Below, one piece after another: positions 1 through 64,000 of a stretch of 64,000 nt of DNA. Source of the stretch: Microthyrium microscopicum. Taxonomy: Eukaryota. The notes under the pieces were generated by a model. It was not told the DNA's origin. It saw nothing but the letters and a program-made list of their open reading frames with translations, and ran no database searches. The position numbers were made by a program, and so were the translations under genes. Each line of letters starts with the position of its first letter. The first letter of the stretch is position 1. Where the stretch lies: positions 34,627 through 98,626 of the forward strand of contig MU004230.1 in assembly GCA_010405405.1 (NCBI GenBank). The letters are read 5' to 3'.

Positions 1-904
1 TAATATATATTTATACTTTAGTAATATTATTATAATAGTACGTATTAAGATTCTTTCTACTTATTATAGCTCTATAATAGTATCTATATATATTAAATAG
101 TAGTCCTTAATAGAAATTATATATATTTTGTTTTATTTTTTAGTCTTTCTAAGTAGTTCTTAATTTATACTTTTATAAAAGACTACTTTACTCTTTTTTT
201 ATCTTTATATTTATAAAAGTACTTCCTTATTTACTTAACTCTATTATACTAGAAACTAAATAATATTATTATACTAATATTTATAATAATATATTTCTTT
301 ATACTTAAATAGTATATTTATTATATAACTAAAAGCTTCTTATTTAGATAGTTTACTAAAAATATTTATAATAAAGGCTAGTAGAGTTTTTATAGAGCTT
401 TTTATAAATAGAATTCTATATTAGATTTATAATCTATTATTAGTATACTTTATATATATATAGTAGGTTTATAGTTAATACTTTAGATTCTATTTATTAT
501 ATAATTAGACTTATAATTACCTTCCTATCTTTTATATCTATTTCCTTAAAATCTAAAGGCTAAGAATTAAGTTTTAGATAATAAACTTAGTAAATAAACT
601 CTAAATTATTACTCTAAGAATATTCTAGGATACTAGACTTATTATAACTATATAAAGCTTATATCTTTTTATTTTAGCTACTAAACTTAACTAGATATAT
701 AAGTAGATTCTATTTTATTATTATATAAAGCTTATATTTACTTAGTATATATTATATACTATCTACTTTAATAGTTTACTATTTTATAATTTTTAAGCTA
801 ATAGATTCTTTATATTCTACTAAATTAGATATCTATACTATATAAAATACCTTTTATAATCTATTTCTACTCTTTATATATAAATTTACTTTTTTTTATA
901 ATAA
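1..904. mobile_element. RIP-degraded repeat DNA (host of the Gypsy insertion), left part; family not identifiable
   Basis: Very AT-rich, TpA-rich and CpA/TpG-poor, with no ORFs. Ends exactly at the TSD of the LTR element. Confidence 0.55.
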
Positions 905-909
905 CTTAA

Positions 910-1177
910 TATTAGGAACTAGGACACCTCTAGTTTAAGACAACTACTAATAGGACACGTTTACGTAGGATAAAGCGTTATTAGTTAGGTTAACTAATAA
1001 TAACTTATTATAAATATAGATAGCTTAGCAGAGTCCTTATAGCTCTAGATAATAAAGAAGAGAGATTATAAGGGTCTAAGTAACTTCCTAATAATTACTC
1101 TCATTTTCATTTTTATATATTTACTTAAACCATAATAATTATAGTCTTTACCTACTTAGAACGATCCGTTTCTAATA
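910..1177 (+). repeat. 5' LTR (268 bp)
   Basis: tattaggaact...tctaata (TGTTAG...CTAACA termini after RIP). Aligns without gaps to 9420-9687. Confidence 0.92.
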
Positions 1178-3199
1178 TAGTAATTACTTCTCAACCCTTA
1201 AGTACCTAAAGAAATTATTTTTATCTTTTATTTAATTAGAAACTATATCTAACAGTAGATATTTAGACCTTAACGTCTAAATAAGACTTAGATAGCCTTA
1301 ACTATTAAGCTAAGAATTACTAGTACCTATTCTACCCTAAATTAATATATTTAAAAGTCTATTAGACCTATCTAATATTAAATTAGCCAACCCTAACCTA
1401 CCTAGGCCTAGGGAGACCTAAAATAACTTTATAACGCGCTATAAAAAGGAACTTAACGCGCTTATTAATAAAAAGAAGCTAGAGCTTAAAGTATAAGAGC
1501 TAATAGTAAAAACTAGAGCAATTTAGTTTAGCAAGCTTAAAACTACTTAAGAGTTAAAGAACTTTAGCTAAGTTAATATAATAAGACCCAATTAGCATCT
1601 TTTAAGCTAAGCTCTTACTCTTTTAGGATTATTAAATTAGGATAGGCCTAAGATAGAGCCTTATAAGAAGAAGAGTTTCTAGGAATATATATCTTAAGTT
1701 AATAATATTAAATAGAAATTTATTAAATTCTTTTATTAAGAGAGCACCTATAACTAGTAACTCTACTAGTATATTTATAAATATAATTAGCTTAAGAAAG
1801 GGCTATTATAAATAGGATTAGATAATCTTATTCTTTATAAAAAGTCTTAGGACTTAGGATTCTAAAAGATATAGTAAATAGTCTAAGATTATACGCTAAG
1901 CTATCTAGGCTACTTTATAAAGTAAGAATATATTACTTTTAAAAAGTTCTAAATAGTTAAATTAGGTTAATACTACCCTTAGAAACTCTATAATAACCTC
2001 CTTAAGTTATAAAAGAAATAGAGATATAACGACTAGAAGAGCTACCTCTTTTAGTTCTATAAAAGCCTTTTTAAGAATATATAGAAAAAGATTCTCTTTA
2101 ATAAGAAGTTTACTACCTCTATAGTTAAAAAGGCTCTTAAAAAAGCTAACTTATATTAGACTTTTAGTTCTATAAAGGCTAAGGCTTATTCTACTCTTAA
2201 AAAAATAAACCTAGGATAACTTTTTCTAAAATAATGCTTATACTTCTTAGAAGATAAGTATAAGTATAAAAAGGGCTTAAAAGAGTTAAGAATACTTAGA
2301 AAGTTCTTCTATCCTTTAAAAGATAGTAAGGTAGAATAGGCTATACTTAAAATAACTTAAAATGTAGATATTTTACTAGAGTCTAACTTAAAAAAAATTA
2401 AATACTTTAAATATAATAAACTCTACTTTAAAATAGAATACCCTAAGCTATAAAAAAAAGATAAAGCTATAAAGTTATAGACTAGAACTTAGTAGCCTTT
2501 CTTATTAATAAGATAGCCTAGCTTAGTACTAAATAGCTCTATAAGACTATTATTATATACGTCCTAGAGATATTAAAGGCTAAGAATAATAACTTACCTA
2601 GTAAGGTAGACTTTATAAGACTAAAGTTAAAGCAAATATACTTATAAGAAAGTCTAAAAAATAATAAGAGCTAGGAAGCCTTATCCTTAGATATTATAGT
2701 TAATTATAAATTATACTTTAACGTTATAAATATTAAGCTAGCTAAAAGACTTTAGCTTTATATTACTCCTCTTCTTAAAATACTTATAATATACTTAAAT
2801 AATACTTCTATATAAATTTATAAAGTTATAGAAGCTATAGTAATAGTAGTTAACTTAAATAGCCTTCTTAAAATTAAAATAGAGTTATTTTATATTATAG
2901 ACTCCTTATATTACCTTATTATTATAAGAATACTCTAGTTAGAGAAATAGAATCCTCTTCTAAACTTTAAAAATAAGACTCTTACGTAGAAGTAACCTTT
3001 TAGTAGCTTCTATAGTAAGATAGAGATTATAAATACTAATAAGTTTTCTAAGTTAGCTTAGGATAGTTTATCCTAACTATTTAATTATTTAGTTAGGTTA
3101 CTAGATCTAAATTTATTTATAGAAGAGCTTCTAAGTAAGTATTTATAGTTTATTAAAGCCTTTAATAAATAAGATATACTTAAACTAGTTTAATATAGT

Positions 3200-6100
3200 C
3201 TATAAAACCTTAAGATTAACTTAGAGCTAAGCGCTATAATATTATATAGACTTATTTATAGCCTCTTAAAAGCTAAGTTAGTTATTTTACATAAATACTT
3301 AGATACTTATTTTATAAGAGATTAGATTTAGAAGTTAAGATCTTCTACTAAAGCTCTTATCCTCTTTATAAAGAAGAAAGATAAGATATTATAACTTTAT
3401 ATAGACTATTAAAGCTTAAATAATATTATTATTAAAGATTAATATATATTACTTCTTATTAAGAAGTTTTTAAATAAACTTTAAGGCGCTAAGTTCTTTA
3501 CTAGCCTTAACTTATATAAAGCTTACTATTATTTACGTATTAAAGACAATAATAAGTAGAAGACTACATTTAAGACTAAATATAAGATATTTAAGTATAT
3601 AGTAGTCTTATTTAGACTTATAAATACTCTTACGGCCTTCTAAGTATATATTAACTAAGCATTAAGAGGCTTAGTAGACGTAATATATATCATTTACCTT
3701 AATAATATCTTTATTTACTTTAAAACTAAGAAATAATATATTAAAGACGTCTAAAAAGTTCTATAGTAACTTATAAAGTATTATTTATACGTAAAACTAT
3801 TTAAGTATAAGTTTTATATTAGTAGTATAGAGTATTTAAGTTATATTATAACCTTAAATAGTACTACTATAAATTAGTTATAGGTTAATACGTACTTAGA
3901 TTAGCTAAAACTATATAATATATACTAAGTAAAGAAATTTATTAGCTTTATAAACTACTATTATTAGTTTATTACTAGATTCTCCTATATTACTATATTA
4001 CTAAACGCCTTAACTTAGAAAGAATTAAGTTAGGCCTTAAAAGGCCTAAAGCTATAATAAAAAGAGTTTATAAATATTAAATTACTACTAGATACCTTAG
4101 ATTCTTTTAATAAACTAAAAGATTTTTTTATAAACGCGCTAATTTTAGCCTATTTTAACCTTATGCTTTCTATACAATTAGAAATTAATACCTTTAGAAG
4201 AGTAATTTATAAAATATTAAGCTAAAAATAGCACAATAAAGACTAGGATAGCCTATAGAAACCTATTATATTCTATTCTTAGAAATTATCTCTACTAGAG
4301 AGCTACTATAGGACTCTATAATAGAAATTCTTAATAATTATAGATTCCTTAAAAGTATTTAGAAAGTACTTATAAGGCTTACTAGACTAATTCTAGGTCT
4401 TAATAGACTATATAAACCTTAAATTACTTAAAATAATATTAAAAATATTATTAATATACGCAAAGTAGGCAAATTTACTCTTAGAATATAATTTTAATAT
4501 TAAGCATCACTTAAGTAAGATAAATTTAGCTAATAGACCTTTAAGACACTTAAACTACGTTAAAGAGAGCTAAAAAGAATAGAAAAAGACTATAAAAGCG
4601 TTACTTAACTTACTTTATAATAAGTTATAGCTTAACAACGCTTCTATAGCTAAAACTAACACTATTAGACTTATAAACTTTATTATTATATACATTAGTA
4701 TTAATATATAATATCTTACTATAAATTAACTTAAGAAGAGTTAAGATAAGCCTACTAAGACTTAGAAGTATTTAAAAATAAGTTTTAATAAGATTTTAGC
4801 TATTAACGAACCCTCTCTAACTAAGAATAACTTAGATAAAGCTAAATAGATAAGTAGAAATCTCATTTTTATTAAGAAAGAGTTACAAAAAAAGAAAATC
4901 CTATAAAGGTTCTATAATAATGCTATAGAAGGCAATTATAAGAGGTTAAAGAAGATACTTAAAAAGATTAAGCACTACTATATTTAGGACTACGTCTAGA
5001 AAGACGTTAAGAACTATTATAAAGCTTACCTTAATTACTAATATAATAAATCTATTAAATAAGCCTAGAAAGAGTTATTAATAGCCTTACTAGTTCTAGA
5101 AGCGCTATAAGAAGATATTATTATAAATTTTATTATAGATTTACTTCTAAGTATCTATAATAGTTAAACCTATAACTCTATTATAGTAGTTATTAATAAA
5201 TTAACTAAAATAGCCTACTATGTTTTAATAAAAAAGAATATAGACGCAAAAGACTTTACTAAGATTTTTTTATAGAAGATTATATACTTATATAGCGTAC
5301 CTTATACTATTATATCTAATTAAGAACCTCTCTTTATTTCTAAGTATTAGAAAACATTTCTTTATTACCTTTCTATTCTTAAAAAGTTCTTAATAGTATT
5401 CTATCTATAGACTAACGATTAAATAAAGTACTTAAACTAGGAGGTTAAGTACTACTTATAGATTTATAAGTATTAGGAATAGGACAATTAGGTAAGATAG
5501 CTTAGTTTAGCTAAGTTTAATTATAATAATAGTATTTACTTATTAACTAAAGTTACTTCTTTTATTATATATATTAGAAAGAACCCCTATGTTCCTAAAT
5601 TAGCTAAAACGCTATTAAAAAGTATTATACCTAACATTAAAGAGATAGTAAACTATATCTTATCTTTATAACATATAATAAGGGACAAATTAGCTAAAGT
5701 ATAGCTATACTAAGCTAACTAGTATAATAAAAAGAAGAGAAACGTTTATTTAAATATTAGTAACTAAGTTTTGCTTAATATAAAGAATATTTAGACTACT
5801 TATATTAAGAAGAAGCTTAATATTAAGTATATAAATTCTTTTAAAATTATAGAGATTATAAACACTAATACTTACTAGCTTAACTTTCTAAAGAATATAT
5901 AAGTTTATAATATATTCTATATCTCTTTATTAAAGCTATATAAGCTAAACCCTTACTTTTTATAGAAGTCTATATTACTATAGGATTCTTTAAACTTAGA
6001 AGACTTAGATATATATAATATAAAGAAGGTAATAAAGTATATAGTAGATAAAAAAAGTAAATACTACTACCTTATAAAATAGAAAGGTTACCTAAATTCT

Positions 6101-6200
6101 AAATTAACCTAAGAGCTTATAGCTAACTTTTCTTTAACTACTTTAAAGCGTTATTACGTAAAGTTAGCTAAGAAGAGTATTATACTAGTAATAAATATAA
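3200..6200 (+). pseudogene. RIP-destroyed pol (RT, RNase H, integrase, chromodomain); boundaries approximate
   Basis: Motifs become recognisable after reversing C>T/G>A changes. Many TAA/TAG stops replace Gln/Trp codons. Confidence 0.88.
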
Positions 6201-9200
6201 TTAGAAAAGTAGTTAAATACAAAATAATATATTTAAATAATATTATAGATAGGTTAATAGATCTTAACTCTATAAAACTAAAAAGATAGCTAAAAAAGCT
6301 AAAGAAGACTTAAAAGACTTAAAATAAGCTTTTAAAGAAGAAGAATAGTTACTTTATAATTTTCTTACTAATTAAAACCTAAATTAATCTCTTTATATAT
6401 ATATTATAATAAATTAACTTAAAGTAACTTAAAAATAGTACTAAATAATAAGTATATAAAAAAACTACTAAGTTATAAATATATAAAATAACCTAGAATA
6501 ATATATAAAATAAGTCTTTATATATATATAAGGAGTACTCCTTTAAGAACCCTTTATAACGTAAAATAGGGTTAAAATATATATTAGAAAATATATAAAA
6601 GAATAAGTAATTTCTAACTAAGAGTCAAATTAGCTATATAATAGTTTTATAAGGATATCTATTAACGAACTTATTCTTAGGAAATCTTAGAAGAGTATCT
6701 ACTAACTAACTTATCCTTAAGAGACGTAAAATAACTTAATATAATAAGAAATAGCCTTACTTAGCTAATTAAGGCTAAATATAGATAATACTAAATTCTA
6801 AAAGACTTAAGATAACCTATCTAACCTTATTTTAACTTAAGAAGAAGCTACCTAGCTTATCTTATACTTTTTTATAGTAGAACTTATAGCCTTAACCTTA
6901 GAATAGTCCTTATTAGTATAACTATCCTTATAGAAGGCCTTAATAGCCTTTTTAATATAAGCTTTAATCTCTTAGTGCTTAGAAGCGCTAAAATAAGCCT
7001 TATAGCGCTTAAAAAGCGCTTAAGAGTTTGTAAGGACGCTACTTAGATTATTCTTAGTATTAGTAAGTTATTATAAGATAGTTAGACGTAAAGTAACCTA
7101 TTATAAATATAAAAAGACTTATCTAAGATAAGTTAGGTCTTTAAGGACTAATAATATAGTAGAAGTTTTAATACTAAGAATATAGTATATTATAGTACTT
7201 AAAGCGCTTAGAAGGATAGAATTAGATATTAGTAACTAAGAAAGTTAGATAAGTTATAATATGCTTCTTTAATTCTAAAAGGCTATTATTTACTAGCTTT
7301 TAGGTAGCTTTAGTATCTATATAGTAGTTAATAAGCGTATAGGTTATATAGAAGTTACTCTTAGTAATACTAGAGTATAATAAAAAGAAATTAGCTATTA
7401 GCTACTTAGATATATAACTATAAACTAATTAGCGTCTAAATATATAAAACTAGACTAGAATTAGTTAAAATAAGTACTTATGACTTATAAAGAATTATTA
7501 TATACTTATAAGCGTATTAAATACTATTATAAAGTATATACTTATCCTTATAAAATAATTTATCCTAAGAACTATTCTTAAGAGCATAAATAACCTTATT
7601 AATTATAATATAGACTAAGATAAGCTTAGCCTTATTATAAAGGTCTTAATAAGGAACAACTTACTTATATTAGTATAATATAATATAAAATAAGCTAGAA
7701 TAGGATATTACTTCTAGATAATCCTTAGTTAACTTTATATTAAAGTATTTAATGAAGTACTTACTTAAACTAACTTACTAAGCATAATAATAGTCTAAGT
7801 TAGGAATAAGATAAAGTTTAGTAGTTAAAGAAGAAGAGAAATACATAGTATAGACTTTTATATAACACTAATAAGGATTTAAGATTAAGTAGTATTATAA
7901 TAAGCTAAGTAAAGCTATAATATTCTTATTAGCGTATTCTTACTTTATTTTATTTTTAAAGACTACTTTAGTAAGGTCTATAATATTAGTAGTTAAGATT
8001 TAGTTATTATAGGACGTAATAATATTATTATTAGTAAGAATAGTTACTATAGTTTTACTAAAGTTAAAGTTACCTTTAGTAAGAACTTAAGAGCTTTTAA
8101 TAGAATCTTTAAGTAACTTATTTATATTAACGCCTACTTTAAACAAAAATAGGTTTAAAAGTATATAAGTTAGTTAAAATAAGTTATTAAAGGTTAAAAG
8201 AATATAAAGTATACTAAAATAAGTTAAAAAAACCTAAAGAAGCGTTAAGTAGCTTAATAACTAAGAAGAGAAAATTTATAATTATTAGAGAAAGACCTAT
8301 AACGCAAAATAGGTTAGTAATAGTAATTTTTATATATATTTACAAAATTATAGAATTTCTACTTATCTTAAAATTTAAAGTATAAAGAATAAGAAATAGA
8401 GAATTTAGAGTAAAAAGGGTTATTTTATACCTAAATCTTTCTACTTTTCTAAAATAGCTAAGTATTAACATAATAGTACTTAGTAAAGACTTATAAGAGC
8501 TTTTTATAAAAAAAGGAAGTTATATATAGTATAGTAAGTACTTAGAAAGGTTATAACTTTCTAAATAAAAAAGTATAATTTTAGCCTTAGAGTCTTTAAA
8601 CTTTTAAGTAAGGATTTAAATACCTTACTATAAATAACGTAAACTAATTCTTAATTAGACATAAAAAGCATTAAGATATATATATAAAAAGTACCTCTTT
8701 AAAAACTCTTTTTAATATAAAATAGAGTTAAAATACGCCTTTAATCTAAAACTAAATAAGGCTTATAAAGTAGTTTTATATATAAGTTATAGTTACTTAA
8801 CCTACTATAAAGCTAATTATACTAAACTAATATAAATTTAGTATATCTAACATAGTATAACTAATTAAGTTAAGCTATATATATTTTAATAACTAGATAA
8901 CTTATACTATATATAGAATAACTATTTAGTAGTATTTTAATAAAATCTAATTAAATATAAATAGTAGCACTATACTATGCTTATAGATAGGTTAATTTAG
9001 CTCTAATAAAGCTAGTATTAACTAATTAAGACTTTAATAGAGCTATTAACTACTTATTAGATGTCTTACTAATATATTAGACTTTAATAACTAGACTTCT
9101 TTAAGTCTAAGTTAATATAGTTAATTATAGCCTAAAACTAGTAGAAAATAGAGAGCTATTTATTTAGAGTAGGTAAAAAATAGAGAGCTATCTATCTTAA

Positions 9201-9419
9201 ATAAGTAATATACTAAAGCTAGAGAATAAGAATATTACTAGGCTATAGAAGACTTCCTAAAGTATAAGTAACCTAATCCTATACGTTTAGTTAAGCCTTA
9301 TTTTCTCCTAAGTCTTAGTATAATAGAGTGTAGTTAAAAGCTATATATAAGCATAAGAAATATCTATTAGAACCTTTAAATATACTCTTTAGGACAAATA
9401 GCCTTAAGAAGAGAGATAA

Positions 9420-9687
9420 TATTAAGAACTAGAATACTTCTAGTTTAAGATAACTATTAATAAAACACGTCTACGTAGAATAAAGCGTTATTAGTTAGAT
9501 TAACTAATAATAACCTATTATAAATATAGATAGCTTAGTAGAGTCTTTATAGCTTTAAGTAATAAAGAAGAGGAATTACAAGAATCTAAGTAACTCTCTA
9601 GTAATTACTCTCGTCCCCATTTTTATATATCTACTTAAACCGTAATAATTATAGTCTTTACCTACTTAGAATGATCCGTTTCTAACA
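9420..9687 (+). repeat. 3' LTR (268 bp), preceded by a polypurine tract
   Basis: tattaagaact...tctaaca. Purine run aagaagagagataa lies immediately upstream and TSD cttaa follows. Confidence 0.92.
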
Positions 9688-9692
9688 CTTAA

Positions 9693-10015
9693 GTTTAATA
9701 AATAGTTTATTATTAGTAAGTTAATACTATATAAGTAGTAGAATAGTAATATATATTAAGAGTATACTAAAAATATATATAAATAGTTATCTTTATATTT
9801 ATTAGCTTAACTATCTATATATAGCCTTTTTATCTAATTAATAAAGAATATATACTAAGAGAGTATAAAATATATTACTAGTTTAAGTATTTTCTAGAAT
9901 TTATTTTTCTTAGTATAATGTATTTTTTTAAGCTAGTTACTTTAGCTTTCTTAAATTATCTAAATTACCTAAACTATAAGCTAGCTAAATTAGCTAATAG
10001 TTTTTATTCTACGTA
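9693..10015. mobile_element. RIP-degraded repeat DNA, right part; end of the AT-rich block
   Basis: Same TpA-rich composition as 1-904. Abrupt shift to balanced base composition at ~10,015-10,100. Confidence 0.5.
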
Positions 10016-10294
10016 ACGCACTAGCGTTAGGCTAATATACGCCCAAACTAGTAGCACCTGTATGTTCTAAAGGTTACTACCTCCTGTTAAAGCATGATTG
10101 CGTCGAGGACGTACCTGCATCTAGAGACTAGTCCAATTTCGTACTCGGCATGTCCAGAAATGGCTAGCGTCAGCCAGAATGCTATAAATAATTCCCTACT
10201 GTCAACTTCAGTCCACAAGTCTATTCAAAAATGTACCACTAAGTTGTTTCTTTAAGCACCATAACTTCTTCATACTACCTGCAGTCAATTTATC

Positions 10295-11821
10295 ATGGCA
10301 CTCCCCGCCCCAACTCTCATCCATCGCTTGCCTAATGAGCTTCTTTACTTATGCTTTCGATACTGTGCTGACTCAGACATGCTGGCAGAGGCAGAAAATT
10401 CTCGCAGCTACTCGGGGCTTCGCGCGTACTCTTCATCGATCAGATATCGCTCACTGTGGGCTATAAGCTTGACTTGCTCCCGATTCTCGCAATTGGTAAG
10501 GCCCTTGCTTTATGCCGACATTAATGTCGCAGCCGATGAGAATAGTTACGAGCAAAGACACCGAGCTGAGCGATTTTATCGCACCATCAAAGAGTTTCCA
10601 TTTTTGAGACAATTGTGTATCATCCTGACCGTCGATGTTGCTATGTTAATACGGCTTGAGCGAAAATGTGCCAGTGGCCATTTCTTTGATAGCCTCAAAG
10701 AGTTGACCTTGTATTGCGTCCAAAGCACTTCGGGCGGAGAAGGAGCGCTAGACTTGGACACCGCTCGCTTACAATCGCCATGGCTATCCTGTCATATAGC
10801 TATTAGCCGGATACCAACTTTACAGAAATTGAGCCTGGATGGTGGATTCGATGAGCTTCGACTACGGCTTGAACATTTGACTCCATTTCTTGAAGATCTC
10901 ACAAATTTGAAAGTACTGAGTTTATCTGGACTGGGATGCCCTGGGGCAAGAGAGAGGCCAGTTAGTACGACTACCTTTGAAGAAAGATCAATCAGCGATG
11001 CAGCAACGATACCAGATACTGTAAGCCCTCGCAATCTCTCATATTATCAACTTCATGCAACTTGTCGATGACATCTTTGCCCACAACTAACAAATTATCA
11101 GCGTCAATTGGGAACAGCTTCCTTCACTGAACTGCATTTGCAAAATCTGAACTATGTCAGCCCTTCTGCGTTGAAGAACTTCCTCTGCTGGCCAAGATCA
11201 TTAAAAGTATTGACCATTGGCTTGACAGGAGTGACAGGAATGGGAGGCTATCCTATCGATTACTCATCAATTACGCCAATGGGAGGCTATGCTATTGATT
11301 ACTTAGTAGAGTCTGGCTACATGGCCTATCCATGGACTCATACTCTACTTGCCAATGTGCTTCATCGCCAAAGAAGTACGTTGCGTGAGCTTCGCGTGGA
11401 GCAGCTGGCTACTCAGGATGGGCTCGATTCTTTCAGTCTTCATGATTTTATCAATCTCGAAACCTTTCAGTGCTGCATCCAGGGTCGCCCAAATCCCGAA
11501 GAAGCATCGCGAATCTGGGCTACACCAACCCTGAAAACTTTGGTTCTAGAATACACAGACCACGATAGCCAACATGGAAAATACTACTTTTTCCTACCAA
11601 ATGACATCGAATGGCTTGACGACTTTGCTAGATCTGTAGTGAAGAAGTCTAAGTATATGGACGCTGGACTTGAATGCATCGAAATATCACCAACAGAAGA
11701 ATCACACTGGAACCCATGGTCGGGCCTCGATGGACGGCAAACAGCGTTGATATTTGAAAACGCAAAACTTGCTGTGGAGAAACATGGTATTAAGTTCAAG
11801 TACCTCCAGTGTACTGTGTAG
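10295..11821 (+). CDS. F-box-like / leucine-rich-repeat protein (2 exons, ~481 aa)
   Basis: N-terminal LIHRLPNELLYLCFRY F-box-like motif and LxxLxL repeats. Intron 11021-11101 (gtaagc...actaac...cag) joins ORFs 10295 and 11108 in frame. Confidence 0.75.
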
Positions 11822-12222
11822 CCGCTTAGAGGATGAACCGAGCGATTGATAGCCGCCCATCGAGGAACAGTGCCTCCATCAACCACCATAAAGGCACGAT
11901 ATTTGATTTTCGTCGTAAAAGGCCATCATGATGAGCGCTTGGAAAGAAATAGGACGCCGAACTATGCAGATCAACCTTTGCCATACAATTCCCGTAGGCG
12001 AGACAGTCTGCTTTGGTACAGTCAAAACAATGATCTGGCTATTCGTTAGATGGGGTTTTGTCAAAATTGAATATAGATTATTGCCTTAGACTACGAATAG
12101 CAGTAAACATTATAGAATAATTCAACGGTTGGCACTACAGCCAGTGAAAATCGTTCAAGTTGACAAAGATCGTTAGTCCCAGGACTCGTTTTTTATGGGG
12201 CTAGTCTGATGTACGGCTACAT

Positions 12223-13705
12223 CTAGCAAGTTGGCTTGGTTGGCGGAGTAGCAAAATAGACCTTGTTGTAAACATTGTTTCCAGTATGCAAAGTCGATGA
12301 TGGTGGCACACTTCCAGGGCCACCAGTCTGACTGGCATTTGGGAACAATGCAAAGCCAGAATCCGGTGAAAGAACACTGTTCGGGCAGCCAAGGGCTGTA
12401 CCAGGTCCAATAATTGGAGCCAGCGTTGTGAGAGCCCAAGTAATGGCTTTGGCGCCATCTTCTTCCGTTCCAGCAATGGCCAAAGGAGTGATCGAATTGA
12501 GGCCCATGTAGATGTCGCAAAGGATCGTTTGCGGGCTTAGATTGGGTGTTCCGAGTTGTGGAAACGCAGGTACAATGATGTTGCGAGGATATACGGTTGT
12601 AAAAGCGTCAACCAAAGCATCAACAGCACCATATGGTGTAGCACGACGGTACCAGTTTTCAGGCCACTTTTCTGGAACATAGGTGAAGTCTCCAGTTGTT
12701 GAGTCGTATTGAGCGCCAATGATGGAAGATATGCTTTCGTAGTTTGCCACACCGCCAGCGAGATAGGTTCCGTTGGAGAAGAAGTTTGGGTAAAAGGCAA
12801 ACGCTCCGAGACTGACAATCAAAGGGAATGGGAAAAAGTAGAGATATGGATTGTAGAGCTTGGAGAAGTCGGCTTGAGCGGCATATTGGGAGGTCATTAC
12901 GTCCAGTGTGAACTGCTTGCTGGAATCGGCGGCAGCGAAACCAACGTTCTGTTTGAACAATCTCGATGAAAGGTGGTGGTTATCACCACAGCCGTTGTAG
13001 AAGTCTGATCATTGTTAGTAAAGTTCTATGGTAAAACAAAATAATGGCCATTGAAGGTCCCAGCACTCCACACTACTGCTAGAGTTTCGCAAGAGGGTGG
13101 AAAGGCTAGAGCGGCTAGTGTATGAAGCGGTGAAGAGGATTCCTACCTTCTCGATTTGGAGAAACATCTGTCTCAACGGTAGAATGACGATTGAGACCAC
13201 CAACCCCTCCTACCGAAGAAAGGGAAAAGCTCTCAGTGGCAATATCACCATCAGTTAGCACAGCGAATGTTGCAAGAACCGCGGCAAGATCTGCTCCCAT
13301 ATTGAAACCACGAGCAGTCGCATCCAGGACTTGCCCGAAATTGACGTGCCCATCTCTGGGCAAGTATCCATAGTTGGCGAGAAGGTTGAGACCTGGGCAT
13401 GGTCCACGAGCGTCATTTGGACCTGGTGCGATGAATTCATATCCAGGCTCAGGGCGTTTATTGTCCGGATCAACCGAGCTTGCAATGGATCCAAGGAGAC
13501 CAGCTACGGTATTCGTCAAGGCTCCAATGGTGCCAGTCAGACCGCTCACCACGCCACCAAGTAATTGACGCTTTTCCGCCGAGGATTCTGCCTGGCGTTC
13601 TCGAAGATATGTTTCCATTTCTGCCCTTGAGGAAACTCCGGCCATGCCAGGAAAGGCGACAGAGAGGGCTGGCAAGGCCAAGACGAACGTATCTTGTAGT
13701 CTCAT
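12223..13705 (-). CDS. Secreted heme-thiolate peroxidase (unspecific peroxygenase/chloroperoxidase family, long type)
   Basis: Signal peptide; RGPCPGLNLLANYGYLPR proximal-Cys motif; HSTVETDVSPNRED acid-base region; C-terminal PENWYRR. One intron at ~13005-13145. Confidence 0.88.
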
Positions 13706-14698
13706 GATGAATACGAACTAAGAAATGAATGAATGAATGTTGTAGATGGCAAATTGCCCAAGGCGAAATGATCTGGATTTTCGACCGAATCGTGTTTCCT
13801 CTTACCTTTATATCTGCATCTCGGTATTTCTCGGTCGTCTTTCCGCACTTTTTGGCTTGAGTATAAACTAGGAAAAATGCCGGTGATCGACATGGCTTTG
13901 ACCATTTGAAGGATGATCTGGCTGATATGCTTCACCCGACTTGTGGATGATACAAAGTGGAGGTGGGCACTTGCCGTGCCTACACAGTTCATATTTCGAT
14001 CATCGCGACGGTCGATGGTCTACGGTAGTAGTCGAGCGCCCTGGAGTGCCCTTGTTAGTATCTACAGGTACGGAGCTATGGAAAAGGTACCGGTAGGATG
14101 GAACATGAAAATAAGTTCGAAAGGACCAAAATATCTGGAAAACAGGGTTACACAACGGTCCTTGCACCTCGAGACGAGACCTCTTCTCATGCGGTATTCT
14201 TTTTGCTATTGGATTCTCCAAGACAGCAATGACCGGATATCGAGTGTATCTCGTCAACGCGATGATCGTACAGCTTGCTCTTCGCTATCTTCTTGATGCC
14301 AAACCAGTATTGACCCATCATACAGTCGCAAGTGCCTCCTAGTATCTCTTCTATGCCAGTCATACTGGTTGGTACTCCGTAGTCTTCGGTATGGAGAAGT
14401 TGAGTCACGAGTGCGGGCGACCTGACGGACATCGGGAATTATTTGTACAAATACCAAAGCCACACCGTTGCAATCCATGCAGTGGCGTGTAGATCAGCAT
14501 CGAAATATAACTCACTTGTCATCCAATGAGGTATTTAATGATGGAGTTGTTCAGAATGCCATGTCCAGAACAGTGGGAATTGAATCGACGATTCAAGATG
14601 GTGGGGATCACCTGGGCATTGATACGCAGATACGGCCGTTCAGGTTCCGAAAAGGGGAGATTGTGGAGACACTAGCAGAGCCTCAGGAGTCAGTAGCC

Positions 14699-14855
14699 TC
14701 ATCTCATCTCATCTCATCTCATCTTATCTTATCTCATCTCATCTCATCTCATCTCATCTCATCTNNNNNNNNNNNNNNNNNNNNNNNNNNNNNNNNNNNA
14801 TCTCATCTCATCTCATCTCATCTCATCTCATCTTATCTCATCTCATCTCATCTCA
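14699..14855. repeat. (ATCTC)n pentanucleotide microsatellite spanning an assembly gap
   Basis: Tandem catct/atctc units on both sides of an N run at 14765-14799. Confidence 0.95.
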
Positions 14856-15494
14856 TTGCGTATAACTTAGTTCGATCTTAATTCTTTGGAATTTGAGGTG
14901 TAAACTCATTCATCTTGAATGTTCCTTGCAATGGGTTGAGTTTATTTTGAACCCCCTGATTCACGTCAATAATCGCGTCCCGCATCAATCACGCTTCAGG
15001 TGCAAATTCAGACATCCTGACCATTCGTCCATTTCTGCTTCCTTGTTACCTCTCCAGAAGTCAAGATTATTTCTTCCCTCAGGTGAGCTTTGCACAAAGG
15101 GTTCCATCAGAAATACCTCAAAAGCTTGGCATCATTACTGGGTCTTTCGCGCGTTCTTAGGTGCTCCGATTGCCAATCGATACCTCGTCGGACAGAGCAT
15201 AGGTACTTAATGAAACGTGACCAGTACTGTATTTCGGCGACATCGATGATTGTTGAAGCCAATGAACTTTCGAATGAAACAAAACTTTGCATTGAATTTA
15301 GGCATTTCTGATACATGAGACGCAAGATGAGAATCTCCGTAGGCCCATACCAACTCGTTTCTAACTTGTCAGCCCTCTCATATACTTCTCATGACCAGGC
15401 GTGCCAGGACATCGTCCAAATGCCCAACTCTACAGCTTAGAAGTATTCCAACGTTTCTTCGCAAGGAATATTCATACAGAACAACAACACGATC

Positions 15495-16091
15495 ATGATT
15501 GCGTTCAAGTCCATGTTATGCTTAGAGGCATTGTTCTTTGTAGTAGCAGCTCAAACTCCTTCGGGGTTTAATCCTTCGATAACTCAGCCTCTCAAAGTCA
15601 CATATGGCGCAAACGATATTTCTCCTGCTGGCAAAATGATTGCCAGGCCAGGTAATAATAAGAAGATGTCATGAGAATTCAAAAGCTGATGTGACGTAGA
15701 AACTGCCAATCCTCCAACTATCGGCGTTCCACAGAACATGATTAGCGCAACCGCTAAAGGATTTGTTGCCATGGTAGATTTGGATGTACCACGGGGAAAT
15801 CAGCGCGTTACCAATCTTCATTGGTTTGCACCAAATGTTGATATCTCCAAAGCAAATGCTGTGGTCCCCACCGGTGCTGGAGTTGTCTCTTACCGACAAC
15901 CAAGTCCTCCACCTGGCGATACTCCTCATCGATACATATACCTTATGTACGCTCAGCCAGGAAACTTTACTGCTCCTCCTCAGTTTGCAATGTTACAGCA
16001 GAACCGCCTAGGTTTTGATGTAAATGCTTTTGCAACCATGAATGGGCTCGGACAACCAATGGCAGCCAATTTCATCATGGTTCAACAATGA
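15495..16091 (+). CDS. Secreted PEBP (phosphatidylethanolamine-binding)-like protein
   Basis: ATG 15495 with hydrophobic leader; intron 15652-15699; motifs MVDLDVP, LHW and YRQPSPPPGDTPHRYIYLMYAQP. Confidence 0.85.
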
Positions 16092-16224
16092 TTCTTGGCG
16101 GAAGCCGAAATCGCATCTCTCATGCGTCAAATTGTACGACTAGATCTATATCAGCAACTTGTAAAATACTTTCTGCATCATGGCCATTCATTATCAGTGA
16201 GATGAGTTTCATTCGTTGGTAGCT

Positions 16225-17650
16225 CTAACAACTGAAGGGCTTACCAACAGCGTCACTTTTGTAGGCATCCACTATGCCCTTGATAGTGACATATGTTCCA
16301 GCTATACAAATGAAAACACCTGCTGTAAAAGTCGCCGCTGCTAACAAAGACTGACCCCATTTCCTTTTCCATGCTCTTGTACCACCTCCATCATGATATG
16401 TATCATGCAACCAAAATGCTCCAGCGATGCCATATGTGTACCAAGAGGCAAATAATGATGCCGCAATTCCAATCAAGTAATTGAATATGGGTACTCCAAT
16501 CGCTAGAACGAAAGCTGCCGCATTCATCAGGAAGATCAGAACAAACCATGTAGACCAGCCAGTCCATGTATGGGAATGTAAGTGAGAAGAAGATCGAAAC
16601 AGTCGTACAAATATCAACTTCGCGGCTGTGTGTGCATACAAGGATCCAGCTATCAGAAAGTTTGGTAGTGCGATTCCATAGGCTGCTTTGGCCCATTTCG
16701 TTTTCAGTGATGAGAATGAAGGAGATGTAACATCATTTCCGAGATAGACGTAAGTAACAATCGCAAAGATGGTGTAAAACGTTGTCGCAAAACCTTGGAG
16801 AGTATAGGCAGCTTTCATTGCGTCTTGTGGTTTTTTCATCTCGCTCATTAGAATGAAGAACATAAAATGTCCTGCATAGGCAAAAACTGGGTTGGTAATA
16901 CTGATGAATGCGGCATAAAAACTCGATGGTTTGGCGACGTCAATATGTTTATTTGGTGCTGGATGGATACCTGCTCCAATCATTCCTACAATTCCAGCTA
17001 TCAAGATGGAGAGTACTGATGGTATCGACAGCCATGAAAGTCGATCTAGAGTCCTGGGAAAGCTGCAAATCAAAGTAGGAACGGCGAAAATTCCCGTGTA
17101 TAGCATCAGACATAGCTTGTTGTCGCTGAGCTGGGCAAGTGCAATTTGACCTGCTAAAAGTTGTCCACCAGTTGCAAAGACAGCAAAAATAACCGTTCCA
17201 GATGCTAAGACTTCTCTGCCTATCGGTCCGAAGAGGATATACCCAGCATCTCCCATTGAATGTACTTCTGGATGTCTGAGTTTGAACTGAACCAGAAGAT
17301 AGGAAGTGTATGTCGCAAAGATGCCCAGAAAAACAATCAGTATGACTCCAGGTACAATCCCAACGACTGCAAGTGATGAAGGAAGTGATAGCATTCCATT
17401 TGACACAATTTCAGCTATCATCAAAACCGAAACAAGCTCCCAAGACAGAGTTTTGTATTTAATCTGCAAGTACGTTAGATTTTGGCGGCAAGTCTTCAAA
17501 CCTTGCAGATTATAGTGAATATCTTACTTGGTGATTCTCTTCATTGCCAAAAGGGTCCGGAACTACATGATTGGAGCGTATATCTTTGTTATATTGAAGC
17601 TCCCGAGAGTCCTCTCCACTAGCATCAACATAATCATGTTGATGGTTCAT
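16225..17650 (-). CDS. Amino acid transporter (Aa_trans / Mtr-like neutral amino acid permease)
   Basis: DPFGNEE..Q|IKYKTLSW, MIAEIVSNGMLSLP, FAYAGH, SEMKKP motifs; many TM segments; intron ~17464-17527. Confidence 0.9.
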
Positions 17651-18290
17651 ATTTGCCCTATATTTTGTTTCACCTCACATTTCATAAAAGTATGGCGGTA
17701 TTCAAACTACAGATTTCAAGAAGAGTAGATAGATCGCCAGATGTGGCTTGGCTGGAACCGCTTATCACAACTGCACTGGGGTCCTGATAACCACTCTCAT
17801 TCTTAGCGCGTCATTGATTTACCTATTACTTATAAGAGTCTTTTTGTTGGTTTTTGGATCTTTTGATGTTGATGCTTCTTATGCTCAATTTCACGATTAA
17901 CCTTGAGTTTCTATTCACCCACTTGGCTGCAGGTGGTTAGATATCCAGCCTTTGTCAAATCCCTCGAGTAGGTCAGAAGACATGTTCCTCTCTGTCTGTA
18001 TATATCAAAAACGACGTCTCCATTTTTGATAGATTCATGTGAAGCTCTCTCAAGAGTCACCATTCACCACTCTTCTCATCCGCCGTTGGCACAAGAAACC
18101 CCCACTTCGACGGCATGTTCCGAGTGAGCACTTGTGTTAAGCGACGCTTAAGATAGCTGGGTATGGTTCTGACTCTAGTCGCACAAGAACGAAGGATAAA
18201 ATACTTGCATTTATAGGAGCAACCAATGTGAGTAGGTACTTACTTCTTAAACATCACAGGCGACGAGTAGCAGATGAGTAAAATTATGCA

Positions 18291-20049
18291 TTAATTGATC
18301 GTTGTGACCTTTCGCCGATCTTCTAGCTCCCATTCTTTCAACCAAGTTTCAACTCTTCTAATTTCCCATTGATGGGCAGCTTTGATGAAGTCTGGCTCAG
18401 CATCCACATTGAGTATTCCATAACTGTCCCAATGGTGTCCTGCTCCAGTAATAAGCATTTGATTAGGTCCATAACGCTCCGTAGCATTGTGCGAGTGAAA
18501 GCAAACGTCCCTCCATACATCGCTCTCTCCATCAATAAATGCTAGGCGCCGAGCTGATATTTCGAGGCCTCCATATTTATTATACCGTTTCAAGTTTGGT
18601 CCATTGGGCGAAGGGGCAGCTTGTGGTGCTAACGGGCCAGGAGGAAAGGCCCAGTTACACCATTGTTGGGTGTAATCCAATTGTATGACTCTCGATATCA
18701 AGGAAGGTTTGTTAGGATAATTGGCGACTTGATATGCACCCGATTCAGTGCATGAAGAATAGGTGTAGGATCGACCTCCAGAATTCTTTGGCTCTGCCCA
18801 ATTGCTCGCGTTTTGTGTACTAAAACAAGCTGAAGTGTTGATCAAATCCTCGCTCGGGCATTGTGATACAACAACATCTTTGACATATTTGGCATAACCA
18901 CCGAGTCCAGTCCAAGGCTCGCCATGAGTATACTCCGAAAGAGCCCTGTCAACGTCAGTGATATCAGTCGGAGCCGAATCATCCGTTACATTGTTGCAAA
19001 ATTGGAAAAAGTCTGGTGCATCATAGGCTGGAACCCAGTTCAATTCCTGCCAAGTGTTTGTTGGATAGCTATCCGGACCACCGATTGGAAACGCAATCTA
19101 CTTCCGTGTTAGTATTTATTGAATCTATCGATCGATGACAGCCAAAGGAATGACCAAAAAATGGCCCGCGCTCATCGACGACGCTGACTCTCAGACCAGG
19201 ACAACTTACCGTATAGGCAAAATCCCGTATGTCTTCAAGAGCCCCAAGACCAAATAGTTCTTTGAGTTTCTGGATTGCAGGTTCATTATTTTCCTCCACA
19301 AGTTGGTCCATCTTGTCGATAATCTTGTTGATTCTCCAGATACAATCCTGGGGCCCAAATTTCTGGATAGGATTATACCATTCTGGATATCCATGGGTTG
19401 CGTGAATGACGGCCGAGGAAGCAATACCACCCCAAAGTAGACCCTCATACTCTACCAAAGAGAATGCTGTTTCTGCTCCAGCAAGGCTGCCACCGTACAG
19501 AATCCAGGGGGTGGCGGACGCAGTCAAGTCTTGACCACCGGTGATGTTTGGAAATTGAATATTCTGAGCAAAATAAGCATTGTCCGCAATGGTCTGCTCG
19601 TTCGTCAAAAAGCGAAGCTCATCGGTGGTTGAAGCGTTGTATGGATAGCTTGTGCCATAATATCGATTTTCTAGAATTACTCCTAATCCGTTCGTGGCGT
19701 TCATCAAAATTTGTATAATACCGGTCTGTAGATTTGACCATCGTGACTCTGCGCTGGTTTCACCTCCAATATACAGAAAAACGGGTCCTCCAGGTTTATA
19801 GTAGGTGTCATCAAAGAAAAACTTTTGCGAGAAGGTGGCGTTGGTGTGAGGCGCATAACGATCACTATCTGGGAAATGGTCTATCAACTGTTCAAAATAG
19901 TAAGCTTTATAGCTTCTAGGCCGTTCATTCGATGTGGAAGAGGCAACTTGACGAGGTCTCAGCGAGAGAGACGTCCGTGAAGTGAAGGCGTGTATGGTAG
20001 GCAAAATTGTAAGCAAAATAGCAACCAATACAATGAGTTTTAAGCTCAT
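18291..20049 (-). CDS. Secreted serine carboxypeptidase, family S28
   Basis: Signal peptide; FEQLIDHF, GGPVFLYIGGE, ENRYYG, GGSLAG nucleophile motif, GAGHHWD; intron 19098-19209. Confidence 0.9.
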
Positions 20050-21305
20050 GTCCAGCGAACTTAGAACAACTAGGCGATTTTAGCTCAGGTGAAATGAAAG
20101 GAACCAAGGTGCGAAAATTGGAAAAGAATCTTTGTCGTAAATTGCGTACTAACAACGCGTCGTAGAGTAGGTGGGATTCTTATAATATAGCATGCTCTGG
20201 CTCGGCTGTTGATCGACCGAGATCGACAAACTCTTCAACATTTCCTACAATAGATTAATTCAGACGTAAGCAAAGTAAAACCTTAGCTGTGCAGCCTGTG
20301 TGGCTACTGCTGCAGGAAAAGCCGCGCTCAGAATGGTAGCACAATAGTCGATTGCCGAATCTTCACCTTCACGTCGTATATCAAAATGTGTCCTGGACAA
20401 ACACAAATCGAGGTTGGTAAATTATCAGATCACTAACAAAATCCTCGAAATGACTAGCCGCAAATTGCCTAAGCCTTCCCGAAAGGGCAAGGGATTCGAT
20501 GCACTCTAGAGATACCAGCGTGCCCCTGTAATCCCCTTTCTGAACCTTGTCTGATCATGGCTGCGTTTCTTTTCCAAATCGCCATACACCCGCACGTTAA
20601 CATAGGCCTTTACGTTGTCATACGTTTTCCTGGGCCTTCAAAGTTTGAGACATGGCTCGCGGCTGGCTAAAGGCGGCCCGACCCTAGTTGGCCGCACCGT
20701 TCCGTAACAGATCACATCTTTAACCTGGATGGATCTTGATATCTTTTATTGTAATGTGACACAATCATGCCATCAAGACCTTGCTTCATGTATTTCGAGC
20801 CCAAATTCCTCATTTCATGGCGGATGACACTTAATCCATGAGCTCTAGGAAAGTTAAAGTGGTCCTCTTGAAAAGCATAACATCCATTTGCTTATATCAC
20901 TACAAGTAAATTGAAAAGACTTCACCTACTCTTTCTGGAAGCTTGGATAGAAATATGCTCATTTCATAGGTATATTCTTCACCAGGCTGCATGAATTATT
21001 GATTGAACATGCAGAACCACACGTACTGAGGCTAGCTACCAACATCAAAGTGGAAGGTCCAAGAACGCTAATCATAAGTAAAATTCTTTAGCTTCTCGCC
21101 TATGTCATACATGTGGGAACATATCAAAGAATACTAAAAATTACTGGTATGCATCCACACCATGTTTAACCTCAAGATACCGCACAAGAACACCCAGAGC
21201 TCCTCGCTAAAAAGTCTCATCAATCAAACGCGAAAAGAGTACCATTCGATATCTCTCGTCAGTATGCCATCATTCATTCATTCTTGAGACAGGAACTTGA
21301 ATGCT

Positions 21306-22258
21306 CTACCATTTCATAGTCGGGATGAAATGTTTCGAGTCATCCTCCTGTTGACTCCAGCTTTCTTTGAAAGCCGCAATTCCAGCAATGATTGCCAAAA
21401 TCATAAAGGCCAATGAGATAAAGGACCAGATAACTCCCCAGCATTTAGAAGATCCACCATATCTGTCTGCAAAAACACTTGCGTCAGAGCTATTGACCTT
21501 ACGAAGGATGAGATCATCGCACTGGTAAAAAGTTAGCTGTAATTCGCACACCTGGCGGGAGAACTTACAATGTCCCAAACGCTGTAAAGACATGACATGA
21601 CGCCAATAAAGAGCTACAAGTCGCGTTAGCATCAGATTTGCGTATGATGAAAACGCCTTACCACTACAAACCTCAAAGGTTCTGCATGAGCGATGAACCA
21701 GCATGCCACTAACAACCCAACCGCAAGGAGAACGGTTAATATGGTGAGCCAATCTCGTCGAGCCCACCAAAGAGTAAGCAAAAAGCACACTCCCAGAACA
21801 ATGCTCGCTATTTTACTCGCTACGATATTAAATCCGCAGAAAATGAGCAAGGCACCAATGATGGATGACCCAAGATATCCAGCTGGGAGAGTGATTGCTG
21901 ATATTCCGCCACGCATATGAGTGACGCCTCCTTCATTAGGATCCAAGGATATTGACTCAACACGACCACCAGTGAGTAAAGTGGTGATGGCGTGGCCAAA
22001 TTCATGAAAGGCAATAACCAGCATCTGTGTAGGTAGTTAGGCATAAGAATGGAATCAAACAATAACTAGGAGAGTGTTTACCTTGAAGGGCCATAGAACT
22101 TTTCGGACATAGGGGATATTCCAAAGAAGAGCTATCACTACAACATAAACCACAATAACCCCCAGAGTGACTTTTTGGGCTCCATTGACGCTCAAATCGG
22201 CGCGACGAGCAATGGCACGCGAGGCAATAGTAGCGAAAGTGTCGGCAAGGGGTGCCAT
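21306..22258 (-). CDS. Peptidase M50B-like membrane protein (multi-exon)
   Basis: LWPFK|MLVIAFHEFGHA (HExxH), AGYLGSS, DDLILRKVNSSDASVFA; three GT-AG introns. Confidence 0.88.
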
Positions 22259-23050
22259 AGCTGTAACACACCAAGGTAGTTGTGCAGTCCACTTGTGAAC
22301 GAATTTGGGACGGTGAAGGAAAGGAGAATTCTTAAGAAGGAGAGAAAGAGAGAGGATCTGCTTTCAAAGAGCCTGGAGAGTGTTTCTTAGCCGCGTGGAC
22401 TCTTGGTGTTGAGTCCTGATTCCACGCGGGCTCCAGCTGTTGTGCTACGCTGCATTCACGCCACGAGCCAGGGGGCCAGGCCAGCCAATAAAGATTTGTT
22501 TCATCCCTAAAACTAGCTGCGATCAGGGCGGAGAGAAATCAGCGTGGTGGCGCAGGGATCGGGCTCAGCCACCCTCATTCCAGAATCCTGTCTTACCTGC
22601 CCCTTCATCGCGGATTCGCGGTTGTTCTCGAACCTCATTCCTTGAATATCTCAAATCTCATAGTTTAGACTTATCAAGTTTATACTCTAGATTAGTCTAA
22701 AGGCCTCATCATATCTTGTTATATCACTTTGAATTGAGCTTCCAGCAAATCTCTACAACTGCTTGTAAGTTGAGGAGCTCGGAGACATGCGAGACGAATT
22801 TTGTATAAAATTCGAATACAAGCAATGTCCGTTTTTACAGCAACCAATCTGCTTCAAAGTATTCAACAGCCGACAAATTGACCCAAGGATTTTGATGGGT
22901 TAGCTCCGTAGCTACTCCACTATTGGAAGCTATTTCCTGGCATCCAGCATTGTTCAAGCTTGATACCCCATCTCAGAGCTTCAATTTCCTAGAACCGCGT
23001 TTCAATTCAGTTGAGTTCAGTGGCAATTGCCAGAACAACTGTTTGAAAAG

Positions 23051-24731
23051 ATGACTCTACTAAAGCTGCTCTTGGAAGGTGCCACGCTTCTGCTGGTTTC
23101 CAGGCTCATATTCAATGCATTCACGTCTTATCGATCAAAGATACCGGCAGCTCATTGGAGCGCCAACTTTTCATCCGCCTGGATTCTTTGGATCAGATAT
23201 ATATTCAAAGAGGTGAGCACTATTGATCAAGCCCATTCAAAGCTTGGTCCGGTGATTCGCCTGGCTCCGCATGAAGTCAGTGTGAACTGTGTGAAAGGAG
23301 GTATCCTGACCGTCTACGCTGGTGGTTTTGATAAGCACCCTTGGTATGCTAATCTCTTTGACAACTTCGGGTAAGAAAGGCTGAGCATACTTCTCGATAA
23401 TAAGGTCACAATTTAATCAATACAGGATCCCAAATATGTTTTCCACGTCAGCCGGGAAGCCACATTCGGAGCGGAAAAGAATGCTTTCCAACATCTATTC
23501 AAAATCGTATATTCAGAACTCAGGAACAATGACGAGCATAACCAAGATCTTGTTATTTGACAGGCTACTTCCAAAACTGCAATCATTATCAAAAGCCTCG
23601 CAGCCATTCGACATCTATGCAGTGATCAGCGCGACAACAATGGACTTTGTCACTGCATATTTATTCGGCCTATCACCCTCTTCGAATTTTCTAAGTGATG
23701 ATGAAATACGAGACAAATTCCTGGTAAATTATACAAGTCGTCATTCTTACAACTACTTCCCTCAAGAATTACCTGGGTTGACCAATACGCTAAAAGCCAT
23801 CGGAGTACGACTTGTGCCAACTTGGGTGGATGCGGCGAATGAATCCATCGGATCTTGGACATTACGAATGTGTGACGATGCAGATGCCTTTGTGAACTCA
23901 GAAAAAGGCTTGAAACAGAAGGATGCAGCAGATCCCGACATCCCCGAAACTTTTCGTCAACTTAGGACGGCCATGACCAAGCGGGATGGAAATGACAATG
24001 CAGTCAAAGAATACCAACGTTTAGCAATTGGAAGTGAGATGTTGGACCACCTAGCTGCTGGTTTTGATACCTCAGGAATAACCTTGGCCTTTTATGTGCA
24101 TGAGTTGTCGAAGAGACCGGGCCTGCAACGCGCTCTACATAAGGAATTGCTGACGCTAGAGCAGCCCATACTGATAGGAAAAGGCAGGACGGATCATGGG
24201 CTGCCTTCTGCAAAAGTTCTCGATGCCTTGCCACTGCTTCAAGCAACCTTACAAGAAACACTACGTCTTCGCTCTGCAATACCGGGTCCGCAACCTAGGG
24301 TCACACCCACTAAAGGTTGCACTCTGGGCCCGGATCAAGAGTACTTCGTGCCAGGAGGAGTGAGAATAAGTGCTCAAGCACACAGTCTTCATCGAAATCC
24401 AGAAGTCTTTGATGATCCAGAGACTTGGAGGCCAGAGCGATGGTTGGAGAACAGCCCTGAAAAGCTCAAAGATATGAATCGTTGGTTCTGGGCCTTTGGA
24501 AGTGGTGGTAGAATGTGTGTAGGAAGTAACTTGGCTCTCTATCGTAAGTGCCTGTCCCAGCTTTATAGATTTGTTGACTGATTTGCTATATCAGAAATGA
24601 AATACATCATAGCTGCGTTGTACAGTAACTGGACCATTGAGATCGAGGACGACGAAGGGTTCAAACAGAGAGATCTATACACGGCTCCACCCGAGTCTGG
24701 CAAACTAATAGTGAAGCTCCATACGGTATGA
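23051..24731 (+). CDS. Cytochrome P450
   Basis: GPVIRLAPHEVS, AGFDTS (I-helix), ETLR, PERW, FGSGGRMCVG heme motif; introns ~23371-23426 and ~24544-24594. Confidence 0.95.
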
Positions 24732-25648
24732 AAAAGTTGCTAGGGAATATGTTGATGGCAGGGGCAGCTGAAGGGGCGTTTCAGCCAAGATCAGGCGTTA
24801 TTTAACATCTCGAAGGGGCAGAGTTATTCTAGATTCCTTAGCATATTTATAATACATCAAAATCCTCTGCGAGCTCCAGAACTACATCAATGTCGGCACC
24901 GTCATGATCTAGCTGGGGAAACAGGTGCTGCGAACTGGCGATCATTTTTCGGAGGGAACCGGGAATTGCATCTTTCCAAGAAAAGATTATCTCCAGTGAA
25001 GGTCTAAGAATTCGAACATCGTGAAATTTTGAAACATTTCCAGGATGTTGATAGTGGCGAATGTACCTGCAGTCACAAATTGTGGAATATTTAACCTCTC
25101 TTGGAGCTTCTTTCCGACTCTAGTAAAATTCTTGAGTGGATCTCAGATGTCATACCTGTATGATTTGCCTAGTACTATATAAAATGCTGTCAAGAAAAGA
25201 TATTAGCGCCTGTATCTGAATATGATATTCAATAAATCATAAGCAAGTGGTATTGTGTAATTGTCGCATCGTACCTTGTCTCTTTAGAGATCATTGGACG
25301 CGGAAGCTGGAGTGATCATCGATACCGCGGGTCATAAGACCTCTCCACTTCCAATAATGCTGGTCTCGATATCTGCCGGTGTACATATCTTCTGTCTTAC
25401 TCTCTCGAGATAACACGATAAGACACTGAACCTCAGCAATCCAGGCAGACTAATTCAATATTTGCACCTTCTCAATATCAAACAAGGCTGCGCCTAAACT
25501 TTTGTTTCCTCAAAACCATTCAAGCACCCTCTTAATCCAAAAACAATATCTTAAACAGGAAGAACCAAAATTAAACGATCTTTGTCCAGCACATTTCCAG
25601 CTTCAATTTTCTCAACGACATCTGAGAACAGCGATACAACCATATATC

Positions 25649-26515
25649 ATGGACTCAGAGCCCCCAGCCTACCACGATCTCACCACCAATATACAACATG
25701 ACGACCACGACGAAGTCCTTCCCGACTACGAACCCCCCTCCTGTCCAACATACACATCGACCACTCCCCTGATAAATTACACAATCTACAACACGCGCTC
25801 TCGTCTGCGCACCCTAATCCCCTCTACTGAGTCCAGCGCAATCGTCCCCTCCTACATAATAACCTCCCCACCACGCTTCTCCTCCTCCTCGCACCACACG
25901 CTCGCGCGCATCGCCACATCCCCCTCCAGCAGTCGTCGCTCATCTACCGCAAACATGTTCGACCCGCCCTCTGACGCAGGGAGTTGTACAGCCGTCGTAG
26001 CGGAACTGAGGGCTGTAAGACATAGTACTATTCCGTGGTGTCCGAAAGTCAGCGTGACGGTGAAGAATCCGTTGGAGGAGAGGGTATTCGTGCTGAATGC
26101 GAAAGACTTCAGCGCGTTTGAATTGGAAGTTGGACCGAGACGGTGCAAGTGGTGTGTTACGGGTGATCCGAAGCGGGCGCTGGAGTTGGTTGATACGCAG
26201 CAGGGGGGTAGAGTCGTAGTGGCGCGGATGACGTACAGTGCGATGGGAACTGATGCGGTTAGGGGACAGCCGGTTGGGACATTGGATGTGTTTGATCTGG
26301 ATACTGGTGGGGAGGTGTCGGAGGATGAAGTTTTGGAAATAATCATTGGGAGCTGTGAGATGGTTATACGGCATTGGAAGGATATGGGTAGGCATTTCAA
26401 AAATGTGACGACAAGAGTTACGGGAATGTTGCCGGGTGCTGGACATGTTACGGGGTCTGGAGGGTATTCTTTTGGCCACGGAGCTATAGGTTTTGTGCCG
26501 TCTATGCGATATTGA
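25649..26515 (+). CDS. Hypothetical protein with PPxY/LPxY motifs
   Basis: Long single-exon ORF with ATG at 25649; EPPAY, LPDY and CPTY near the N-terminus; no family recognised. Confidence 0.55.
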   Translation: MDSEPPAYHDLTTNIQHDDHDEVLPDYEPPSCPTYTSTTPLINYTIYNTRSRLRTLIPSTESSAIVPSYIITSPPRFSSSSHHTLARIATSPSSSRRSSTANMFDPPSDAGSCTAVVAELRAVRHSTIPWCPKVSVTVKNPLEERVFVLNAKDFSAFELEVGPRRCKWCVTGDPKRALELVDTQQGGRVVVARMTYSAMGTDAVRGQPVGTLDVFDLDTGGEVSEDEVLEIIIGSCEMVIRHWKDMGRHFKNVTTRVTGMLPGAGHVTGSGGYSFGHGAIGFVPSMRY

Positions 26516-26711
26516 TAACTGGATATAGGTTTGATTTTGAAGCTTTGGACTGTGCTATGAGTACAAATGGGTAGTAATATTGAGAACCGACCGCTGTAAT
26601 GCCAGGACAACATATTTGGAAATCCCAATAAGCAGTATCGTGCTTTTTCAAACCTCCAACTCCGCTTTCAAGAGGTATCGCGAGGTATAGAACGTACAAA
26701 AGGAGACTGAA

Positions 26712-28384
26712 TTAAGCGCGAGGATCGAAAAAGCGCTTGACCACTGATCCGATATCATTAGAGTCGTCAGGGTATACAAAGAAGGCAATTGCAATAATGG
26801 CATATCTAGAAGATGGAGTTAGTCACACGTCAAAAGCGCAAAGATTGTTCAAACTTACGTTCCAATGCACATGGCACCTTCCAGGTAATTGCTCTTGCCA
26901 TCTTGAATGAGATAGTTGACGACCAAGATGCTGATGAAGAAAACAACAGTCTCAAATCCGTGGAAGTTGAGAGTCATGTCTTGACCAATGATCCAGCCGA
27001 GGATGACAAGGAAAGGAGTAACGAAAATGGCGATTTGAAGACTGCTGCCAATAGCGACACCAATAGCCAGATCCATCTTACCCTTGTATGCGACAACAGC
27101 AGCAGTGACGTGTTCAGCAGCATTTCCGACAATTGGAAGTAAGATTAGACCAATAAAGGTTCGTGACATGCCAGTGCTGGAAACGACATCATCGATGCTG
27201 TCTACCAAGTAATCGGCGCAGAAAGAGACAAGGATGGTGATGAGTAGAAGCGTTACGACGGCAGGAATAGGTTTGAGAGTTCTTTCTTCCTCATTTTCAA
27301 CCTCCTGCTCGCCATCGAATATATCCTTGTGAGTCTTGAGTTGAAAGAGAAGATAAAGGCCGTAGAGAATTAGGAGGATGATTGAGGTTCCTCGGGAGAT
27401 CACCAGAATGGCATCAATGCTACTGACTGAAGATTTGGTGATTGACGCAGCTAGAGCGGCTGGTATGACTAGAGAGGCGCTGGATACAGCGAGTAAGGAA
27501 CCAAGTGTAGTTGCAGCAGTTGCATTAAAATCCTGTTGACCACCTCGGAACCCCGCAGAGACGAAACAGCAGCCTAGAACCTAAGTTTATGTTAATATAT
27601 GAGATGCGAATGGCTTGGAGGAACGTACCAGAAGGACGTTGGATAGGATAGATCCGAGCATGCTGGCCTGAACAATGCGAATCTCGCCTCGCAACAGTGC
27701 AAAGATACTAACCTAAGAGCTGTTAGTGTAACCCTTCTAAGTTACTACGTAGAGTAGCACTTACAATCAACTCGACAGCATTTCCGAAAGAGGCATTCAG
27801 CAATCCACCAATGGTTTGACCAACAGAAGCTGAAAGTTCCTCCGTGGCAAAACTGAGCAGCGCTGCCAGAGGAATAATTGCGATAAAGTTGACAGCAAAG
27901 ACCACAGTAGGGTCAAGCTTCAAGATACCACAGATGATTCCTGCTGGCACAAAGACCAATAAGACATTGACATAGTTGCTAGCCAGTACTTTCCAGGTCA
28001 AGTGTAGTGCGGTTTTGGGATATGAAGCCCAAGGGCGAGGGTCATCGTCGCCCCATAGTGTTGCTTGGCTCTCGCCAGGGTCTGCGCGTGCGCTTCCACC
28101 GTTGAGGAGAGGGGTAGACTCGGATTGTGCTTCCACGTCGGCGCGGCGTTGAAAACTATTCTTGCGATGCTCCATGTGCATGCGACCTTTGAGGTTTGCT
28201 GGTAGAGAAGAAGTATGATTAGCTTGGATGTTCACAATCTCATTGAACCACAGATTGTGAAGCTTGGAAGAGGTTGAATAGGTATGAAGGAGGGGATAAG
28301 AAGGTGCGTAAAGCAATTGAGTAAACAGCACGATGATGGTAGGCTAGGTGATTGAAGTTTAGGTGGATCAAGGTACATACCCAT
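26712..28384 (-). CDS. VCX1: Vacuolar Ca2+/H+ exchanger (CAX/VCX1 family)
   Basis: [52 protein letters not shown]. Probable micro-exon ATG G at 28384-28381; several introns; stop at 26712-26714. Confidence 0.88.
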
Positions 28385-29262
28385 CTTTAGATCCGGCGCA
28401 ACGTTGATGAGATATATAAGACGCTTTTGAGTTGAACAGAGAGTTTGGTGGGCGGTACAAGAAACACAAGGTCTGACCCGAGAGCGAGCTACCTGAGAGG
28501 CAGAATTGGGCGGCAAACAAAGAGCTTCTTGTTGAATTACAAAGAAGTTGTAATCCAAAGCTCGGCGCCGCGATATCACTCTGGCACGAGAGGACGGAGA
28601 GGTACGGAAAGGCTTGGCTTGCTTGGGGAAAGGAGGCGCAGCAGAGCCAAGAGGTGGGAAGTATTTGATTAAATCAACTTGTCAGATTGCTTGAGGAAAG
28701 TTTAAGCATAAACAAGGTCTAGAAGCATAGGCGAGGATTGGTTGTTAAAGAAGAGACGGAGGATGTTGTTATTGTATCTTGGTCCCTTGGAGGTGAAGTC
28801 CCACCCAAAAATCATGGCAGGGAAGCGTCATTGGCGTCGTCAAACAACCAGGTTGGACACGCTTTTTGCAAGCCACGTCCTTGTTTCAAACGAGAAAGGA
28901 CGAAGCTGATTTGAGGAAAGAATAGCCAAGAGAAATGCTAAGGAGGATCGGGAACAACTACCCCATTTTTCCAGATGCGTTTTGTGGCGCAGCGCATATC
29001 CCACTCTAGGGTACCGACCGTACCGTACTGCCCTTGTGTTTGCGAGAGACTATCTTCATTCATACTTTTTGTCGTGGAGTATCTGAAATTTAATCAGCAG
29101 TCTTGCCGCGCCCGTTCAAACAACAGAGAACTGTTGGGGCGATACGAAGTACGGTACCTAGGTAGGTACTCTACGGATGTTGCTGCGGTCATGAAGCACG
29201 ACGACTCGACAAGAAATGACTCGGAAGATTTATACGATTACTACATCTTATTTTGCATTGCC

Positions 29263-31131
29263 TTATCTAGACTTGTCTCTCGAAAACTTCTTGCTTATCT
29301 CATTTTTCAAAGATGACTTCCATGAGAGAATCTTCTTGATCCCCAGACTACCCATGTCACCCGAGTACTCAAACAGGAGGCTGACATATACCATGGTCAC
29401 TCTAGCTCCTTTGGTGGAGTGAATATCCGCCAAATTCTGCATATCTACCGACAAATAAGACTGACGAATTCCATTCTTATTGAAAGTCCGATCTTGCAAT
29501 TCCGCTGAGAATTCACAGTGCTTTGGAGATTCGTTAAAGACCTCCCATACTTGCTTTGCACTTCTTGGTGTTGCGCTTTTACTGATTGGTGTGCATATTA
29601 GATGACTCCATGTCTTTTTTTCTTTCGAATCGTAGCCTACTACGATGTAGATTGCCTCCGAGAAGTTTTTGCTTTCGGTGCTTGGCTGCAGTTTGCAGTG
29701 AAGGACCGAATGCCAGTTGTACTTTTCAAGCTTCCACCATGGAACATCCGGAATATCTGCATTGTGTTGTCGACTGATGGATATTTTATTGTCTTGAGAC
29801 TTGTGTCCGACCTGTAGTTCTGGATAACAAGAAACTTCTTTGAAGAATCGCTCGTCAAGTCCAAGAAACTGGAAAGTTACCGTCGAGCCGTTCAAAGAAG
29901 CATGCTTCATTGGCCTCTTTCGTACGTAGACCGTCTGAGTGGTTCTACTCGCCTTGAGTCGTGAGAAATCTACCTCCCCGATCTTTGCACACACTCGAGC
30001 GCATTGCTCACTATTTGGGTATGTTCTTTGCAACATCACCCCAGCTACCGTGTCAGTTTCCGAGGACTCATTTCGACAATCCAGTATGGCCCAGAATGCC
30101 CACGTGTTTGGGCCATTCAAACAGGTAATCATTTGAGTGGTTAGGCGAATGCCTTTGTTGGTCATCGTCGGTGGTGAACTGACATCTAGCCTACTAAATC
30201 CGACAAAGTCTCTCGAGTTTCTAAAGTCTTGTGGAGACCTGGCAAGAAGTCCATGCATCTCGCTAGTTTTCATGTCCGAGCCACTGTCCCAGGCAAGAAG
30301 AGATTGATCGTCAGATGTCTTGAGTAGCTCTTCTTGCAGTCGGGTAAATGCGTTCTCGCCTCCCTCTCCATACAGAAGAGGAATGTGTACGTTGAAAAGG
30401 CCCATAAGACAGTATGCCATATCTTCTGGCCGAGTTGTGGTCCGATTCGATGCCCAGTACATCTTTTGAGCAATGCTGAAGTCATATATGGCCTCAAGAT
30501 CACCATCCAAGGCGGACTCTATGATACCTGTGACTTCTGATATCTCTGTTTTTCGTTCTTTCCGTGATTTGAACCGCTTCCAGTCACTTGTGTAAAACAC
30601 CAGCTCCGGAGGCGCAATGAGTTCCTGGAGGGTCCAGCCCCGAGTGAACCATCTACTCAGTCTGAAGCTGCCGTCACTTACAGTGATTGCAGTATCGGGA
30701 ACATCGCTCAGATATGCATAGCATACGGTGGCCTGAGAGTACCAGCGAAACATGGAATTGATGGCCTCCGAAAGTTCGGAACTGCTTGACTTGTCGATAC
30801 TACAGGTATCCACCCAGCAATAGCTGAGTCCATCTTTTAAAGCTTGTTCGCAGCAATATTGGACTTTTTGGAAGCCGAGTTTGTCTTTTCCACGGTCATT
30901 TCGAATGTCGTCGTATAAGAACTCATCCTCTCCCCCTGTGATATGTTAGTATGAGACGAACGTTTTCCTTATCATTTCATGTAGTGAAATATGTGTCAAC
31001 AAGACGACTGTCTGTAGGATATCAAAAAGCGAGTTGTGGTACTTACAAGTATGCGAGAGTATAGCATATTTTGGAGCGTTGTCCTCGTAAAACCACTCGA
31101 GTTGAATCGATTTGCTATTTATTAACCACAT
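29263..31131 (-). CDS. HET-domain (heterokaryon incompatibility, PF06985-like) protein with a long unrecognised C-terminal region
   Basis: YAILSHT|WGEDE, WVDTCSIDKSSSSELSEAINSMFRWY, SRWFTRGWTLQELIAP, EDMAYCLMGLF, PLLYGEG..AF.RLQEE; intron 30936-31046. Confidence 0.93.
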
Positions 31132-31477
31132 GAAATGATTTGAAGGTCTCTGACCGATGTCAAGGGTCTGATTGCATGAGGAGTCAGTATTTGCTGCCTA
31201 GCTAATAGCCGCTGTCTCCAAACGATTGAAAGGAGGCGCGGTCGTTCTTCAAAACGCCACACTTGTTGTTGTACATGCAGGACTTTGGAAACAGTCTTCA
31301 ACAAACTGAAGTACGTATTAGGGATATGTTGGAGTAACTCGATGCTGGACTCATTGTTTTGAGTCCAGATGATGTACATTCTAGGATTGGAGAAAATCCT
31401 CCCGAAATGTCCGAGGGTTTGACTTGCACTGCCACCACGAATCCTGTCATGATCCATGAGGCGCAACCAATTGACAA

Positions 31478-31620
31478 AAACTTCTACTCCTCAACCGCCA
31501 GATTCGCTACGAAGCTTGGAACATCTTCTGCCGTAAGGTCCGAGAGGGATTTGGTAGTACTTGCAGCAAGGCTTATACTTCGGTGTTCCTGCCATGAATG
31601 AGATTCTTGAGGTACTCTCC
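31478..31620 (+). pseudogene. Decayed sixth copy of the tandem paralog family
   Basis: 31478-31540 reads KLLLLNRQIRYEAWNIFCRKV, matching KDLLLLNRQICNEAW / KSLLLLNKAIHCEAWNLCCRK of the intact copies. MNEILEVL follows in another frame. No start or F-box part is present. Confidence 0.75.
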
Positions 31621-32043
31621 TTGTCGATAATCAAGTAGGTACTCAAGGATGCGTACCTGGTAGCTTCGGACTTGAGGTTGATGAACGCAAAATGTGAAAA
31701 CATAAATTTGACATTACCAGTCAATTGTCTCTCTGCTGCATTCAACGATAATTATTTCGAATCAATACACTGACTGGTAAGAGGGGATCCGCAAGTACTT
31801 CCAAGTTCAACATCAGAATGCTATGCAGGTCATTCTTGTGAGTCATCGTCCGACATGACAACATCAATAAATACCAACATCTCCCCCATTGCCTCCGAAT
31901 GTCCAAATAAATCTTGTCTTCAATAACGAATTCCATGGGACTATATCAGCTTCACAGGCTCTTTTTTTTACGTCCAGTCAATAAACACCTGCCTCAGACC
32001 AATCATGGATCAGACCAGCCAGTCCTCAATATCCAAATCAATC

Positions 32044-32661
32044 ATGGCGCCGACTATCGGATTCTTCAGGCTACCTCTGGAGCTTCGACTAGAAATCTAC
32101 AACACCTACCTCAATGATGCTGGTGTCACACAATCAGACTTTGAGTCGTCGTCTATCGAAAGAGACATCAGCCAGTTGTTTACCGAAATCAATCAACTTC
32201 TACGTCTCAATCACCAAATCTACCACGAAGCTCGAACCATAGCCTGCCGACTGATTTATGACAGCACTCTCAAGTGTACAACCAACGACTTTGCAACATT
32301 TAAGCGCTCTTTCCAGTCCCTGCCTACTGATCGTCAACACTGCGTACTCACGAAGCTTACCTTGCTGAACACCCCCAAGAAACCTAATCGCTTTCCTACC
32401 AATAAGATTCTCAGAATTCTGGCCAAAGAAGCGGGCTATCGAAATACCCAGATGATGCAGAATGGCTCGCAGCTGGTATACAAGGATGGCGTAAAGAAAC
32501 CCGTGTTTCTGCAACATATATTTCCACCAGGTCGCCAGAGCCCAATCAATTTATACTTCAAACTTCATGCATCTAACGCTGGATGCTGGGAGTACCTTGC
32601 CTTGGATGGACTGGTTGCGCATCTTGAAAGCTTTGAAGAGATCCTCAAGGTAGAGCATTGA
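32044..32661 (+). CDS. Tandem paralog 1, F-box/2EXR-like N-terminus, function unknown
   Basis: FFRLPLELRLEIYNTYL; NDFATFKRSF; LTLLNT; WEYL; possible upstream ATG at 32005. Confidence 0.8.
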   Translation: MAPTIGFFRLPLELRLEIYNTYLNDAGVTQSDFESSSIERDISQLFTEINQLLRLNHQIYHEARTIACRLIYDSTLKCTTNDFATFKRSFQSLPTDRQHCVLTKLTLLNTPKKPNRFPTNKILRILAKEAGYRNTQMMQNGSQLVYKDGVKKPVFLQHIFPPGRQSPINLYFKLHASNAGCWEYLALDGLVAHLESFEEILKVEH

Positions 32662-33053
32662 TTTTGAAAATTCGGAATGCAAGCTCCCAATATTATACTT
32701 TCAATTGTTTCTTTTCGTCCCTTCATGAAAGCTTCCTGGCCTTAGCATGTCGCTTTCCTTGAGAAGTAGTTCCTCTCTCACTGCCCACTGGACTTCTCAA
32801 CTAGTGCTATTGAAGTTTCTCATACATTGAGCTATTTTGAGTCATCACTGAACATCATCGCTGAAGATTCTTATCGCCAACATAAACTCATTGTTTACTT
32901 GCTCTCACATTGTCACTATCGTCCTATAAACCCTCAATCATTCCACCTTCGACTCACTTTCTCCAACTTCCTATGCTATCGACGACCACATCTCACTCGG
33001 ACCGAGCCAACAATCAGCGCAGGTGAAGACCTCCTTCAGCAGATCCTACAGCA

Positions 33054-33698
33054 ATGGCATCCTCTATCGGGTTCTTCGACCTACCAGCGGAACTTCGACT
33101 GGAAATCTACAAAGTCTATCTGGATGACTGCGGCTCTTACACTCCGGAAAACGATGAGGAGAAAGATGGCAAAGATTGCAAGCATATTCGCAAAGTGATC
33201 CCAGACTTCTTTGATGAAGCCAAAGACCTTCTACTTCTCAATCGTCAAATTTGCAACGAGGCATGGCACATCATCTCACGAATAGTCCATAACCAAGAAG
33301 CTCCAATCCTCTTCCATTGGGATACCGACGATTTTCACACATTCAAGCGCGCATTCGAGTCTGTTTCCGTCGAACAGCGCTCCTCTTTTGTCGAAGGCAA
33401 GCTTATGCTGGTCAACACTCCACTAACACCAGACCGCTTCCCAATCAAGGAATTGGTCAGCATTCTGGGGGAAGAAACCAGCGATCGCAGCATCTGCTTC
33501 ATCGAGGCATATGGACGCGAGAGGTGGGTGAGGGAATGGATGGTCGATGGCTTCCACTTCGAGGTAGATGAAGAGGACAAACGCCTTTTGTCTTTCAGCG
33601 TTCATTTTACCAGAGGTGAAGGTTGGGAGTACTTTGAATTTGAGGGAATGCCCAACTGGCTCGACTGTATCGACCAGATTCTTCGGATGGAGCATTGA
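33054..33698 (+). CDS. Tandem paralog 2
   Basis: FFDLPAELRLEIYKVYL; DDFHTFKRAF; LMLVNT; WEYF. Confidence 0.82.
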   Translation: MASSIGFFDLPAELRLEIYKVYLDDCGSYTPENDEEKDGKDCKHIRKVIPDFFDEAKDLLLLNRQICNEAWHIISRIVHNQEAPILFHWDTDDFHTFKRAFESVSVEQRSSFVEGKLMLVNTPLTPDRFPIKELVSILGEETSDRSICFIEAYGRERWVREWMVDGFHFEVDEEDKRLLSFSVHFTRGEGWEYFEFEGMPNWLDCIDQILRMEH

Positions 33699-34388
33699 CG
33701 GGTGCTCACTCACTTCCGGATTCTCCCTTGGAGGATGGATGAGTCGACAAATCAATGATATATACCTAGGTACTCATTGAGTCTAATATCGGCCATCTGC
33801 TACGTTCTATCATCAGGTGCCTAATGTCCCGGAAGGTGCGCCAAGTATTTAGCTCTACTTCAACGCGCTGGAAAACAAAGCGTGTCTTTGTCAAGAAGTG
33901 CCATAGGAGAGCTCTCTATAGCTGGGAGCAGGCTTTTTGTTTTGCTGACCTGGCGGATGGTCTCTCTCTGCGTATTTATCCATAAGCTGTGTATGCACAG
34001 TCGTCACCCAACTCAGCAAGAGGTGACAATGTCAACTTCGACCTACTTCATAGAGGGAAAGTAAAACCATGCTGAAGTTCAGCAGTAGCGACAACACATG
34101 TGTGAGTATTCGCTGCCTAGAGGCAAAACTCACAGGCTGCAGCCAAGGCTGATATTTTGATTTTAGGCCGCCTCCTAGAGTTCTCTCCATCAAGATCCAC
34201 TTTGGCACTTCTCACGAAGTATTACCCGCCCAAGAACGAACGCACGAGCGATAGCTTCAATCTGCCATGAATAGATCACTCTTACTTCAGCACTACTATA
34301 AACCATACCTCAGATATCTCAAACATTTTATCAAGCGCTTCAGTCTCCTCTCAGGCCGTGTGCCCAAACCAAAGCCAACACTTCGATT

Positions 34389-35000
34389 ATGGCCTCCCAT
34401 TTTCCCTTTATGAAGCTGCCCACGGAACTTCGATTAATCATATATGAATATTGCCTTTATGGCTGTGGTCACGACTTCACTCTGGGCCTTGAAAATTACT
34501 TCGATATGATCGCCTTCTTCGACGCGCGCAAATCGCTACTGCTCCTCAACAAAGCAATACACTGCGAGGCATGGAATTTATGCTGTCGCAAAACCACTCC
34601 CGAGATTCTTGAGAAAATTCACTTCTTCTGTGAGGCCGATGACTTCGATGCCTTCAAACGCGCGTTCCACAGCCTACCAAACGATGAACGACAATATGTG
34701 GATGTTGGACTGACCTGGTCAAACACCATCGAGAATGGCAAACCCTATCCCATTAAGGAAATCCTCAGAATGGAGATTCTTTCACAAAATGACGGTTATG
34801 ACAGCTTTGAAGAGATGCAACAAGACACAGATCTCAAGCCGGATCGCGAATTAGATACCATGTTGTTCTCTACGATGGTGCTTAATGCCACATACGAAGT
34901 GGAGTTAAAGTTCAGGCTTGAAGAGGACTGGGAGTATCTCTACTTGATGGGACCACTCGGCGCAATCATGAGTGGCTTGGACGAAATTCTTGAATTATAG
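34389..35000 (+). CDS. Tandem paralog 3
   Basis: FMKLPTELRLIIYEY; DDFDAFKRAF; LTWSNT; WEYL. Confidence 0.82.
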   Translation: MASHFPFMKLPTELRLIIYEYCLYGCGHDFTLGLENYFDMIAFFDARKSLLLLNKAIHCEAWNLCCRKTTPEILEKIHFFCEADDFDAFKRAFHSLPNDERQYVDVGLTWSNTIENGKPYPIKEILRMEILSQNDGYDSFEEMQQDTDLKPDRELDTMLFSTMVLNATYEVELKFRLEEDWEYLYLMGPLGAIMSGLDEILEL

Positions 35001-35226
35001 CACTGGATGGCTCCTGCCTTTTCTTCCTCCATGACTTCCCATCACAATCACCTAAGCAACGAGCACAACACCAATAACAACAAAATTCATCCCACTTTCT
35101 AAATCTTGAGCTCATCACACATCAGTCCATTCAACTACCAGTTCTTTGGATCTCTCTATTTTGCCACATCCAATACACTCATCGGCTCACAAGCTGATCC
35201 CCTGGCCCAAACGACTCACGTCAACT

Positions 35227-35910
35227 ATGTCCTCAATCTTTCGATTTATGGATCTCCCCCCGGAACTACGACTTATGATCTACGAAGAATACTTTCTTGC
35301 CTGCATAGGCAGCGACGTCAAGAATTTCTGGCCTGCTACTGACAACATTTTCGAGCTTGTTGGTCTTTTCGATTCTTTTAAAAAGCTCCTTCTTATTAGC
35401 AAAACGGTCAAGGAGGAAGCTTGGGAACTCTACCGGTCGCCAGTGAAAGATTTGAATACAGAAATCATACAATGGGATCGTTACTTTGACTGTGAGACCG
35501 ACGACTTCGGAACTTTCAAGCATGCCATGCAGAGCCTATGTGACGATGTACAATGCAGGTTGGTTTGTGTTGAGCTTACACTGTCGAACACTCCCATGAA
35601 ACCCAACGCCTACCCGATCAACAAATTGCTCGAAATCTTTGCTCAAGCACTGGGCTATGACAGTATTGAATCGATGGAAGCAAACGCAAAGCTAGTTCAG
35701 AAGGCGGAATTGCACAAAAGAGCTTTGTTTCGCCACAGGATCGACAATGACTGGGACTCAGGTGTCAAGCTGTCCTTTACGCGCTACCACACGCCTGCTG
35801 GATATTGGGAGTACTTCCACTTAAAGGGGGCCGAAATCGGTCAACTCCACCTCCATGGCACTTGGGTTCTGGACGAGATGCTTAAAGTGGAGCCCTCCAC
35901 GTCGATTTAG
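35227..35910 (+). CDS. Tandem paralog 4
   Basis: ATG 35227; FMDLPPELRLMIYEEY; DDFGTFKHAM; LTLSNT; WEYF. Confidence 0.82.
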   Translation: MSSIFRFMDLPPELRLMIYEEYFLACIGSDVKNFWPATDNIFELVGLFDSFKKLLLISKTVKEEAWELYRSPVKDLNTEIIQWDRYFDCETDDFGTFKHAMQSLCDDVQCRLVCVELTLSNTPMKPNAYPINKLLEIFAQALGYDSIESMEANAKLVQKAELHKRALFRHRIDNDWDSGVKLSFTRYHTPAGYWEYFHLKGAEIGQLHLHGTWVLDEMLKVEPSTSI

Positions 35911-36426
35911 TCGTGAACCAACATAGAAATGTTTATCTGAATGTCTTCTCCCACGAAGGCTCGAAAAGAGCAAGAAATGTCATGGAACTTATAAGGGACT
36001 TACTGCGCCAGACGATCTGATCAACCTCCAGGTCTGAGGTGCATTGTGGTTACAACTGGTTCTGACGATGAATTTGTCACTTTCGCGTTGGCAATCGGGT
36101 CTTCGGGCCAGGACTAAATTGACAGAGAAGAGGGCCCATTCCTTGAACAGTCAACACCACATGCTTTTGATACCCATCGTGCCTTCCTTAACAGCTGCTC
36201 CAGATGTATGTCCAGCAGCGTCATCAAAGATGTTCACAGGACTCCAGGCAACCACTTCTTCCACCATCATGTATGTAGCAGTACCTTGATCATTCTGTAC
36301 TCTACAAAAAATCCAACCTCTATTCTCGACTCCTTGCTTGTGCTTCTGCTTTTTCCGTATTAAAGATCCACTCACTTCCAGTAAAACTGTCCTGCCTACT
36401 CATCCCAAAGACGGGTCACCACAGAC

Positions 36427-37059
36427 ATGGAATTGAAAATGGACTTCTTCCAATTCCCTGGCGAGATTCGCAACAGAATCTACACCTTCTACATCAATGA
36501 CTGCGGTACCAGTCCGCATCAGGCAGAGGAGCAAAAGATATACACAAGAAGCAATTGTCATGATGTTGCCACCTTCTTCGATGATGCTAAGAAACTCTTC
36601 CTGCTCAACAAGCAAATCTACATCGAATCTCGAGGCATCTTCTGTCGATTGGTTCATGACGAGCGGACCGGCCTTTCATATGACATTCACGACTGGGCCA
36701 CCTTCAAGCGTGCCTACAAAGCCCTTCCTTCTCATCTATTTGGCGAGACCCAGGGAACGCTCACGCTGTTGAACACCGTCGAGACTGGCAACACTCAGCC
36801 GATCAAGCAGCTTATCGAATTTTTTGCCAAGGAAGGTGGTTGGAAATCTATTGCCGCCATGCAGAAGAGCTGCCCGACCACATACGACAAGGACCTGAAC
36901 AAAATGGTCCACGCCAGACAGTGGACGAGCAATGAAGACATGGACATGCAATTCTTCTTCAAGGTCTACAAACGCAAGGATGATATCTGGGAGTACTTTC
37001 ATATGGAAGGAATTGGATGGACCGACGAGATCGATGATCTGCTTCAGCTGGACTTCTGA
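36427..37059 (+). CDS. Tandem paralog 5
   Basis: FFQFPGEIRNRIYTFY; HDWATFKRAY; LTLLNT; WEYF. Confidence 0.82.
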   Translation: MELKMDFFQFPGEIRNRIYTFYINDCGTSPHQAEEQKIYTRSNCHDVATFFDDAKKLFLLNKQIYIESRGIFCRLVHDERTGLSYDIHDWATFKRAYKALPSHLFGETQGTLTLLNTVETGNTQPIKQLIEFFAKEGGWKSIAAMQKSCPTTYDKDLNKMVHARQWTSNEDMDMQFFFKVYKRKDDIWEYFHMEGIGWTDEIDDLLQLDF

Positions 37060-37361
37060 TCGATTGATCCTCACATCCTTAAGTAGTTTCTTGAGATCAA
37101 CCATCGAGGACGGTGGCTGAGATCGAGGGCGGCGACTCAAATGGGAACACTTCTTGAGCCGAGCACAGCAGCAAGTCTTGTGACAATTATACCAGCAGGT
37201 CTGCGAAGTGAATAGCATACTTTAGCGCCATAAAAGACGATGTATGTCATCAAAGTCGATGGCATGTTTTCACAATGGAGAAACATTTCCCCAAACACCA
37301 ATCTGATTCCAAAACGTGATATAGTCCAAGAGTTACGTAGATCTACACAGAATTTTCGGGT

Positions 37362-37585
37362 ACAAAATAAGTGAGCCGTTTCGACGACTATGCTCATCGA
37401 TGACGATGGCTGCCATAGCAATTCTTAAAGAGTAAACACCCAAGTACTTCAACTCCTGTCAGCGTCATAAACCTTATATCAACTTGTTAAATACAGTGGT
37501 TGTTAAATCAGTTACTCTTTAAGAAGTGCTATAGCAGCCATCGTCATCGATGAGCATAGTCGTCGAAACGGCTCACTTATTTTGT
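37362..37585. repeat. Long inverted repeat (74-bp arms, 76-bp spacer); MITE-like or hairpin RNA precursor
   Basis: 37362-37435 is the reverse complement of 37512-37585 with 2 mismatches. Confidence 0.9.
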
Positions 37586-37633
37586 GCCTGGAGAGACAGA
37601 GTACCTAGGTATATAAGCATCTTAATAATTGCC

Positions 37634-39018
37634 TCAAACGACCGTCCCGTTAGCCAAAAGCTTCGCCCCGGAGAACACACCATCCAACCACTCCCCCATA
37701 ACCGCCGCCAACTGATACTCCGCACCAACCTGGCAATGCTGCCCAGCACCCAGCGCATTCGTAAACTCATAATAATACGCCCTATCACCCAAATATCCCG
37801 CCACAATCTTCGCCTGCCCCGAAAAGCTCGAATCGTCCTCCCCGTCGCCCACAAACACCGGCACATCAATATTCTTGACACTCTCCGCTGTAACATTGAT
37901 AGCCTTTGTGCGTGTAACCCAGTCAAATGGACTAGTCGTATTGAATGCAAACATCCCCTGCTGAACACCCCATCTAAACGTCGATGGTGTACTGGTGTTG
38001 AAGCTAGCAGCATTTACAACGGCATCAAAAGCCGTTGCATTGCCGGATTTGAACAGGGCGGTCAGACTCGATGGGAATTGGGCAATGAGTGAATCGTAGA
38101 GACTGACGACACCATCGATGGCCATAACAGCCTTGAATCTCTTCTCCTTCGTCGCAGCAATGGGCGCAAGAACACCACCGTACGAAATTCCCACCAACGC
38201 CAATTTGGTTGTATCGACATCACTTCGTTTTTCCAGCCAATCCACCACGGGTGTTACGGCCGTCCACCAATCAGGTCTAAATCCAATGTTCTGGTATCGG
38301 CGGACGGTGGGCTGCCCCGGTCCTTCATATGTCATGAAGTTGTATCCGCGCTCCAGCAAACTCTTGCCGATTGCGTGGTATAATTCCTCTTGGGAGCCGT
38401 CATAGCCTGTTCCGGCGACGATGGTGGGCAGCTTGGAGGAGTTGGTGGCGGAGGCTGGGTAGAAGATTGCTGGGACGGTGTATGATCCATCACTGGATGT
38501 GAGATTCACGCGTGCTGCTGGGATGGGTAGAAGCTTGATGGCAGCGTCGAAGTTGCTTAATGCGGAGGCCCAAAGGGAGTATATCCGTGGGTCGGTGATG
38601 TTGCCGTGCAGGAAGAAGTCTGCGGCGCGATAGTATGTAGCTGCGCGGAAGTACGCTTGACGTGCTGATACGGGGAATTTGGTCGCGTTGGTGCTGGTAG
38701 CGATGGACTGAATTTTGGCAGCTAGGTAGTAGAAGGCAGAGTAGAAGGATTCGAAGTTTTGCGGAATGAGTTGGCTGGCTGCGCGGAGGATTTCGCCAGA
38801 GTTGGCGCCTTCGCCGTCGGCGTAACCTAGGAGGACTTGGAGCTGGAAGGACATTTCTGGGTCGCTGGTGATGGGGTATATCACTGGGGCGGAGGAGTTT
38901 GTTGTGTTTTGGGTGAGCTGGGAGTGTATTAGTACTGAAAGGGTTTGGGGAAGAGGATATTACGAACCGCTGGAGTGAGCAGAGCGCTTAAAGCCAAGAG
39001 CCATCTTAAGAGATACAT
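37634..39018 (-). CDS. Secreted alpha/beta hydrolase (2,6-dihydropseudooxynicotine hydrolase / S9-like)
   Basis: Signal peptide MYLLRWLLALSALL; short intron near the 5' end; GYDGSQEE, YEGPGQ, GISYGG nucleophile motif, HCQVGA. Confidence 0.87.
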
Positions 39019-40572
39019 GGCTATGGGTGTAGTTTGAAGTAGAGCTGTAATTGTTGCAAGGAAAATGTGATGATCCAGAATAATAGTACAGTGAGTACAG
39101 CGAACTGGCCTTTTATATCCATCTCGGACGAGACGCTCATCACGCAATTAGCCACTGACATAGCCCACCAGAAATTCTCAGTGTATCCCCATTGTGATAT
39201 AGATCATCTTGAAAGCAGTTCGTGTAATCACAGTTGGGGAAGCATTAAGCGTAGCGTAGCGTACTCTGCATGGCATAAGGCTGTGCCTCGCTGATGATGC
39301 CGCAAATGGAAAGTTATATGTCGATCATCTGAAATTTCCAGGTACCACAACCACACTCCACGCTGCCTTTCGCTTCAACCTTATGATGATTGGTCCTCGT
39401 TTCATTTGGAATAATTCGGAGATGTAGCGAAAATGAAAAGCTTGGTTCTTGCAGAAGCTTGATCTGAAGCTTGTTTTGGAGCTGCCAATCGAGCAAGCCA
39501 TCTCTCATAACAAGCTCATTGTTATTCCTGAACAATCCGAAGCAAACGATGCCTCATTCGTCAAGATGTGATGTGCGCAGTGTCTTCGGGAATTTGACCA
39601 CCAATGATACAAGGGCACTCGCAGATTGGTACCCAGGTACAGCGATATGACCAAAATCCCGCAGAAACGTGCATCATCAACACCAAGCACCAGGTATGTG
39701 GGCTTGGTATACCTGGCGCGTCTGATAGACAACGGCTTTGCTAAGCGAGTCTAATACCCAGGAAAGAGTTGTATGCTTGACGGATTGTATATGTGAGGTT
39801 CTGAATCGAGTTTTCTGGAATTTGTCATCGTACACGACCAAATTGGATGGGCAAAACATGCGTTTGCGACGAAAGTCCGGTAGTCACAATGCCTTGTATT
39901 TAGCCAATGACCAAAGACCTGAGCTGTGTATTGCAGATGATCGAGGAACCACCATGATGCATGTAGCCTTACGGTCGCCTTGTTGACTGTCGCACAAGTC
40001 GGGGATCTGACGCCCCTGTCAGCAAAATCGCTCAAAACGGTAACATGTTGACATCTGCATGAGTCATTGAGAAAAACGATAGAGCCGGTACCAGGAAGAT
40101 CTGAATATCGAAATCACAGCGGATATATCAAGATGAAAATGCGGGACTTAAGGAGATATATAATTATATCTTTCCTGTTCATCAGTCAACACAATCGTGC
40201 TAAACAACACTAAGAGCAACATACATTCTGTGATCTACAAAAGAACCGCTCCACCCATGCCATAAAAACAATATTAGCAAAACCACTGCGCCGTCGCCTA
40301 ATGATGATGCTGATTTCGCAGAAAACAAAGCGCATGGGTATAAGACTGTACACTCAATCGACTTCCTCTGACAGCTTCCAATCGGGAAGATAAAAGTCGG
40401 GGGTATTCTCCGTTGGTACATTGTAGAAGAAGAAGATCTCATGTCTAAGATAATCGAGTGCCAAAAAAACAGAGGACCAACGCCATCGTGAAAGGTTGTT
40501 AAAGATCGCTTTTCCAGATTTGCCTTGACATATTCTGTGTTATTGTGTCGCGAGTTGAGATTGTGTGGATTA

Positions 40573-41439
40573 TTAGTCGGGCTGTGGTTCTTGATTTTCA
40601 GTTCTTGCGCGTTGGAGACCCATGACCCATCGCATTTGATTTGTTGCTTCGATCATCTCTTCCTTGCGCTCGTGTATTTCTACAAATTCGGACTTGAACT
40701 GTTCCAGTAGAGCGGCTTGTTCGCGATTTGTTTTGTCGGCTTGTTCGACCGCTTGCCGCTTTTGATCCAGTAATATTTCTAGCTGTACGAGTTTTGTCTC
40801 GGTATCCTTTCGTTTTTGACCTTCTGTTGTGACGAATTCTCGAAATCCTGTTTGTACTGTATCCAGCTTCGACCGTAATCCCAGATATTCTTTTTGTACT
40901 GTAAGGTATGCCGTGTCTGCCGCCTTGGCTGTATTTTTAAACTGTGCAACTTCCCGGCTCGCATCTGCAGCCACCTCGTCTAGCTTGCGTCCCATTTCGG
41001 CTTCCCGGTCCTCGGCGCGTTTCCTCCGCAGTACCTCCTGCTCCAAGGATGCTTTGAGATCATCTAGTCGCCGTTCTTTCCGGGCGAGTGCGCCATCGTG
41101 CGTGTGAAATTGATGTTGGAGGTCATTGTTCTTTGTTTCAAGAGCGTCAAGCATAGCCTTAAGAACGCGCTGTTGTTGCACGAGTTCCTCTTTCGATGCT
41201 TTTTCAGCGTTGAGTTCGCGACGTAACCTGTCATTCTCAGCCGTCAGGCGCTCAATTACTTGTGAGGTTTTGCCCGTTGCCGTCGGGTTGGCGGATGAGG
41301 TGGACGGGGAGCCATTCTGCCAGGGCGAGGAGGAGGATTGGTATGAGGCGGGAAACGGGGATGGAGAGGCTCTTCTCATGGTGGGTGTGGTTTTGGAGGC
41401 TGGAGATGTTGATGGTAGAGCCTCGACGCCAGGAGGCAT
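40573..41439 (-). CDS. Coiled-coil protein, She3-domain-like
   Basis: GKTSQVIERLTAENDRLRREL followed by long heptad repeats, resembling She3-domain proteins of filamentous fungi. Start uncertain. Confidence 0.6.
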   Translation of the reverse strand: MPPGVEALPSTSPASKTTPTMRRASPSPFPASYQSSSSPWQNGSPSTSSANPTATGKTSQVIERLTAENDRLRRELNAEKASKEELVQQQRVLKAMLDALETKNNDLQHQFHTHDGALARKERRLDDLKASLEQEVLRRKRAEDREAEMGRKLDEVAADASREVAQFKNTAKAADTAYLTVQKEYLGLRSKLDTVQTGFREFVTTEGQKRKDTETKLVQLEILLDQKRQAVEQADKTNREQAALLEQFKSEFVEIHERKEEMIEATNQMRWVMGLQRARTENQEPQPD

Positions 41440-42303
41440 TGCAAGGCGCGTGTTATAGGCAACAGGATGAGGGACGCAGGGGTTGGATTGTAATCAAATC
41501 GGGTGATGTAAGCGAGGGCTTCCGTTATGATAATTGGAATGGAGGCAAAGGGCGCATGTTGTGGGTATGCCGGGTAGTTGTGTCGCGCGGATACGCACTG
41601 GGAGCAACAGCGCGAGGAGGTGAAGATCAGAGGTGAGGATATGGAACAATCTTGAATGTTTCTCGGGCAACGTGGAAGCGAGGAAAAGAGCAACCGGGGG
41701 AGCCTGGAGAGAATAAGCGGAGGAGTGAACAGGCCAGATGTTGGCAATATGCAGGTTGGAACAGCGCAAAGCAACTGGGAGGTAATGGGGAAAAGTAGAC
41801 GCTGGAAGTAAATAACAGGCGTTGAAAAGGGTGATGCAACAGTCAGGAGTACAGATACGGTACCTACACAGGTAGATTGAAGTTGAGAGATGCGATTGAA
41901 GATTTGATGTTCATGTTGTTCTTTGATCAAATGCTAGCCCCTCCACCCCTGTAAACAATCCGCCAATTACGGCGAGACCCAACGCGTGACTTTGCGGCTA
42001 ATTCGACCCCTCGCCCTCGCGTCTACCAGACAGGTCCCACCTTCCGCTGTGCCGCCCCGCGCTGCTGTAACTGTAGTCTGTTAGAGATATCGCGGTGACT
42101 TTTCTTCTGTACTGCAAATATCCTCACAATTGGCTTTTATCTAGAAGTAAAGTGCAACCGATTGTGTTTCATCTTATCAAAGCTTGGACCATAATATCAG
42201 CCATCTTCGCCGGTTGCTACTTCTTCGACCATTCTTCAGCCTTGCCTAATCCGGCCATATAAAATCCATCAACACTTATCTAGACTTTTGAAACAACTTC
42301 AAT

Positions 42304-43312
42304 ATGTTGATAACAGAGAGCCACATTGATGTCCCTACCCAGGCTGGAGGTGATATGAGTAAGTGAATTTTCCAGAATCCGAAATATATATATGATCTGT
42401 ACGCAGTATGGAATCTGTATCTCGATCTCGATCTGAGGCTTCCCAAAACTTGCGATAGATACCGCATCAAAGAACCATTTTCTCCTTATTTCACCCAAAC
42501 TCTAACACATCCCAGGAATATTCATCTTCCACCCAAAAATAGAAGGCTACCCATCCGCAAAATTCCCCGGCATAGTAGTCTTCTCCGAAATATACCAAGT
42601 AACCGGCCCAGTCGCCCGTTTCTGCCGCCAAATCGCTGCCCACGGCTACATATGTGCCGCCCCCTCCTCCTACCACGAATTCACCTCCTCCGACGCCCTA
42701 GCCTACGACGTCCCAGGCACAGACGCCGGCAATGCCTGGAAAATTGAAAAGACGCTCTCCGGCTACGATGAGGACGCTACACTCTCCGTCGATGCGCTAC
42801 TAGGCCTGCCAACATGTACGGGACGCATTGGCACGACGGGCATGTGTTTGGGTGGACATTTGGCGTATCGGTGCGCATTTGATAAGAGGGTTAGTGCGAG
42901 TGTGTGTTATTTTGCGACGGATGTGCATAGTGGAACGCTGGGGAAGGGGGGCGATGATAGTTTGGCCAGGACGAAGGAGATTAAGGGTGAGGTTGTTATG
43001 ATTTTTGGAAAGAAGGATACGCACATTCCGCCGGCTGGGAGGGATTTGATAAGAAAGACGTTGCAAGATGCTGGGGTGACCTTTAGTTTTTATGAGAATT
43101 CGTTTGCGCAGCGTAAGTGGTTGATACGAAAGAAGAGATAAGTTGGCTAACCCGTTATAGATGCGTTTATCAGGGACGAATTGAGCAAAGGAAGATATGA
43201 TCCAGCTGTGGCAGGAATCTGTTTTCAGATGCTGTTGGAACTTTTTGGTCGAGTACTTCGATCAGATCTTGGACCGGCGGAAGGCGTGGCAGAACCGGAG
43301 CACGTTTGTTGA
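42304..43312 (+). CDS. Dienelactone hydrolase family protein
   Basis: MLITESHIDV..., FSEIYQVTGPV, GMCLGG catalytic Cys motif, HAFIRDE.SKGRYD; two introns. Confidence 0.9.
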
Positions 43313-43532
43313 AGCAACAGTTCGAAGATTATTTTGAAGTTTGTGTAATTGCTCATCTACATGATGAGTTGTTTTGAAGAATAATTATTGACATGGTAGG
43401 TCCCTAGTGACAAACCTATTCATACGTCGACATCTTGCTTGCTTCTACCGTATATGTCAAGTTAGCAAACAAGTATGTATTTGCCACCTGACTTGAAGAT
43501 GCAATCCACATGACAACCATGCTTTTTCCACA

Positions 43533-46256
43533 TTACTCGATTTTGCGGTAAAACAAGATGTAGGCCACCTTGCTATCCTTTGTCCAGTCTGGCTTGGGAG
43601 TGAGTTTGCCAGTGCTGGGGGTTGTGGCACCGTTTGCTACGGCTGCCAATTTTCGCCCAGAAGGTGTAGCCTCCTTTGAGCTTGAACCATTCACTTGGTT
43701 CCATCCACTTCCTTCTTCATCATCTTGATTCTCCTCGGTGTTACCAAATGACTCAAACATGTTCTGCCCTTGGAGAGATGATTGGCTTCGCTTGTGCTCT
43801 TCCAATGCCTTGGCGAGAACTTTAGGATCTTCATCAGCACCAGCAGACGCGACATCCTCTGCTCTGAGGCGACGAATGACGGTGTCATCTAGACGAACCC
43901 ATTCGATACCATCCTGTCTTCGGATATCGACTGTGTAATGACCTCCGCTGGCGTTTTTGCCATGGTGATAGACGACTGCACTGAGGCGGTATTTCGGCAT
44001 TCCACTCAGAGAGATTGCATTGCGTCTGGAAGTAGAGAACACCTCCTTTGGCATGGTAAGCTCCAATGGATAGCCAACCTTTTTCCATATTTTCTGAACA
44101 CCACCAGTGTTGTCATACTGGAATCGTTTGAGATGAAGGATAAGGACAGGAGGGAGAGAATCAATGAAGATCTGCTTAGTTGCGTTTGTGCCTGGGCCAC
44201 GAGGAGATGCAAAGTCACCATGTAGAGTCTCTGGTCGCGTCAAGTTCTTGAGGGCATCTACAATATTCTGCACTGTTGATGCTCCAATATCAAGCTGTAG
44301 CGCTTGGTAAGGTTCCATGGTGACAGAGTTCTTGAGACCTGGGACACGAAGTTCTGAGCGAATTTTACCACCAAAGATTTTGGTGATGGGCGAGTCGGTG
44401 TTGAGAAATCCGGAAGAGCGAGTAACAGCAGATCGTTGCTTGGGTCCAACTTCGAGCCAGCCAGCTTCAGTAGACTGCGATCGTTCGCTAATAGGAGATG
44501 TTGGGGTGTCTGCATCAGAAGAAGGAAGATGTCTCAAGACTGAAGCGCATTCATCATGAAGTCCTTCTAAAAGAAAGCCCATGAACTCTTCCGCGTCCTG
44601 CTGGTGTCCGCGCTACCAATTGTCAGATTCTGGATGTCCTATTTTCACTATATAACTTACTCTCATCGTCGAGAACCGTGGGAGACGCTTAATTGCGTCA
44701 TACACATATTCTGGGATGAATGCGTCCCCATATTGTTCCAGCTCAGTATCCTTGAGCCTCATTCGGAGCTTTTCTACCGACTCTGCGGAGTCAATGACTT
44801 TGTACTCTCTCATGAAAAGAATCCTATTCGCGTTAGAATCCGTCGAAAAGAAGCTTGGATGGAAACTTACATTGCGTCCAAGAGCGGCGTCTCACTTTTA
44901 AAACTGTGAGCAGCCTTTTTGCCGACTTGCTCAAGAAAATCATAAAATGGTATACAAGAAACCAGAACTTGCAAAATCTGTTCCCAGTCAGTACTTTTTC
45001 TTACTACGTGGAGGAGACTGTCAGCTTACAGAATTCATATAGCACATATTACCAGTATTAACAAGACCTCGTGGTTCGAGGAAGGATAATTTTTCAGCAG
45101 AGCGCACGTTGTATGCTCTGATTGCCTCAGCCAAGGAGGTGGATTTGGACTGAGCAGGGGTAGAATCAACATCAGCTCCATTAGAATTTGGCTGAGGTGC
45201 AACATTTGCTGGCCCTTTGGTTCGAACAAGATCTGCCCAAGACTTAGGGGCAGCTGGCTTTGCGGGCTCGGCCGCAGGTTGCTCTCCAGACACTTGTGGA
45301 CTTGCTTCTTCGTTGGATGCAACTTCAACTTCCAGTGTCTTTAGTGGCTCATCTTCCACCCGCGAAACCTGTGCCTTGTGGGTGTGAGCAGGAGAGATTT
45401 TGGGAATTGCGGGAATAGCAGGCCGAACATGCGCTTTCGGTGTAGTCTTTGGAGTGCTTGTAGCAGTGGTAGGCGTATCTGGAATCCTCTGATCCGACAC
45501 AGCTGACAGATCGCTGCGCATGCTATCTATGCTAGATGGTGTAGCTTCATGATCAGGATAAGCAAACTCCTTGTCAGCGATAGGCTGTTGTTGTGTTTTC
45601 TGTTTATTTCCACTTATATCAGCGCTATGTTGCTCGACAGCATCCGAAGCTGACCATTCCGGTAATGTAAGATTGCCAGGAGATTGCTGCCGGGCACGTC
45701 TGCGCCGACGTCGGGCGCGAGCAGGATAATCGTGTTCGTCGACTGAATACCAAGGTAGTTTAGGGTAAAAAGGTTCTCGCTGTGACATCTGTGGCGATTG
45801 CGGTGGTGGACTGGCAGTGGGAGCGATTGTGGAAAGAGGAGTCTCTACTGGAGCAATATCTGGAGTCGATGGGGCAGGCGTGCCTTGGGACGGATTGGTT
45901 ATGGGCGTAACAACGGCTTGTTGGATCACGGGCGCAGGTATAGGAGCGGGAGCTTGATATGTCTGGCGTTGAGAAGGATTGTACAGTGGTTGATGCTGTG
46001 GGTGTGACGATACTATCATTGGGCCATTCTGATGTTGTGGATGTGTAGGATATTGAGGGTAGTGTCGATACGCCTGCTGTGGCTGATAGTGTTGTTGCGG
46101 ATACCATTGTTGCTGGTACTGCCCTGGATGCATTTGATACTGTTGAGGATGAGGTTGATAGTAGCCTTGCTGATAGTAATCCTGTTGTTGCTGGTTTTGT
46201 CGTCGTCCCTGAGGCATCATCCCTGGGGGAACGCCATACTGATTATTCGGTAACAT
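43533..46256 (-). CDS. UBP3: Ubiquitin-specific protease, Ubp3/USP10-like
   Basis: Q/Y/P-rich N-terminus; PKSWADL; Cys box GLVNTGNMCYMNSV; QQDAEEF; His box YHHGKNASGGHY; AYILFY; three introns. Confidence 0.88.
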
Positions 46257-47414
46257 GATGTCGAGGAAGGCGACTGTGGAGTAAACCAACAGTCGCTCAA
46301 ACGTGACCTAGCGGGTGCAAACAAGGCGCACGCTGGTCAGGAGGGAGCTCTGCTAGGACGCGATGTACTAGCAAGTCGAGTCGGGTATGGTCGAGTAAGA
46401 GCGCACTCGACAGGTCAAAGGAGGGATTGAAAGCTAGGGAGGTGTAGAGGAAGATAGTGAGCAGCCCATGGCGAGCAGTCTTTATGAGGACTGTTGCGGG
46501 TTCAAGGTGAAAGGGCGAAGAGGTTAAGCGGAATTTTGACAGGCAAAAAGGCGCGTGAGTGGTAGGATGGTAGTGACAAGCGACCGGTGAGCAAGCAAAG
46601 CAAATGCTAGAGGTAGAAGAAGAAGGCGCTAGATGCAGATAATGCAAAGAAGCAGGAACCCAGATGAATTAGAAGAGGAGGTAAGGAAGAGAGAATGATT
46701 TGGGTGGCTCGTTCAAGACGAGAGAGTCAAGTTTAAGAGATGTGAGAGGAGAGATTGAATGGCGATGGGATGGCCGTTGGAAACTGCACGCTAGAGTAAA
46801 GTAGCTGCAGTCCATGTTCCGCCGCTCTTGGCAGACTCCAGAGCACATTCCCGTAAGCGGAGCGGAGCTATCTTTTGTAAATGGTCAAGCTAACCCAATG
46901 CGGCAAGTGTAATCTCAATCCATCGCTCTTGCCTCAGGCCCGATGACACTTGCCCCAGATTGCCTCATGCTCCTGCCATTCCTTCTTGATGTGGTTGGCT
47001 CTTACCTCTTCTATCTCTCTTCTCCAGACCCAATTCCCTCCTCCACGTCTCCAGTATTGCCTCTACAGTAGCTAGCTGGCGACACTGGAGTCTATATTTA
47101 TGGGGGCAATACTTTGCTTTCCTCTCATATCATAAATCACCCAGTCCTCCGTATAACTCCGTTTCATTCGCTGTCGCTGACCAGTCATCCTCACTACGCA
47201 ATTACAATCCGCAACTGCTGTGAAGGCAGTCTGTCATACGCTTTGTCCGGTTGCCAGCATCAATAGCATTTTCATTCTCTTTCATGGCAATTCTCTTCTA
47301 GCATACGCCATAGCCTTTCGCCTTCTTTGTTCCACCATTGAATTTCCTAGTCTCTACCATCCTTACCCCTCCACACGATATCGCCTCTATCCAAACCCAT
47401 CTTGAGCCTCTGTT

Positions 47415-49499
47415 ATGGCGTCTAATCCCACCATTCCGAGCATCGCTTCCAAGACATCCAACACCAACGCGCCAAAATTGGCCTCAGTTTCACCTTCCAT
47501 CCCTCCTCAGGCCTCTAATACTGGGAACGAAGCCGGTCAGCGTCGGGGCGGCGGCAGTGGGAGTTTCGGAGCAGGAGCATATTCACGGCCTTCAGTAGCT
47601 CCTCGTAACAGTTCTGGGAAAAAGACATCGTCAAAAGCCTCCAAACGAGTCCGTATGGACGAGTATACGAGGGCAGAAGCTGCTGTAATGCGCTCTTCAG
47701 CCAACCGCCGGGGGCAGACGTCCATCACCCATCTCATGGAATTTTCCCATGGACCACGTCCGTACTTGGGAAGCCATCGGAACTACCATCGCCATCAGAG
47801 ATCATCTGGTTCCTCTTGGCACGGTCACCACTCCGCCCTGGACAAGTCTCGTTATGTTCATGCAAACTATCGATTCATTGTAGATCCCAGACAATCCTAC
47901 GACCACCATAAATCAGACCCGGATGAGTACCTCGATTGGGATTCTATCCTTCAAATATTGGTTTCCTTGGAATCACAGTCGAATGCATGCCCAATATGCT
48001 TGGATACCCCAACTGCTCCGCGGATGGCCAAATGCGGACACGTGTTTTGTGCCCAGTGTCTACTTCGTTTCATGCACTCGGAGGAAGAGCAACCCAAGGC
48101 TTATGAGAAAAAGCCTCGCCATAAAAAATGCCCTCTCTGTTGGGAACCTATCTACATGTCAGATGTCAAGCCTGTGCGCTGGTATGCTGGAAATGAAGGC
48201 CCTGCACCACGAGAGGGGCACGATATCTTTCTCCGGCTTATGAAACGACCCTTTGGCAGTACTCTGGCTTTACCTAGAGATGGTGGTGCTGCTCTCAATA
48301 CCAAGGAAGATATTCCATGGTATTTTGCTGCCGAGGTCATTGATTACGCTCACATCATGAGAGGAACAGAAGATTACATGAAGCGGCAAATAGACAAGGA
48401 TATCGCAGCTGTGGAAGAACAAGAGCAACAAAACGAATTGCAGTATGGCGATGATACAAGCGAGTGGACCAAAAAGGCAGTTCGTTTGTTGAAGGAAGCC
48501 AAGGATAAGTTTGATGGTATCGGCGGTCCACGCGAAGACGAGATCCAACCTGCTGAACCAAGGCCGTCGCGGACATCCACTACTGAAGAACGAATTCCTG
48601 ACGACTGGCGGGACGAGTCGATGGACTCAACAGTTTCTCGAGCACTAGATTCTAGTGAATCAGGCGATGCGCGATCTCACCCTCCCTCAGAATACTATTT
48701 CTATCAAGGCCTTCTACATTATTACCTTTGCCCACTCGATATCAGGATACTCAAGGAGGCTTTTGGATCCTTTTCACTTTTCCCTTCCACGATTCTTCCA
48801 AGAGTGGAGCGTGTTTCTACTGGGCACGTCGTGGATGACGAACTTCGCAAGCGATCCAAATGGCTCAGTCATCTTCCCCGTGGCTGCGAAGTGTACTTTT
48901 TAGAATGCGACTGGACCGATACTGTTCCCAGTGAATTTCTCGCAAAATTCCAAGTAGAAATCGAGAAACGGAGAAAGCGCAACCATGATAAGGATGCTCA
49001 AGACGAACGGGCTCGTCTGCGAGCTGAGAAGGAGGAGGATGACAAAAGATATGCACACCTACGACGTAGATCACCTGGAGAACCTTCACAGCAATGGTTT
49101 CGAGATGACGAGTTTCAACCCTTGGTATCTCATGACAGAGAAGAAGATGGCACGGAAATGCCTTCTTCGTCGCCACCTTGGACTAATCGTCAAGGCGCTG
49201 GATTTACTTCCCTGGCACACATGTCAACCAGTCCATCAACTTCAAGAACTGTTTGGGGAACTGCGGTAATAGCTTCCACCTCTCCTTCGCTTGGTGCTAT
49301 AGCCGATGCTGCCAATCACTCCGCGGACGATGGATGGCTGCAAGACTGGGAGAAGGATCTGATGAAGGAAGACGAAGAGCTCATCGCGCAGGCAGAAGCC
49401 CTCTCATTATCTGAAGAACGAACACCAGCTGGAGGTGGAAAGAAAAAGAAGCCAAAGAAGATTACTCTGATGAGTACAAATGTTCGAAGAGGCGCATGA
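47415..49499 (+). CDS. MAG2: RING finger E3 ligase, RNF10/Mag2-like
   Basis: SITHLMEF, YVHANYRFIV, CPICLDTPTAPRMAKCGHVFCAQCL...CPLC RING, YYFYQ..HYYLCPLDIRIL; C-terminal KKKKPKKITLMST. Confidence 0.85.
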   Translation: MASNPTIPSIASKTSNTNAPKLASVSPSIPPQASNTGNEAGQRRGGGSGSFGAGAYSRPSVAPRNSSGKKTSSKASKRVRMDEYTRAEAAVMRSSANRRGQTSITHLMEFSHGPRPYLGSHRNYHRHQRSSGSSWHGHHSALDKSRYVHANYRFIVDPRQSYDHHKSDPDEYLDWDSILQILVSLESQSNACPICLDTPTAPRMAKCGHVFCAQCLLRFMHSEEEQPKAYEKKPRHKKCPLCWEPIYMSDVKPVRWYAGNEGPAPREGHDIFLRLMKRPFGSTLALPRDGGAALNTKEDIPWYFAAEVIDYAHIMRGTEDYMKRQIDKDIAAVEEQEQQNELQYGDDTSEWTKKAVRLLKEAKDKFDGIGGPREDEIQPAEPRPSRTSTTEERIPDDWRDESMDSTVSRALDSSESGDARSHPPSEYYFYQGLLHYYLCPLDIRILKEAFGSFSLFPSTILPRVERVSTGHVVDDELRKRSKWLSHLPRGCEVYFLECDWTDTVPSEFLAKFQVEIEKRRKRNHDKDAQDERARLRAEKEEDDKRYAHLRRRSPGEPSQQWFRDDEFQPLVSHDREEDGTEMPSSSPPWTNRQGAGFTSLAHMSTSPSTSRTVWGTAVIASTSPSLGAIADAANHSADDGWLQDWEKDLMKEDEELIAQAEALSLSEERTPAGGGKKKKPKKITLMSTNVRRGA

Positions 49500-49845
49500 T
49501 TTCTTCGCTCTACGATGCATGACTATCATGTTGAAGAATATTCTTCGTAGCCAATACATGTTATATAGCATGGCCATCATATCGCGGCCTCAAGAATAAA
49601 TACTAGACTTGCCAATGGCTTGATTGCAAAAACTTTGAACAAACAATCTTAATCACGGTCCAATCGCAACGAGTAAAGGGGCAAGGGGCTGTTGACAACA
49701 ACGATAGGGGGTGATGATCGATCGTTTTCCTTGGCGCGCTTTGACGATCGATGTTCAAAACATCAAATAATGTCAACAACGTCAATGTCGAGTCCTTCCG
49801 TACCATTCACCACCCAATGAGTTGATTATTCGCCCCATATTGTCA

Positions 49846-51738
49846 ATGGATACACCACGCATGACAACGCGCTCGCGAACGGGCAAAACTCCAAGGTACT
49901 TGCGTTTTGCGCAAAATTGAGCTCGGCCTTCTAATGCACGTCGCAGAAAACCAATCCACCCCGACTACGTTGAAACTCCTGGTCGACGTCGCACTACGCG
50001 CCGCGCCGCGTCTTCCACGGAACCAGATGAGCATACCGACGATGCTGCATCCTCATTCAATTCTGCACGCGCCTCAACCAGCAATGGCAACACTGTCGCG
50101 GAAACCCCCAAACGCGGTCGCGGCCGTCCGCGCAAAGAACATGCAGATGAGCCAGCAGTGAAAGAGGAGCCATCGCCAGGCAACGAGAGCGCGACTAAAC
50201 GAGGTCGCGGGAGACCGCGCAAGAGCGTAGTTCCAGATTCTGAAGCCGAGGCCGACGACGAGCCAGAAGAAGAAGAGGACGTCGATGAAGACTATAAAGA
50301 TGAGGATTATAAAGTCGATCGCAGTGGGCATTATGAATTTGGCGGGCCAATTGGCGTTTTGATCGTGATGCTGGCATTTCCACTGCTTATGTGGTATATG
50401 TGGATTGGCGCAACTTTTTACGACGGGCAATTGCCCTTGCCCGTAGATGGACAGTCGCTATCTGCTTTTGCGAAGCATTTGGGTTTGATTGTTTACGACA
50501 ATGCATTCCCAACGGCCAAGGCGTGGGCGATGTATTGGACTTTTTTCATCGTTCAGGGGCTGTTCTATCTCTACATGCCTGGTGTATGGGGTGAAGGCAA
50601 ACCACTTCCGCATTTGGGTGGGAAGAAGTTGCCGTACTATTGCTCTGGTGTTTGGTCATTCTACACGACTATTGTTCTTGCGGCTGCGCTACATTTTACG
50701 GGCATATTCAAGCTCAACACCATTCTGGACGAGTTTGGTCCCTTATTATCAGTTGCCATTCTTTCGGGATTTCTCGTCAGCATTGTCGCATATTTCTCTG
50801 CACTCGCGCGTGGAGCTCAACATCGGATGACAGGAAATTTCATCTATGACTTTTTCATGGGCGCTGAATTGAATCCGCGGTTGTTTGGTAAATTGGACTT
50901 TAAAATGTTCTTTGAGGTCCGCTTGCCTTGGTTCATACTATTTCTCTTATCTGCAGCGGCGGCGGCTCGGCAATATGAGAAATACGGATATGTGTCTGGA
51001 GAAGTTGGCTTCGTCCTTATGGCTCATTTCTTGTATGCCAATGCATGCGCCAAGGGTGAAGAGCTGATCACAACCACCTGGTAAGCTCACAGTCCGTTCT
51101 TTGAGGGACTAAGATTCTAACATATGTAGGGACATGTACTACGAGAAATGGGGCTTTATGTTGATCTTCTGGAACTTGGCCGGAGTTCCACTATCCTACT
51201 GCCACTGCACGCTCTACCTCGCCAATCACCACCCAACAGAATATGCTTGGCCAAAGTGGGCTTTGATCTCACTCTACGTCAGCTACCTTTTCGTCTACTG
51301 GGTCTGGGATACATGCAACAGCCAAAAGAACATGTTCCGTCAACGCGAGCGTGGCCAAGGCATTGACCGCAAGACATTTCCCCAGCTTCCATGGAAAGAG
51401 GTCAAGAATCCAAAGAAAATCCCCACCAAGACCGGCGACAGCTTATTGGCCAGTGGCTGGTATGGTCTTGCGCGCAAGGTACATTACAGCTGCGACGTCT
51501 TCTTCGCGCTCTCGTGGGGCGCTATCACCGGCTTCCACAGTCCATTTCCGTGGTTCTATCCTGTCTTCTTCCTCATCATGATTAGCCATCGTGCAAATCG
51601 TGACATTGCAAGATGTAAAGAGCGATATGGTGCTGCGTGGGAGGAGTATACGAGACAAGTTCCTTATTTGTTCATTCCGGTAAGGGAACTCCTCCAGAGT
51701 TGACATTGAAATGCTAACGGTTCCAGGGTATCTTTTAA
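49846..51738 (+). CDS. ERG4: Delta24(24(1))-sterol reductase with an N-terminal extension containing two AT-hooks
   Basis: [69 protein letters not shown]; introns 49896-49946, ~51081-51130, ~51680-51726. Confidence 0.92.
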
Positions 51739-52016
51739 TTTAGGTCATTCAAAACTGGGATTAAAGGCAGGATCATGGCGGCTTTTGTATGCATAGCCTT
51801 TGTATACTCCCGACCTGTGAGGATTTGACAGGCGACGAGAATGACATTTGTACTAAGATTGTAATTGAACTAACTATCTCATTCATTAATTATGAACAAC
51901 TTTCATACACCTTCAGGACCAGGCTATTTGACTCCTTTCGCGAGAACAAACTTCGCACTGGGAAGATCATGAGGAGAAAGTGGGCAATCGAGCAAGATGA
52001 GAACAAATGAATATCG

Positions 52017-53738
52017 TCAGGAGTGATGAGCAGGCCTTCTCAAAGCTTTTCGTTGCATCAGGCAGCAGACGAGAACAATGACTGAAATCAACCAAGAAGA
52101 GATGAAAAGAAATTCCCAAGAATCTGCAACTCTTCTCTCTTCCTTTAGCCGATCCGAGGCGGCTCTTCTTTCCTCCCATTGCCGCAAATTTCGGCGAATA
52201 ATCTTGCCTGTTGGATTCTTTGGGATAGAATCGACAAAAGCTATTGCTTGAGGCGCTTTGTACTTTGCCAATTTGCCATGTACGAATTTCTGGATGTCCC
52301 TGAGCTCTGGCTGATAGTCGCAGCCCGACTTCAAGACTACGAATGCCTTTGGGATTTCTCCCATTCCGTTCTCCTCGCTGATACCAATTACAGCAACGTC
52401 CTGAATGTCCGGATGTTGCAACAAAACGGCCTCAATCTCCACCGGACTGACCTGCCATCCTCTCACCTTAATAATATCCTTCTTCCTATCCACCACAAAA
52501 ACTTTGCCCGCCTCCACATACCCAATATCACCAGTGCGAACCCAGCCATCCTCAGTAATGGTCTCCTGTGTAGCAACCTCGTTTTGTAAATACCGCAACA
52601 TGGGCGCTGGCGGTTTCACAACCAATTCACCAACAAGTCCGTCCCTATCAACTCGCATGGCCTGCTCGTGATCGACAATAGCTACAGCAACACCAACGTC
52701 GAAGCCATCCAGCGCCCATCCGACGCTCTCATCAGCACTCTGTTGGCCCCAGTGGCCACATGTAATCCAGCCTGTCTCCGTCATACCCCACACTGGCTGA
52801 ATAGCCGCGCTCTCATCCATCAGCTCGGCAAGAGGCAATCTATTCGCCAGCTTCAACGGTGCTCCGCCATAGAAGATCTGTCTCAGTGACTTCAATGCTT
52901 CCCGCGTGCAGCCAGGATGCTGTGCTAGCGCAACGATAACGGGTGGTGCCAGATATGTTTCCGATATCTGATACTGTTCCAAGTGCGCCAAGAATGCAGA
53001 CATGTCGAAGCGACGCATGATGTACACTGGCACACGCATGTGAATGCTAGCAGGCACGATGGGCGAAGCGAAAGCGTGGAAAGGTGGTAAGGCAGTAAGC
53101 CGCCGGACAGAGTAGGAGGAAGGCTGGTTGGTTGCAAGGAGAGCTGCTTGGCTGACATGATATGTGTGAGGGATCGCGGCAGCTTTAGGCAGACCGGAGG
53201 TTCCGCTCGTTGAGGCATATTGGGCGATAGCTTGGCTTGGATCTGGCACGGGGGTCCATTCTTGCGAGCCGTGGTTGAAGAGAGTTGTCCAGGAGGGAAT
53301 GGATGAAGTGGTGTTGGGCGTGCTATGATCGAAGGTGAACATTTTATTTGTATCGAGACCAGTGTCGCGTGCAGCCTGTATGGTCTTCTCCAGGAGGTCT
53401 GGTTCGACAATGAATGCTTTGGGTTTGGTGAGTCTCATGTGGTGGGCCAGCTCGTCGACTGTGTAGCTTGGGTTTACGCCAGTGAATATGGCGCCGGTGC
53501 CGACAATGCCAAAGTATAAAACGGGATAGTTGATGTCATTGAAGGCGTTGACGAGTACACAATCTCCTGGAGTGATTCCGGCATACTTGAGTCCGGCTAT
53601 GAGCTGCTTTGTCAAGCTCAATAGCTTGGAGTATGAAAATGATCGTTCAGTGTTTGATGGGTCTATCAGGAGTGGTGTTTCATCGGATTCGCTTTGGTTC
53701 TGGAAGGTCCACGATAACAGATCCATGTTTGATGCCAT
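52017..53738 (-). CDS. 4-coumarate-CoA ligase-like AMP-dependent synthetase with a hydrophobic C-terminal tail
   Basis: STSGTSGLPKA, WGMTE, RTGDIG, DRKKDIIKVRGWQVSPVEIE, IPKNPTGKI. Confidence 0.88.
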   Translation of the reverse strand: MASNMDLLSWTFQNQSESDETPLLIDPSNTERSFSYSKLLSLTKQLIAGLKYAGITPGDCVLVNAFNDINYPVLYFGIVGTGAIFTGVNPSYTVDELAHHMRLTKPKAFIVEPDLLEKTIQAARDTGLDTNKMFTFDHSTPNTTSSIPSWTTLFNHGSQEWTPVPDPSQAIAQYASTSGTSGLPKAAAIPHTYHVSQAALLATNQPSSYSVRRLTALPPFHAFASPIVPASIHMRVPVYIMRRFDMSAFLAHLEQYQISETYLAPPVIVALAQHPGCTREALKSLRQIFYGGAPLKLANRLPLAELMDESAAIQPVWGMTETGWITCGHWGQQSADESVGWALDGFDVGVAVAIVDHEQAMRVDRDGLVGELVVKPPAPMLRYLQNEVATQETITEDGWVRTGDIGYVEAGKVFVVDRKKDIIKVRGWQVSPVEIEAVLLQHPDIQDVAVIGISEENGMGEIPKAFVVLKSGCDYQPELRDIQKFVHGKLAKYKAPQAIAFVDSIPKNPTGKIIRRNLRQWEERRAASDRLKEERRVADSWEFLFISSWLISVIVLVCCLMQRKALRRPAHHS

Positions 53739-55240
53739 AAGTCTTCTGACTATTGTAAGTTTGAGTAAACCGTATAACAATCAAAACTTGTAGTCAATAT
53801 ATTTGCTGATTTAGAATAAGAAGTACTTTTAAACCAGCTCGAAACATCATGCTAGTTTTGCGAACTAGATAAACTATATTTCCTAGTTAGCTAGCTACCA
53901 TTAGAGATCTCATCGATCTGTAGCGAGACTTTCTCCACCACACTATCCTATCTTTAGGTCGCCTGGGACCAAATCTCGGATGACAGTCGTACGATGGATT
54001 GTCCGAAGCATCCCTTCAGAGTGAACAACTTCCAATCTGGCTAATTTGAGAAGTCAAACTAAACGAGCCAACTTATTGTCGTCATCATACTATTCTTTTA
54101 TCGAAAATAGATCACAGATATCTATTTCACGATCTACATCTATTGAATCCATATCTTCCCGGAGCTAACTTCTTAACGAGTGAGCCAGTCATGGCACGCA
54201 AGGCGAAAGATGTCTTGAAAGGTCGCGATAACAATGATTACACGTAGATGCAGATCGAGAAATTCTAGTAGATTATGTTAGTAGAATTTGATAAATTCAT
54301 AAGTTGGTGATTAGTATAAGTTCTTCCTTCTGAAGGATCCATTGCTGCAGCGAATGCGTCTGCTAAGCCTCATCCAGGTACTAAAAGTCTAGAATTTCCC
54401 ATTTTTTAATTTTCCGGGCCAATGAGATTGTACATGAGAAACATTCCAGCCAGATTGTCCGATACTTCGGACTTGTCTCCATCTTGATATGTTGAAGTGT
54501 TTACGCGCCCAACAATCGGGTCCTGTTGGTTTAGAGCTGTATGCATCAGCTTATTGGACCATTTTTCAATGTACACCGCGATAGAAATGTTAGTCCAACC
54601 TGCTACATTAGTAACCTCTTTTAGGAAATTGCTGAGCCACCCAACATGTATGCCTGGATCCAACAAATGTCCGCGAACACGATGCGCAGCTCGTCTCACG
54701 CGCTAGTTCTTGAATGCGAGCTTACTTGTATAGCACCACGGAGATTTCCAGGCTGCATCTTCTCCGCTGGATTATCAAGCTATCACGATAACGGCTTGCG
54801 TTGCTTTTGGCCGTGTTCTATTTCAAATTATGGTGCCAACACGATAGGCCCAACTCCAGGACACTTCGCCACTGAAATCCGGTAAAGTATTCCGGTAATA
54901 CCGTAAGCTGGAGGAGGAATTGAATTGAGTTGCTGCGAGAAGCACGACTATCCGCTTCAGTAGTTTGGTATCTAATGCGAAGGTGTTCATATCTCCAAAA
55001 ACACCTAGATCCATTCTCGTCCCAGAGGTGCTCCTTGGGTTACTTGGCCAAGCTATATTAGGTCCTGTCTCAAGAATTCCAAGATCACTTTTATGTACTT
55101 GGCCGTTGGCCGTTGATTTGATCAATAGTGATCATGCAAGAAGATTATGAGCCAAGTTTGATGGGCACCAGTTCATAAATGATGCCTTGTCAGCTTTCAA
55201 TCATGATATCTTTTCAATAATTTCCAGCGGTATACGTTCA

Positions 55241-56969
55241 ATGATGTCTTCTACTACTAGCTTTGACTCGAGTGCTGACGAGTCCAACACCCCAGAGCCA
55301 GATTTCTTACACTACTCTTCTTCTAGTCCTATTGATACCAGAAGACACTGTTCTGTCTTTTCAGAGCCAAAATCTGCTTGCTATTCTCCTTCTATTACAG
55401 TCAATTCCAGAAGACATGGTTCCGTGTTTTCAGAGCCAACTTCCACTTGCTACTCTGCCACTGATATCGAAAGTTATATCAAAAGATCTCAACCGGTAGA
55501 CAATGGCCTGGGCTCTCGATTCTCATTCTCGCTAGATGTGCAAGTTGAAAGCGAGAAGGACCAAATATCGAAAGACATAGAACAGGCCCCAAATGTCTCC
55601 ATCAAAAGAATTGCAGTAAGCCATATTTGGTATTTTGCTTTGGATGGTGTTAACATGTCTATAGAAGCCTATGGAAGGCCTGTCCCGAATCAATCAGAAG
55701 TTCAGCCCATACAAGAAACTTTTTTCAATCGTCTTACTCGGGAACCTAATTGGCATGACAATCTTCCTCAACAGAAACCGGGACAACGTACCTCTCTCCA
55801 CCATTATAACGGCATCTTCCTCGAACATTCTGGTCGCAATACTTGTTCGCCAAGAGTACCTTGTAAATTCAGTCTACAGACTTTGCTGGTATACACCGCA
55901 CTCTTGGCCACTATGGGCCCGGATCCTGATCACCAAAGTCTACGAGCATGGTGGTATACATTCTGGCGCAGCAGTTGCTGGTACCATATGGCTTCTCCTA
56001 TTGGTCGTCCTGGTCATTCAGGACTTCGTCCAGAAGAGCTATCGATCCGTTCCTGTTTTGACTGTCTGCTTGATTCTTCTCCTATTGCTCACCGGTATCT
56101 TGTTATCTTCCATACCCACCTTTCGATCGAAAAGACACAACGCCTTCGAACGCACCCATCGGTTCGCTGGATGGACAGCGACAGCCATGTTCTGGATAGC
56201 AATCTTTGTCTTCGCTCATGATTCTGCGATATCCGAAACTCGGCACTACCGAGACGTCTTGATTCACACTCCTTCTTTCTGGATACTACTTCTGATCACA
56301 ATCTACCTGGTTCTTCCCTGGCTTCGCCTTCGAAAACAAGCTTTCACAGCATATATGCTATCCGATCGCTCAATAAGACTTGACTTCGAAGCAAAATATC
56401 CACCAGTTGCTGGCATCGGCATCTCAGAGTCCCCACTAATGGAGTGGCATCCATTCGCAACCTTCCCCAATCCCACCGGTGGAAAAGACTGTCATAGCAT
56501 CATAATATCTCACACTGGCGACTGGACTCGCCGAATCATTGACAATCCAAAACCTCAATACTGGCTCAAGGGAATCCCAAAGATTGGTCTGCTATCTCTA
56601 GCCTTGGTATATCGCTCTGTTCTCTTGGTGACGACCGGGTCAGGGATAGGGCCATGTTTGTCATTGCTCATGACAGATTCTCCCAGACGGAGTAATACGA
56701 AATGCAGACTGGTATGGTCAACACCTAATCCAGTCCTGACGTATGGCTCTGATCTGTATCATTCGGTTCTACGAGCTGACCCAGAAGCGACGATCATTGA
56801 TACAAAGCTCAGTGGACGACCGGACTTGGTGGATATTGCGTTTACTGAGTGGAGTTCTTCTGATATCGAAGCGGTCTTTGTGATCAGCAATAAGGAGGTG
56901 ACTAGAATGATTGTGGATGAGTTGAATGGGAAAGGCGTTCCAGCGTTTGGTCCTATCTGGGATTCTTAG
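55241..56969 (+). CDS. TmpA-like membrane flavoprotein (TM domain plus FAD/NAD(P)-binding FNR domain)
   Basis: GGIHSGAA, HNAFERTHRFAGW, EWHPFA, GDWT, VTTGSGIGPCL, VFVISN, FGPIWDS; intron 55616-55664. Confidence 0.82.
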
Positions 56970-57747
56970 AATTTGGCATGTATTCTCCTGCTATAGGTAA
57001 TGATGTAGGTTGTTAATCCACGGACAAAATAACTGGCGTGCCTCCATCAGTTGCGCTGGCTCCCACGAGCGCTACTAAATGGAAGGGCCCTCTATTTACC
57101 ATTGCATTCATTAAACTATTTGAGTTTGGACGCCCTATATAGAGGCAAAGCACTTGATAGCAAAGCGAATGGTGTGGGAGCCATCGAAGTCGATGGTAGC
57201 GCCCCGATTATTTTGTCGATTGGTTGGTTGGCCAAAGCACGTTGTACTTTCGAAGTGAGGTAAAATTGTGAATAACATAACGCTAGTCCTGAATCCTACA
57301 ATGGAGAATATGGATTGTTCTTCAGCCCCTGATAGAGAGATTAGCAGAAGCTTCGAGCCTGGCACATATCCTTTCAAAACATAAGTGAGATTGCTAGATC
57401 TACATGTCGCAAGAGACATCATTGGCATGAGTGACTCAAACAAAGTATCGTCGTAATTATCCTTGCAAAAGGCCGCATTTTGTGTATGCCAATTCCAAAT
57501 TAAACTGTATCCAAAAAAAGCAGGACGTCTGAAGTGGAGTTATAACACAAAGCAAGAACTGAAGCAAAAGTCGTTCAAACACAAAGCACGGGATATCTTC
57601 CAAAATAAAGCAAGCAAGGAACGAATTGTTTGAACAATGATTAGACCGAGTTGTATGATCGCTATTTAGACAGTTGAAAGCAAAAAACGCCGTAGTATGC
57701 AAGTTTCCATGCATCAATGCAAACGCCAAAGCAAAAGACTACCGAAA

Positions 57748-58400
57748 CTACCGATTCTCCGGAGGGTCTGTGAAAACGCTGAGACGAACTCGATGGGTCT
57801 AGAGAGCGTTAGAAGTGAGTGGTGCTGAAAGATGTCTTGGACTTACAGCTGGTAGCTTTGGAATGACAACTGCAACAGTTGCTAGCAGATTTATCAAGAA
57901 GTAGTAGATACCATAATGAGTGTAATGGGTACTGATGAGGAATAGAATGATTGGAACAGAAAGAAGGTATTTTTTGGCTGGTGTGTATTGATCGCCATTG
58001 TCGATTTGTTCCCACATGTTGAGATTGTCAAAGGCCCCGGCATTGAAATCGAATGGAATACCGCGAACCCAATGGAACATGATATAAGATCCCGTCATAT
58101 ATGTTATATTGGTCAGGGTCCAGGAGAGTTCCTGGGTTATACCTGGCCATATATCGAAGAAGAGTTTGAGTGCAACGATGAGGAAAGGGTGGATTAGCCA
58201 GGCTCCTATAGTTGAACAATTGTGTCAGTCAAATGCTCCTCGATTTTTGGTTCGCCAGATGAGAACTTACCCTTTGCATTGACCCATTCAGCATTCAAGT
58301 TTGGCAGCGCAGCCTGGTCGCTCTTATGTTCCAAGGTCTCGGGCGGCTCGACGAAGACAAGACTACTAGACCGTCTCCTACGTTTGGTTTCGGTAGTCAT
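57748..58400 (-). CDS. ORM1: ORM1/ORMDL sphingolipid regulator
   Basis: RRRRSSS, DQAALPNLNAEWVNAKG|AW, FHWVRGIPF, WEQID, VVIPKLP; two introns. Confidence 0.92.
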
Positions 58401-59281
58401 GGCTTCTAAGGTGGATGGTTTTCGAACGGGATTCGTGTCTCCGTGAAAGGAGACGGTTCTCGTCCGGTTCAGAATGATGGGCGACAGTTTGGCGATTGTG
58501 TGGATGGATGGGAGTAAGGATGTATAGACGACCGTGACAGTGCAAGGCCGGGAAGATATGCGCAAAGGTTCAAAGTGATGCCTTTGGTGGAATTGCCGAC
58601 TGGGAAAAGTGACGTGTGTGATTCGCGAGACACGTACGGCACTGGACTTTGTCGATATGTAGGCTGCGATAGCGAACCGGGAAGAAGCGGCAGAGCGGGG
58701 GCAAAAAATGAAGTGATTTGGATGCCGCAAAGGAGATGGCAGATGATGGATGGGAAGTTGTTTAGTTTAGGCAGCAAGAAGTTGCAGAATAGTTTGAAAT
58801 GGCGGCGGAGAGTTGTGATCGCGAAGGTTGTAGTGGACCTGTGGTAGATCTTGGCTTGGGGATGCAGGTGTGGAATCTAGGCACTGCGATTGCCAGGAGA
58901 GTGAGGTCTAGGGTTATTTATCCATCATATGCATGGCGTGGGCCTTGGCTGCACCTTCCACCTCCTGTCAAATGCGCCTGGTCTTGCTGTGCATCTCCCA
59001 AGACACTTTGAGCCTCCTTCAACCAACTTCATACACCTCGCTTTGGCTATCCGCAAAACCACCACCCTAATTAATCAACAATCAACATAATCGCGACCCC
59101 GAATTCATCAACTGTCATCAAAACTTTGTCGTGTTTTATTTGTTTCCATTATCCCAATCTCATCGAGCGCGAAATACCATCTCCAAAGTCCTCGCCGTGG
59201 ATGCGACACGTCGCGCTTTAAACCACTTCGACCAACTTCGACCTCATCACCGTCCACTACATACACAATTAAATCATCAAA

Positions 59282-60211
59282 ATGACACCCGAACCTGCTA
59301 CACAAACCGCAGTACCTGAGGTATCGCAAGACGAGAATGGCGAAGACTCGAAACCACAACTTCCTACAAGATCATGGCGCAAGAAGTATCGCAAGCTACG
59401 GCAACGATTCGCGCGCGTCATGAACGAAAGCAATAACTACACCAAAGACGAGCATCGAGCATTAGCATTGGCGCGGCGATTACAAGAAGAAAACGACCAA
59501 TTACTTGAAATGCTCATGGACATCCACCGATCAGGCAGTCTAGACATTCCAGTTGACGAAGTCGGTCTCGACCTGCCCTCGGACATTGCTAGTCTCACCA
59601 CGGCGGCCACAATAGAGTCCGAAGAGAGCTACTTATCTAGCATTCTCCAAATGCCACACAAAACATATGAGATGAGCGATGTGCCCGAGTCTCTCAAAGT
59701 ACTTACATCATCCAACTACATGGATGCCACATACCGCGACGAATATATAGCCAACCTCGATTCTCAATTAGAAGACATAACCTTCCTAGCCGACCCCAAC
59801 AAAACGCTGCGTCCACCAGATAGTCGTACTGTGCCCTCCGAAAAAGATTTGCAGAACAAGAACGTCGATAGTGTCATCAGCTGGCTGCGGCGTCATCATC
59901 CCGAAACATTCATCCAGGACAAGGATGAGAAAGAAAAGCCAGAGCCTCGGAAGCGAGGAGGCGGCGGTAAACGCGCAAGCCTTGCTCAATCCACTACTAC
60001 AGTTCCTAAGCAAGAGCCGGAGGAAGAGGAAGAGATGGGTGTTGCTCCAGATCCACCAGAGAAGCCTACTGGCCGAGCGAAAAAGACAAAGGAAGATGAG
60101 GCGTATCGCCCCAAGGGAGGTAGCTCTCGGAGTGCCAAGCGCAAACGACTGACTGAGGACGGAGATCACAAGCCCGCTGGTCGAGGCAAACGAGCAAAGG
60201 CAGCTGCTTAA
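59282..60211 (+). CDS. iec3: INO80 complex subunit Iec3-like
   Basis: SWRKKYRKLR..F..VM.ES coiled coil; NVDSVISWLRRHHP; basic tail YRPKGGSSR. Confidence 0.75.
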   Translation: MTPEPATQTAVPEVSQDENGEDSKPQLPTRSWRKKYRKLRQRFARVMNESNNYTKDEHRALALARRLQEENDQLLEMLMDIHRSGSLDIPVDEVGLDLPSDIASLTTAATIESEESYLSSILQMPHKTYEMSDVPESLKVLTSSNYMDATYRDEYIANLDSQLEDITFLADPNKTLRPPDSRTVPSEKDLQNKNVDSVISWLRRHHPETFIQDKDEKEKPEPRKRGGGGKRASLAQSTTTVPKQEPEEEEEMGVAPDPPEKPTGRAKKTKEDEAYRPKGGSSRSAKRKRLTEDGDHKPAGRGKRAKAAA

Positions 60212-60619
60212 AGGGGGGCTGCATATACTCGCTAGGCGATAGGATAGTAATGCATTATTATGCTGATTGTTCTGCTACTCATGAATCTGAATGACATGCC
60301 TGGTGTCAAGATGGCGAGCCTTTACAATAGAAATGTCTTTCAACATCTCTGTACACCATGTTCCACGCTTTGCTACCGAGCGTTCTATTTGCCAGAGAAG
60401 GTGTACAATTCTAACTTTTCATCGAATCCGATCAATATTAAATCCGTCTTGCTTCAAGAAGTGCTATGGCAGACATCGTGTTTCATGGAGGAGTCAGTCA
60501 TATGAAATATTGTATACTATCGACCCGGAACTTTCCCATGAGCAGCCACATTATTTACAGGATTGTTGCTGCGAATCTTCCATTCTTTGCTTTGAGTGTT
60601 CTCACCCACAAGTTAAATC

Positions 60620-61405
60620 TCACAGGTGTGATTCTTGTGATAGATTAACGTAAGGAAAGGTGTTGTCGTACAATTTCACATAGTACTTGAGGAAGTCGTT
60701 TAGTGAAAATACTTCCTTCTTGTCCATTTCATCAATCTTGTCTCTTCCGCACCCGGCAAAGACTTCATTGCTCGACTTCGCGGCCTCACAAAGATCTTGA
60801 CATATTGCCCAATCGGTCCAGGGGTAAGATTTACCAATGTACCTTCTGGATTGTCGAGCAAACTTTTGCCAATCGACCAGCCATTCCCGAATACTCTGGG
60901 TGGGGAATGGGCCTTTCTTCAGGCGCTCCAGCTCATCCCGTAAATCTTCCTCAACAGCGCCGTCGCAGTCTTGATTCCATTCGCGCAGTTCTCTGAGCAT
61001 GGTTCGACAATCTTTGGTGTCGTAGATGCCCTCTTGAAAATGTTTGTGAATCGAATGGGTGATGAGCTGATAGACTTGGTTCAAAATATCGCGGACTGTA
61101 ATGAATTCATTGAGCCTCGCCTTGTAGAGTAGCACTGCGTCTTTCAGATTTGGATGGTCATCAGACGGTATGTTGGGTAACTTTGGCGGAACAGGCGTAT
61201 CTGCGTCCGGGTCGATGTATTCCCAGACGCCTAGAATTGATGCATGCCGTTTGATATGATCGAACCAGAGATCCCAGTCTGCCCGTTTCTCCAAAAAGTA
61301 GCCTGTTTTGGCTAGGGTGTGGGAAGACGGAGGTATAATTGGATCATCTGTATCGAGGTCCATTCCAGGCACTAAGGTCATTGGGGAATGAGGTGGTGAA
61401 GCCAT
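60620..61405 (-). CDS. Solo Ty1/Copia-type Gag-like protein (261 aa), possibly domesticated
   Basis: LEKRADWDLWFDHIKRHASILGVWEYIDP...I..SI...MLRELR...L..LKKGP...IREWLVDW resembles fungal Copia gag. Intact ORF; no pol or LTRs seen. Confidence 0.65.
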   Translation of the reverse strand: MASPPHSPMTLVPGMDLDTDDPIIPPSSHTLAKTGYFLEKRADWDLWFDHIKRHASILGVWEYIDPDADTPVPPKLPNIPSDDHPNLKDAVLLYKARLNEFITVRDILNQVYQLITHSIHKHFQEGIYDTKDCRTMLRELREWNQDCDGAVEEDLRDELERLKKGPFPTQSIREWLVDWQKFARQSRRYIGKSYPWTDWAICQDLCEAAKSSNEVFAGCGRDKIDEMDKKEVFSLNDFLKYYVKLYDNTFPYVNLSQESHL

Positions 61406-62067
61406 GTTGACTGCCGCAGTGTTCCTACCTGTCAGAAGACTCGATACTGACAGAAGATTTGGTGATCAAAAGAACAATTGGTAGTTGAGAGAGGAGTTGT
61501 TTAGCGAGTGCTCCGAAAAGTCGTAGTTGGTATTCATGAGCGCTGACTTTTTGAGCGAGCGAGAGGTGAAGTTGAGGTTGCATCCACCCGAATCGGTCTG
61601 GATATGAGAGGCGGGGTCTGATACCTAGGTGTTTGAGGTCTGCTGGTGCGTAAAGTCCATTGGGAAAGAACGAAGGTCATGGGCCATGGCTATCGCTATT
61701 GCCTTGTCAGGCAGGAGCGATCATGACTATCGAACAATATGTTCCACTCGAGCGCAATATCTACGATGTATTGCCCTCCAGCGACTGCTCTATATTCAAA
61801 TAGATCCGTAAGTCAATGAGCACTAATTGGGTGTGCTGGAAATTGAAGTCTAGTCTTCTCCTCGAGTGCGATGGTACGCATTGAACATCGAGAGTTTCGA
61901 GACTACTTCGTCTGGTGGTTGCGACCCATAAGGCTGAGCTTTGACCATAAATAAGTCCAAGCTCAGCCCCACTAGCGGCAACAACTCTTGATCTCCAACT
62001 TTTTTCTTCCACCGAATTCAGTGAACTCACAACGCAAATTTGGTCTACCAAAGACACTTCGACAATC

Positions 62068-62898
62068 ATGGCCACCTCGAATAAGCGAAAGCGATCTAGC
62101 AAGACCGAAGAAAATGCGACTACTAGCCCGACCACAATACCTGTCCGCAGTCGCAAAATAAAATTCGGAAGCGAGTCACCTGAACCACAAGACACAGATG
62201 CCAAAAAAGAGCCTACAACAGCTCTCCCAGTACACAGCCGGTCAGCAGAACAAGAAGAAGATCCATCCGACGATGATGATGCTCCGGAAGCGATCTCCCT
62301 AGCCACAGGACAGGCTCAAGCGCGAGAGCTTGACGCTGGTGCTGCAAAAGCGACCAAGCAGGCAAAGGAAGATGCCAAGCGGAAGAGAAGGAAGCGGGAC
62401 GAACAACTGAAGGAACAGTCGAAGAAACGGAAGCCTGCGAAGGTCGCCAAAGAACAAGACGAGGATAGTGAGTCAGACAAAGAAGAGGAGGAAGGTTCTG
62501 ATGCGACCAGTGATGGAGAACTTAATGCGAGATATCTACCCGCGGAGTTGCTCGATGCCATACCGGATGTGAGACCGCCAACTCCCGAGCTGGACGAGAA
62601 ACGACCGACCAAACGATCAAAGAAGAGCAAGCTGTTTTCATACAATAAGAAAGGGATTATCAAATTTGCTTCTGAGGCAGAGCCAAAGGACCTGAAAGTC
62701 GGTTCAATCAGCGTGAGCGTACTGAAGAAACAAAATGCGCTGCTACCACCAAACTCGGGGTCAAATACTGCACACATCAAGCAGACTTGGCTCAAAGGCA
62801 GAGCCACTCTCCCGGTTAGCCAGAAGCAAGCGAAGATTAGGAAAATCAAGTCGGGTAGAACTGTGCGCAGACCATTTGGGCGGGCAGCATTTACTTGA
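62068..62898 (+). CDS. U3 snoRNA-associated nucleolar protein (Utp16/Bud21-like)
   Basis: KIKF.SE, DDDDAPEAISL, KRRKRDEQLKEQ, YLPAELL; K/E-rich low complexity. Confidence 0.6.
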   Translation: MATSNKRKRSSKTEENATTSPTTIPVRSRKIKFGSESPEPQDTDAKKEPTTALPVHSRSAEQEEDPSDDDDAPEAISLATGQAQARELDAGAAKATKQAKEDAKRKRRKRDEQLKEQSKKRKPAKVAKEQDEDSESDKEEEEGSDATSDGELNARYLPAELLDAIPDVRPPTPELDEKRPTKRSKKSKLFSYNKKGIIKFASEAEPKDLKVGSISVSVLKKQNALLPPNSGSNTAHIKQTWLKGRATLPVSQKQAKIRKIKSGRTVRRPFGRAAFT

Positions 62899-63277
62899 TT
62901 CGATTAAAAAGTAGAACATGTCAATGATACCCATTAAATAATGAGCGACCTTGATGAACTGCAATGTCATGCCAGAGCTAATATTGTACTATCAATTATT
63001 ATAGTACAAGAGGAATTTTTCCTCCTTAATGCTTTTGTCTAGAAATCAAAACGCCGAGACCATGCAAAGTTGAGCCTTCCAAACGCCTAGCAGTGATCCT
63101 AACTCCAGGAAAGAGAAATTTTGCACTGTCAAGAACTCTCCTGTGGTTGGAGTGTCAATTCTTCTTGGACGCTTGAGACCGCAATAATTCTTGAGACCGC
63201 AAGTAGGCTGCTTTGTGCACGGGACAAATCCCTTTCAAATGCTCGCCAGATGGACATATACAACTTCCGCGATCACT

Positions 63278-63902
63278 CTATGCCGCATTCTGGTTGACTG
63301 CCGTGAAGCCTGCACTATAGGACTCGGCAGGAGTGTCTTCCATTGGAACGTCCTCTTCAAGAGCATTTAGATCCTCCGTGCTGTTAACATAAGCCTCCTT
63401 CGGTGTCGTCGATTGTTGACCAGCAGCTATAAACCCCATTAGCAAAACCATCCCACATTTACCAATCGCACCAAAACCTACCAAGACCACTAGCAGCCGG
63501 GCTAGTCATCAACGCACTCGGCCCATCCGTCGGCGGCGTGCCCCCCTTCGTCTTGCGCTTCAAGCGCGTCGGCTTCTCCTGCGGCTGTTGCAAGTCGTCA
63601 GCACCACCTTGACTACCACCACCAGGCAATCCGCGTTGGGGCGTGGAGCGTACCGTAGGCGGCGGACTATCACTCTTGTCTGAGAGGGCAGATTTGCCTG
63701 CGACGCCGCGCTTGACCATGTCGATGAGGAGGGCGCGCTCGAGGCGCAGTTTTTGCACGTCGCGATTCACGCGCTCGAGGTTGGAGCGGCGCTTGTCGTT
63801 GTTGTGCTCGATTTCGTCGATGCGGCGCTTTATTTCGATGGATTTCTTGTAGTAGGCGCCTTCGATGGAGGGGGGGAGGTTGGAGTTGGAGACGCCGCGC
63901 AT
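63278..63902 (-). CDS. INO80 subunit F / Nhp10 N-terminal-like coiled-coil protein with no visible HMG box
   Basis: LPPSIEGAYYKKSIEIKRRIDEIE..ND...KLRLERALL, SDSPPPT|PQEKP; introns 63585-63653 and 63427-63481 join to the GFTAVN-ending exon. Confidence 0.7.
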
Positions 63903-64000
63903 TACGCGCTCTGGGAGATGTTAGTGGTGAGCGGAGTTGGAGGAAGCGAGTACAGTAGTACCATTGTCTTTGGTTTGAGGCATCGTGATGAACGGAGTTA

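Follow-up and report, generated by a model that had tools for sequence, protein, structure and literature searches.

A HET-domain gene head-to-head with an old array of F-box-like paralogs in Microthyrium microscopicum

Introduction

Several non-NLR HET systems, such as het-c/pin-c and het-6/un-24, pair a HET gene with an adjacent partner gene, and to our knowledge most of the roughly 100 HET genes in a genome are without a known partner. A linked array of F-box-type genes is found in the S-RNase/S-locus F-box (SLF) system of plant self-incompatibility, where the SLF proteins combine canonical F-boxes with FBA-type C-terminal domains and are recognised by their haplotype polymorphism together with a demonstrated SCF activity toward non-self S-RNase.

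In the het-B locus of Podospora anserina, Bh, a HET-domain protein that also has a lectin fold, is encoded next to Bp, which is PII-like (PMC10890737). Published statistics on HET gene number and clustering describe Sordariomycetes, while Microthyrium microscopicum is a Dothideomycete: the het-B study gives about 100 HET genes per genome in Sordariales, with known incompatibility genes making up only 4 of 132, 3 of 94 and 4 of 65 in three model species (PMC10890737), and a Neurospora crassa survey reports that 42 of the 69 HET genes lie in clusters with one or more lineage-specific genes, that paralogs derived by duplication are often clustered together, and that some clusters of HET and lineage-specific genes show coordinated expression (PMC10684091, Wang et al. 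2023).

Here we describe a locus within a 64,000-nucleotide stretch of M. microscopicum contig MU004230.1 (the window), in which a HET gene lies head-to-head with an array of five intronless plus-strand paralogs of 203-227 aa (Table 1). We interpret it, with a probability of about 60%, as a HET gene clustered with lineage-specific genes and not as a demonstrated two-part system.

Results

Table 1. Features of the HET locus (positions in the window).
Feature	Position	Strand	Basis or remark
HET gene, spliced, 586 aa	31131..29263	minus	ORF, splice model and RNA
HET exon 1	31047..31131	minus	MWLINSK...YAILSHT and first base of the W codon
HET intron, 111 nt, GTAAGT...CAG	30936..31046	minus	splice model and RNA joint
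HET exon 2, including stop codon	29263..30935	minus	residues 29-586; ORF, Pfam HET
Sixth-copy relic, ~25-40 aa	31475..31594	plus	between HET and c1
Array copy c1, 205 aa	32044..32661	plus	Met aligned with other copies; annotated start 32005 gives 218 aa
Array copy c2, 214 aa	33054..33698	plus	copy used for the AlphaFold2 model
Intron, 65 nt, GT..AG	34102..34166	plus	untranslated RNA between c2 and c3; joint 34101->34167
Array copy c3, 203 aa	34389..35000	plus	model P0005 begins at 34281, 36 codons upstream
Array copy c4, 227 aa	35227..35910	plus	ORF, tblastn, RNA contig 3
Array copy c5, 210 aa	36427..37059	plus	most deviant motif, FP.EIRN.IY

The HET gene

Splicing of the HET gene restores the YAILSHTWG block, with exon 2 encoding the remainder of this domain, a middle region that is conserved and a C-terminal region. 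The intron is confirmed by an RNA contig of run X1 that passes directly from 30934 to 31046, skipping 111 nt with CT..AC ends, and exon 2 lies under RNA contig 1. The start at 31131 agrees with that of the closest relative, P0060 (587 aa, 61% identity), which begins MWLINCK; the annotated model, P0059, is 675 aa long, starts further upstream at 31457 and includes an extra intron that is not seen in the RNA contig running unbroken through 31046-31591. Pfam HET (PF06985) matches P0059 with an E-value of 2.3e-11 and 44.7 bits, passing the gathering cutoff of 22.5, and matches exon 2 alone with an E-value of 5.6e-6 and 27.2 bits. Spliced model and profile match are in agreement with the original prediction of a minus-strand HET-domain gene starting at this position.

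Alignment of 24 sequences shows that the first ~250 residues are well conserved, and that the blocks YAILSHTWG, WVDTxCIDK..SSELSEAINSMF.WY and RGWTLQE form invariant or nearly invariant columns. There are at least 8000 homologues, and among the matches listed most HET homologues carry the precomputed label PF06985+PF26640. The gene is an ordinary representative of the HET-domain family, which is very large in filamentous ascomycetes, and its product has an N-terminal TIR-like cell-death domain, the conserved middle and a variable C-terminal region. P0060 is the true orthologue of the HET protein, and P0006 and P0007 are those of the array.

An old array with a single local origin

The five copies share 28-39% pairwise amino-acid identity and match one another by tblastn with E-values of 1e-14 to 1e-33, and c5 is a full-length match to the array family profile; the five intact paralogs originally predicted are thus borne out, and so is a decayed sixth, which is real but tiny. 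The array profile matches this relic by hmmsearch with an E-value of 4.8e-7 and 27.2 bits over profile positions 53-75, the runner-up among the 2886 six-frame segments of the window reaching 5 bits, and tblastn puts it at 31442-31546 (E 0.002-0.17). Only the second ExR / helix-3 motif (QKLLLLNRQIRYEAWNIFCRKV...) is recognisable in the relic, and its N-terminal motif is not detectable.

The copies form one group in the tree (support 82/93), within which c3 and c4 are sisters (94/95), and the terminal branches each measure roughly 1 change per site; the five share a single local origin by old duplication. Synonymous divergence is saturated and dN is 0.54-0.78, with dN/dS of about 0.25-0.5 where dS can be computed. 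All five ORFs are intact despite the saturated dS, and the array is a real, constrained and expressed family. There is no RIP signature in the array (TpA/ApT 0.35-0.74). Elsewhere in the window, a 10 kb AT-rich block at 1-10000, about 19 kb from the locus, is RIP-like, with a TpA/ApT of 1.72.

These observations bear on the suggestion that the array ORFs are decaying or spurious frames that give no working proteins. One copy has indeed already decayed, none reaches a Pfam cutoff and relatives are very few, but five frames of 203-227 codons have stayed open at such synonymous divergence, motif conservation extends over 15 sequences from several sources, the fold is predicted with confidence and an RNA contig covers the region. 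We regard this explanation as extremely improbable.

Relationship of the array N-termini to 2EXR and F-box-like families

It had been proposed that each intact copy opens with the motif F.LP.ELRL.IY. The exact form is present in two of the five (c1 and c2), with c3 and c4 having M.LP.ELRL.IY and c5 F.FP.EIRN.IY, but the relaxed form [FM].[LF]P.E[LI]R[LN].IY fits all five. Pfam 2EXR (PF20150) scores c1 at 19.8 bits (E 0.0018), c2 at 16.1 (0.025), c3 at 17.5 (0.0093) and c4 at 19.2 (0.0028), all below the gathering cutoff of 24.8; c3 also has sub-cutoff matches to DUF7730 (PF24864, E 0.0088) and F-box-like_2 (PF13013, E 0.031), and c5 matches no Pfam family at E<=1. Apart from the F-box-like_2 match of c3, no copy matches a canonical F-box profile in Pfam at E<=1, and no F-box chain was listed in a profile search of the PDB. 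Across the 15 aligned sequences the two ExR motifs stand out, with P11, E13 and R15 nearly invariant and E69 invariant.

The array N-terminus is homologous to 2EXR-type proteins: 27 of 30 longer proteins hit by the array profile and scanned pass Pfam 2EXR, and several pass F-box-like_2 or DUF7730 as well. Judged by these similarities, it belongs within a fungal continuum of 2EXR and F-box-like_2 sequences, each copy lying under the Pfam cutoff. Array copies and PF20150/PF24864/PF13013 proteins have in common an N-terminal LP.E[IL]R..IY followed by a second E.[RWS] motif, but unlike those proteins the array copies all fall below the curated cutoffs, and their layout of ~210 aa with an alpha/beta C-terminal domain is common to only about a dozen representatives. 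We found no published function for 2EXR, the only mention found being in the DPCfam paper (PMC9621593). At about 10295-11821 the window contains another F-box-like gene, unrelated to the array, which has no HET gene beside it.

A search of 1.84 billion representatives with the array profile returned only 58 proteins at E<=1e-3, five of them the window's own; two hits reach about 1e-27, and 11 proteins from outside the window cover at least 140 of the 211 profile positions. None of five full-length relatives has a Pfam family, and the array family appears from these searches to be lineage-restricted.

Predicted fold

The AlphaFold2 model of c2 (pLDDT 81.2, pTM 0.74) suggests that each copy consists of a helical 2EXR/F-box-like module at about residues 1-80, carrying the two conserved ExR motifs, and a compact alpha/beta domain at ~85-214 with a poorly conserved loop at ~140-180. 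Comparison with 48,161 chains by VIA-align gave a single match at Z>=5, to FBXO42 in its F-box region (53 residues at rmsd 2.4 A and 19% identity, Z 5.2), which stands less than 1 Z above unrelated helical proteins. Foldseek returned no match to the model at E<=1e-3, and we found no convincing solved relative of the C-terminal domain. In the ESM Atlas the nearest clusters consist of proteins from Ascomycota, 208-263 aa long, and some of these bear an F-box, 2EXR or DUF7730 label. The description of the array as F-box/2EXR-like therefore stands as regards the 2EXR-type N-terminus and the weak top structural match to an F-box, but does not extend to a canonical F-box profile match.

Transcription across the locus

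A 5500-nt RNA contig (contig 3, 31656-37217) extends over all five copies and carries a GT..AG splice, whose 65-nt intron belongs either to the c3 5' leader or to a read-through transcript. The contigs of the HET and array sides nearly meet, one ending at 31591 and the other beginning at 31656. This arrangement raises the question as to whether the two sides are co-regulated neighbours that make no physical contact, with HET and c1 sharing a bidirectional control region, each protein having its own targets, and the whole block being switched on together, for example in hyphal fusion, stress or development. The divergent orientation, the near-meeting contigs, the single contig spanning all copies and the coordinated expression of some Neurospora clusters (PMC10684091) are all in its favour, and the head-to-head layout, being compatible with co-regulation, counts to that extent against the cluster reading. 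However, the RNA evidence is a single run (X1) of unstranded contigs that give neither expression levels nor transcript ends, and no shared promoter motif was found, the repeats that link the copies being confined to matches within coding regions. We consider co-regulation without contact possible but doubtful.

Is the array linked functionally to the HET gene?

The original prediction was of an array that could sense or neutralise the HET protein encoded beside it. In its general form, the array would supply SCF adaptors that bind the adjacent HET protein, or foreign or allelic variants, as an analogue of S-RNase/SLF, with HET either kept degraded (the array acting as antidote or guard) or released on encounter with non-self. 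Such a functional module would be in keeping with the divergent starts of HET and c1 only 912 bp apart, the transcription of both sides in the same RNA data set, the F-box-like N-termini, the five deeply diverged C-terminal domains with their variable loop, and the published precedent of a HET gene whose partner gene lies next to it (PMC10890737).

Against it, adjacency is the sole link between array and HET, as the original prediction itself had cautioned in noting that adjacency by itself shows no functional link. The expected linkage of array homologs to HET genes elsewhere did not appear: none of seven metagenome loci with related HET genes has an array-type ORF beside it. This is a weak negative because the loci are few, their flanks are short (only three extend for 10 kb in one direction or both) and the HET genes in them are paralogs at 40-46% identity rather than orthologues. 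None of the 30 scanned 2EXR-type relatives contains a HET domain, no copy matches canonical F-box profiles, and the HET partners known so far are each encoded by one conserved gene that shows allelic polymorphism and not by a tandem array. HET genes are moreover very numerous and few of them are incompatibility genes, according to the counts for three model species (PMC10890737). We found no literature tying F-box or 2EXR genes to HET, in line with the original view that no fungal locus of this layout had been described, although clustering of HET genes with duplicated lineage-specific genes in Neurospora (PMC10684091) and het-B pairing (PMC10890737) are published and so the layout is not wholly without parallel. 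None of the comparisons made here supported a functional link, and we judge a functional module to be speculative and unlikely. Its most specific version, in which the five F-box-like proteins form an SCF adaptor panel jointly controlling the adjacent HET protein, which would be degraded in self but not when facing non-self or altered self, is a shade less likely still.

Discussion

We favor the reading that a HET gene and lineage-specific genes are clustered at this locus. On this reading the array is a family of small cytoplasmic proteins that arose long ago by local duplication, in which the N-terminal module may dock every copy to a common partner, Skp1 being the obvious candidate, and the diverged C-terminal domains may provide every copy with a client of its own. 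HET genes and young duplicated genes would gather in the same fast-changing genome compartments, and the array would adjoin HET because both kinds of gene accumulate there.

The analysis marks out a small subfamily, related to 2EXR, in which the C-terminal domain is of alpha/beta type. A HET gene beside a compact, transcribed array of putative ubiquitin-ligase adaptors also offers a cheap and clear test case for HET control; if true, an SCF panel would be a fungal counterpart of S-RNase/SLF and the first known class of regulators for non-NLR HET proteins.

The resemblance to the S-RNase/SLF array lies in the linkage of several diverged F-box-type genes to a potential killer gene, but unlike SLF proteins the array copies have no canonical F-box profile match. 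Like het-B, the locus has a non-NLR HET-domain gene with a neighbour, which in het-B is the specificity partner; the het-B neighbour, however, is one PII-like gene, as against five F-box-like paralogs here, and the definition of het-B rests on cell-death assays and on a pair of divergent haplotypes under balancing selection, whereas this locus is known from sequence and RNA (PMC10890737).

The clusters described in Neurospora are largely subtelomeric and Sordariomycete, and most of their lineage-specific genes are without a domain, whereas our locus is from a Dothideomycete, lies in a window with no telomere repeat and has an array with a recognisable 2EXR/F-box-like N-terminus (PMC10684091). 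As in those clusters, a HET gene sits beside several young, duplicated, poorly annotated small genes with the paralogs kept together (PMC10684091), and here it directly adjoins five paralogs of a taxonomically restricted family, the association by which Neurospora-type clusters are recognised. As it stands, the locus is chiefly a further case, from a Dothideomycete, of the known tendency for HET genes to lie among young duplicated genes.

Organization of the HET gene and the array

The layout put forward in the original prediction, a HET gene head-to-head with an array of five intact F-box-like paralogs (c1 to c5), is present at the coordinates it gave, and its parts were correctly named. The five array ORFs are 203-227 aa long, match one another with tblastn E values of 1e-14 to 1e-33, and share 28-39% amino-acid identity. 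The N-terminal motif said to occur in every intact copy holds for all five in a relaxed form, but its exact form is found in only two; a sixth, decayed copy is indeed there, but only ∼25-40 aa of it remain. The runner-up to this relic in the array-profile search scores 5 bits among the 2886 six-frame segments of the window. There are no tandem DNA repeats within 28500-38000. Among the genes flanking the locus are a Na/Ca exchanger gene at 26855-28343 and the S9/S15-type hydrolase gene.

Features of the HET-array locus and its surroundings (window coordinates)
Feature	Position	Strand	Remark
Array copy c1	32005/32044-32661	+	ORF
Array copy c2	33054-33698	+	ORF
Array copy c3	34389-35000	+	ORF
Array copy c4	35227-35910	+	ORF
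Array copy c5	36427-37059	+	ORF
Relic of sixth array copy	31475-31594	+	Array profile positions 53-75, E 4.8e-7, 27.2 bits
HET gene exon 1	31131..31047	-	DNA reading and scripted splicing
HET gene intron, 111 nt, GTAAGT...CAG	31046..30936	-	
HET gene exon 2, ORF end 29263	30935..29263	-	
Separate F-box-like gene (LIHRLPNELLYLCF...)	10295-11821 (approx.)	+	Pfam F-box-like_2 E 0.0025, below cutoff
Peroxidase family 2 gene	12223-13717	-	
P450 gene	23385-24581	+	
MITE-like inverted repeat	37344-37603		Arms 92 nt, 89% complementary, spacing 76 nt
S9/S15-type alpha/beta hydrolase gene	37634-38959	-	
Dienelactone hydrolase gene	42506-43141	+	
Ubiquitin C-terminal hydrolase (UCH) gene	43533-44612	-	
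RING-finger gene	47406-49499	+	
AMP-binding enzyme gene	52017-53780	-	

Splicing of the HET gene yields a model of 586 aa and restores the canonical YAILSHTWG block. Both exon 2 (27.2 bits) and the annotated protein (44.7 bits) pass the Pfam HET cutoff, and most of the HET homologues listed bear the precomputed label PF26640. A protein 100% identical to the HET ORF is attributed by one source to Microthyrium microscopicum. The closest relative, P0060 (587 aa), is 61% identical over its full length, and its N-terminus, MWLINCK, agrees with the start chosen at 31131. The deposited model is 675 aa long, with an added upstream exon from 31457 and one more intron; an RNA contig is continuous over 31046-31591 without that extra intron, which is no proof against the longer model since contigs may lose minor isoforms. 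With the start at 31131, a 111-codon frame at 31457-31122 (-) would be an upstream ORF, and the leader holding it would be at least 460 nt long.

The window is ascomycete DNA with a GC content of ∼46% and no telomere repeat. Positions 1-10000 form a 10-kb AT-rich block (21-22% GC) with strong RIP-type dinucleotide indices (TpA/ApT 1.72, (CpA+TpG)/(ApC+GpT) 0.10), which looks like RIP-degraded repeat DNA; the block ends sharply at ∼10 kb beside the separate F-box-like gene. That gene has a leucine-rich C-terminal part and lies outside the array family, and an in-frame stop at ∼11069-11071 suggests an intron. The MITE-like inverted repeat lies immediately 3′ of c5 and touches the 3′ end of the S9/S15-type hydrolase gene; related pieces occur at 60438-60479, 17 nt in the longest array spacer (33759-33775) match its edge perfectly, and RNA contigs break at it, leaving loose ends. 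The UCH and RING-finger genes lie 6-12 kb beyond the right-hand end of the array, probably by coincidence, and no core secondary-metabolite synthase was seen among the enzyme genes scattered round the locus.

Transcription and constraint

The RNA evidence comes from a single sequencing run, X1, listed as 'RNA?', which we take to be RNA on the grounds that canonical introns of both strands are spliced out of its contigs. On the HET side one contig, composed of 29000-30934 and 31046-31591, lacks precisely the HET intron, whose ends read CT..AC on the plus strand. A second, of 5500 nt (31656-34101 plus 34167-37217), has all five array copies inside and no introns within their ORFs, but skips a 65-nt GT..AG intron at 34102-34166 (+) between c2 and c3; this intron lies in untranslated RNA that belongs either to a spliced c3 leader (at least ∼290 nt) or to read-through from c2. 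A third joint, 31587 to 31656, was set aside with only 26 letters on one side. The contigs come without strand, level or transcript ends, and the block is transcribed, which is not evidence of a single mRNA. No intergenic promoter repeats common to the array copies were found, and co-regulation of the HET gene and the array, without contact between them, seems to us an unlikely account of the locus.

All five array frames are open despite saturated synonymous sites. Pairwise dN is 0.54-0.78 and dN/dS ∼0.25-0.5 where computable, but these ratios cannot address positive selection, since six of the ten pairs have a saturated or undefined dS. The dinucleotide indices show no RIP signature in the array. 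The locus itself is genuine, well ordered and transcribed, and it would be very surprising if the array ORFs were non-functional.

Family, fold and origin of the array proteins

In a Pfam scan c1-c4 score 16.1-19.8 bits for 2EXR against a cutoff of 24.8, and c5 has no 2EXR match. When 1.84 billion representatives are searched with a profile built from the five copies, 58 proteins come up at E≤1e-3, five from the window itself and two at about 1e-27; 11 non-window proteins span at least 140 of the 211 profile positions, and the remaining matches are mostly confined to the first 60-100. Twenty-seven of the 30 longer matches scanned pass 2EXR, and several of the 30 pass F-box-like_2 or DUF7730 too. 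None of five full-length relatives (P0006, P0007, P0009, P0012 and P0020) matches a Pfam family. An alignment of 15 sequences has E69 invariant and P11, E13 and R15 nearly so, corresponding to two ExR motifs. Word-indexed protein searches find only c2 itself when queried with c2 and six proteins with the family alignment; among 224 pattern hits in metagenome contigs obtained with the five-copy alignment there are no relatives.

Many of the 2EXR-type matches (P0008-P0058) run to 450-510 aa and contain two matches to the N-terminal array profile, ∼220 residues apart. These could be true two-module proteins or gene models fusing two tandem ∼220-aa genes; if the latter, tandem pairs of such genes would be common elsewhere.

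The AlphaFold2 model of c2, built from the 15-sequence alignment, is confident (pLDDT 81.2, pTM 0.74) save for a low-confidence loop at ∼140-180. Foldseek gives no match to it at E≤1e-3, and a VIA-align comparison with 48,161 chains gives a single match at Z≥5, the F-box region of FBXO42 (residues 45-101; Z 5.2, rmsd 2.4 Å, 53 residues, 19% identity), with unrelated helical proteins within 1 Z unit of it; a PDB profile search lists no F-box chain. Modelled by itself at pLDDT 78.2, the C-terminal domain (residues 82-214 of c2) has no convincing relative by VIA-align or Foldseek. Yeast YER067W (3bcy) was considered as a relative of this domain and not accepted (VIA-align Z 4.4, Foldseek E 6.8e-3, TM 0.29). 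The nearest ESM Atlas clusters consist of ascomycete proteins 208-263 aa in length, and some of these carry the label F-box, 2EXR or DUF7730. We conclude that the array N-terminus is of 2EXR type and plausibly a diverged F-box; any SCF membership is putative.

A maximum-likelihood tree built from 15 family members places the five copies of the window in a single group (UFboot 82, SH-aLRT 93; 84% of bootstrap trees concur). The sister of c3 is its physical neighbour c4 (94/95), and a starred clade (98/96) unites P0006 and P0007 with the window copies. Terminal branches are ∼1 change per site. On this evidence the array is an old, local tandem expansion.

Relationship of the array to the HET gene

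The proposal that the array senses or neutralises the HET protein found no support in the tests run. No array-type or 2EXR-type ORF occurs in the flanks of seven metagenome loci with HET relatives; these loci, found with P0060, are paralogous (40-46% identity to the HET protein), and only three have at least 10 kb on one side. None of the 30 longer 2EXR-type proteins scanned is a 2EXR-HET fusion, and the separate F-box-like gene stands in the same window without a HET neighbour. Complex prediction with HET exon 2 (556 aa) and c1 (218 aa), run without controls or family alignments, gave an ipSAE of 0.00 in both runs, which speaks neither for nor against binding. A true HET-array module appears quite improbable. 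The idea of a system like the plant S-locus, with adjacency alone as its present basis, is a legitimate and cheap-to-test hypothesis.

We found no paper that ties HET or incompatibility to genes of the F-box, 2EXR or DUF7730 kind, and the sole mention of 2EXR found, in the available portion of the literature, is in the DPCfam paper (PMC9621593). The published figures on HET genes that follow cover Sordariomycetes and one Eurotiomycete, not Dothideomycetes. Sordariales carry a mean of 117 HET domains per genome, and known incompatibility genes make up 4/132, 3/94 and 4/65 of the HET genes in three species (PMC10890737); het-B is a HET+lectin gene with an adjoining PII-like partner (Clave et al. 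2024, PMC10890737). HET loci are almost without synteny between genera (Zhao et al. 2015, PMC4540973).

The most probable reading, to which we give a probability of about 0.6, is that a HET gene and lineage-specific genes form an ordinary cluster here, in which the array would represent a small 2EXR-related, adaptor-like family expanded in place. According to Wang et al. (2023, PMC10684091), 42 of the 69 HET genes of N. crassa lie in clusters that contain one or more lineage-specific genes; the meaning of that association is described as unknown, the clusters are syntenic among close relatives only, and duplicate-derived paralogs are often grouped (PMC10684091).

Follow-up and report, generated by a model that had tools for sequence, protein, structure and literature searches.

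A probable tandem array of old F-box-type genes beside a HET-domain gene in Microthyrium microscopicum

What do five similar genes that follow one another on one strand of Microthyrium microscopicum DNA encode, and how have they persisted close to a region in which RIP has acted? The genes lie in a window of 64,000 nucleotides, the whole stretch of DNA analysed here, and a first-pass annotation had described them as five co-oriented, intronless paralogs of an unrecognised family that had escaped RIP. It appears quite likely to us that they form an old tandem array of F-box substrate receptors of the SCF ubiquitin ligase, each carrying a substrate-recruiting C-terminal domain.

All five open reading frames are on the + strand. 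Copy 1 (32044..32661) encodes 205 amino acids, which an upstream in-frame ATG at 32005 would extend to 218, and is followed by copy 2 (33054..33698; 214 amino acids), copy 3 (34389..35000; 203), copy 4 (35227..35910; 227), whose nearest copy is copy 3 (41% identity), and copy 5 (36427..37059; 210). Their paralogy is confirmed: all ten pairs are 29–41% identical, which places them 13.7–24 SD over 200 shuffles, and an alignment of all five copies reproduces the five motif blocks in the order first proposed. The coding sequences are also intronless as described, since a spliced-RNA contig crosses all five with no joint inside any of them. Two short DNA matches had been reported as well. The sequence gagcattga does end copies 1 and 2 (32653 and 33690) and is only the place where the reading frames of these two paralogs end (E-H-stop). 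The sequence ctataaacc is indeed present at 32924 and 34296, but it does not stand as a shared signal: when sets of five 200-nt stretches were drawn at random, 1569 of 2000 contained a common 9-mer, so that an upstream match alone is at chance level and a common promoter element was rejected. This 9-mer contains TATAAA, 129 and 92 nt ahead of the ATGs of copies 2 and 3.

The balanced composition and open frames of the copies were borne out, the RIP composite index of the five coding sequences being −0.55 to −1.32 and resembling the genic background. In window positions 1–10 kb the index is +1.5 to +1.75, which shows that RIP has acted nearby. RIP has been reported to need 80% identity over 400 bp (PMC3828140), and none of the ten pairs reaches at least 80% over that length; the best 400-column DNA identity is 44–52%, the best 100-column identity is 53–63% and the longest exact match between copies is 8–14 nt. 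Divergence has taken the copies far beyond what RIP can still recognise. The supposed escape is therefore no puzzle: with an identity well below about 80%, the survival of the copies is unsurprising and requires no special mechanism, and the array does not inform how RIP is evaded. Diverged tandem paralogs are reported to be common in RIP-active fungi, with 147 tandem pairs counted (PMC3828140).

The copies are under purifying selection. Estimates of ω, which are rough because third codon positions approach saturation (identity 0.31–0.44 among the copies), are 0.24–0.30, and ω = 1 is rejected (lnL −3263.2 versus −3309.3 and −3192.8 versus −3237.7 for fitted ω versus ω = 1; 2ΔlnL about 90). By the same rough measure, ω is 0.19–0.20 in the first 62 gap-free codons and 0.32 in the last 124. 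These values, together with RNA cover, support the earlier proposal of old duplications maintained by selection; the annotation had named unexpressed copies with dN/dS near 1 as an outcome that would speak against it, and what was found is the ω range given above and an RNA contig covering the array. That the array is decaying junk, or a set of unexpressed open frames, is largely refuted by the rejection of ω = 1 and is extremely improbable: although one related copy has decayed and the expression evidence is limited to contigs from a single run in which DNA is perhaps present, five frames are intact at about 50% DNA identity and a + strand spliced joint lies within the array.

The region is transcribed. 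The evidence consists of one run (X1, labelled 'RNA?'), in contigs only, with DNA admixture possible and possibly from the biological material that also supplied the genome. One assembled contig of 5.5 kb (31656..37217) covers all five open reading frames, which is not proof of a single transcript, and has spliced out a 65-nt GT-AG intron in the spacer of copies 2 and 3 (34102..34166, + strand). A database model (P0003) that gives copy 3 an N-terminal extension by splicing was rejected: the RNA uses the same donor with an earlier acceptor, and the spliced frame from the ATG at 34069 ends at a stop after 14 codons. A second acceptor for the 34102 donor may give the extended copy 3. A polycistronic reading was not adopted because the left end of the five-gene contig falls on an intron of the HET transcript described below, which runs on the opposite strand, because another contig of the run fuses the HET gene with its neighbour, because cover is found in all 30 of 30 bins, and because short-read assembly is reported to fuse overlapping transcripts (bioRxiv 10.1101/2023.04.26.537486).

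The claim that the whole family is unrecognised is not supported at its N-terminus. Motif blocks 1 and 2 read as an F-box-type motif that is split by a variable loop and predicted to dock on Skp1. An F-box-like motif is visible in the alignment of all five copies; in copy 2 it spans residues 4–67 (33063..33254, + strand) and consists of an FF.LP.ELR.EIY helix, the variable loop and F...K.LLLLNRQI. Residues P11, E13 and R15 do not vary across the 18 family rows, P11 being the LPxE proline, and the F-box proline has been reported elsewhere to be required for Cul1 binding (PMC3237615). In the Pfam scan no copy exceeded any cut-off and copy 5 had no match at E ≤ 1. 2EXR (PF20150; gathering cut-off 24.8 bits) matched the N-terminus of four copies at 16.1–20 bits (E 0.0015–0.025, the former in copy 1), DUF7730 (PF24864; 27 bits) matched three at 12–15.8 bits over about 20 N-terminal residues, and F-box-like_2 (PF13013) matched one below its cut-off (E 0.031), while PF00646 and PF12937 matched none of the five and NCBIfam gave two weak single-member matches. 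The ESM Atlas feature neighbours, at 0.97–0.98, are Ascomycota clusters, some of them named F-box, 2EXR or DUF7730.

The array proteins share with fungal 2EXR, DUF7730 and F-box-like_2 (PF13013) proteins the N-terminal motif F..LP.E[LI]R..IY ... L..[LV]N[RK]QI..E[AS]. Beyond the motif, no profile homology was seen with the corresponding region of 22 such proteins (hhalign, probability 0.3%). The copies are not assigned to DUF7730, being under its cut-off with no homology beyond the N-terminal motif. DUF7730 rows in the Atlas structure search had a TM of 0.41–0.42, obtained from a poor model. The M. microscopicum genome holds 23 PF20150 matches, including a group of four inside 7 kb of C6. The AF2 model of copy 2 (pLDDT 79.9, pTM 0.72) gave no PDB match at E ≤ 0.001 with Foldseek as a whole, and a BFVD structure search gave none for the copy model. 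The best of 48,161 chains in VIA was FBXO42, residues 45–97 of which, which we take to be its F-box, lie on model residues 5–84; this match is weak (Z 5.0, rmsd 1.9, 52 aligned), below the trust level of the tool, and unrelated helical chains tie with it within 1 Z.

Docking on Skp1 was predicted for copy 2 with the Skp1 of its own genome (P0104). The complex scored 0.75 against 0.00 for the best of three controls, and the runs share at least 64% of contacts. It passes the docking mark, as do 51 of the 78 solved pairs in the benchmark and 2 of the 108 mismatched ones; for eukaryotes the corresponding counts are 71 of 105 solved and 2 of 126 unrelated pairs. Confident contacts are confined to copy 2 residues 4–25 and 53–67, mostly with Skp1 residues 104–164, so that the predicted interface on the Skp1 side is mainly its C-terminal helices; the contact positions are 47% identical among the copies versus 31% elsewhere. 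The docking covered copy 2 and Skp1 only, with alignments unused and a Skp1 pLDDT of 49–52 that leaves its fold uncertain; the pass shows likeness, not binding by copy 2, and may reflect memory of solved Skp1–F-box complexes. It nevertheless weighs, with an interface restricted to the motif and FBXO42 as the top structural match, against the view that the N-terminus is merely F-box-like, a module of the 2EXR/DUF7730 type that folds on its own C-terminal domain and serves a Skp1-independent function. That view, consistent with profile matches that are all sub-threshold and with the publications listed, among which no link of 2EXR or DUF7730 domains to Skp1 was found, seems rather unlikely.

SCF receptors of the FBXO class, defined by an 'other' C-terminal domain, are the nearest known relatives in kind, for example human FBXO42 (PDB 9O04 chain G) and the 74 Aspergillus nidulans Fbx proteins reported in PMC9744329. 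The array copies share with them an N-terminal LP.E with an invariant proline and a separate C-terminal domain; a helical fold and an interface with the C-terminal helices of Skp1 are predicted for the copies. Unlike the class, the array proteins have an F-box split by 20–30 variable residues that falls below all Pfam cut-offs, are short at only about 210 amino acids and carry a C-terminal domain matching neither WD40, LRR or kelch domains nor any solved fold. Of the A. nidulans proteins, only 46 of 74 were reported with SkpA or CulA, which tells against the preferred reading, and 13 of these 46 with SkpA only (PMC9744329). The latter, the unusual loop inside the F-box and a docking test limited to Skp1 would suit Skp1-binding proteins that are no part of a ligase. 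Such proteins would work elsewhere than in SCF or would titrate Skp1 as decoys, and their C-terminal domain would be for localisation or for a partner other than a substrate. We regard this as unlikely: the Cul1-contact proline is invariant, and five differently diverged C-terminal domains under an ω of 0.32 exceed the needs of a decoy.

The C-terminal α/β domain of copy 2 (residues 72–214; 33267..33695, + strand), of about 140 amino acids, is predicted to be folded (pLDDT 75.2). For this part of the protein the label 'unrecognised' is supported as far as tested, in that no Pfam family or solved fold matches: Foldseek with the domain model gave nothing in the PDB at E ≤ 0.001, and in VIA none of 48,161 chains reached Z ≥ 5 with the domain alone (best chains RnlA NRD, Z 4.2, rmsd 4.0, and YER067W, Z 4.1), a result that does not establish the fold as new. 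Searching PDB sequences with the profile of the 18 family rows gave one match, a transcriptional regulator (E 0.004), judged to be chance, and an Atlas search with residues 75–214 reached at best 0.90, to unnamed Ascomycota clusters. The domain also occurs in at least four other genes of the genome and in about nine environmental proteins; a repeat protein (P0015) was excluded as a false match, and metagenome scans for the loci of the environmental homologs P0034 and P0060 found none. No description of the family was found among the listed titles and abstract openings of the open literature. The domain holds no invariant residue in the 18 family rows, and for this reason it suits a binding surface more than an active site and an enzyme reading was rejected. 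It probably picks the protein for destruction.

Under the preferred reading as SCF receptors, the array would have arisen by local duplication and then been pruned by birth-and-death. The N-terminal region of about 70 residues would bind Skp1, the Skp1-bound copies would enter the Skp1–Cul1 ligase, and the C-terminal domain would recruit a substrate for ubiquitination, different or partly different for each copy as they diverged. Traces of loss are present. A decayed sixth copy of 78 nt, missed by the first-pass annotation, lies upstream of the array (31469..31546, + strand) and retains the second F-box block only (protein HMM E 1.3e-6, DNA HMM E 6.4e-13); another remnant lies at C9:878537. 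F-box genes of mushrooms are reported to have expanded mainly by tandem duplication (bioRxiv 10.1101/349894), and in nematode F-box families the substrate domain is reported to be under positive selection (bioRxiv 10.1101/2024.12.17.628972). As described there, Agaricomycetes F-box and Caenorhabditis F-box/FTH genes resemble the array in local tandem duplication, birth-and-death and a conserved F-box followed by a C-terminal domain that changes faster. Unlike in both expansions, the array copies are old, with third positions near saturation, are few and lie in a RIP-bearing ascomycete.

The divergent neighbour is a HET-domain gene (29263..31131, − strand; PF06985 E 5.3e-6, over cut-off; intron 30935–31045). 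It stands head-to-head with the array, and its 5′ UTR spans the decayed sixth copy, which lies antisense beneath it. This arrangement, the two remnants, the position of the array 67–72 kb from the contig end beside AT-rich RIP blocks and the positive selection reported for nematodes would fit a special case of the preferred reading, a non-self or defence module in which diversifying SCF receptors for foreign or self/non-self proteins are coupled to the HET gene, for example by degrading or guarding its product. We hold this to be quite improbable, given that ω is below 1 overall and that, by eye, no HET-like gene is among the open reading frames listed around the C8 and C3 paralogs, to a distance of about 1.5 kb. 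A subtelomeric location is not established, as no array of a common fungal telomere repeat is present in C1:1–35000. A still bolder version, in which a new recognition fold equips a co-expressed, possibly read-through or polycistronic SCF repertoire against non-self or incompatibility proteins and forms with the HET gene a ubiquitin-based arm of fungal immunity, is very improbable.

The array suggests that fungi possess F-box proteins with a split motif that score below standard Pfam thresholds, and counts of F-box proteins in ascomycetes may thus be too low. The C-terminal domain is small and tractable, has no known fold and could represent a degron reader of a new class. Were the array truly linked in function to the HET gene, this would join targeted proteolysis to fungal non-self recognition.

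Five co-oriented open reading frames on the + strand (copies 1–5: 32044–32661, 33054–33698, 34389–35000, 35227–35910 and 36427–37059) were located where the first-pass annotation had placed them and are clear paralogs: all 10 pairs are 29–41% identical, 13.7–24 SD above shuffles, and the motif blocks described for them run in the same order in every copy. The copies are separated by spacers of 392, 690, 226 and 516 nt, and a 78-nt remnant at 31469–31546 is the survivor of a sixth. Two short shared strings offered as further evidence are there, yet count for little: gagcattga just closes the reading frames of two paralogs, and 9-mer sharing like that upstream of the copies was seen in 1569 of 2000 random draws, each of five 200-nt segments. 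Together with full-length paralogs at C8:2253416 and C3:417331 on other contigs of the genome, the array copies form a supported tree group (97/94; 99/98 in a second tree); the five alone group more weakly (87/89; 55/85 in the second tree), a pattern consistent with local duplication.

The proposal that the whole family is unrecognized is not supported: the blocks LP.E[LI]R..IY and F....K.L.LLN..I..E[AS] correspond to the first and second half of an F-box-type motif, parted by a variable loop. The array proteins miss the cut-offs of both the 2EXR and DUF7730 families, with sub-threshold Pfam matches to 2EXR in four of five copies, DUF7730 in three and F-box-like_2 in one, and copy 5 has no Pfam match even below threshold. 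Across the 18 rows of the family alignment at E ≤ 0.1, the corresponding counts are 8, 11 and 4. The proline of LP.E is invariant (18/18 rows); in those F-box proteins where this has been examined, binding to Cul1 is reported to depend on it (PMC3237615).

Modelled with AF2 (pLDDT 79.9, pTM 0.72), copy 2 has a helical N-terminal part and a mixed alpha/beta C-terminal part. Of 48,161 chains compared with this model, FBXO42 residues 45–97 came first (Z 5.0, rmsd 1.9, 52 aligned), a weak match with unrelated helical chains within 1 Z. Docking is the stronger test. With the organism's own Skp1, the single PF01466 match in the genome, copy 2 scored 0.75, and the highest-scoring of three controls 0.00; the docking mark is reached by 51 of 78 solved pairs and 2 of 108 mismatched pairs. 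Separate runs agree in at least 64% of contacts, with a partner pLDDT of 49–52. The confident predicted contacts all lie in copy 2 residues 4–25 and 53–67 and are mostly to Skp1 104–164, the known F-box-binding surface. As Skp1–F-box complexes have already been solved, the docking result indicates predicted likeness rather than binding.

For the C-terminal domain (residues 72–214 of copy 2) these searches support the proposal that it is unrecognized: no credible match was obtained in Pfam, NCBIfam, PDB sequences or Foldseek, the best Z in a VIA search was 4.2, and no profile similarity was seen to what follows the motif in 22 2EXR/DUF7730-type proteins. Folded alone, the domain reaches a pLDDT of 75.2, with its middle poorly modelled. 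Not one of its residues is conserved in all family members, a pattern that speaks against an enzyme; from its position and variability we infer, most simply, a substrate-binding module.

HMMER searches over 1.84 billion representatives gave 58 matches at E ≤ 0.001, comprising the five copies, the C8 and C3 paralogs, nine environmental proteins and 42 others mostly limited to the N-terminal 70–100 profile positions. The nine (163–320 aa, E 3e-12 to 1e-4) align over most of the profile and come from metagenome or read assemblies, with uninformative names. C-terminal profiles of the seven paralogs and ten environmental rows, with the first 71 residues removed, matched in hhalign (98.7%, E 3.6e-16, 128 columns), a comparison that is partly circular because the environmental rows were chosen with the full profile. 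Two further members in the genome, C1:2282481 and C7:703173, group with environmental sequences, and the C8 paralog has a more diverged family member as its neighbour. Broken pieces of the family occur at C9:878537; this member (C9:878400–880500; L015:4400–6460) contains internally repeated segments and N gaps, and may reflect either a fault in the assembly or a copy that broke up recently. P0008, P0010, P0016, P0019 and P0064 belong to another family, widespread in fungi, whose members are about 350–500 aa long and each carry two F-box-like motifs (2EXR/DUF7730 matches). F-box-like genes of the 2EXR type, some of them broken, are clustered at C6:1946330–1953076 (L018; four PF20150 matches within 7 kb) and C14:711213–719840 (L021 and L022), and their C-terminal region differs from that of the array family.

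Database labels assign copy 3 (P0003) and the genome's Skp1 (P0104) to Microthyrium microscopicum, a Dothideomycete. The array lies 67–72 kb into a contig of 4.5 Mb, at whose start no telomere array was seen. Between the contig start and the array are AT-rich blocks strongly marked by RIP (window 1–10 kb, GC 0.18–0.26, composite index +1.5 to +1.75); taken together with C1:1–15000, these blocks have a GC of about 0.2 and a composite index of +1.3 to +1.75. A weak F-box-like gene with an LRR-looking body (10265–11821, + strand; PF13013 E 0.0025, PF12937 E 0.011) sits directly at the edge of an AT-rich block, and a P450 gene occupies 23436–24581. The left neighbour of the array is a divergently transcribed HET-domain gene (29263–31131, − strand), whose long 5′ UTR, reaching beyond 31656 with an intron at 31588–31655, runs antisense to the remnant of the sixth copy; the RNA contig of the HET-domain gene continues into the next minus-strand gene. 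To the right lie a 260-nt MITE-like inverted-repeat element (37344–37603) and an alpha/beta hydrolase gene (37634 to at least 38854, − strand; Peptidase_S15/FrsA-like matches). The element has 92-nt arms, 89% complementary, around a 76-nt spacer, and 89 matches on at least 16 contigs at ∼70–79% identity, counting both orientations and partial matches; at 41% GC and a composite index of +0.13 it is not strongly RIP-degraded. Relatives of it occur among the RNA contigs.

RIP has acted in this genome, which holds six matches to PF00145 (cytosine methylases as a class, to which RID belongs). The five coding sequences are free of RIP bias by RIP indices. Nor are they substrates for RIP: over 400 aligned columns they reach at best 44–52% identity, with a longest exact match of 14 nt, versus the more than 400 bp at 80% identity that RIP is reported to need (PMC3828140). 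The same source, on a fungus in which RIP is active, counts 147 tandem pairs and suggests that such copies diverged rapidly once duplicated. Weak RIP at that time, asexual phases or RIP-driven divergence since overwritten may each have carried the copies, now saturated in sequence, through their youth.

Over 186 gap-free codons omega is 0.28–0.30 (GY+F3X4) or 0.24–0.26 (GY+F); fixing omega at 1 costs 46 and 45 lnL units. It is about 0.19 in the F-box and about 0.32 in the rest, a gap of untested significance with third positions near saturation. The RNA run X1 is spliced: of its 14 joints, 12 show the canonical ends of introns and the other two lie in the inverted-repeat element. One 5.5-kb contig spans 31656–37217 with zero mismatches and a single joint, a + strand GT–AG intron in the spacer ahead of copy 3, and is continuous across all five coding sequences, which are indeed intronless. 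The array region is transcribed, as judged from assembled contigs to which DNA may contribute. A short upstream ORF precedes copy 3 (34069–34178; 14 codons once intron 34102–34166 is spliced). The database model of copy 3 (P0003) uses the same donor and a later acceptor, extending the copy, a splice absent from the RNA contig. A polycistronic transcript was not adopted because contigs of X1 likewise run across the HET transcript on the opposite strand and across further neighbours, TATAAA stands at plausible distances before copies 2 and 3, and fusion of overlapping transcripts by short-read assembly is documented in Zymoseptoria (bioRxiv 2023.04.26.537486).

Tandem F-box arrays are already reported from fungi (bioRxiv 349894). 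In Aspergillus nidulans, 46 of 74 F-box proteins are reported as recovered with SkpA or CulA (PMC9744329), so that the motif alone is no guarantee of ligase function. No prior account of a split F-box paired with this C-terminal domain was found in literature listings and abstract starts; a relative that has been tested may be listed in the F-box tables for A. nidulans. The motif, the invariant proline and the docking support the prediction that the array proteins are FBXO-class SCF receptors, and what is new here is that an F-box, split and scoring below threshold, is joined to an undescribed domain.

Follow-up and report, generated by a model that had tools for sequence, protein, structure and literature searches.

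The gene at positions 60620-61405 of the window (the whole 64,000-nucleotide stretch of Microthyrium microscopicum contig MU004230.1 that was analyzed) is predicted to encode the whole two-domain capsid protein (CA) of a fungal Ty1/Copia Gag, without the nucleocapsid, and this Copia-derived gene has very probably been kept under selection for a long time as a gene of the host. The capsid gene, its parts and its surroundings are as follows.

60620..61405, minus strand: capsid-only gene derived from Ty1/Copia gag; single exon, 261 aa, pI 5.2, net charge -12
61316..61405, minus strand: N-terminal extension, residues 1-30; Pro/Asp-rich, modelled with low confidence (pLDDT 54-64), with further Met residues at 9 and 15
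60968..61315, minus strand: predicted CA N-terminal domain (NTD), residues 31-146; helices within 41-145, aligned to Copia CA 8vvw, with conserved columns
60647..60967, minus strand: predicted CA C-terminal domain (CTD), residues 147-253; matches Drt2 CA-CTD 9rxy and PEG10 CTD 7lga
60620..60646, minus strand: tail, residues 254-261 plus stop codon; replaces nucleocapsid and zinc knuckle in the polyprotein alignment
61406..61828, minus strand: probable 5' leader of up to 423 nt; bounded by the end of an RNA-run contig at 61828, without LTR-like repeat
60212..60619, no strand: intergenic gap; 408 nt separate the stop codons of iec3 and the capsid gene, which converge here
59282..60211, plus strand: iec3 (INO80 subunit), convergent neighbor; PF14612 E 2e-20, PF24244 E 4e-16
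62068..62898, plus strand: gene for a U3 snoRNA-associated protein, divergent neighbor; PF08297 E 3e-13

The reading frame starts with ATG at 61405, and its stop codon ends at 60620. The Copia Gag motif reported in the initial annotation is present as LEKRADWDLWFDHIKRHASILGVWEYIDP (residues 38-66), and the NTD carries the pattern L-x4-DW-x2-W-x7-A-x5-W-x-Y-x-DP followed by a Pro-rich loop. A location between iec3-like and Utp16-like genes, also reported there, agrees with the families found on either side (PF14612/PF24244 and PF08297, the last of which is presumably Utp16). The absence of a CCHC knuckle, protease and pol was likewise borne out: a CCHC pattern scan of the protein was empty, the frame stops at the end of CA, eight residues beyond the stretch aligned with Copia CA, and the 408-nt gap before iec3 leaves no room for pol. 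Long direct repeats, which LTRs would form, were found neither in window 54000-64000 nor at the loci of the paralogs. The RIP composite index of the frame (-0.81) is gene-like, as had been claimed, beside -0.50 and -0.72 for the neighbors and a strongly RIP-like +1.62 for window 1-10000 (GC 0.22). No LTRs, pol or near-identical dispersed copies, as an LTR element that is active or non-autonomous would show, were found for the capsid gene.

The leader contains six upstream ATGs, and a 52-codon frame that begins at one of them closes 20 nt short of the main start; the true start may be closer, or translation may be damped. A PBS-like sequence in the leader, GGTATCAGA, adjoins no LTR and was dismissed as a chance match. 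The last three residues of the protein are SHL (window 60623-60631, minus strand), and peroxisomal signals follow the pattern [SAC][KRH][LM]; the pattern fits 1 of 97 family sequences, and SHL is missing from the paralogs, given which it may be due to chance.

The Copia Gag origin proposed in the initial annotation is supported by homology to polyproteins. An exhaustive homolog search with the capsid protein gave 95 matches at E<=0.001, none with identity over its length much above 33%; a word-indexed search returned only the protein itself. The matches include five long polyproteins with RVT_2, at or near the N-termini of which the capsid protein aligns; P0029, P0068 and P0082 have the Copia order Pol_BBD, rve, RVT_2 (protease-like, integrase, reverse transcriptase), and P0005 was matched with E 9e-10. 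In this alignment the capsid protein stops where the Gags continue into zinc knuckle and protease. A knuckle-like motif occurs in 29 of the 42 matches of at least 285 aa; the capsid gene has none, and so its product is not a complete Gag, which would include a nucleocapsid with zinc knuckle. Identity to the Gags among the matches reaches at most about 33% in the NTD and 25% in the CTD, and 22 of 25 family-conserved columns are retained, a count that leans high as the alignment was seeded with the capsid protein. A Pfam scan of the frame found no family at E<=1, a profile search of solved structures found the Copia VLP protein alone (E 0.21), and in the Gag lineage of the capsid gene 2 of the 63 members overlap Retrotran_gag_2, with scores under its cut-off.

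The fold points the same way. An AlphaFold2 model built from 63 sequences (pLDDT 86) most resembles the capsid of Drosophila Copia, 8vvw (Z 10.8, rmsd 6.1, 184 of 184 residues aligned to model residues 31-253); for a helical protein such a Z is modest, but the ranking of folds agrees with the sequence evidence. Next come another Copia capsid (8s41, Z 9.9) and then Drt2 CA-CTD, Arc, PEG10 and PNMA2, the top nine rows all being retroelement capsids, in agreement with the helical capsid-like region described in the initial annotation. The CTD of the model aligns with Drt2 CA-CTD 9rxy (Z 8.9, rmsd 3.1, 90 residues) and with PEG10 CTD 7lga (Z 8.1, rmsd 2.8, 85 residues). Foldseek also ranked 8vvw first, but with E 0.39, and a viral fold library gave no match at E<=0.001. 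A Copia capsid as best fold, together with the stop before the knuckle, implies that NTD and CTD are both present as a whole CA from which the nucleocapsid is missing.

The capsid gene has three relatives in the genome at the protein level: a tandem pair on contig C2, flanked by CoaE and a NUDIX_2 gene (L007 5447-6390 and 7431-8358), and one gene on contig C10 with Pex3 and a WD40 gene nearby. The initial annotation had called the gene single-copy, which holds for the DNA (the 1856 nt that separate the flanking genes match nowhere in the genome but at their own locus) but not for the protein, which belongs to a three-gene clade and has a fourth, separate relative. The clade of the capsid gene and the C2 pair has SH-aLRT 98 in a 75-row tree and support of 97.4/91 in a realigned 30-row tree, both inferred with LG models, the former leaving out 23 of 98 sequences with short cover. 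In both C2 genes a GT..AG intron, of 128 nt in one and 175 nt in the other, is predicted to split one and the same codon in phase 2, with donor GTACGT or GTATGT and GCTAAC 15 nt before a TAG acceptor; these introns were picked by their splice signals from 43 frame-keeping candidates and are predictions only. When the predicted intron is taken out, the junction matches the capsid gene without a gap, and in the element Gags of this lineage one frame runs straight through the intron site. The public gene models of the pair differ, one using another acceptor and one being left unspliced; the second C2 gene, if unspliced, yields the annotated 110-aa product with part of the NTD. The pair lacks a RIP signature (-1.03 and -0.84) though it is a duplication in a RIP-active genome.

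A tandem pair with a common intron must have diverged as genes. The two C2 genes share 37% amino-acid identity, with identities at the three codon positions of 0.56/0.63/0.36, pS 0.75 (saturated) and dN 0.61; the capsid gene is 28% identical to each of them. Among all three paralogs dN is 0.61-0.90 and synonymous sites are saturated, and the frames are open; in a neutral simulation an open frame survived in one or two of 2000 runs at 0.25 substitutions per site and in none of 2000 at 0.5. Signs of purifying selection, a criterion for co-option in PMC8321522, are thus present among the paralogs, to which they are confined. The divergence of this pair, with its predicted shared intron, is the strongest evidence for selection and covers the capsid gene indirectly, through the clade; part of the divergence between the capsid gene and the pair could predate capture. 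The co-option proposed in the initial annotation gains its support from this clade, with its saturated pS and open frames. The C10 gene (L010 4668-5429, minus strand) is a capsid-only, single-exon gene of 253 aa with a basic pI of 10.2 that lies outside the clade, unplaced, and is possibly a separate capture; its single-sequence fold has pLDDT 39 and was set aside.

One public run, not registered as RNA, covers the capsid locus, and it is a run of RNA, as its contigs skip canonical introns in neighbor genes. A jointless contig (59086-61828) spans iec3 and the capsid gene, no joint falls within the capsid frame, and the next contig starts at 62039. The contigs have gaps at both divergent promoters, and the next convergent gene pair is merged likewise; the contig across the capsid gene, from a single run of one study, is unstranded and joins the gene to iec3, and the cover fits a minus-strand transcript of the capsid gene. 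Expression, another criterion of PMC8321522, is seen for the gene in this one unstranded run with spliced neighbors. Elsewhere in the window (57023-57217) a 44-nt inverted repeat lies where ferric-reductase-like and ORMDL transcripts would meet, and a contig of the run skips across it.

These results bear on whether the gene is a functionless, recently truncated transposon fragment, spared by RIP as a single copy, with the C2 and C10 genes as separate fragments. Many knuckle-less matches of 200-280 aa may be just such fragments, and neither an ortholog nor synteny was found; the capsid gene, however, has no LTR, flanking element DNA or close element in the genome, ends cleanly at the CA boundary, is covered by RNA, and groups with two clearly constrained genes that share an intron, all of which makes such a fragment quite improbable.

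The retroelements of the genome were compared with the capsid gene in searches whose repeat counts are lower bounds. That this genome destroys its retroelements by RIP, as the initial annotation stated, is true of most of them: 14 of 16 RVT_2 matches contain stops, and the other two lie in identical open Copia frames of 1869 aa. These two frames are RIP-free and on short contigs (C25 and C26, the former with a 95-nt terminal direct repeat), RIP-hit relatives of theirs are found on larger contigs, and the element is, from its sequence, possibly still active. Its Gag has no sequence similarity to the capsid gene (best E 2.0), and descent from it was rejected, the Gags being unrelated at the sequence level. 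When the genome was searched with a cognate polyprotein, 33 matches came up, of which 30 contain stops; of 18 stretches examined, 14 belong to one Copia family of about 7.3 kb with 269-nt LTRs and copies about 90% alike, and in two copies compared 671 of 696 substitutions are transitions. Nine stretches match the Gag profile (best E 3e-16), and sequence comparison thus indicates that this genome once harbored a Copia family of the capsid gene's Gag group, which RIP has destroyed. Recent descent of the capsid gene from that family was rejected, since purine/pyrimidine identity between them is only 0.59-0.67, compared to 0.96-1.00 within the family.

Outside this genome no ortholog of the capsid gene was found, and no match of the homolog search joins its clade, though the related collection includes Venturia, Tothia and Trichodelitschia proteins. 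Among 36 metagenome loci of iec3, none has a gag match or a U3-associated gene, all being distant (best segments mostly below 55%); the divergent ORMDL-iec3 pair (window 57448-60211) is kept in 8 of the 36, the downstream side varies, and in the 12 loci inspected it consists of other genes or has no long frame. As all of these loci are distant, they neither show an empty site nor exclude orthologs in sister genera. A metagenome scan with the capsid protein gave 61 candidates, none confirmed, and a homolog search for the U3-associated neighbor gave no match. Of the checks on copies and synteny set by the initial annotation, the former found no near-identical copies within elements, and the latter found no syntenic ortholog among these distant loci. 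The family seems, from the sequences searched, to be lineage-restricted. A 220-aa capsid-only protein of Eremomyces bilateralis (P0012) has an FAxCGR motif in common with the capsid protein but was rejected as an ortholog because it groups with the element-like Gag P0040 of its own species (96/96); it is a parallel and probably younger capture. Other knuckle-less members of the Gag group (P0011, P0018, P0034, P0039, P0056) come from Penicillium, Aspergillus, Emergomyces and Emmonsiellopsis records, and P0011 apparently has two copies of the N-terminal motif.

The known genes most similar in kind are Crtg12 and Crtg13, which, according to PMC8321522, are likewise solo Copia gags of Dothideomycetes, without pol or LTR, expressed and constrained. 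They differ in being single-copy genes of Pleosporales/Mytilinidiales with a Retrotran_gag_2 domain and with AbiEii, or PTZ00376 and ACPS, as neighbors, whereas the capsid gene has no Pfam match, other neighbors, and paralogs with an intron; it is set apart as non-orthologous by host range, flanking genes and domain call rather than by direct alignment. Microthyrium appears once in the part of the supplement of PMC8321522 that was available, in the genome list, and the corresponding part of PMC10799480 mentions a PEX14 fusion only. The literature searched, which comprised neither subscription papers nor bioRxiv supplements, contained no report of the capsid gene or its family. Arc, dArc, PEG10, PNMA2 and MOAP1 are also domesticated capsid folds, but of Ty3/Gypsy origin and in animals (PMC10516033).

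Drt2 and p22/p18 of Saccharomyces are, like the capsid gene, derived from Ty1/Copia gag, and Drt2 is an endogenized fragment with a similar CTD (Z 8.9; 9rxy; PMC13709905). The initial annotation suggested a dominant-negative mechanism like that of p22, with which the retention of both CA domains and the distance of every Gag found disagree. According to PMC13709905, p22 and Drt2 act through the CA CTD and are highly subfamily-specific, Drt2m being 91.5% identical to its target; the capsid gene has NTD and CTD and no close target, let alone a near-identical one. A strict lattice poison of this type would have to act on a close Copia element absent from the assembly and the databases. The source strain of Drt2 likewise lacks full-length target elements (PMC13709905), repeat searches of the genome give lower bounds only, and the superfamily and the CTD fold are those of Drt2; against this, the NTD is retained, no Gag among the matches exceeds the identities given above, and the genome's own cognate family is far removed from it, which leaves a strict poison very improbable.

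The Drosophila Copia capsid (8vvw, 8s41) offers a further comparison, since model residues 31-253 align with Copia CA residues 3-186, the stretch of a construct described in PMC11835246, although the two are 11% identical and there an element is concerned and here a natural host gene. In that account, Copia Gag cut at the end of CA forms no particles by itself but is taken up into those of wild-type Gag, and the capsid protein covers the same stretch as this non-self-assembling construct. Self-assembly without RNA into a capsid-like particle, serving as compartment or carrier, as dArc1 can (PMC11835246), would be in keeping with two CA domains that are whole and confidently modelled; it is made improbable by the failure of Copia CA to assemble alone without nucleocapsid, by the missing knuckle and acidic net charge, and by paralog CTDs that are 20-27% identical, though similar Gag pairs average 26%.

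Any functional role is inferred from the fold, truncation, family, constraint and RNA cover described above. By analogy, the capsid protein may be a restriction factor that binds retroelement Gag lattices, a preferred but tentative reading that becomes slightly less tentative if the identity of the gene is granted. The history behind that identity is very probable and largely borne out by the sequences: the capsid-coding portion of a Copia-type retrotransposon stayed behind in a forebear of M. microscopicum; LTRs, knuckle and pol were lost and the capsid gene kept; and the gene was copied to a second contig, where an intron came to set the copy apart and the copy was duplicated in tandem. Since a Copia Gag cut after CA joins wild-type particles, there is a possible route by which an acidic CA was captured: at an early stage, without RNA binding, it would have joined the particles of its parent element, bringing no RNA and diluting them. 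The net charges of the three paralogs are -12 to -20. Now highly diverged, the protein would recognize capsids unlike itself in the manner of Fv1, with the paralogs covering different targets. Fv1 of mice likewise comes from gag, serves the host, lacks LTRs and pol and is remote from the nearest element; only 43% identical to MERV-L, it restricts distant retroviruses, and it differs in its retroviral MERV-L origin and in its demonstrated restriction and positive selection (PMC3948346). Defense is favored by the 14 loci of the RIP-hit Copia family, which shows that elements of this Gag group did inhabit the genome; against it stand a CTD with at most 25% identity to library matches, the distance of the RIP-hit family, the dissimilar Gag of the intact Copia and the near-identity to their target that known yeast factors of this origin require, and RIP alone suffices to explain the dead cognate family.

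Long survival after divergence implies either Fv1-like recognition or a new cellular role. In the latter case the CA fold would now serve host partners as an interaction or scaffold protein unrelated to transposon control, as suggested by saturated divergence from every Gag found, by a core kept constant (the 22 of 25 columns, a count leaning high) and by the varied host roles of co-opted gags in PMC8321522 and PMC10516033. Such a role is possible but somewhat unlikely, given that no host domain has been added, that no ortholog is detectable in related orders represented in the library by their Iec3 proteins, and that the paralogs diverge fast (28-37% identity).

Whether the restriction reading is right is easily tested, because the capsid protein is a natural counterpart of the laboratory Copia construct that co-assembles and cannot initiate assembly. 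More broadly, filamentous ascomycetes might repeatedly capture capsid-only genes of this Pfam-invisible Copia lineage as Fv1-like sensors beside RIP and RNA silencing, a rather unlikely generalization that would embrace the three-gene family, the separate C10 gene and the parallel Eremomyces case. Because the Gag lineage has nearly no Pfam signal, it would escape surveys that rely on domains; among 2,011 eukaryote genomes surveyed in PMC8321522, only three fungal gag co-options were reported, all single-copy. Co-option of Copia gag is already known in Dothideomycetes (Crtg12, Crtg13) and in yeast (Drt2), with function demonstrated in yeast only, according to the cited papers, and until a function is demonstrated the capsid gene is one more instance of a known process. 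As such it would be a further independent co-option of gag in fungi, to which it adds duplication and an intron difference.
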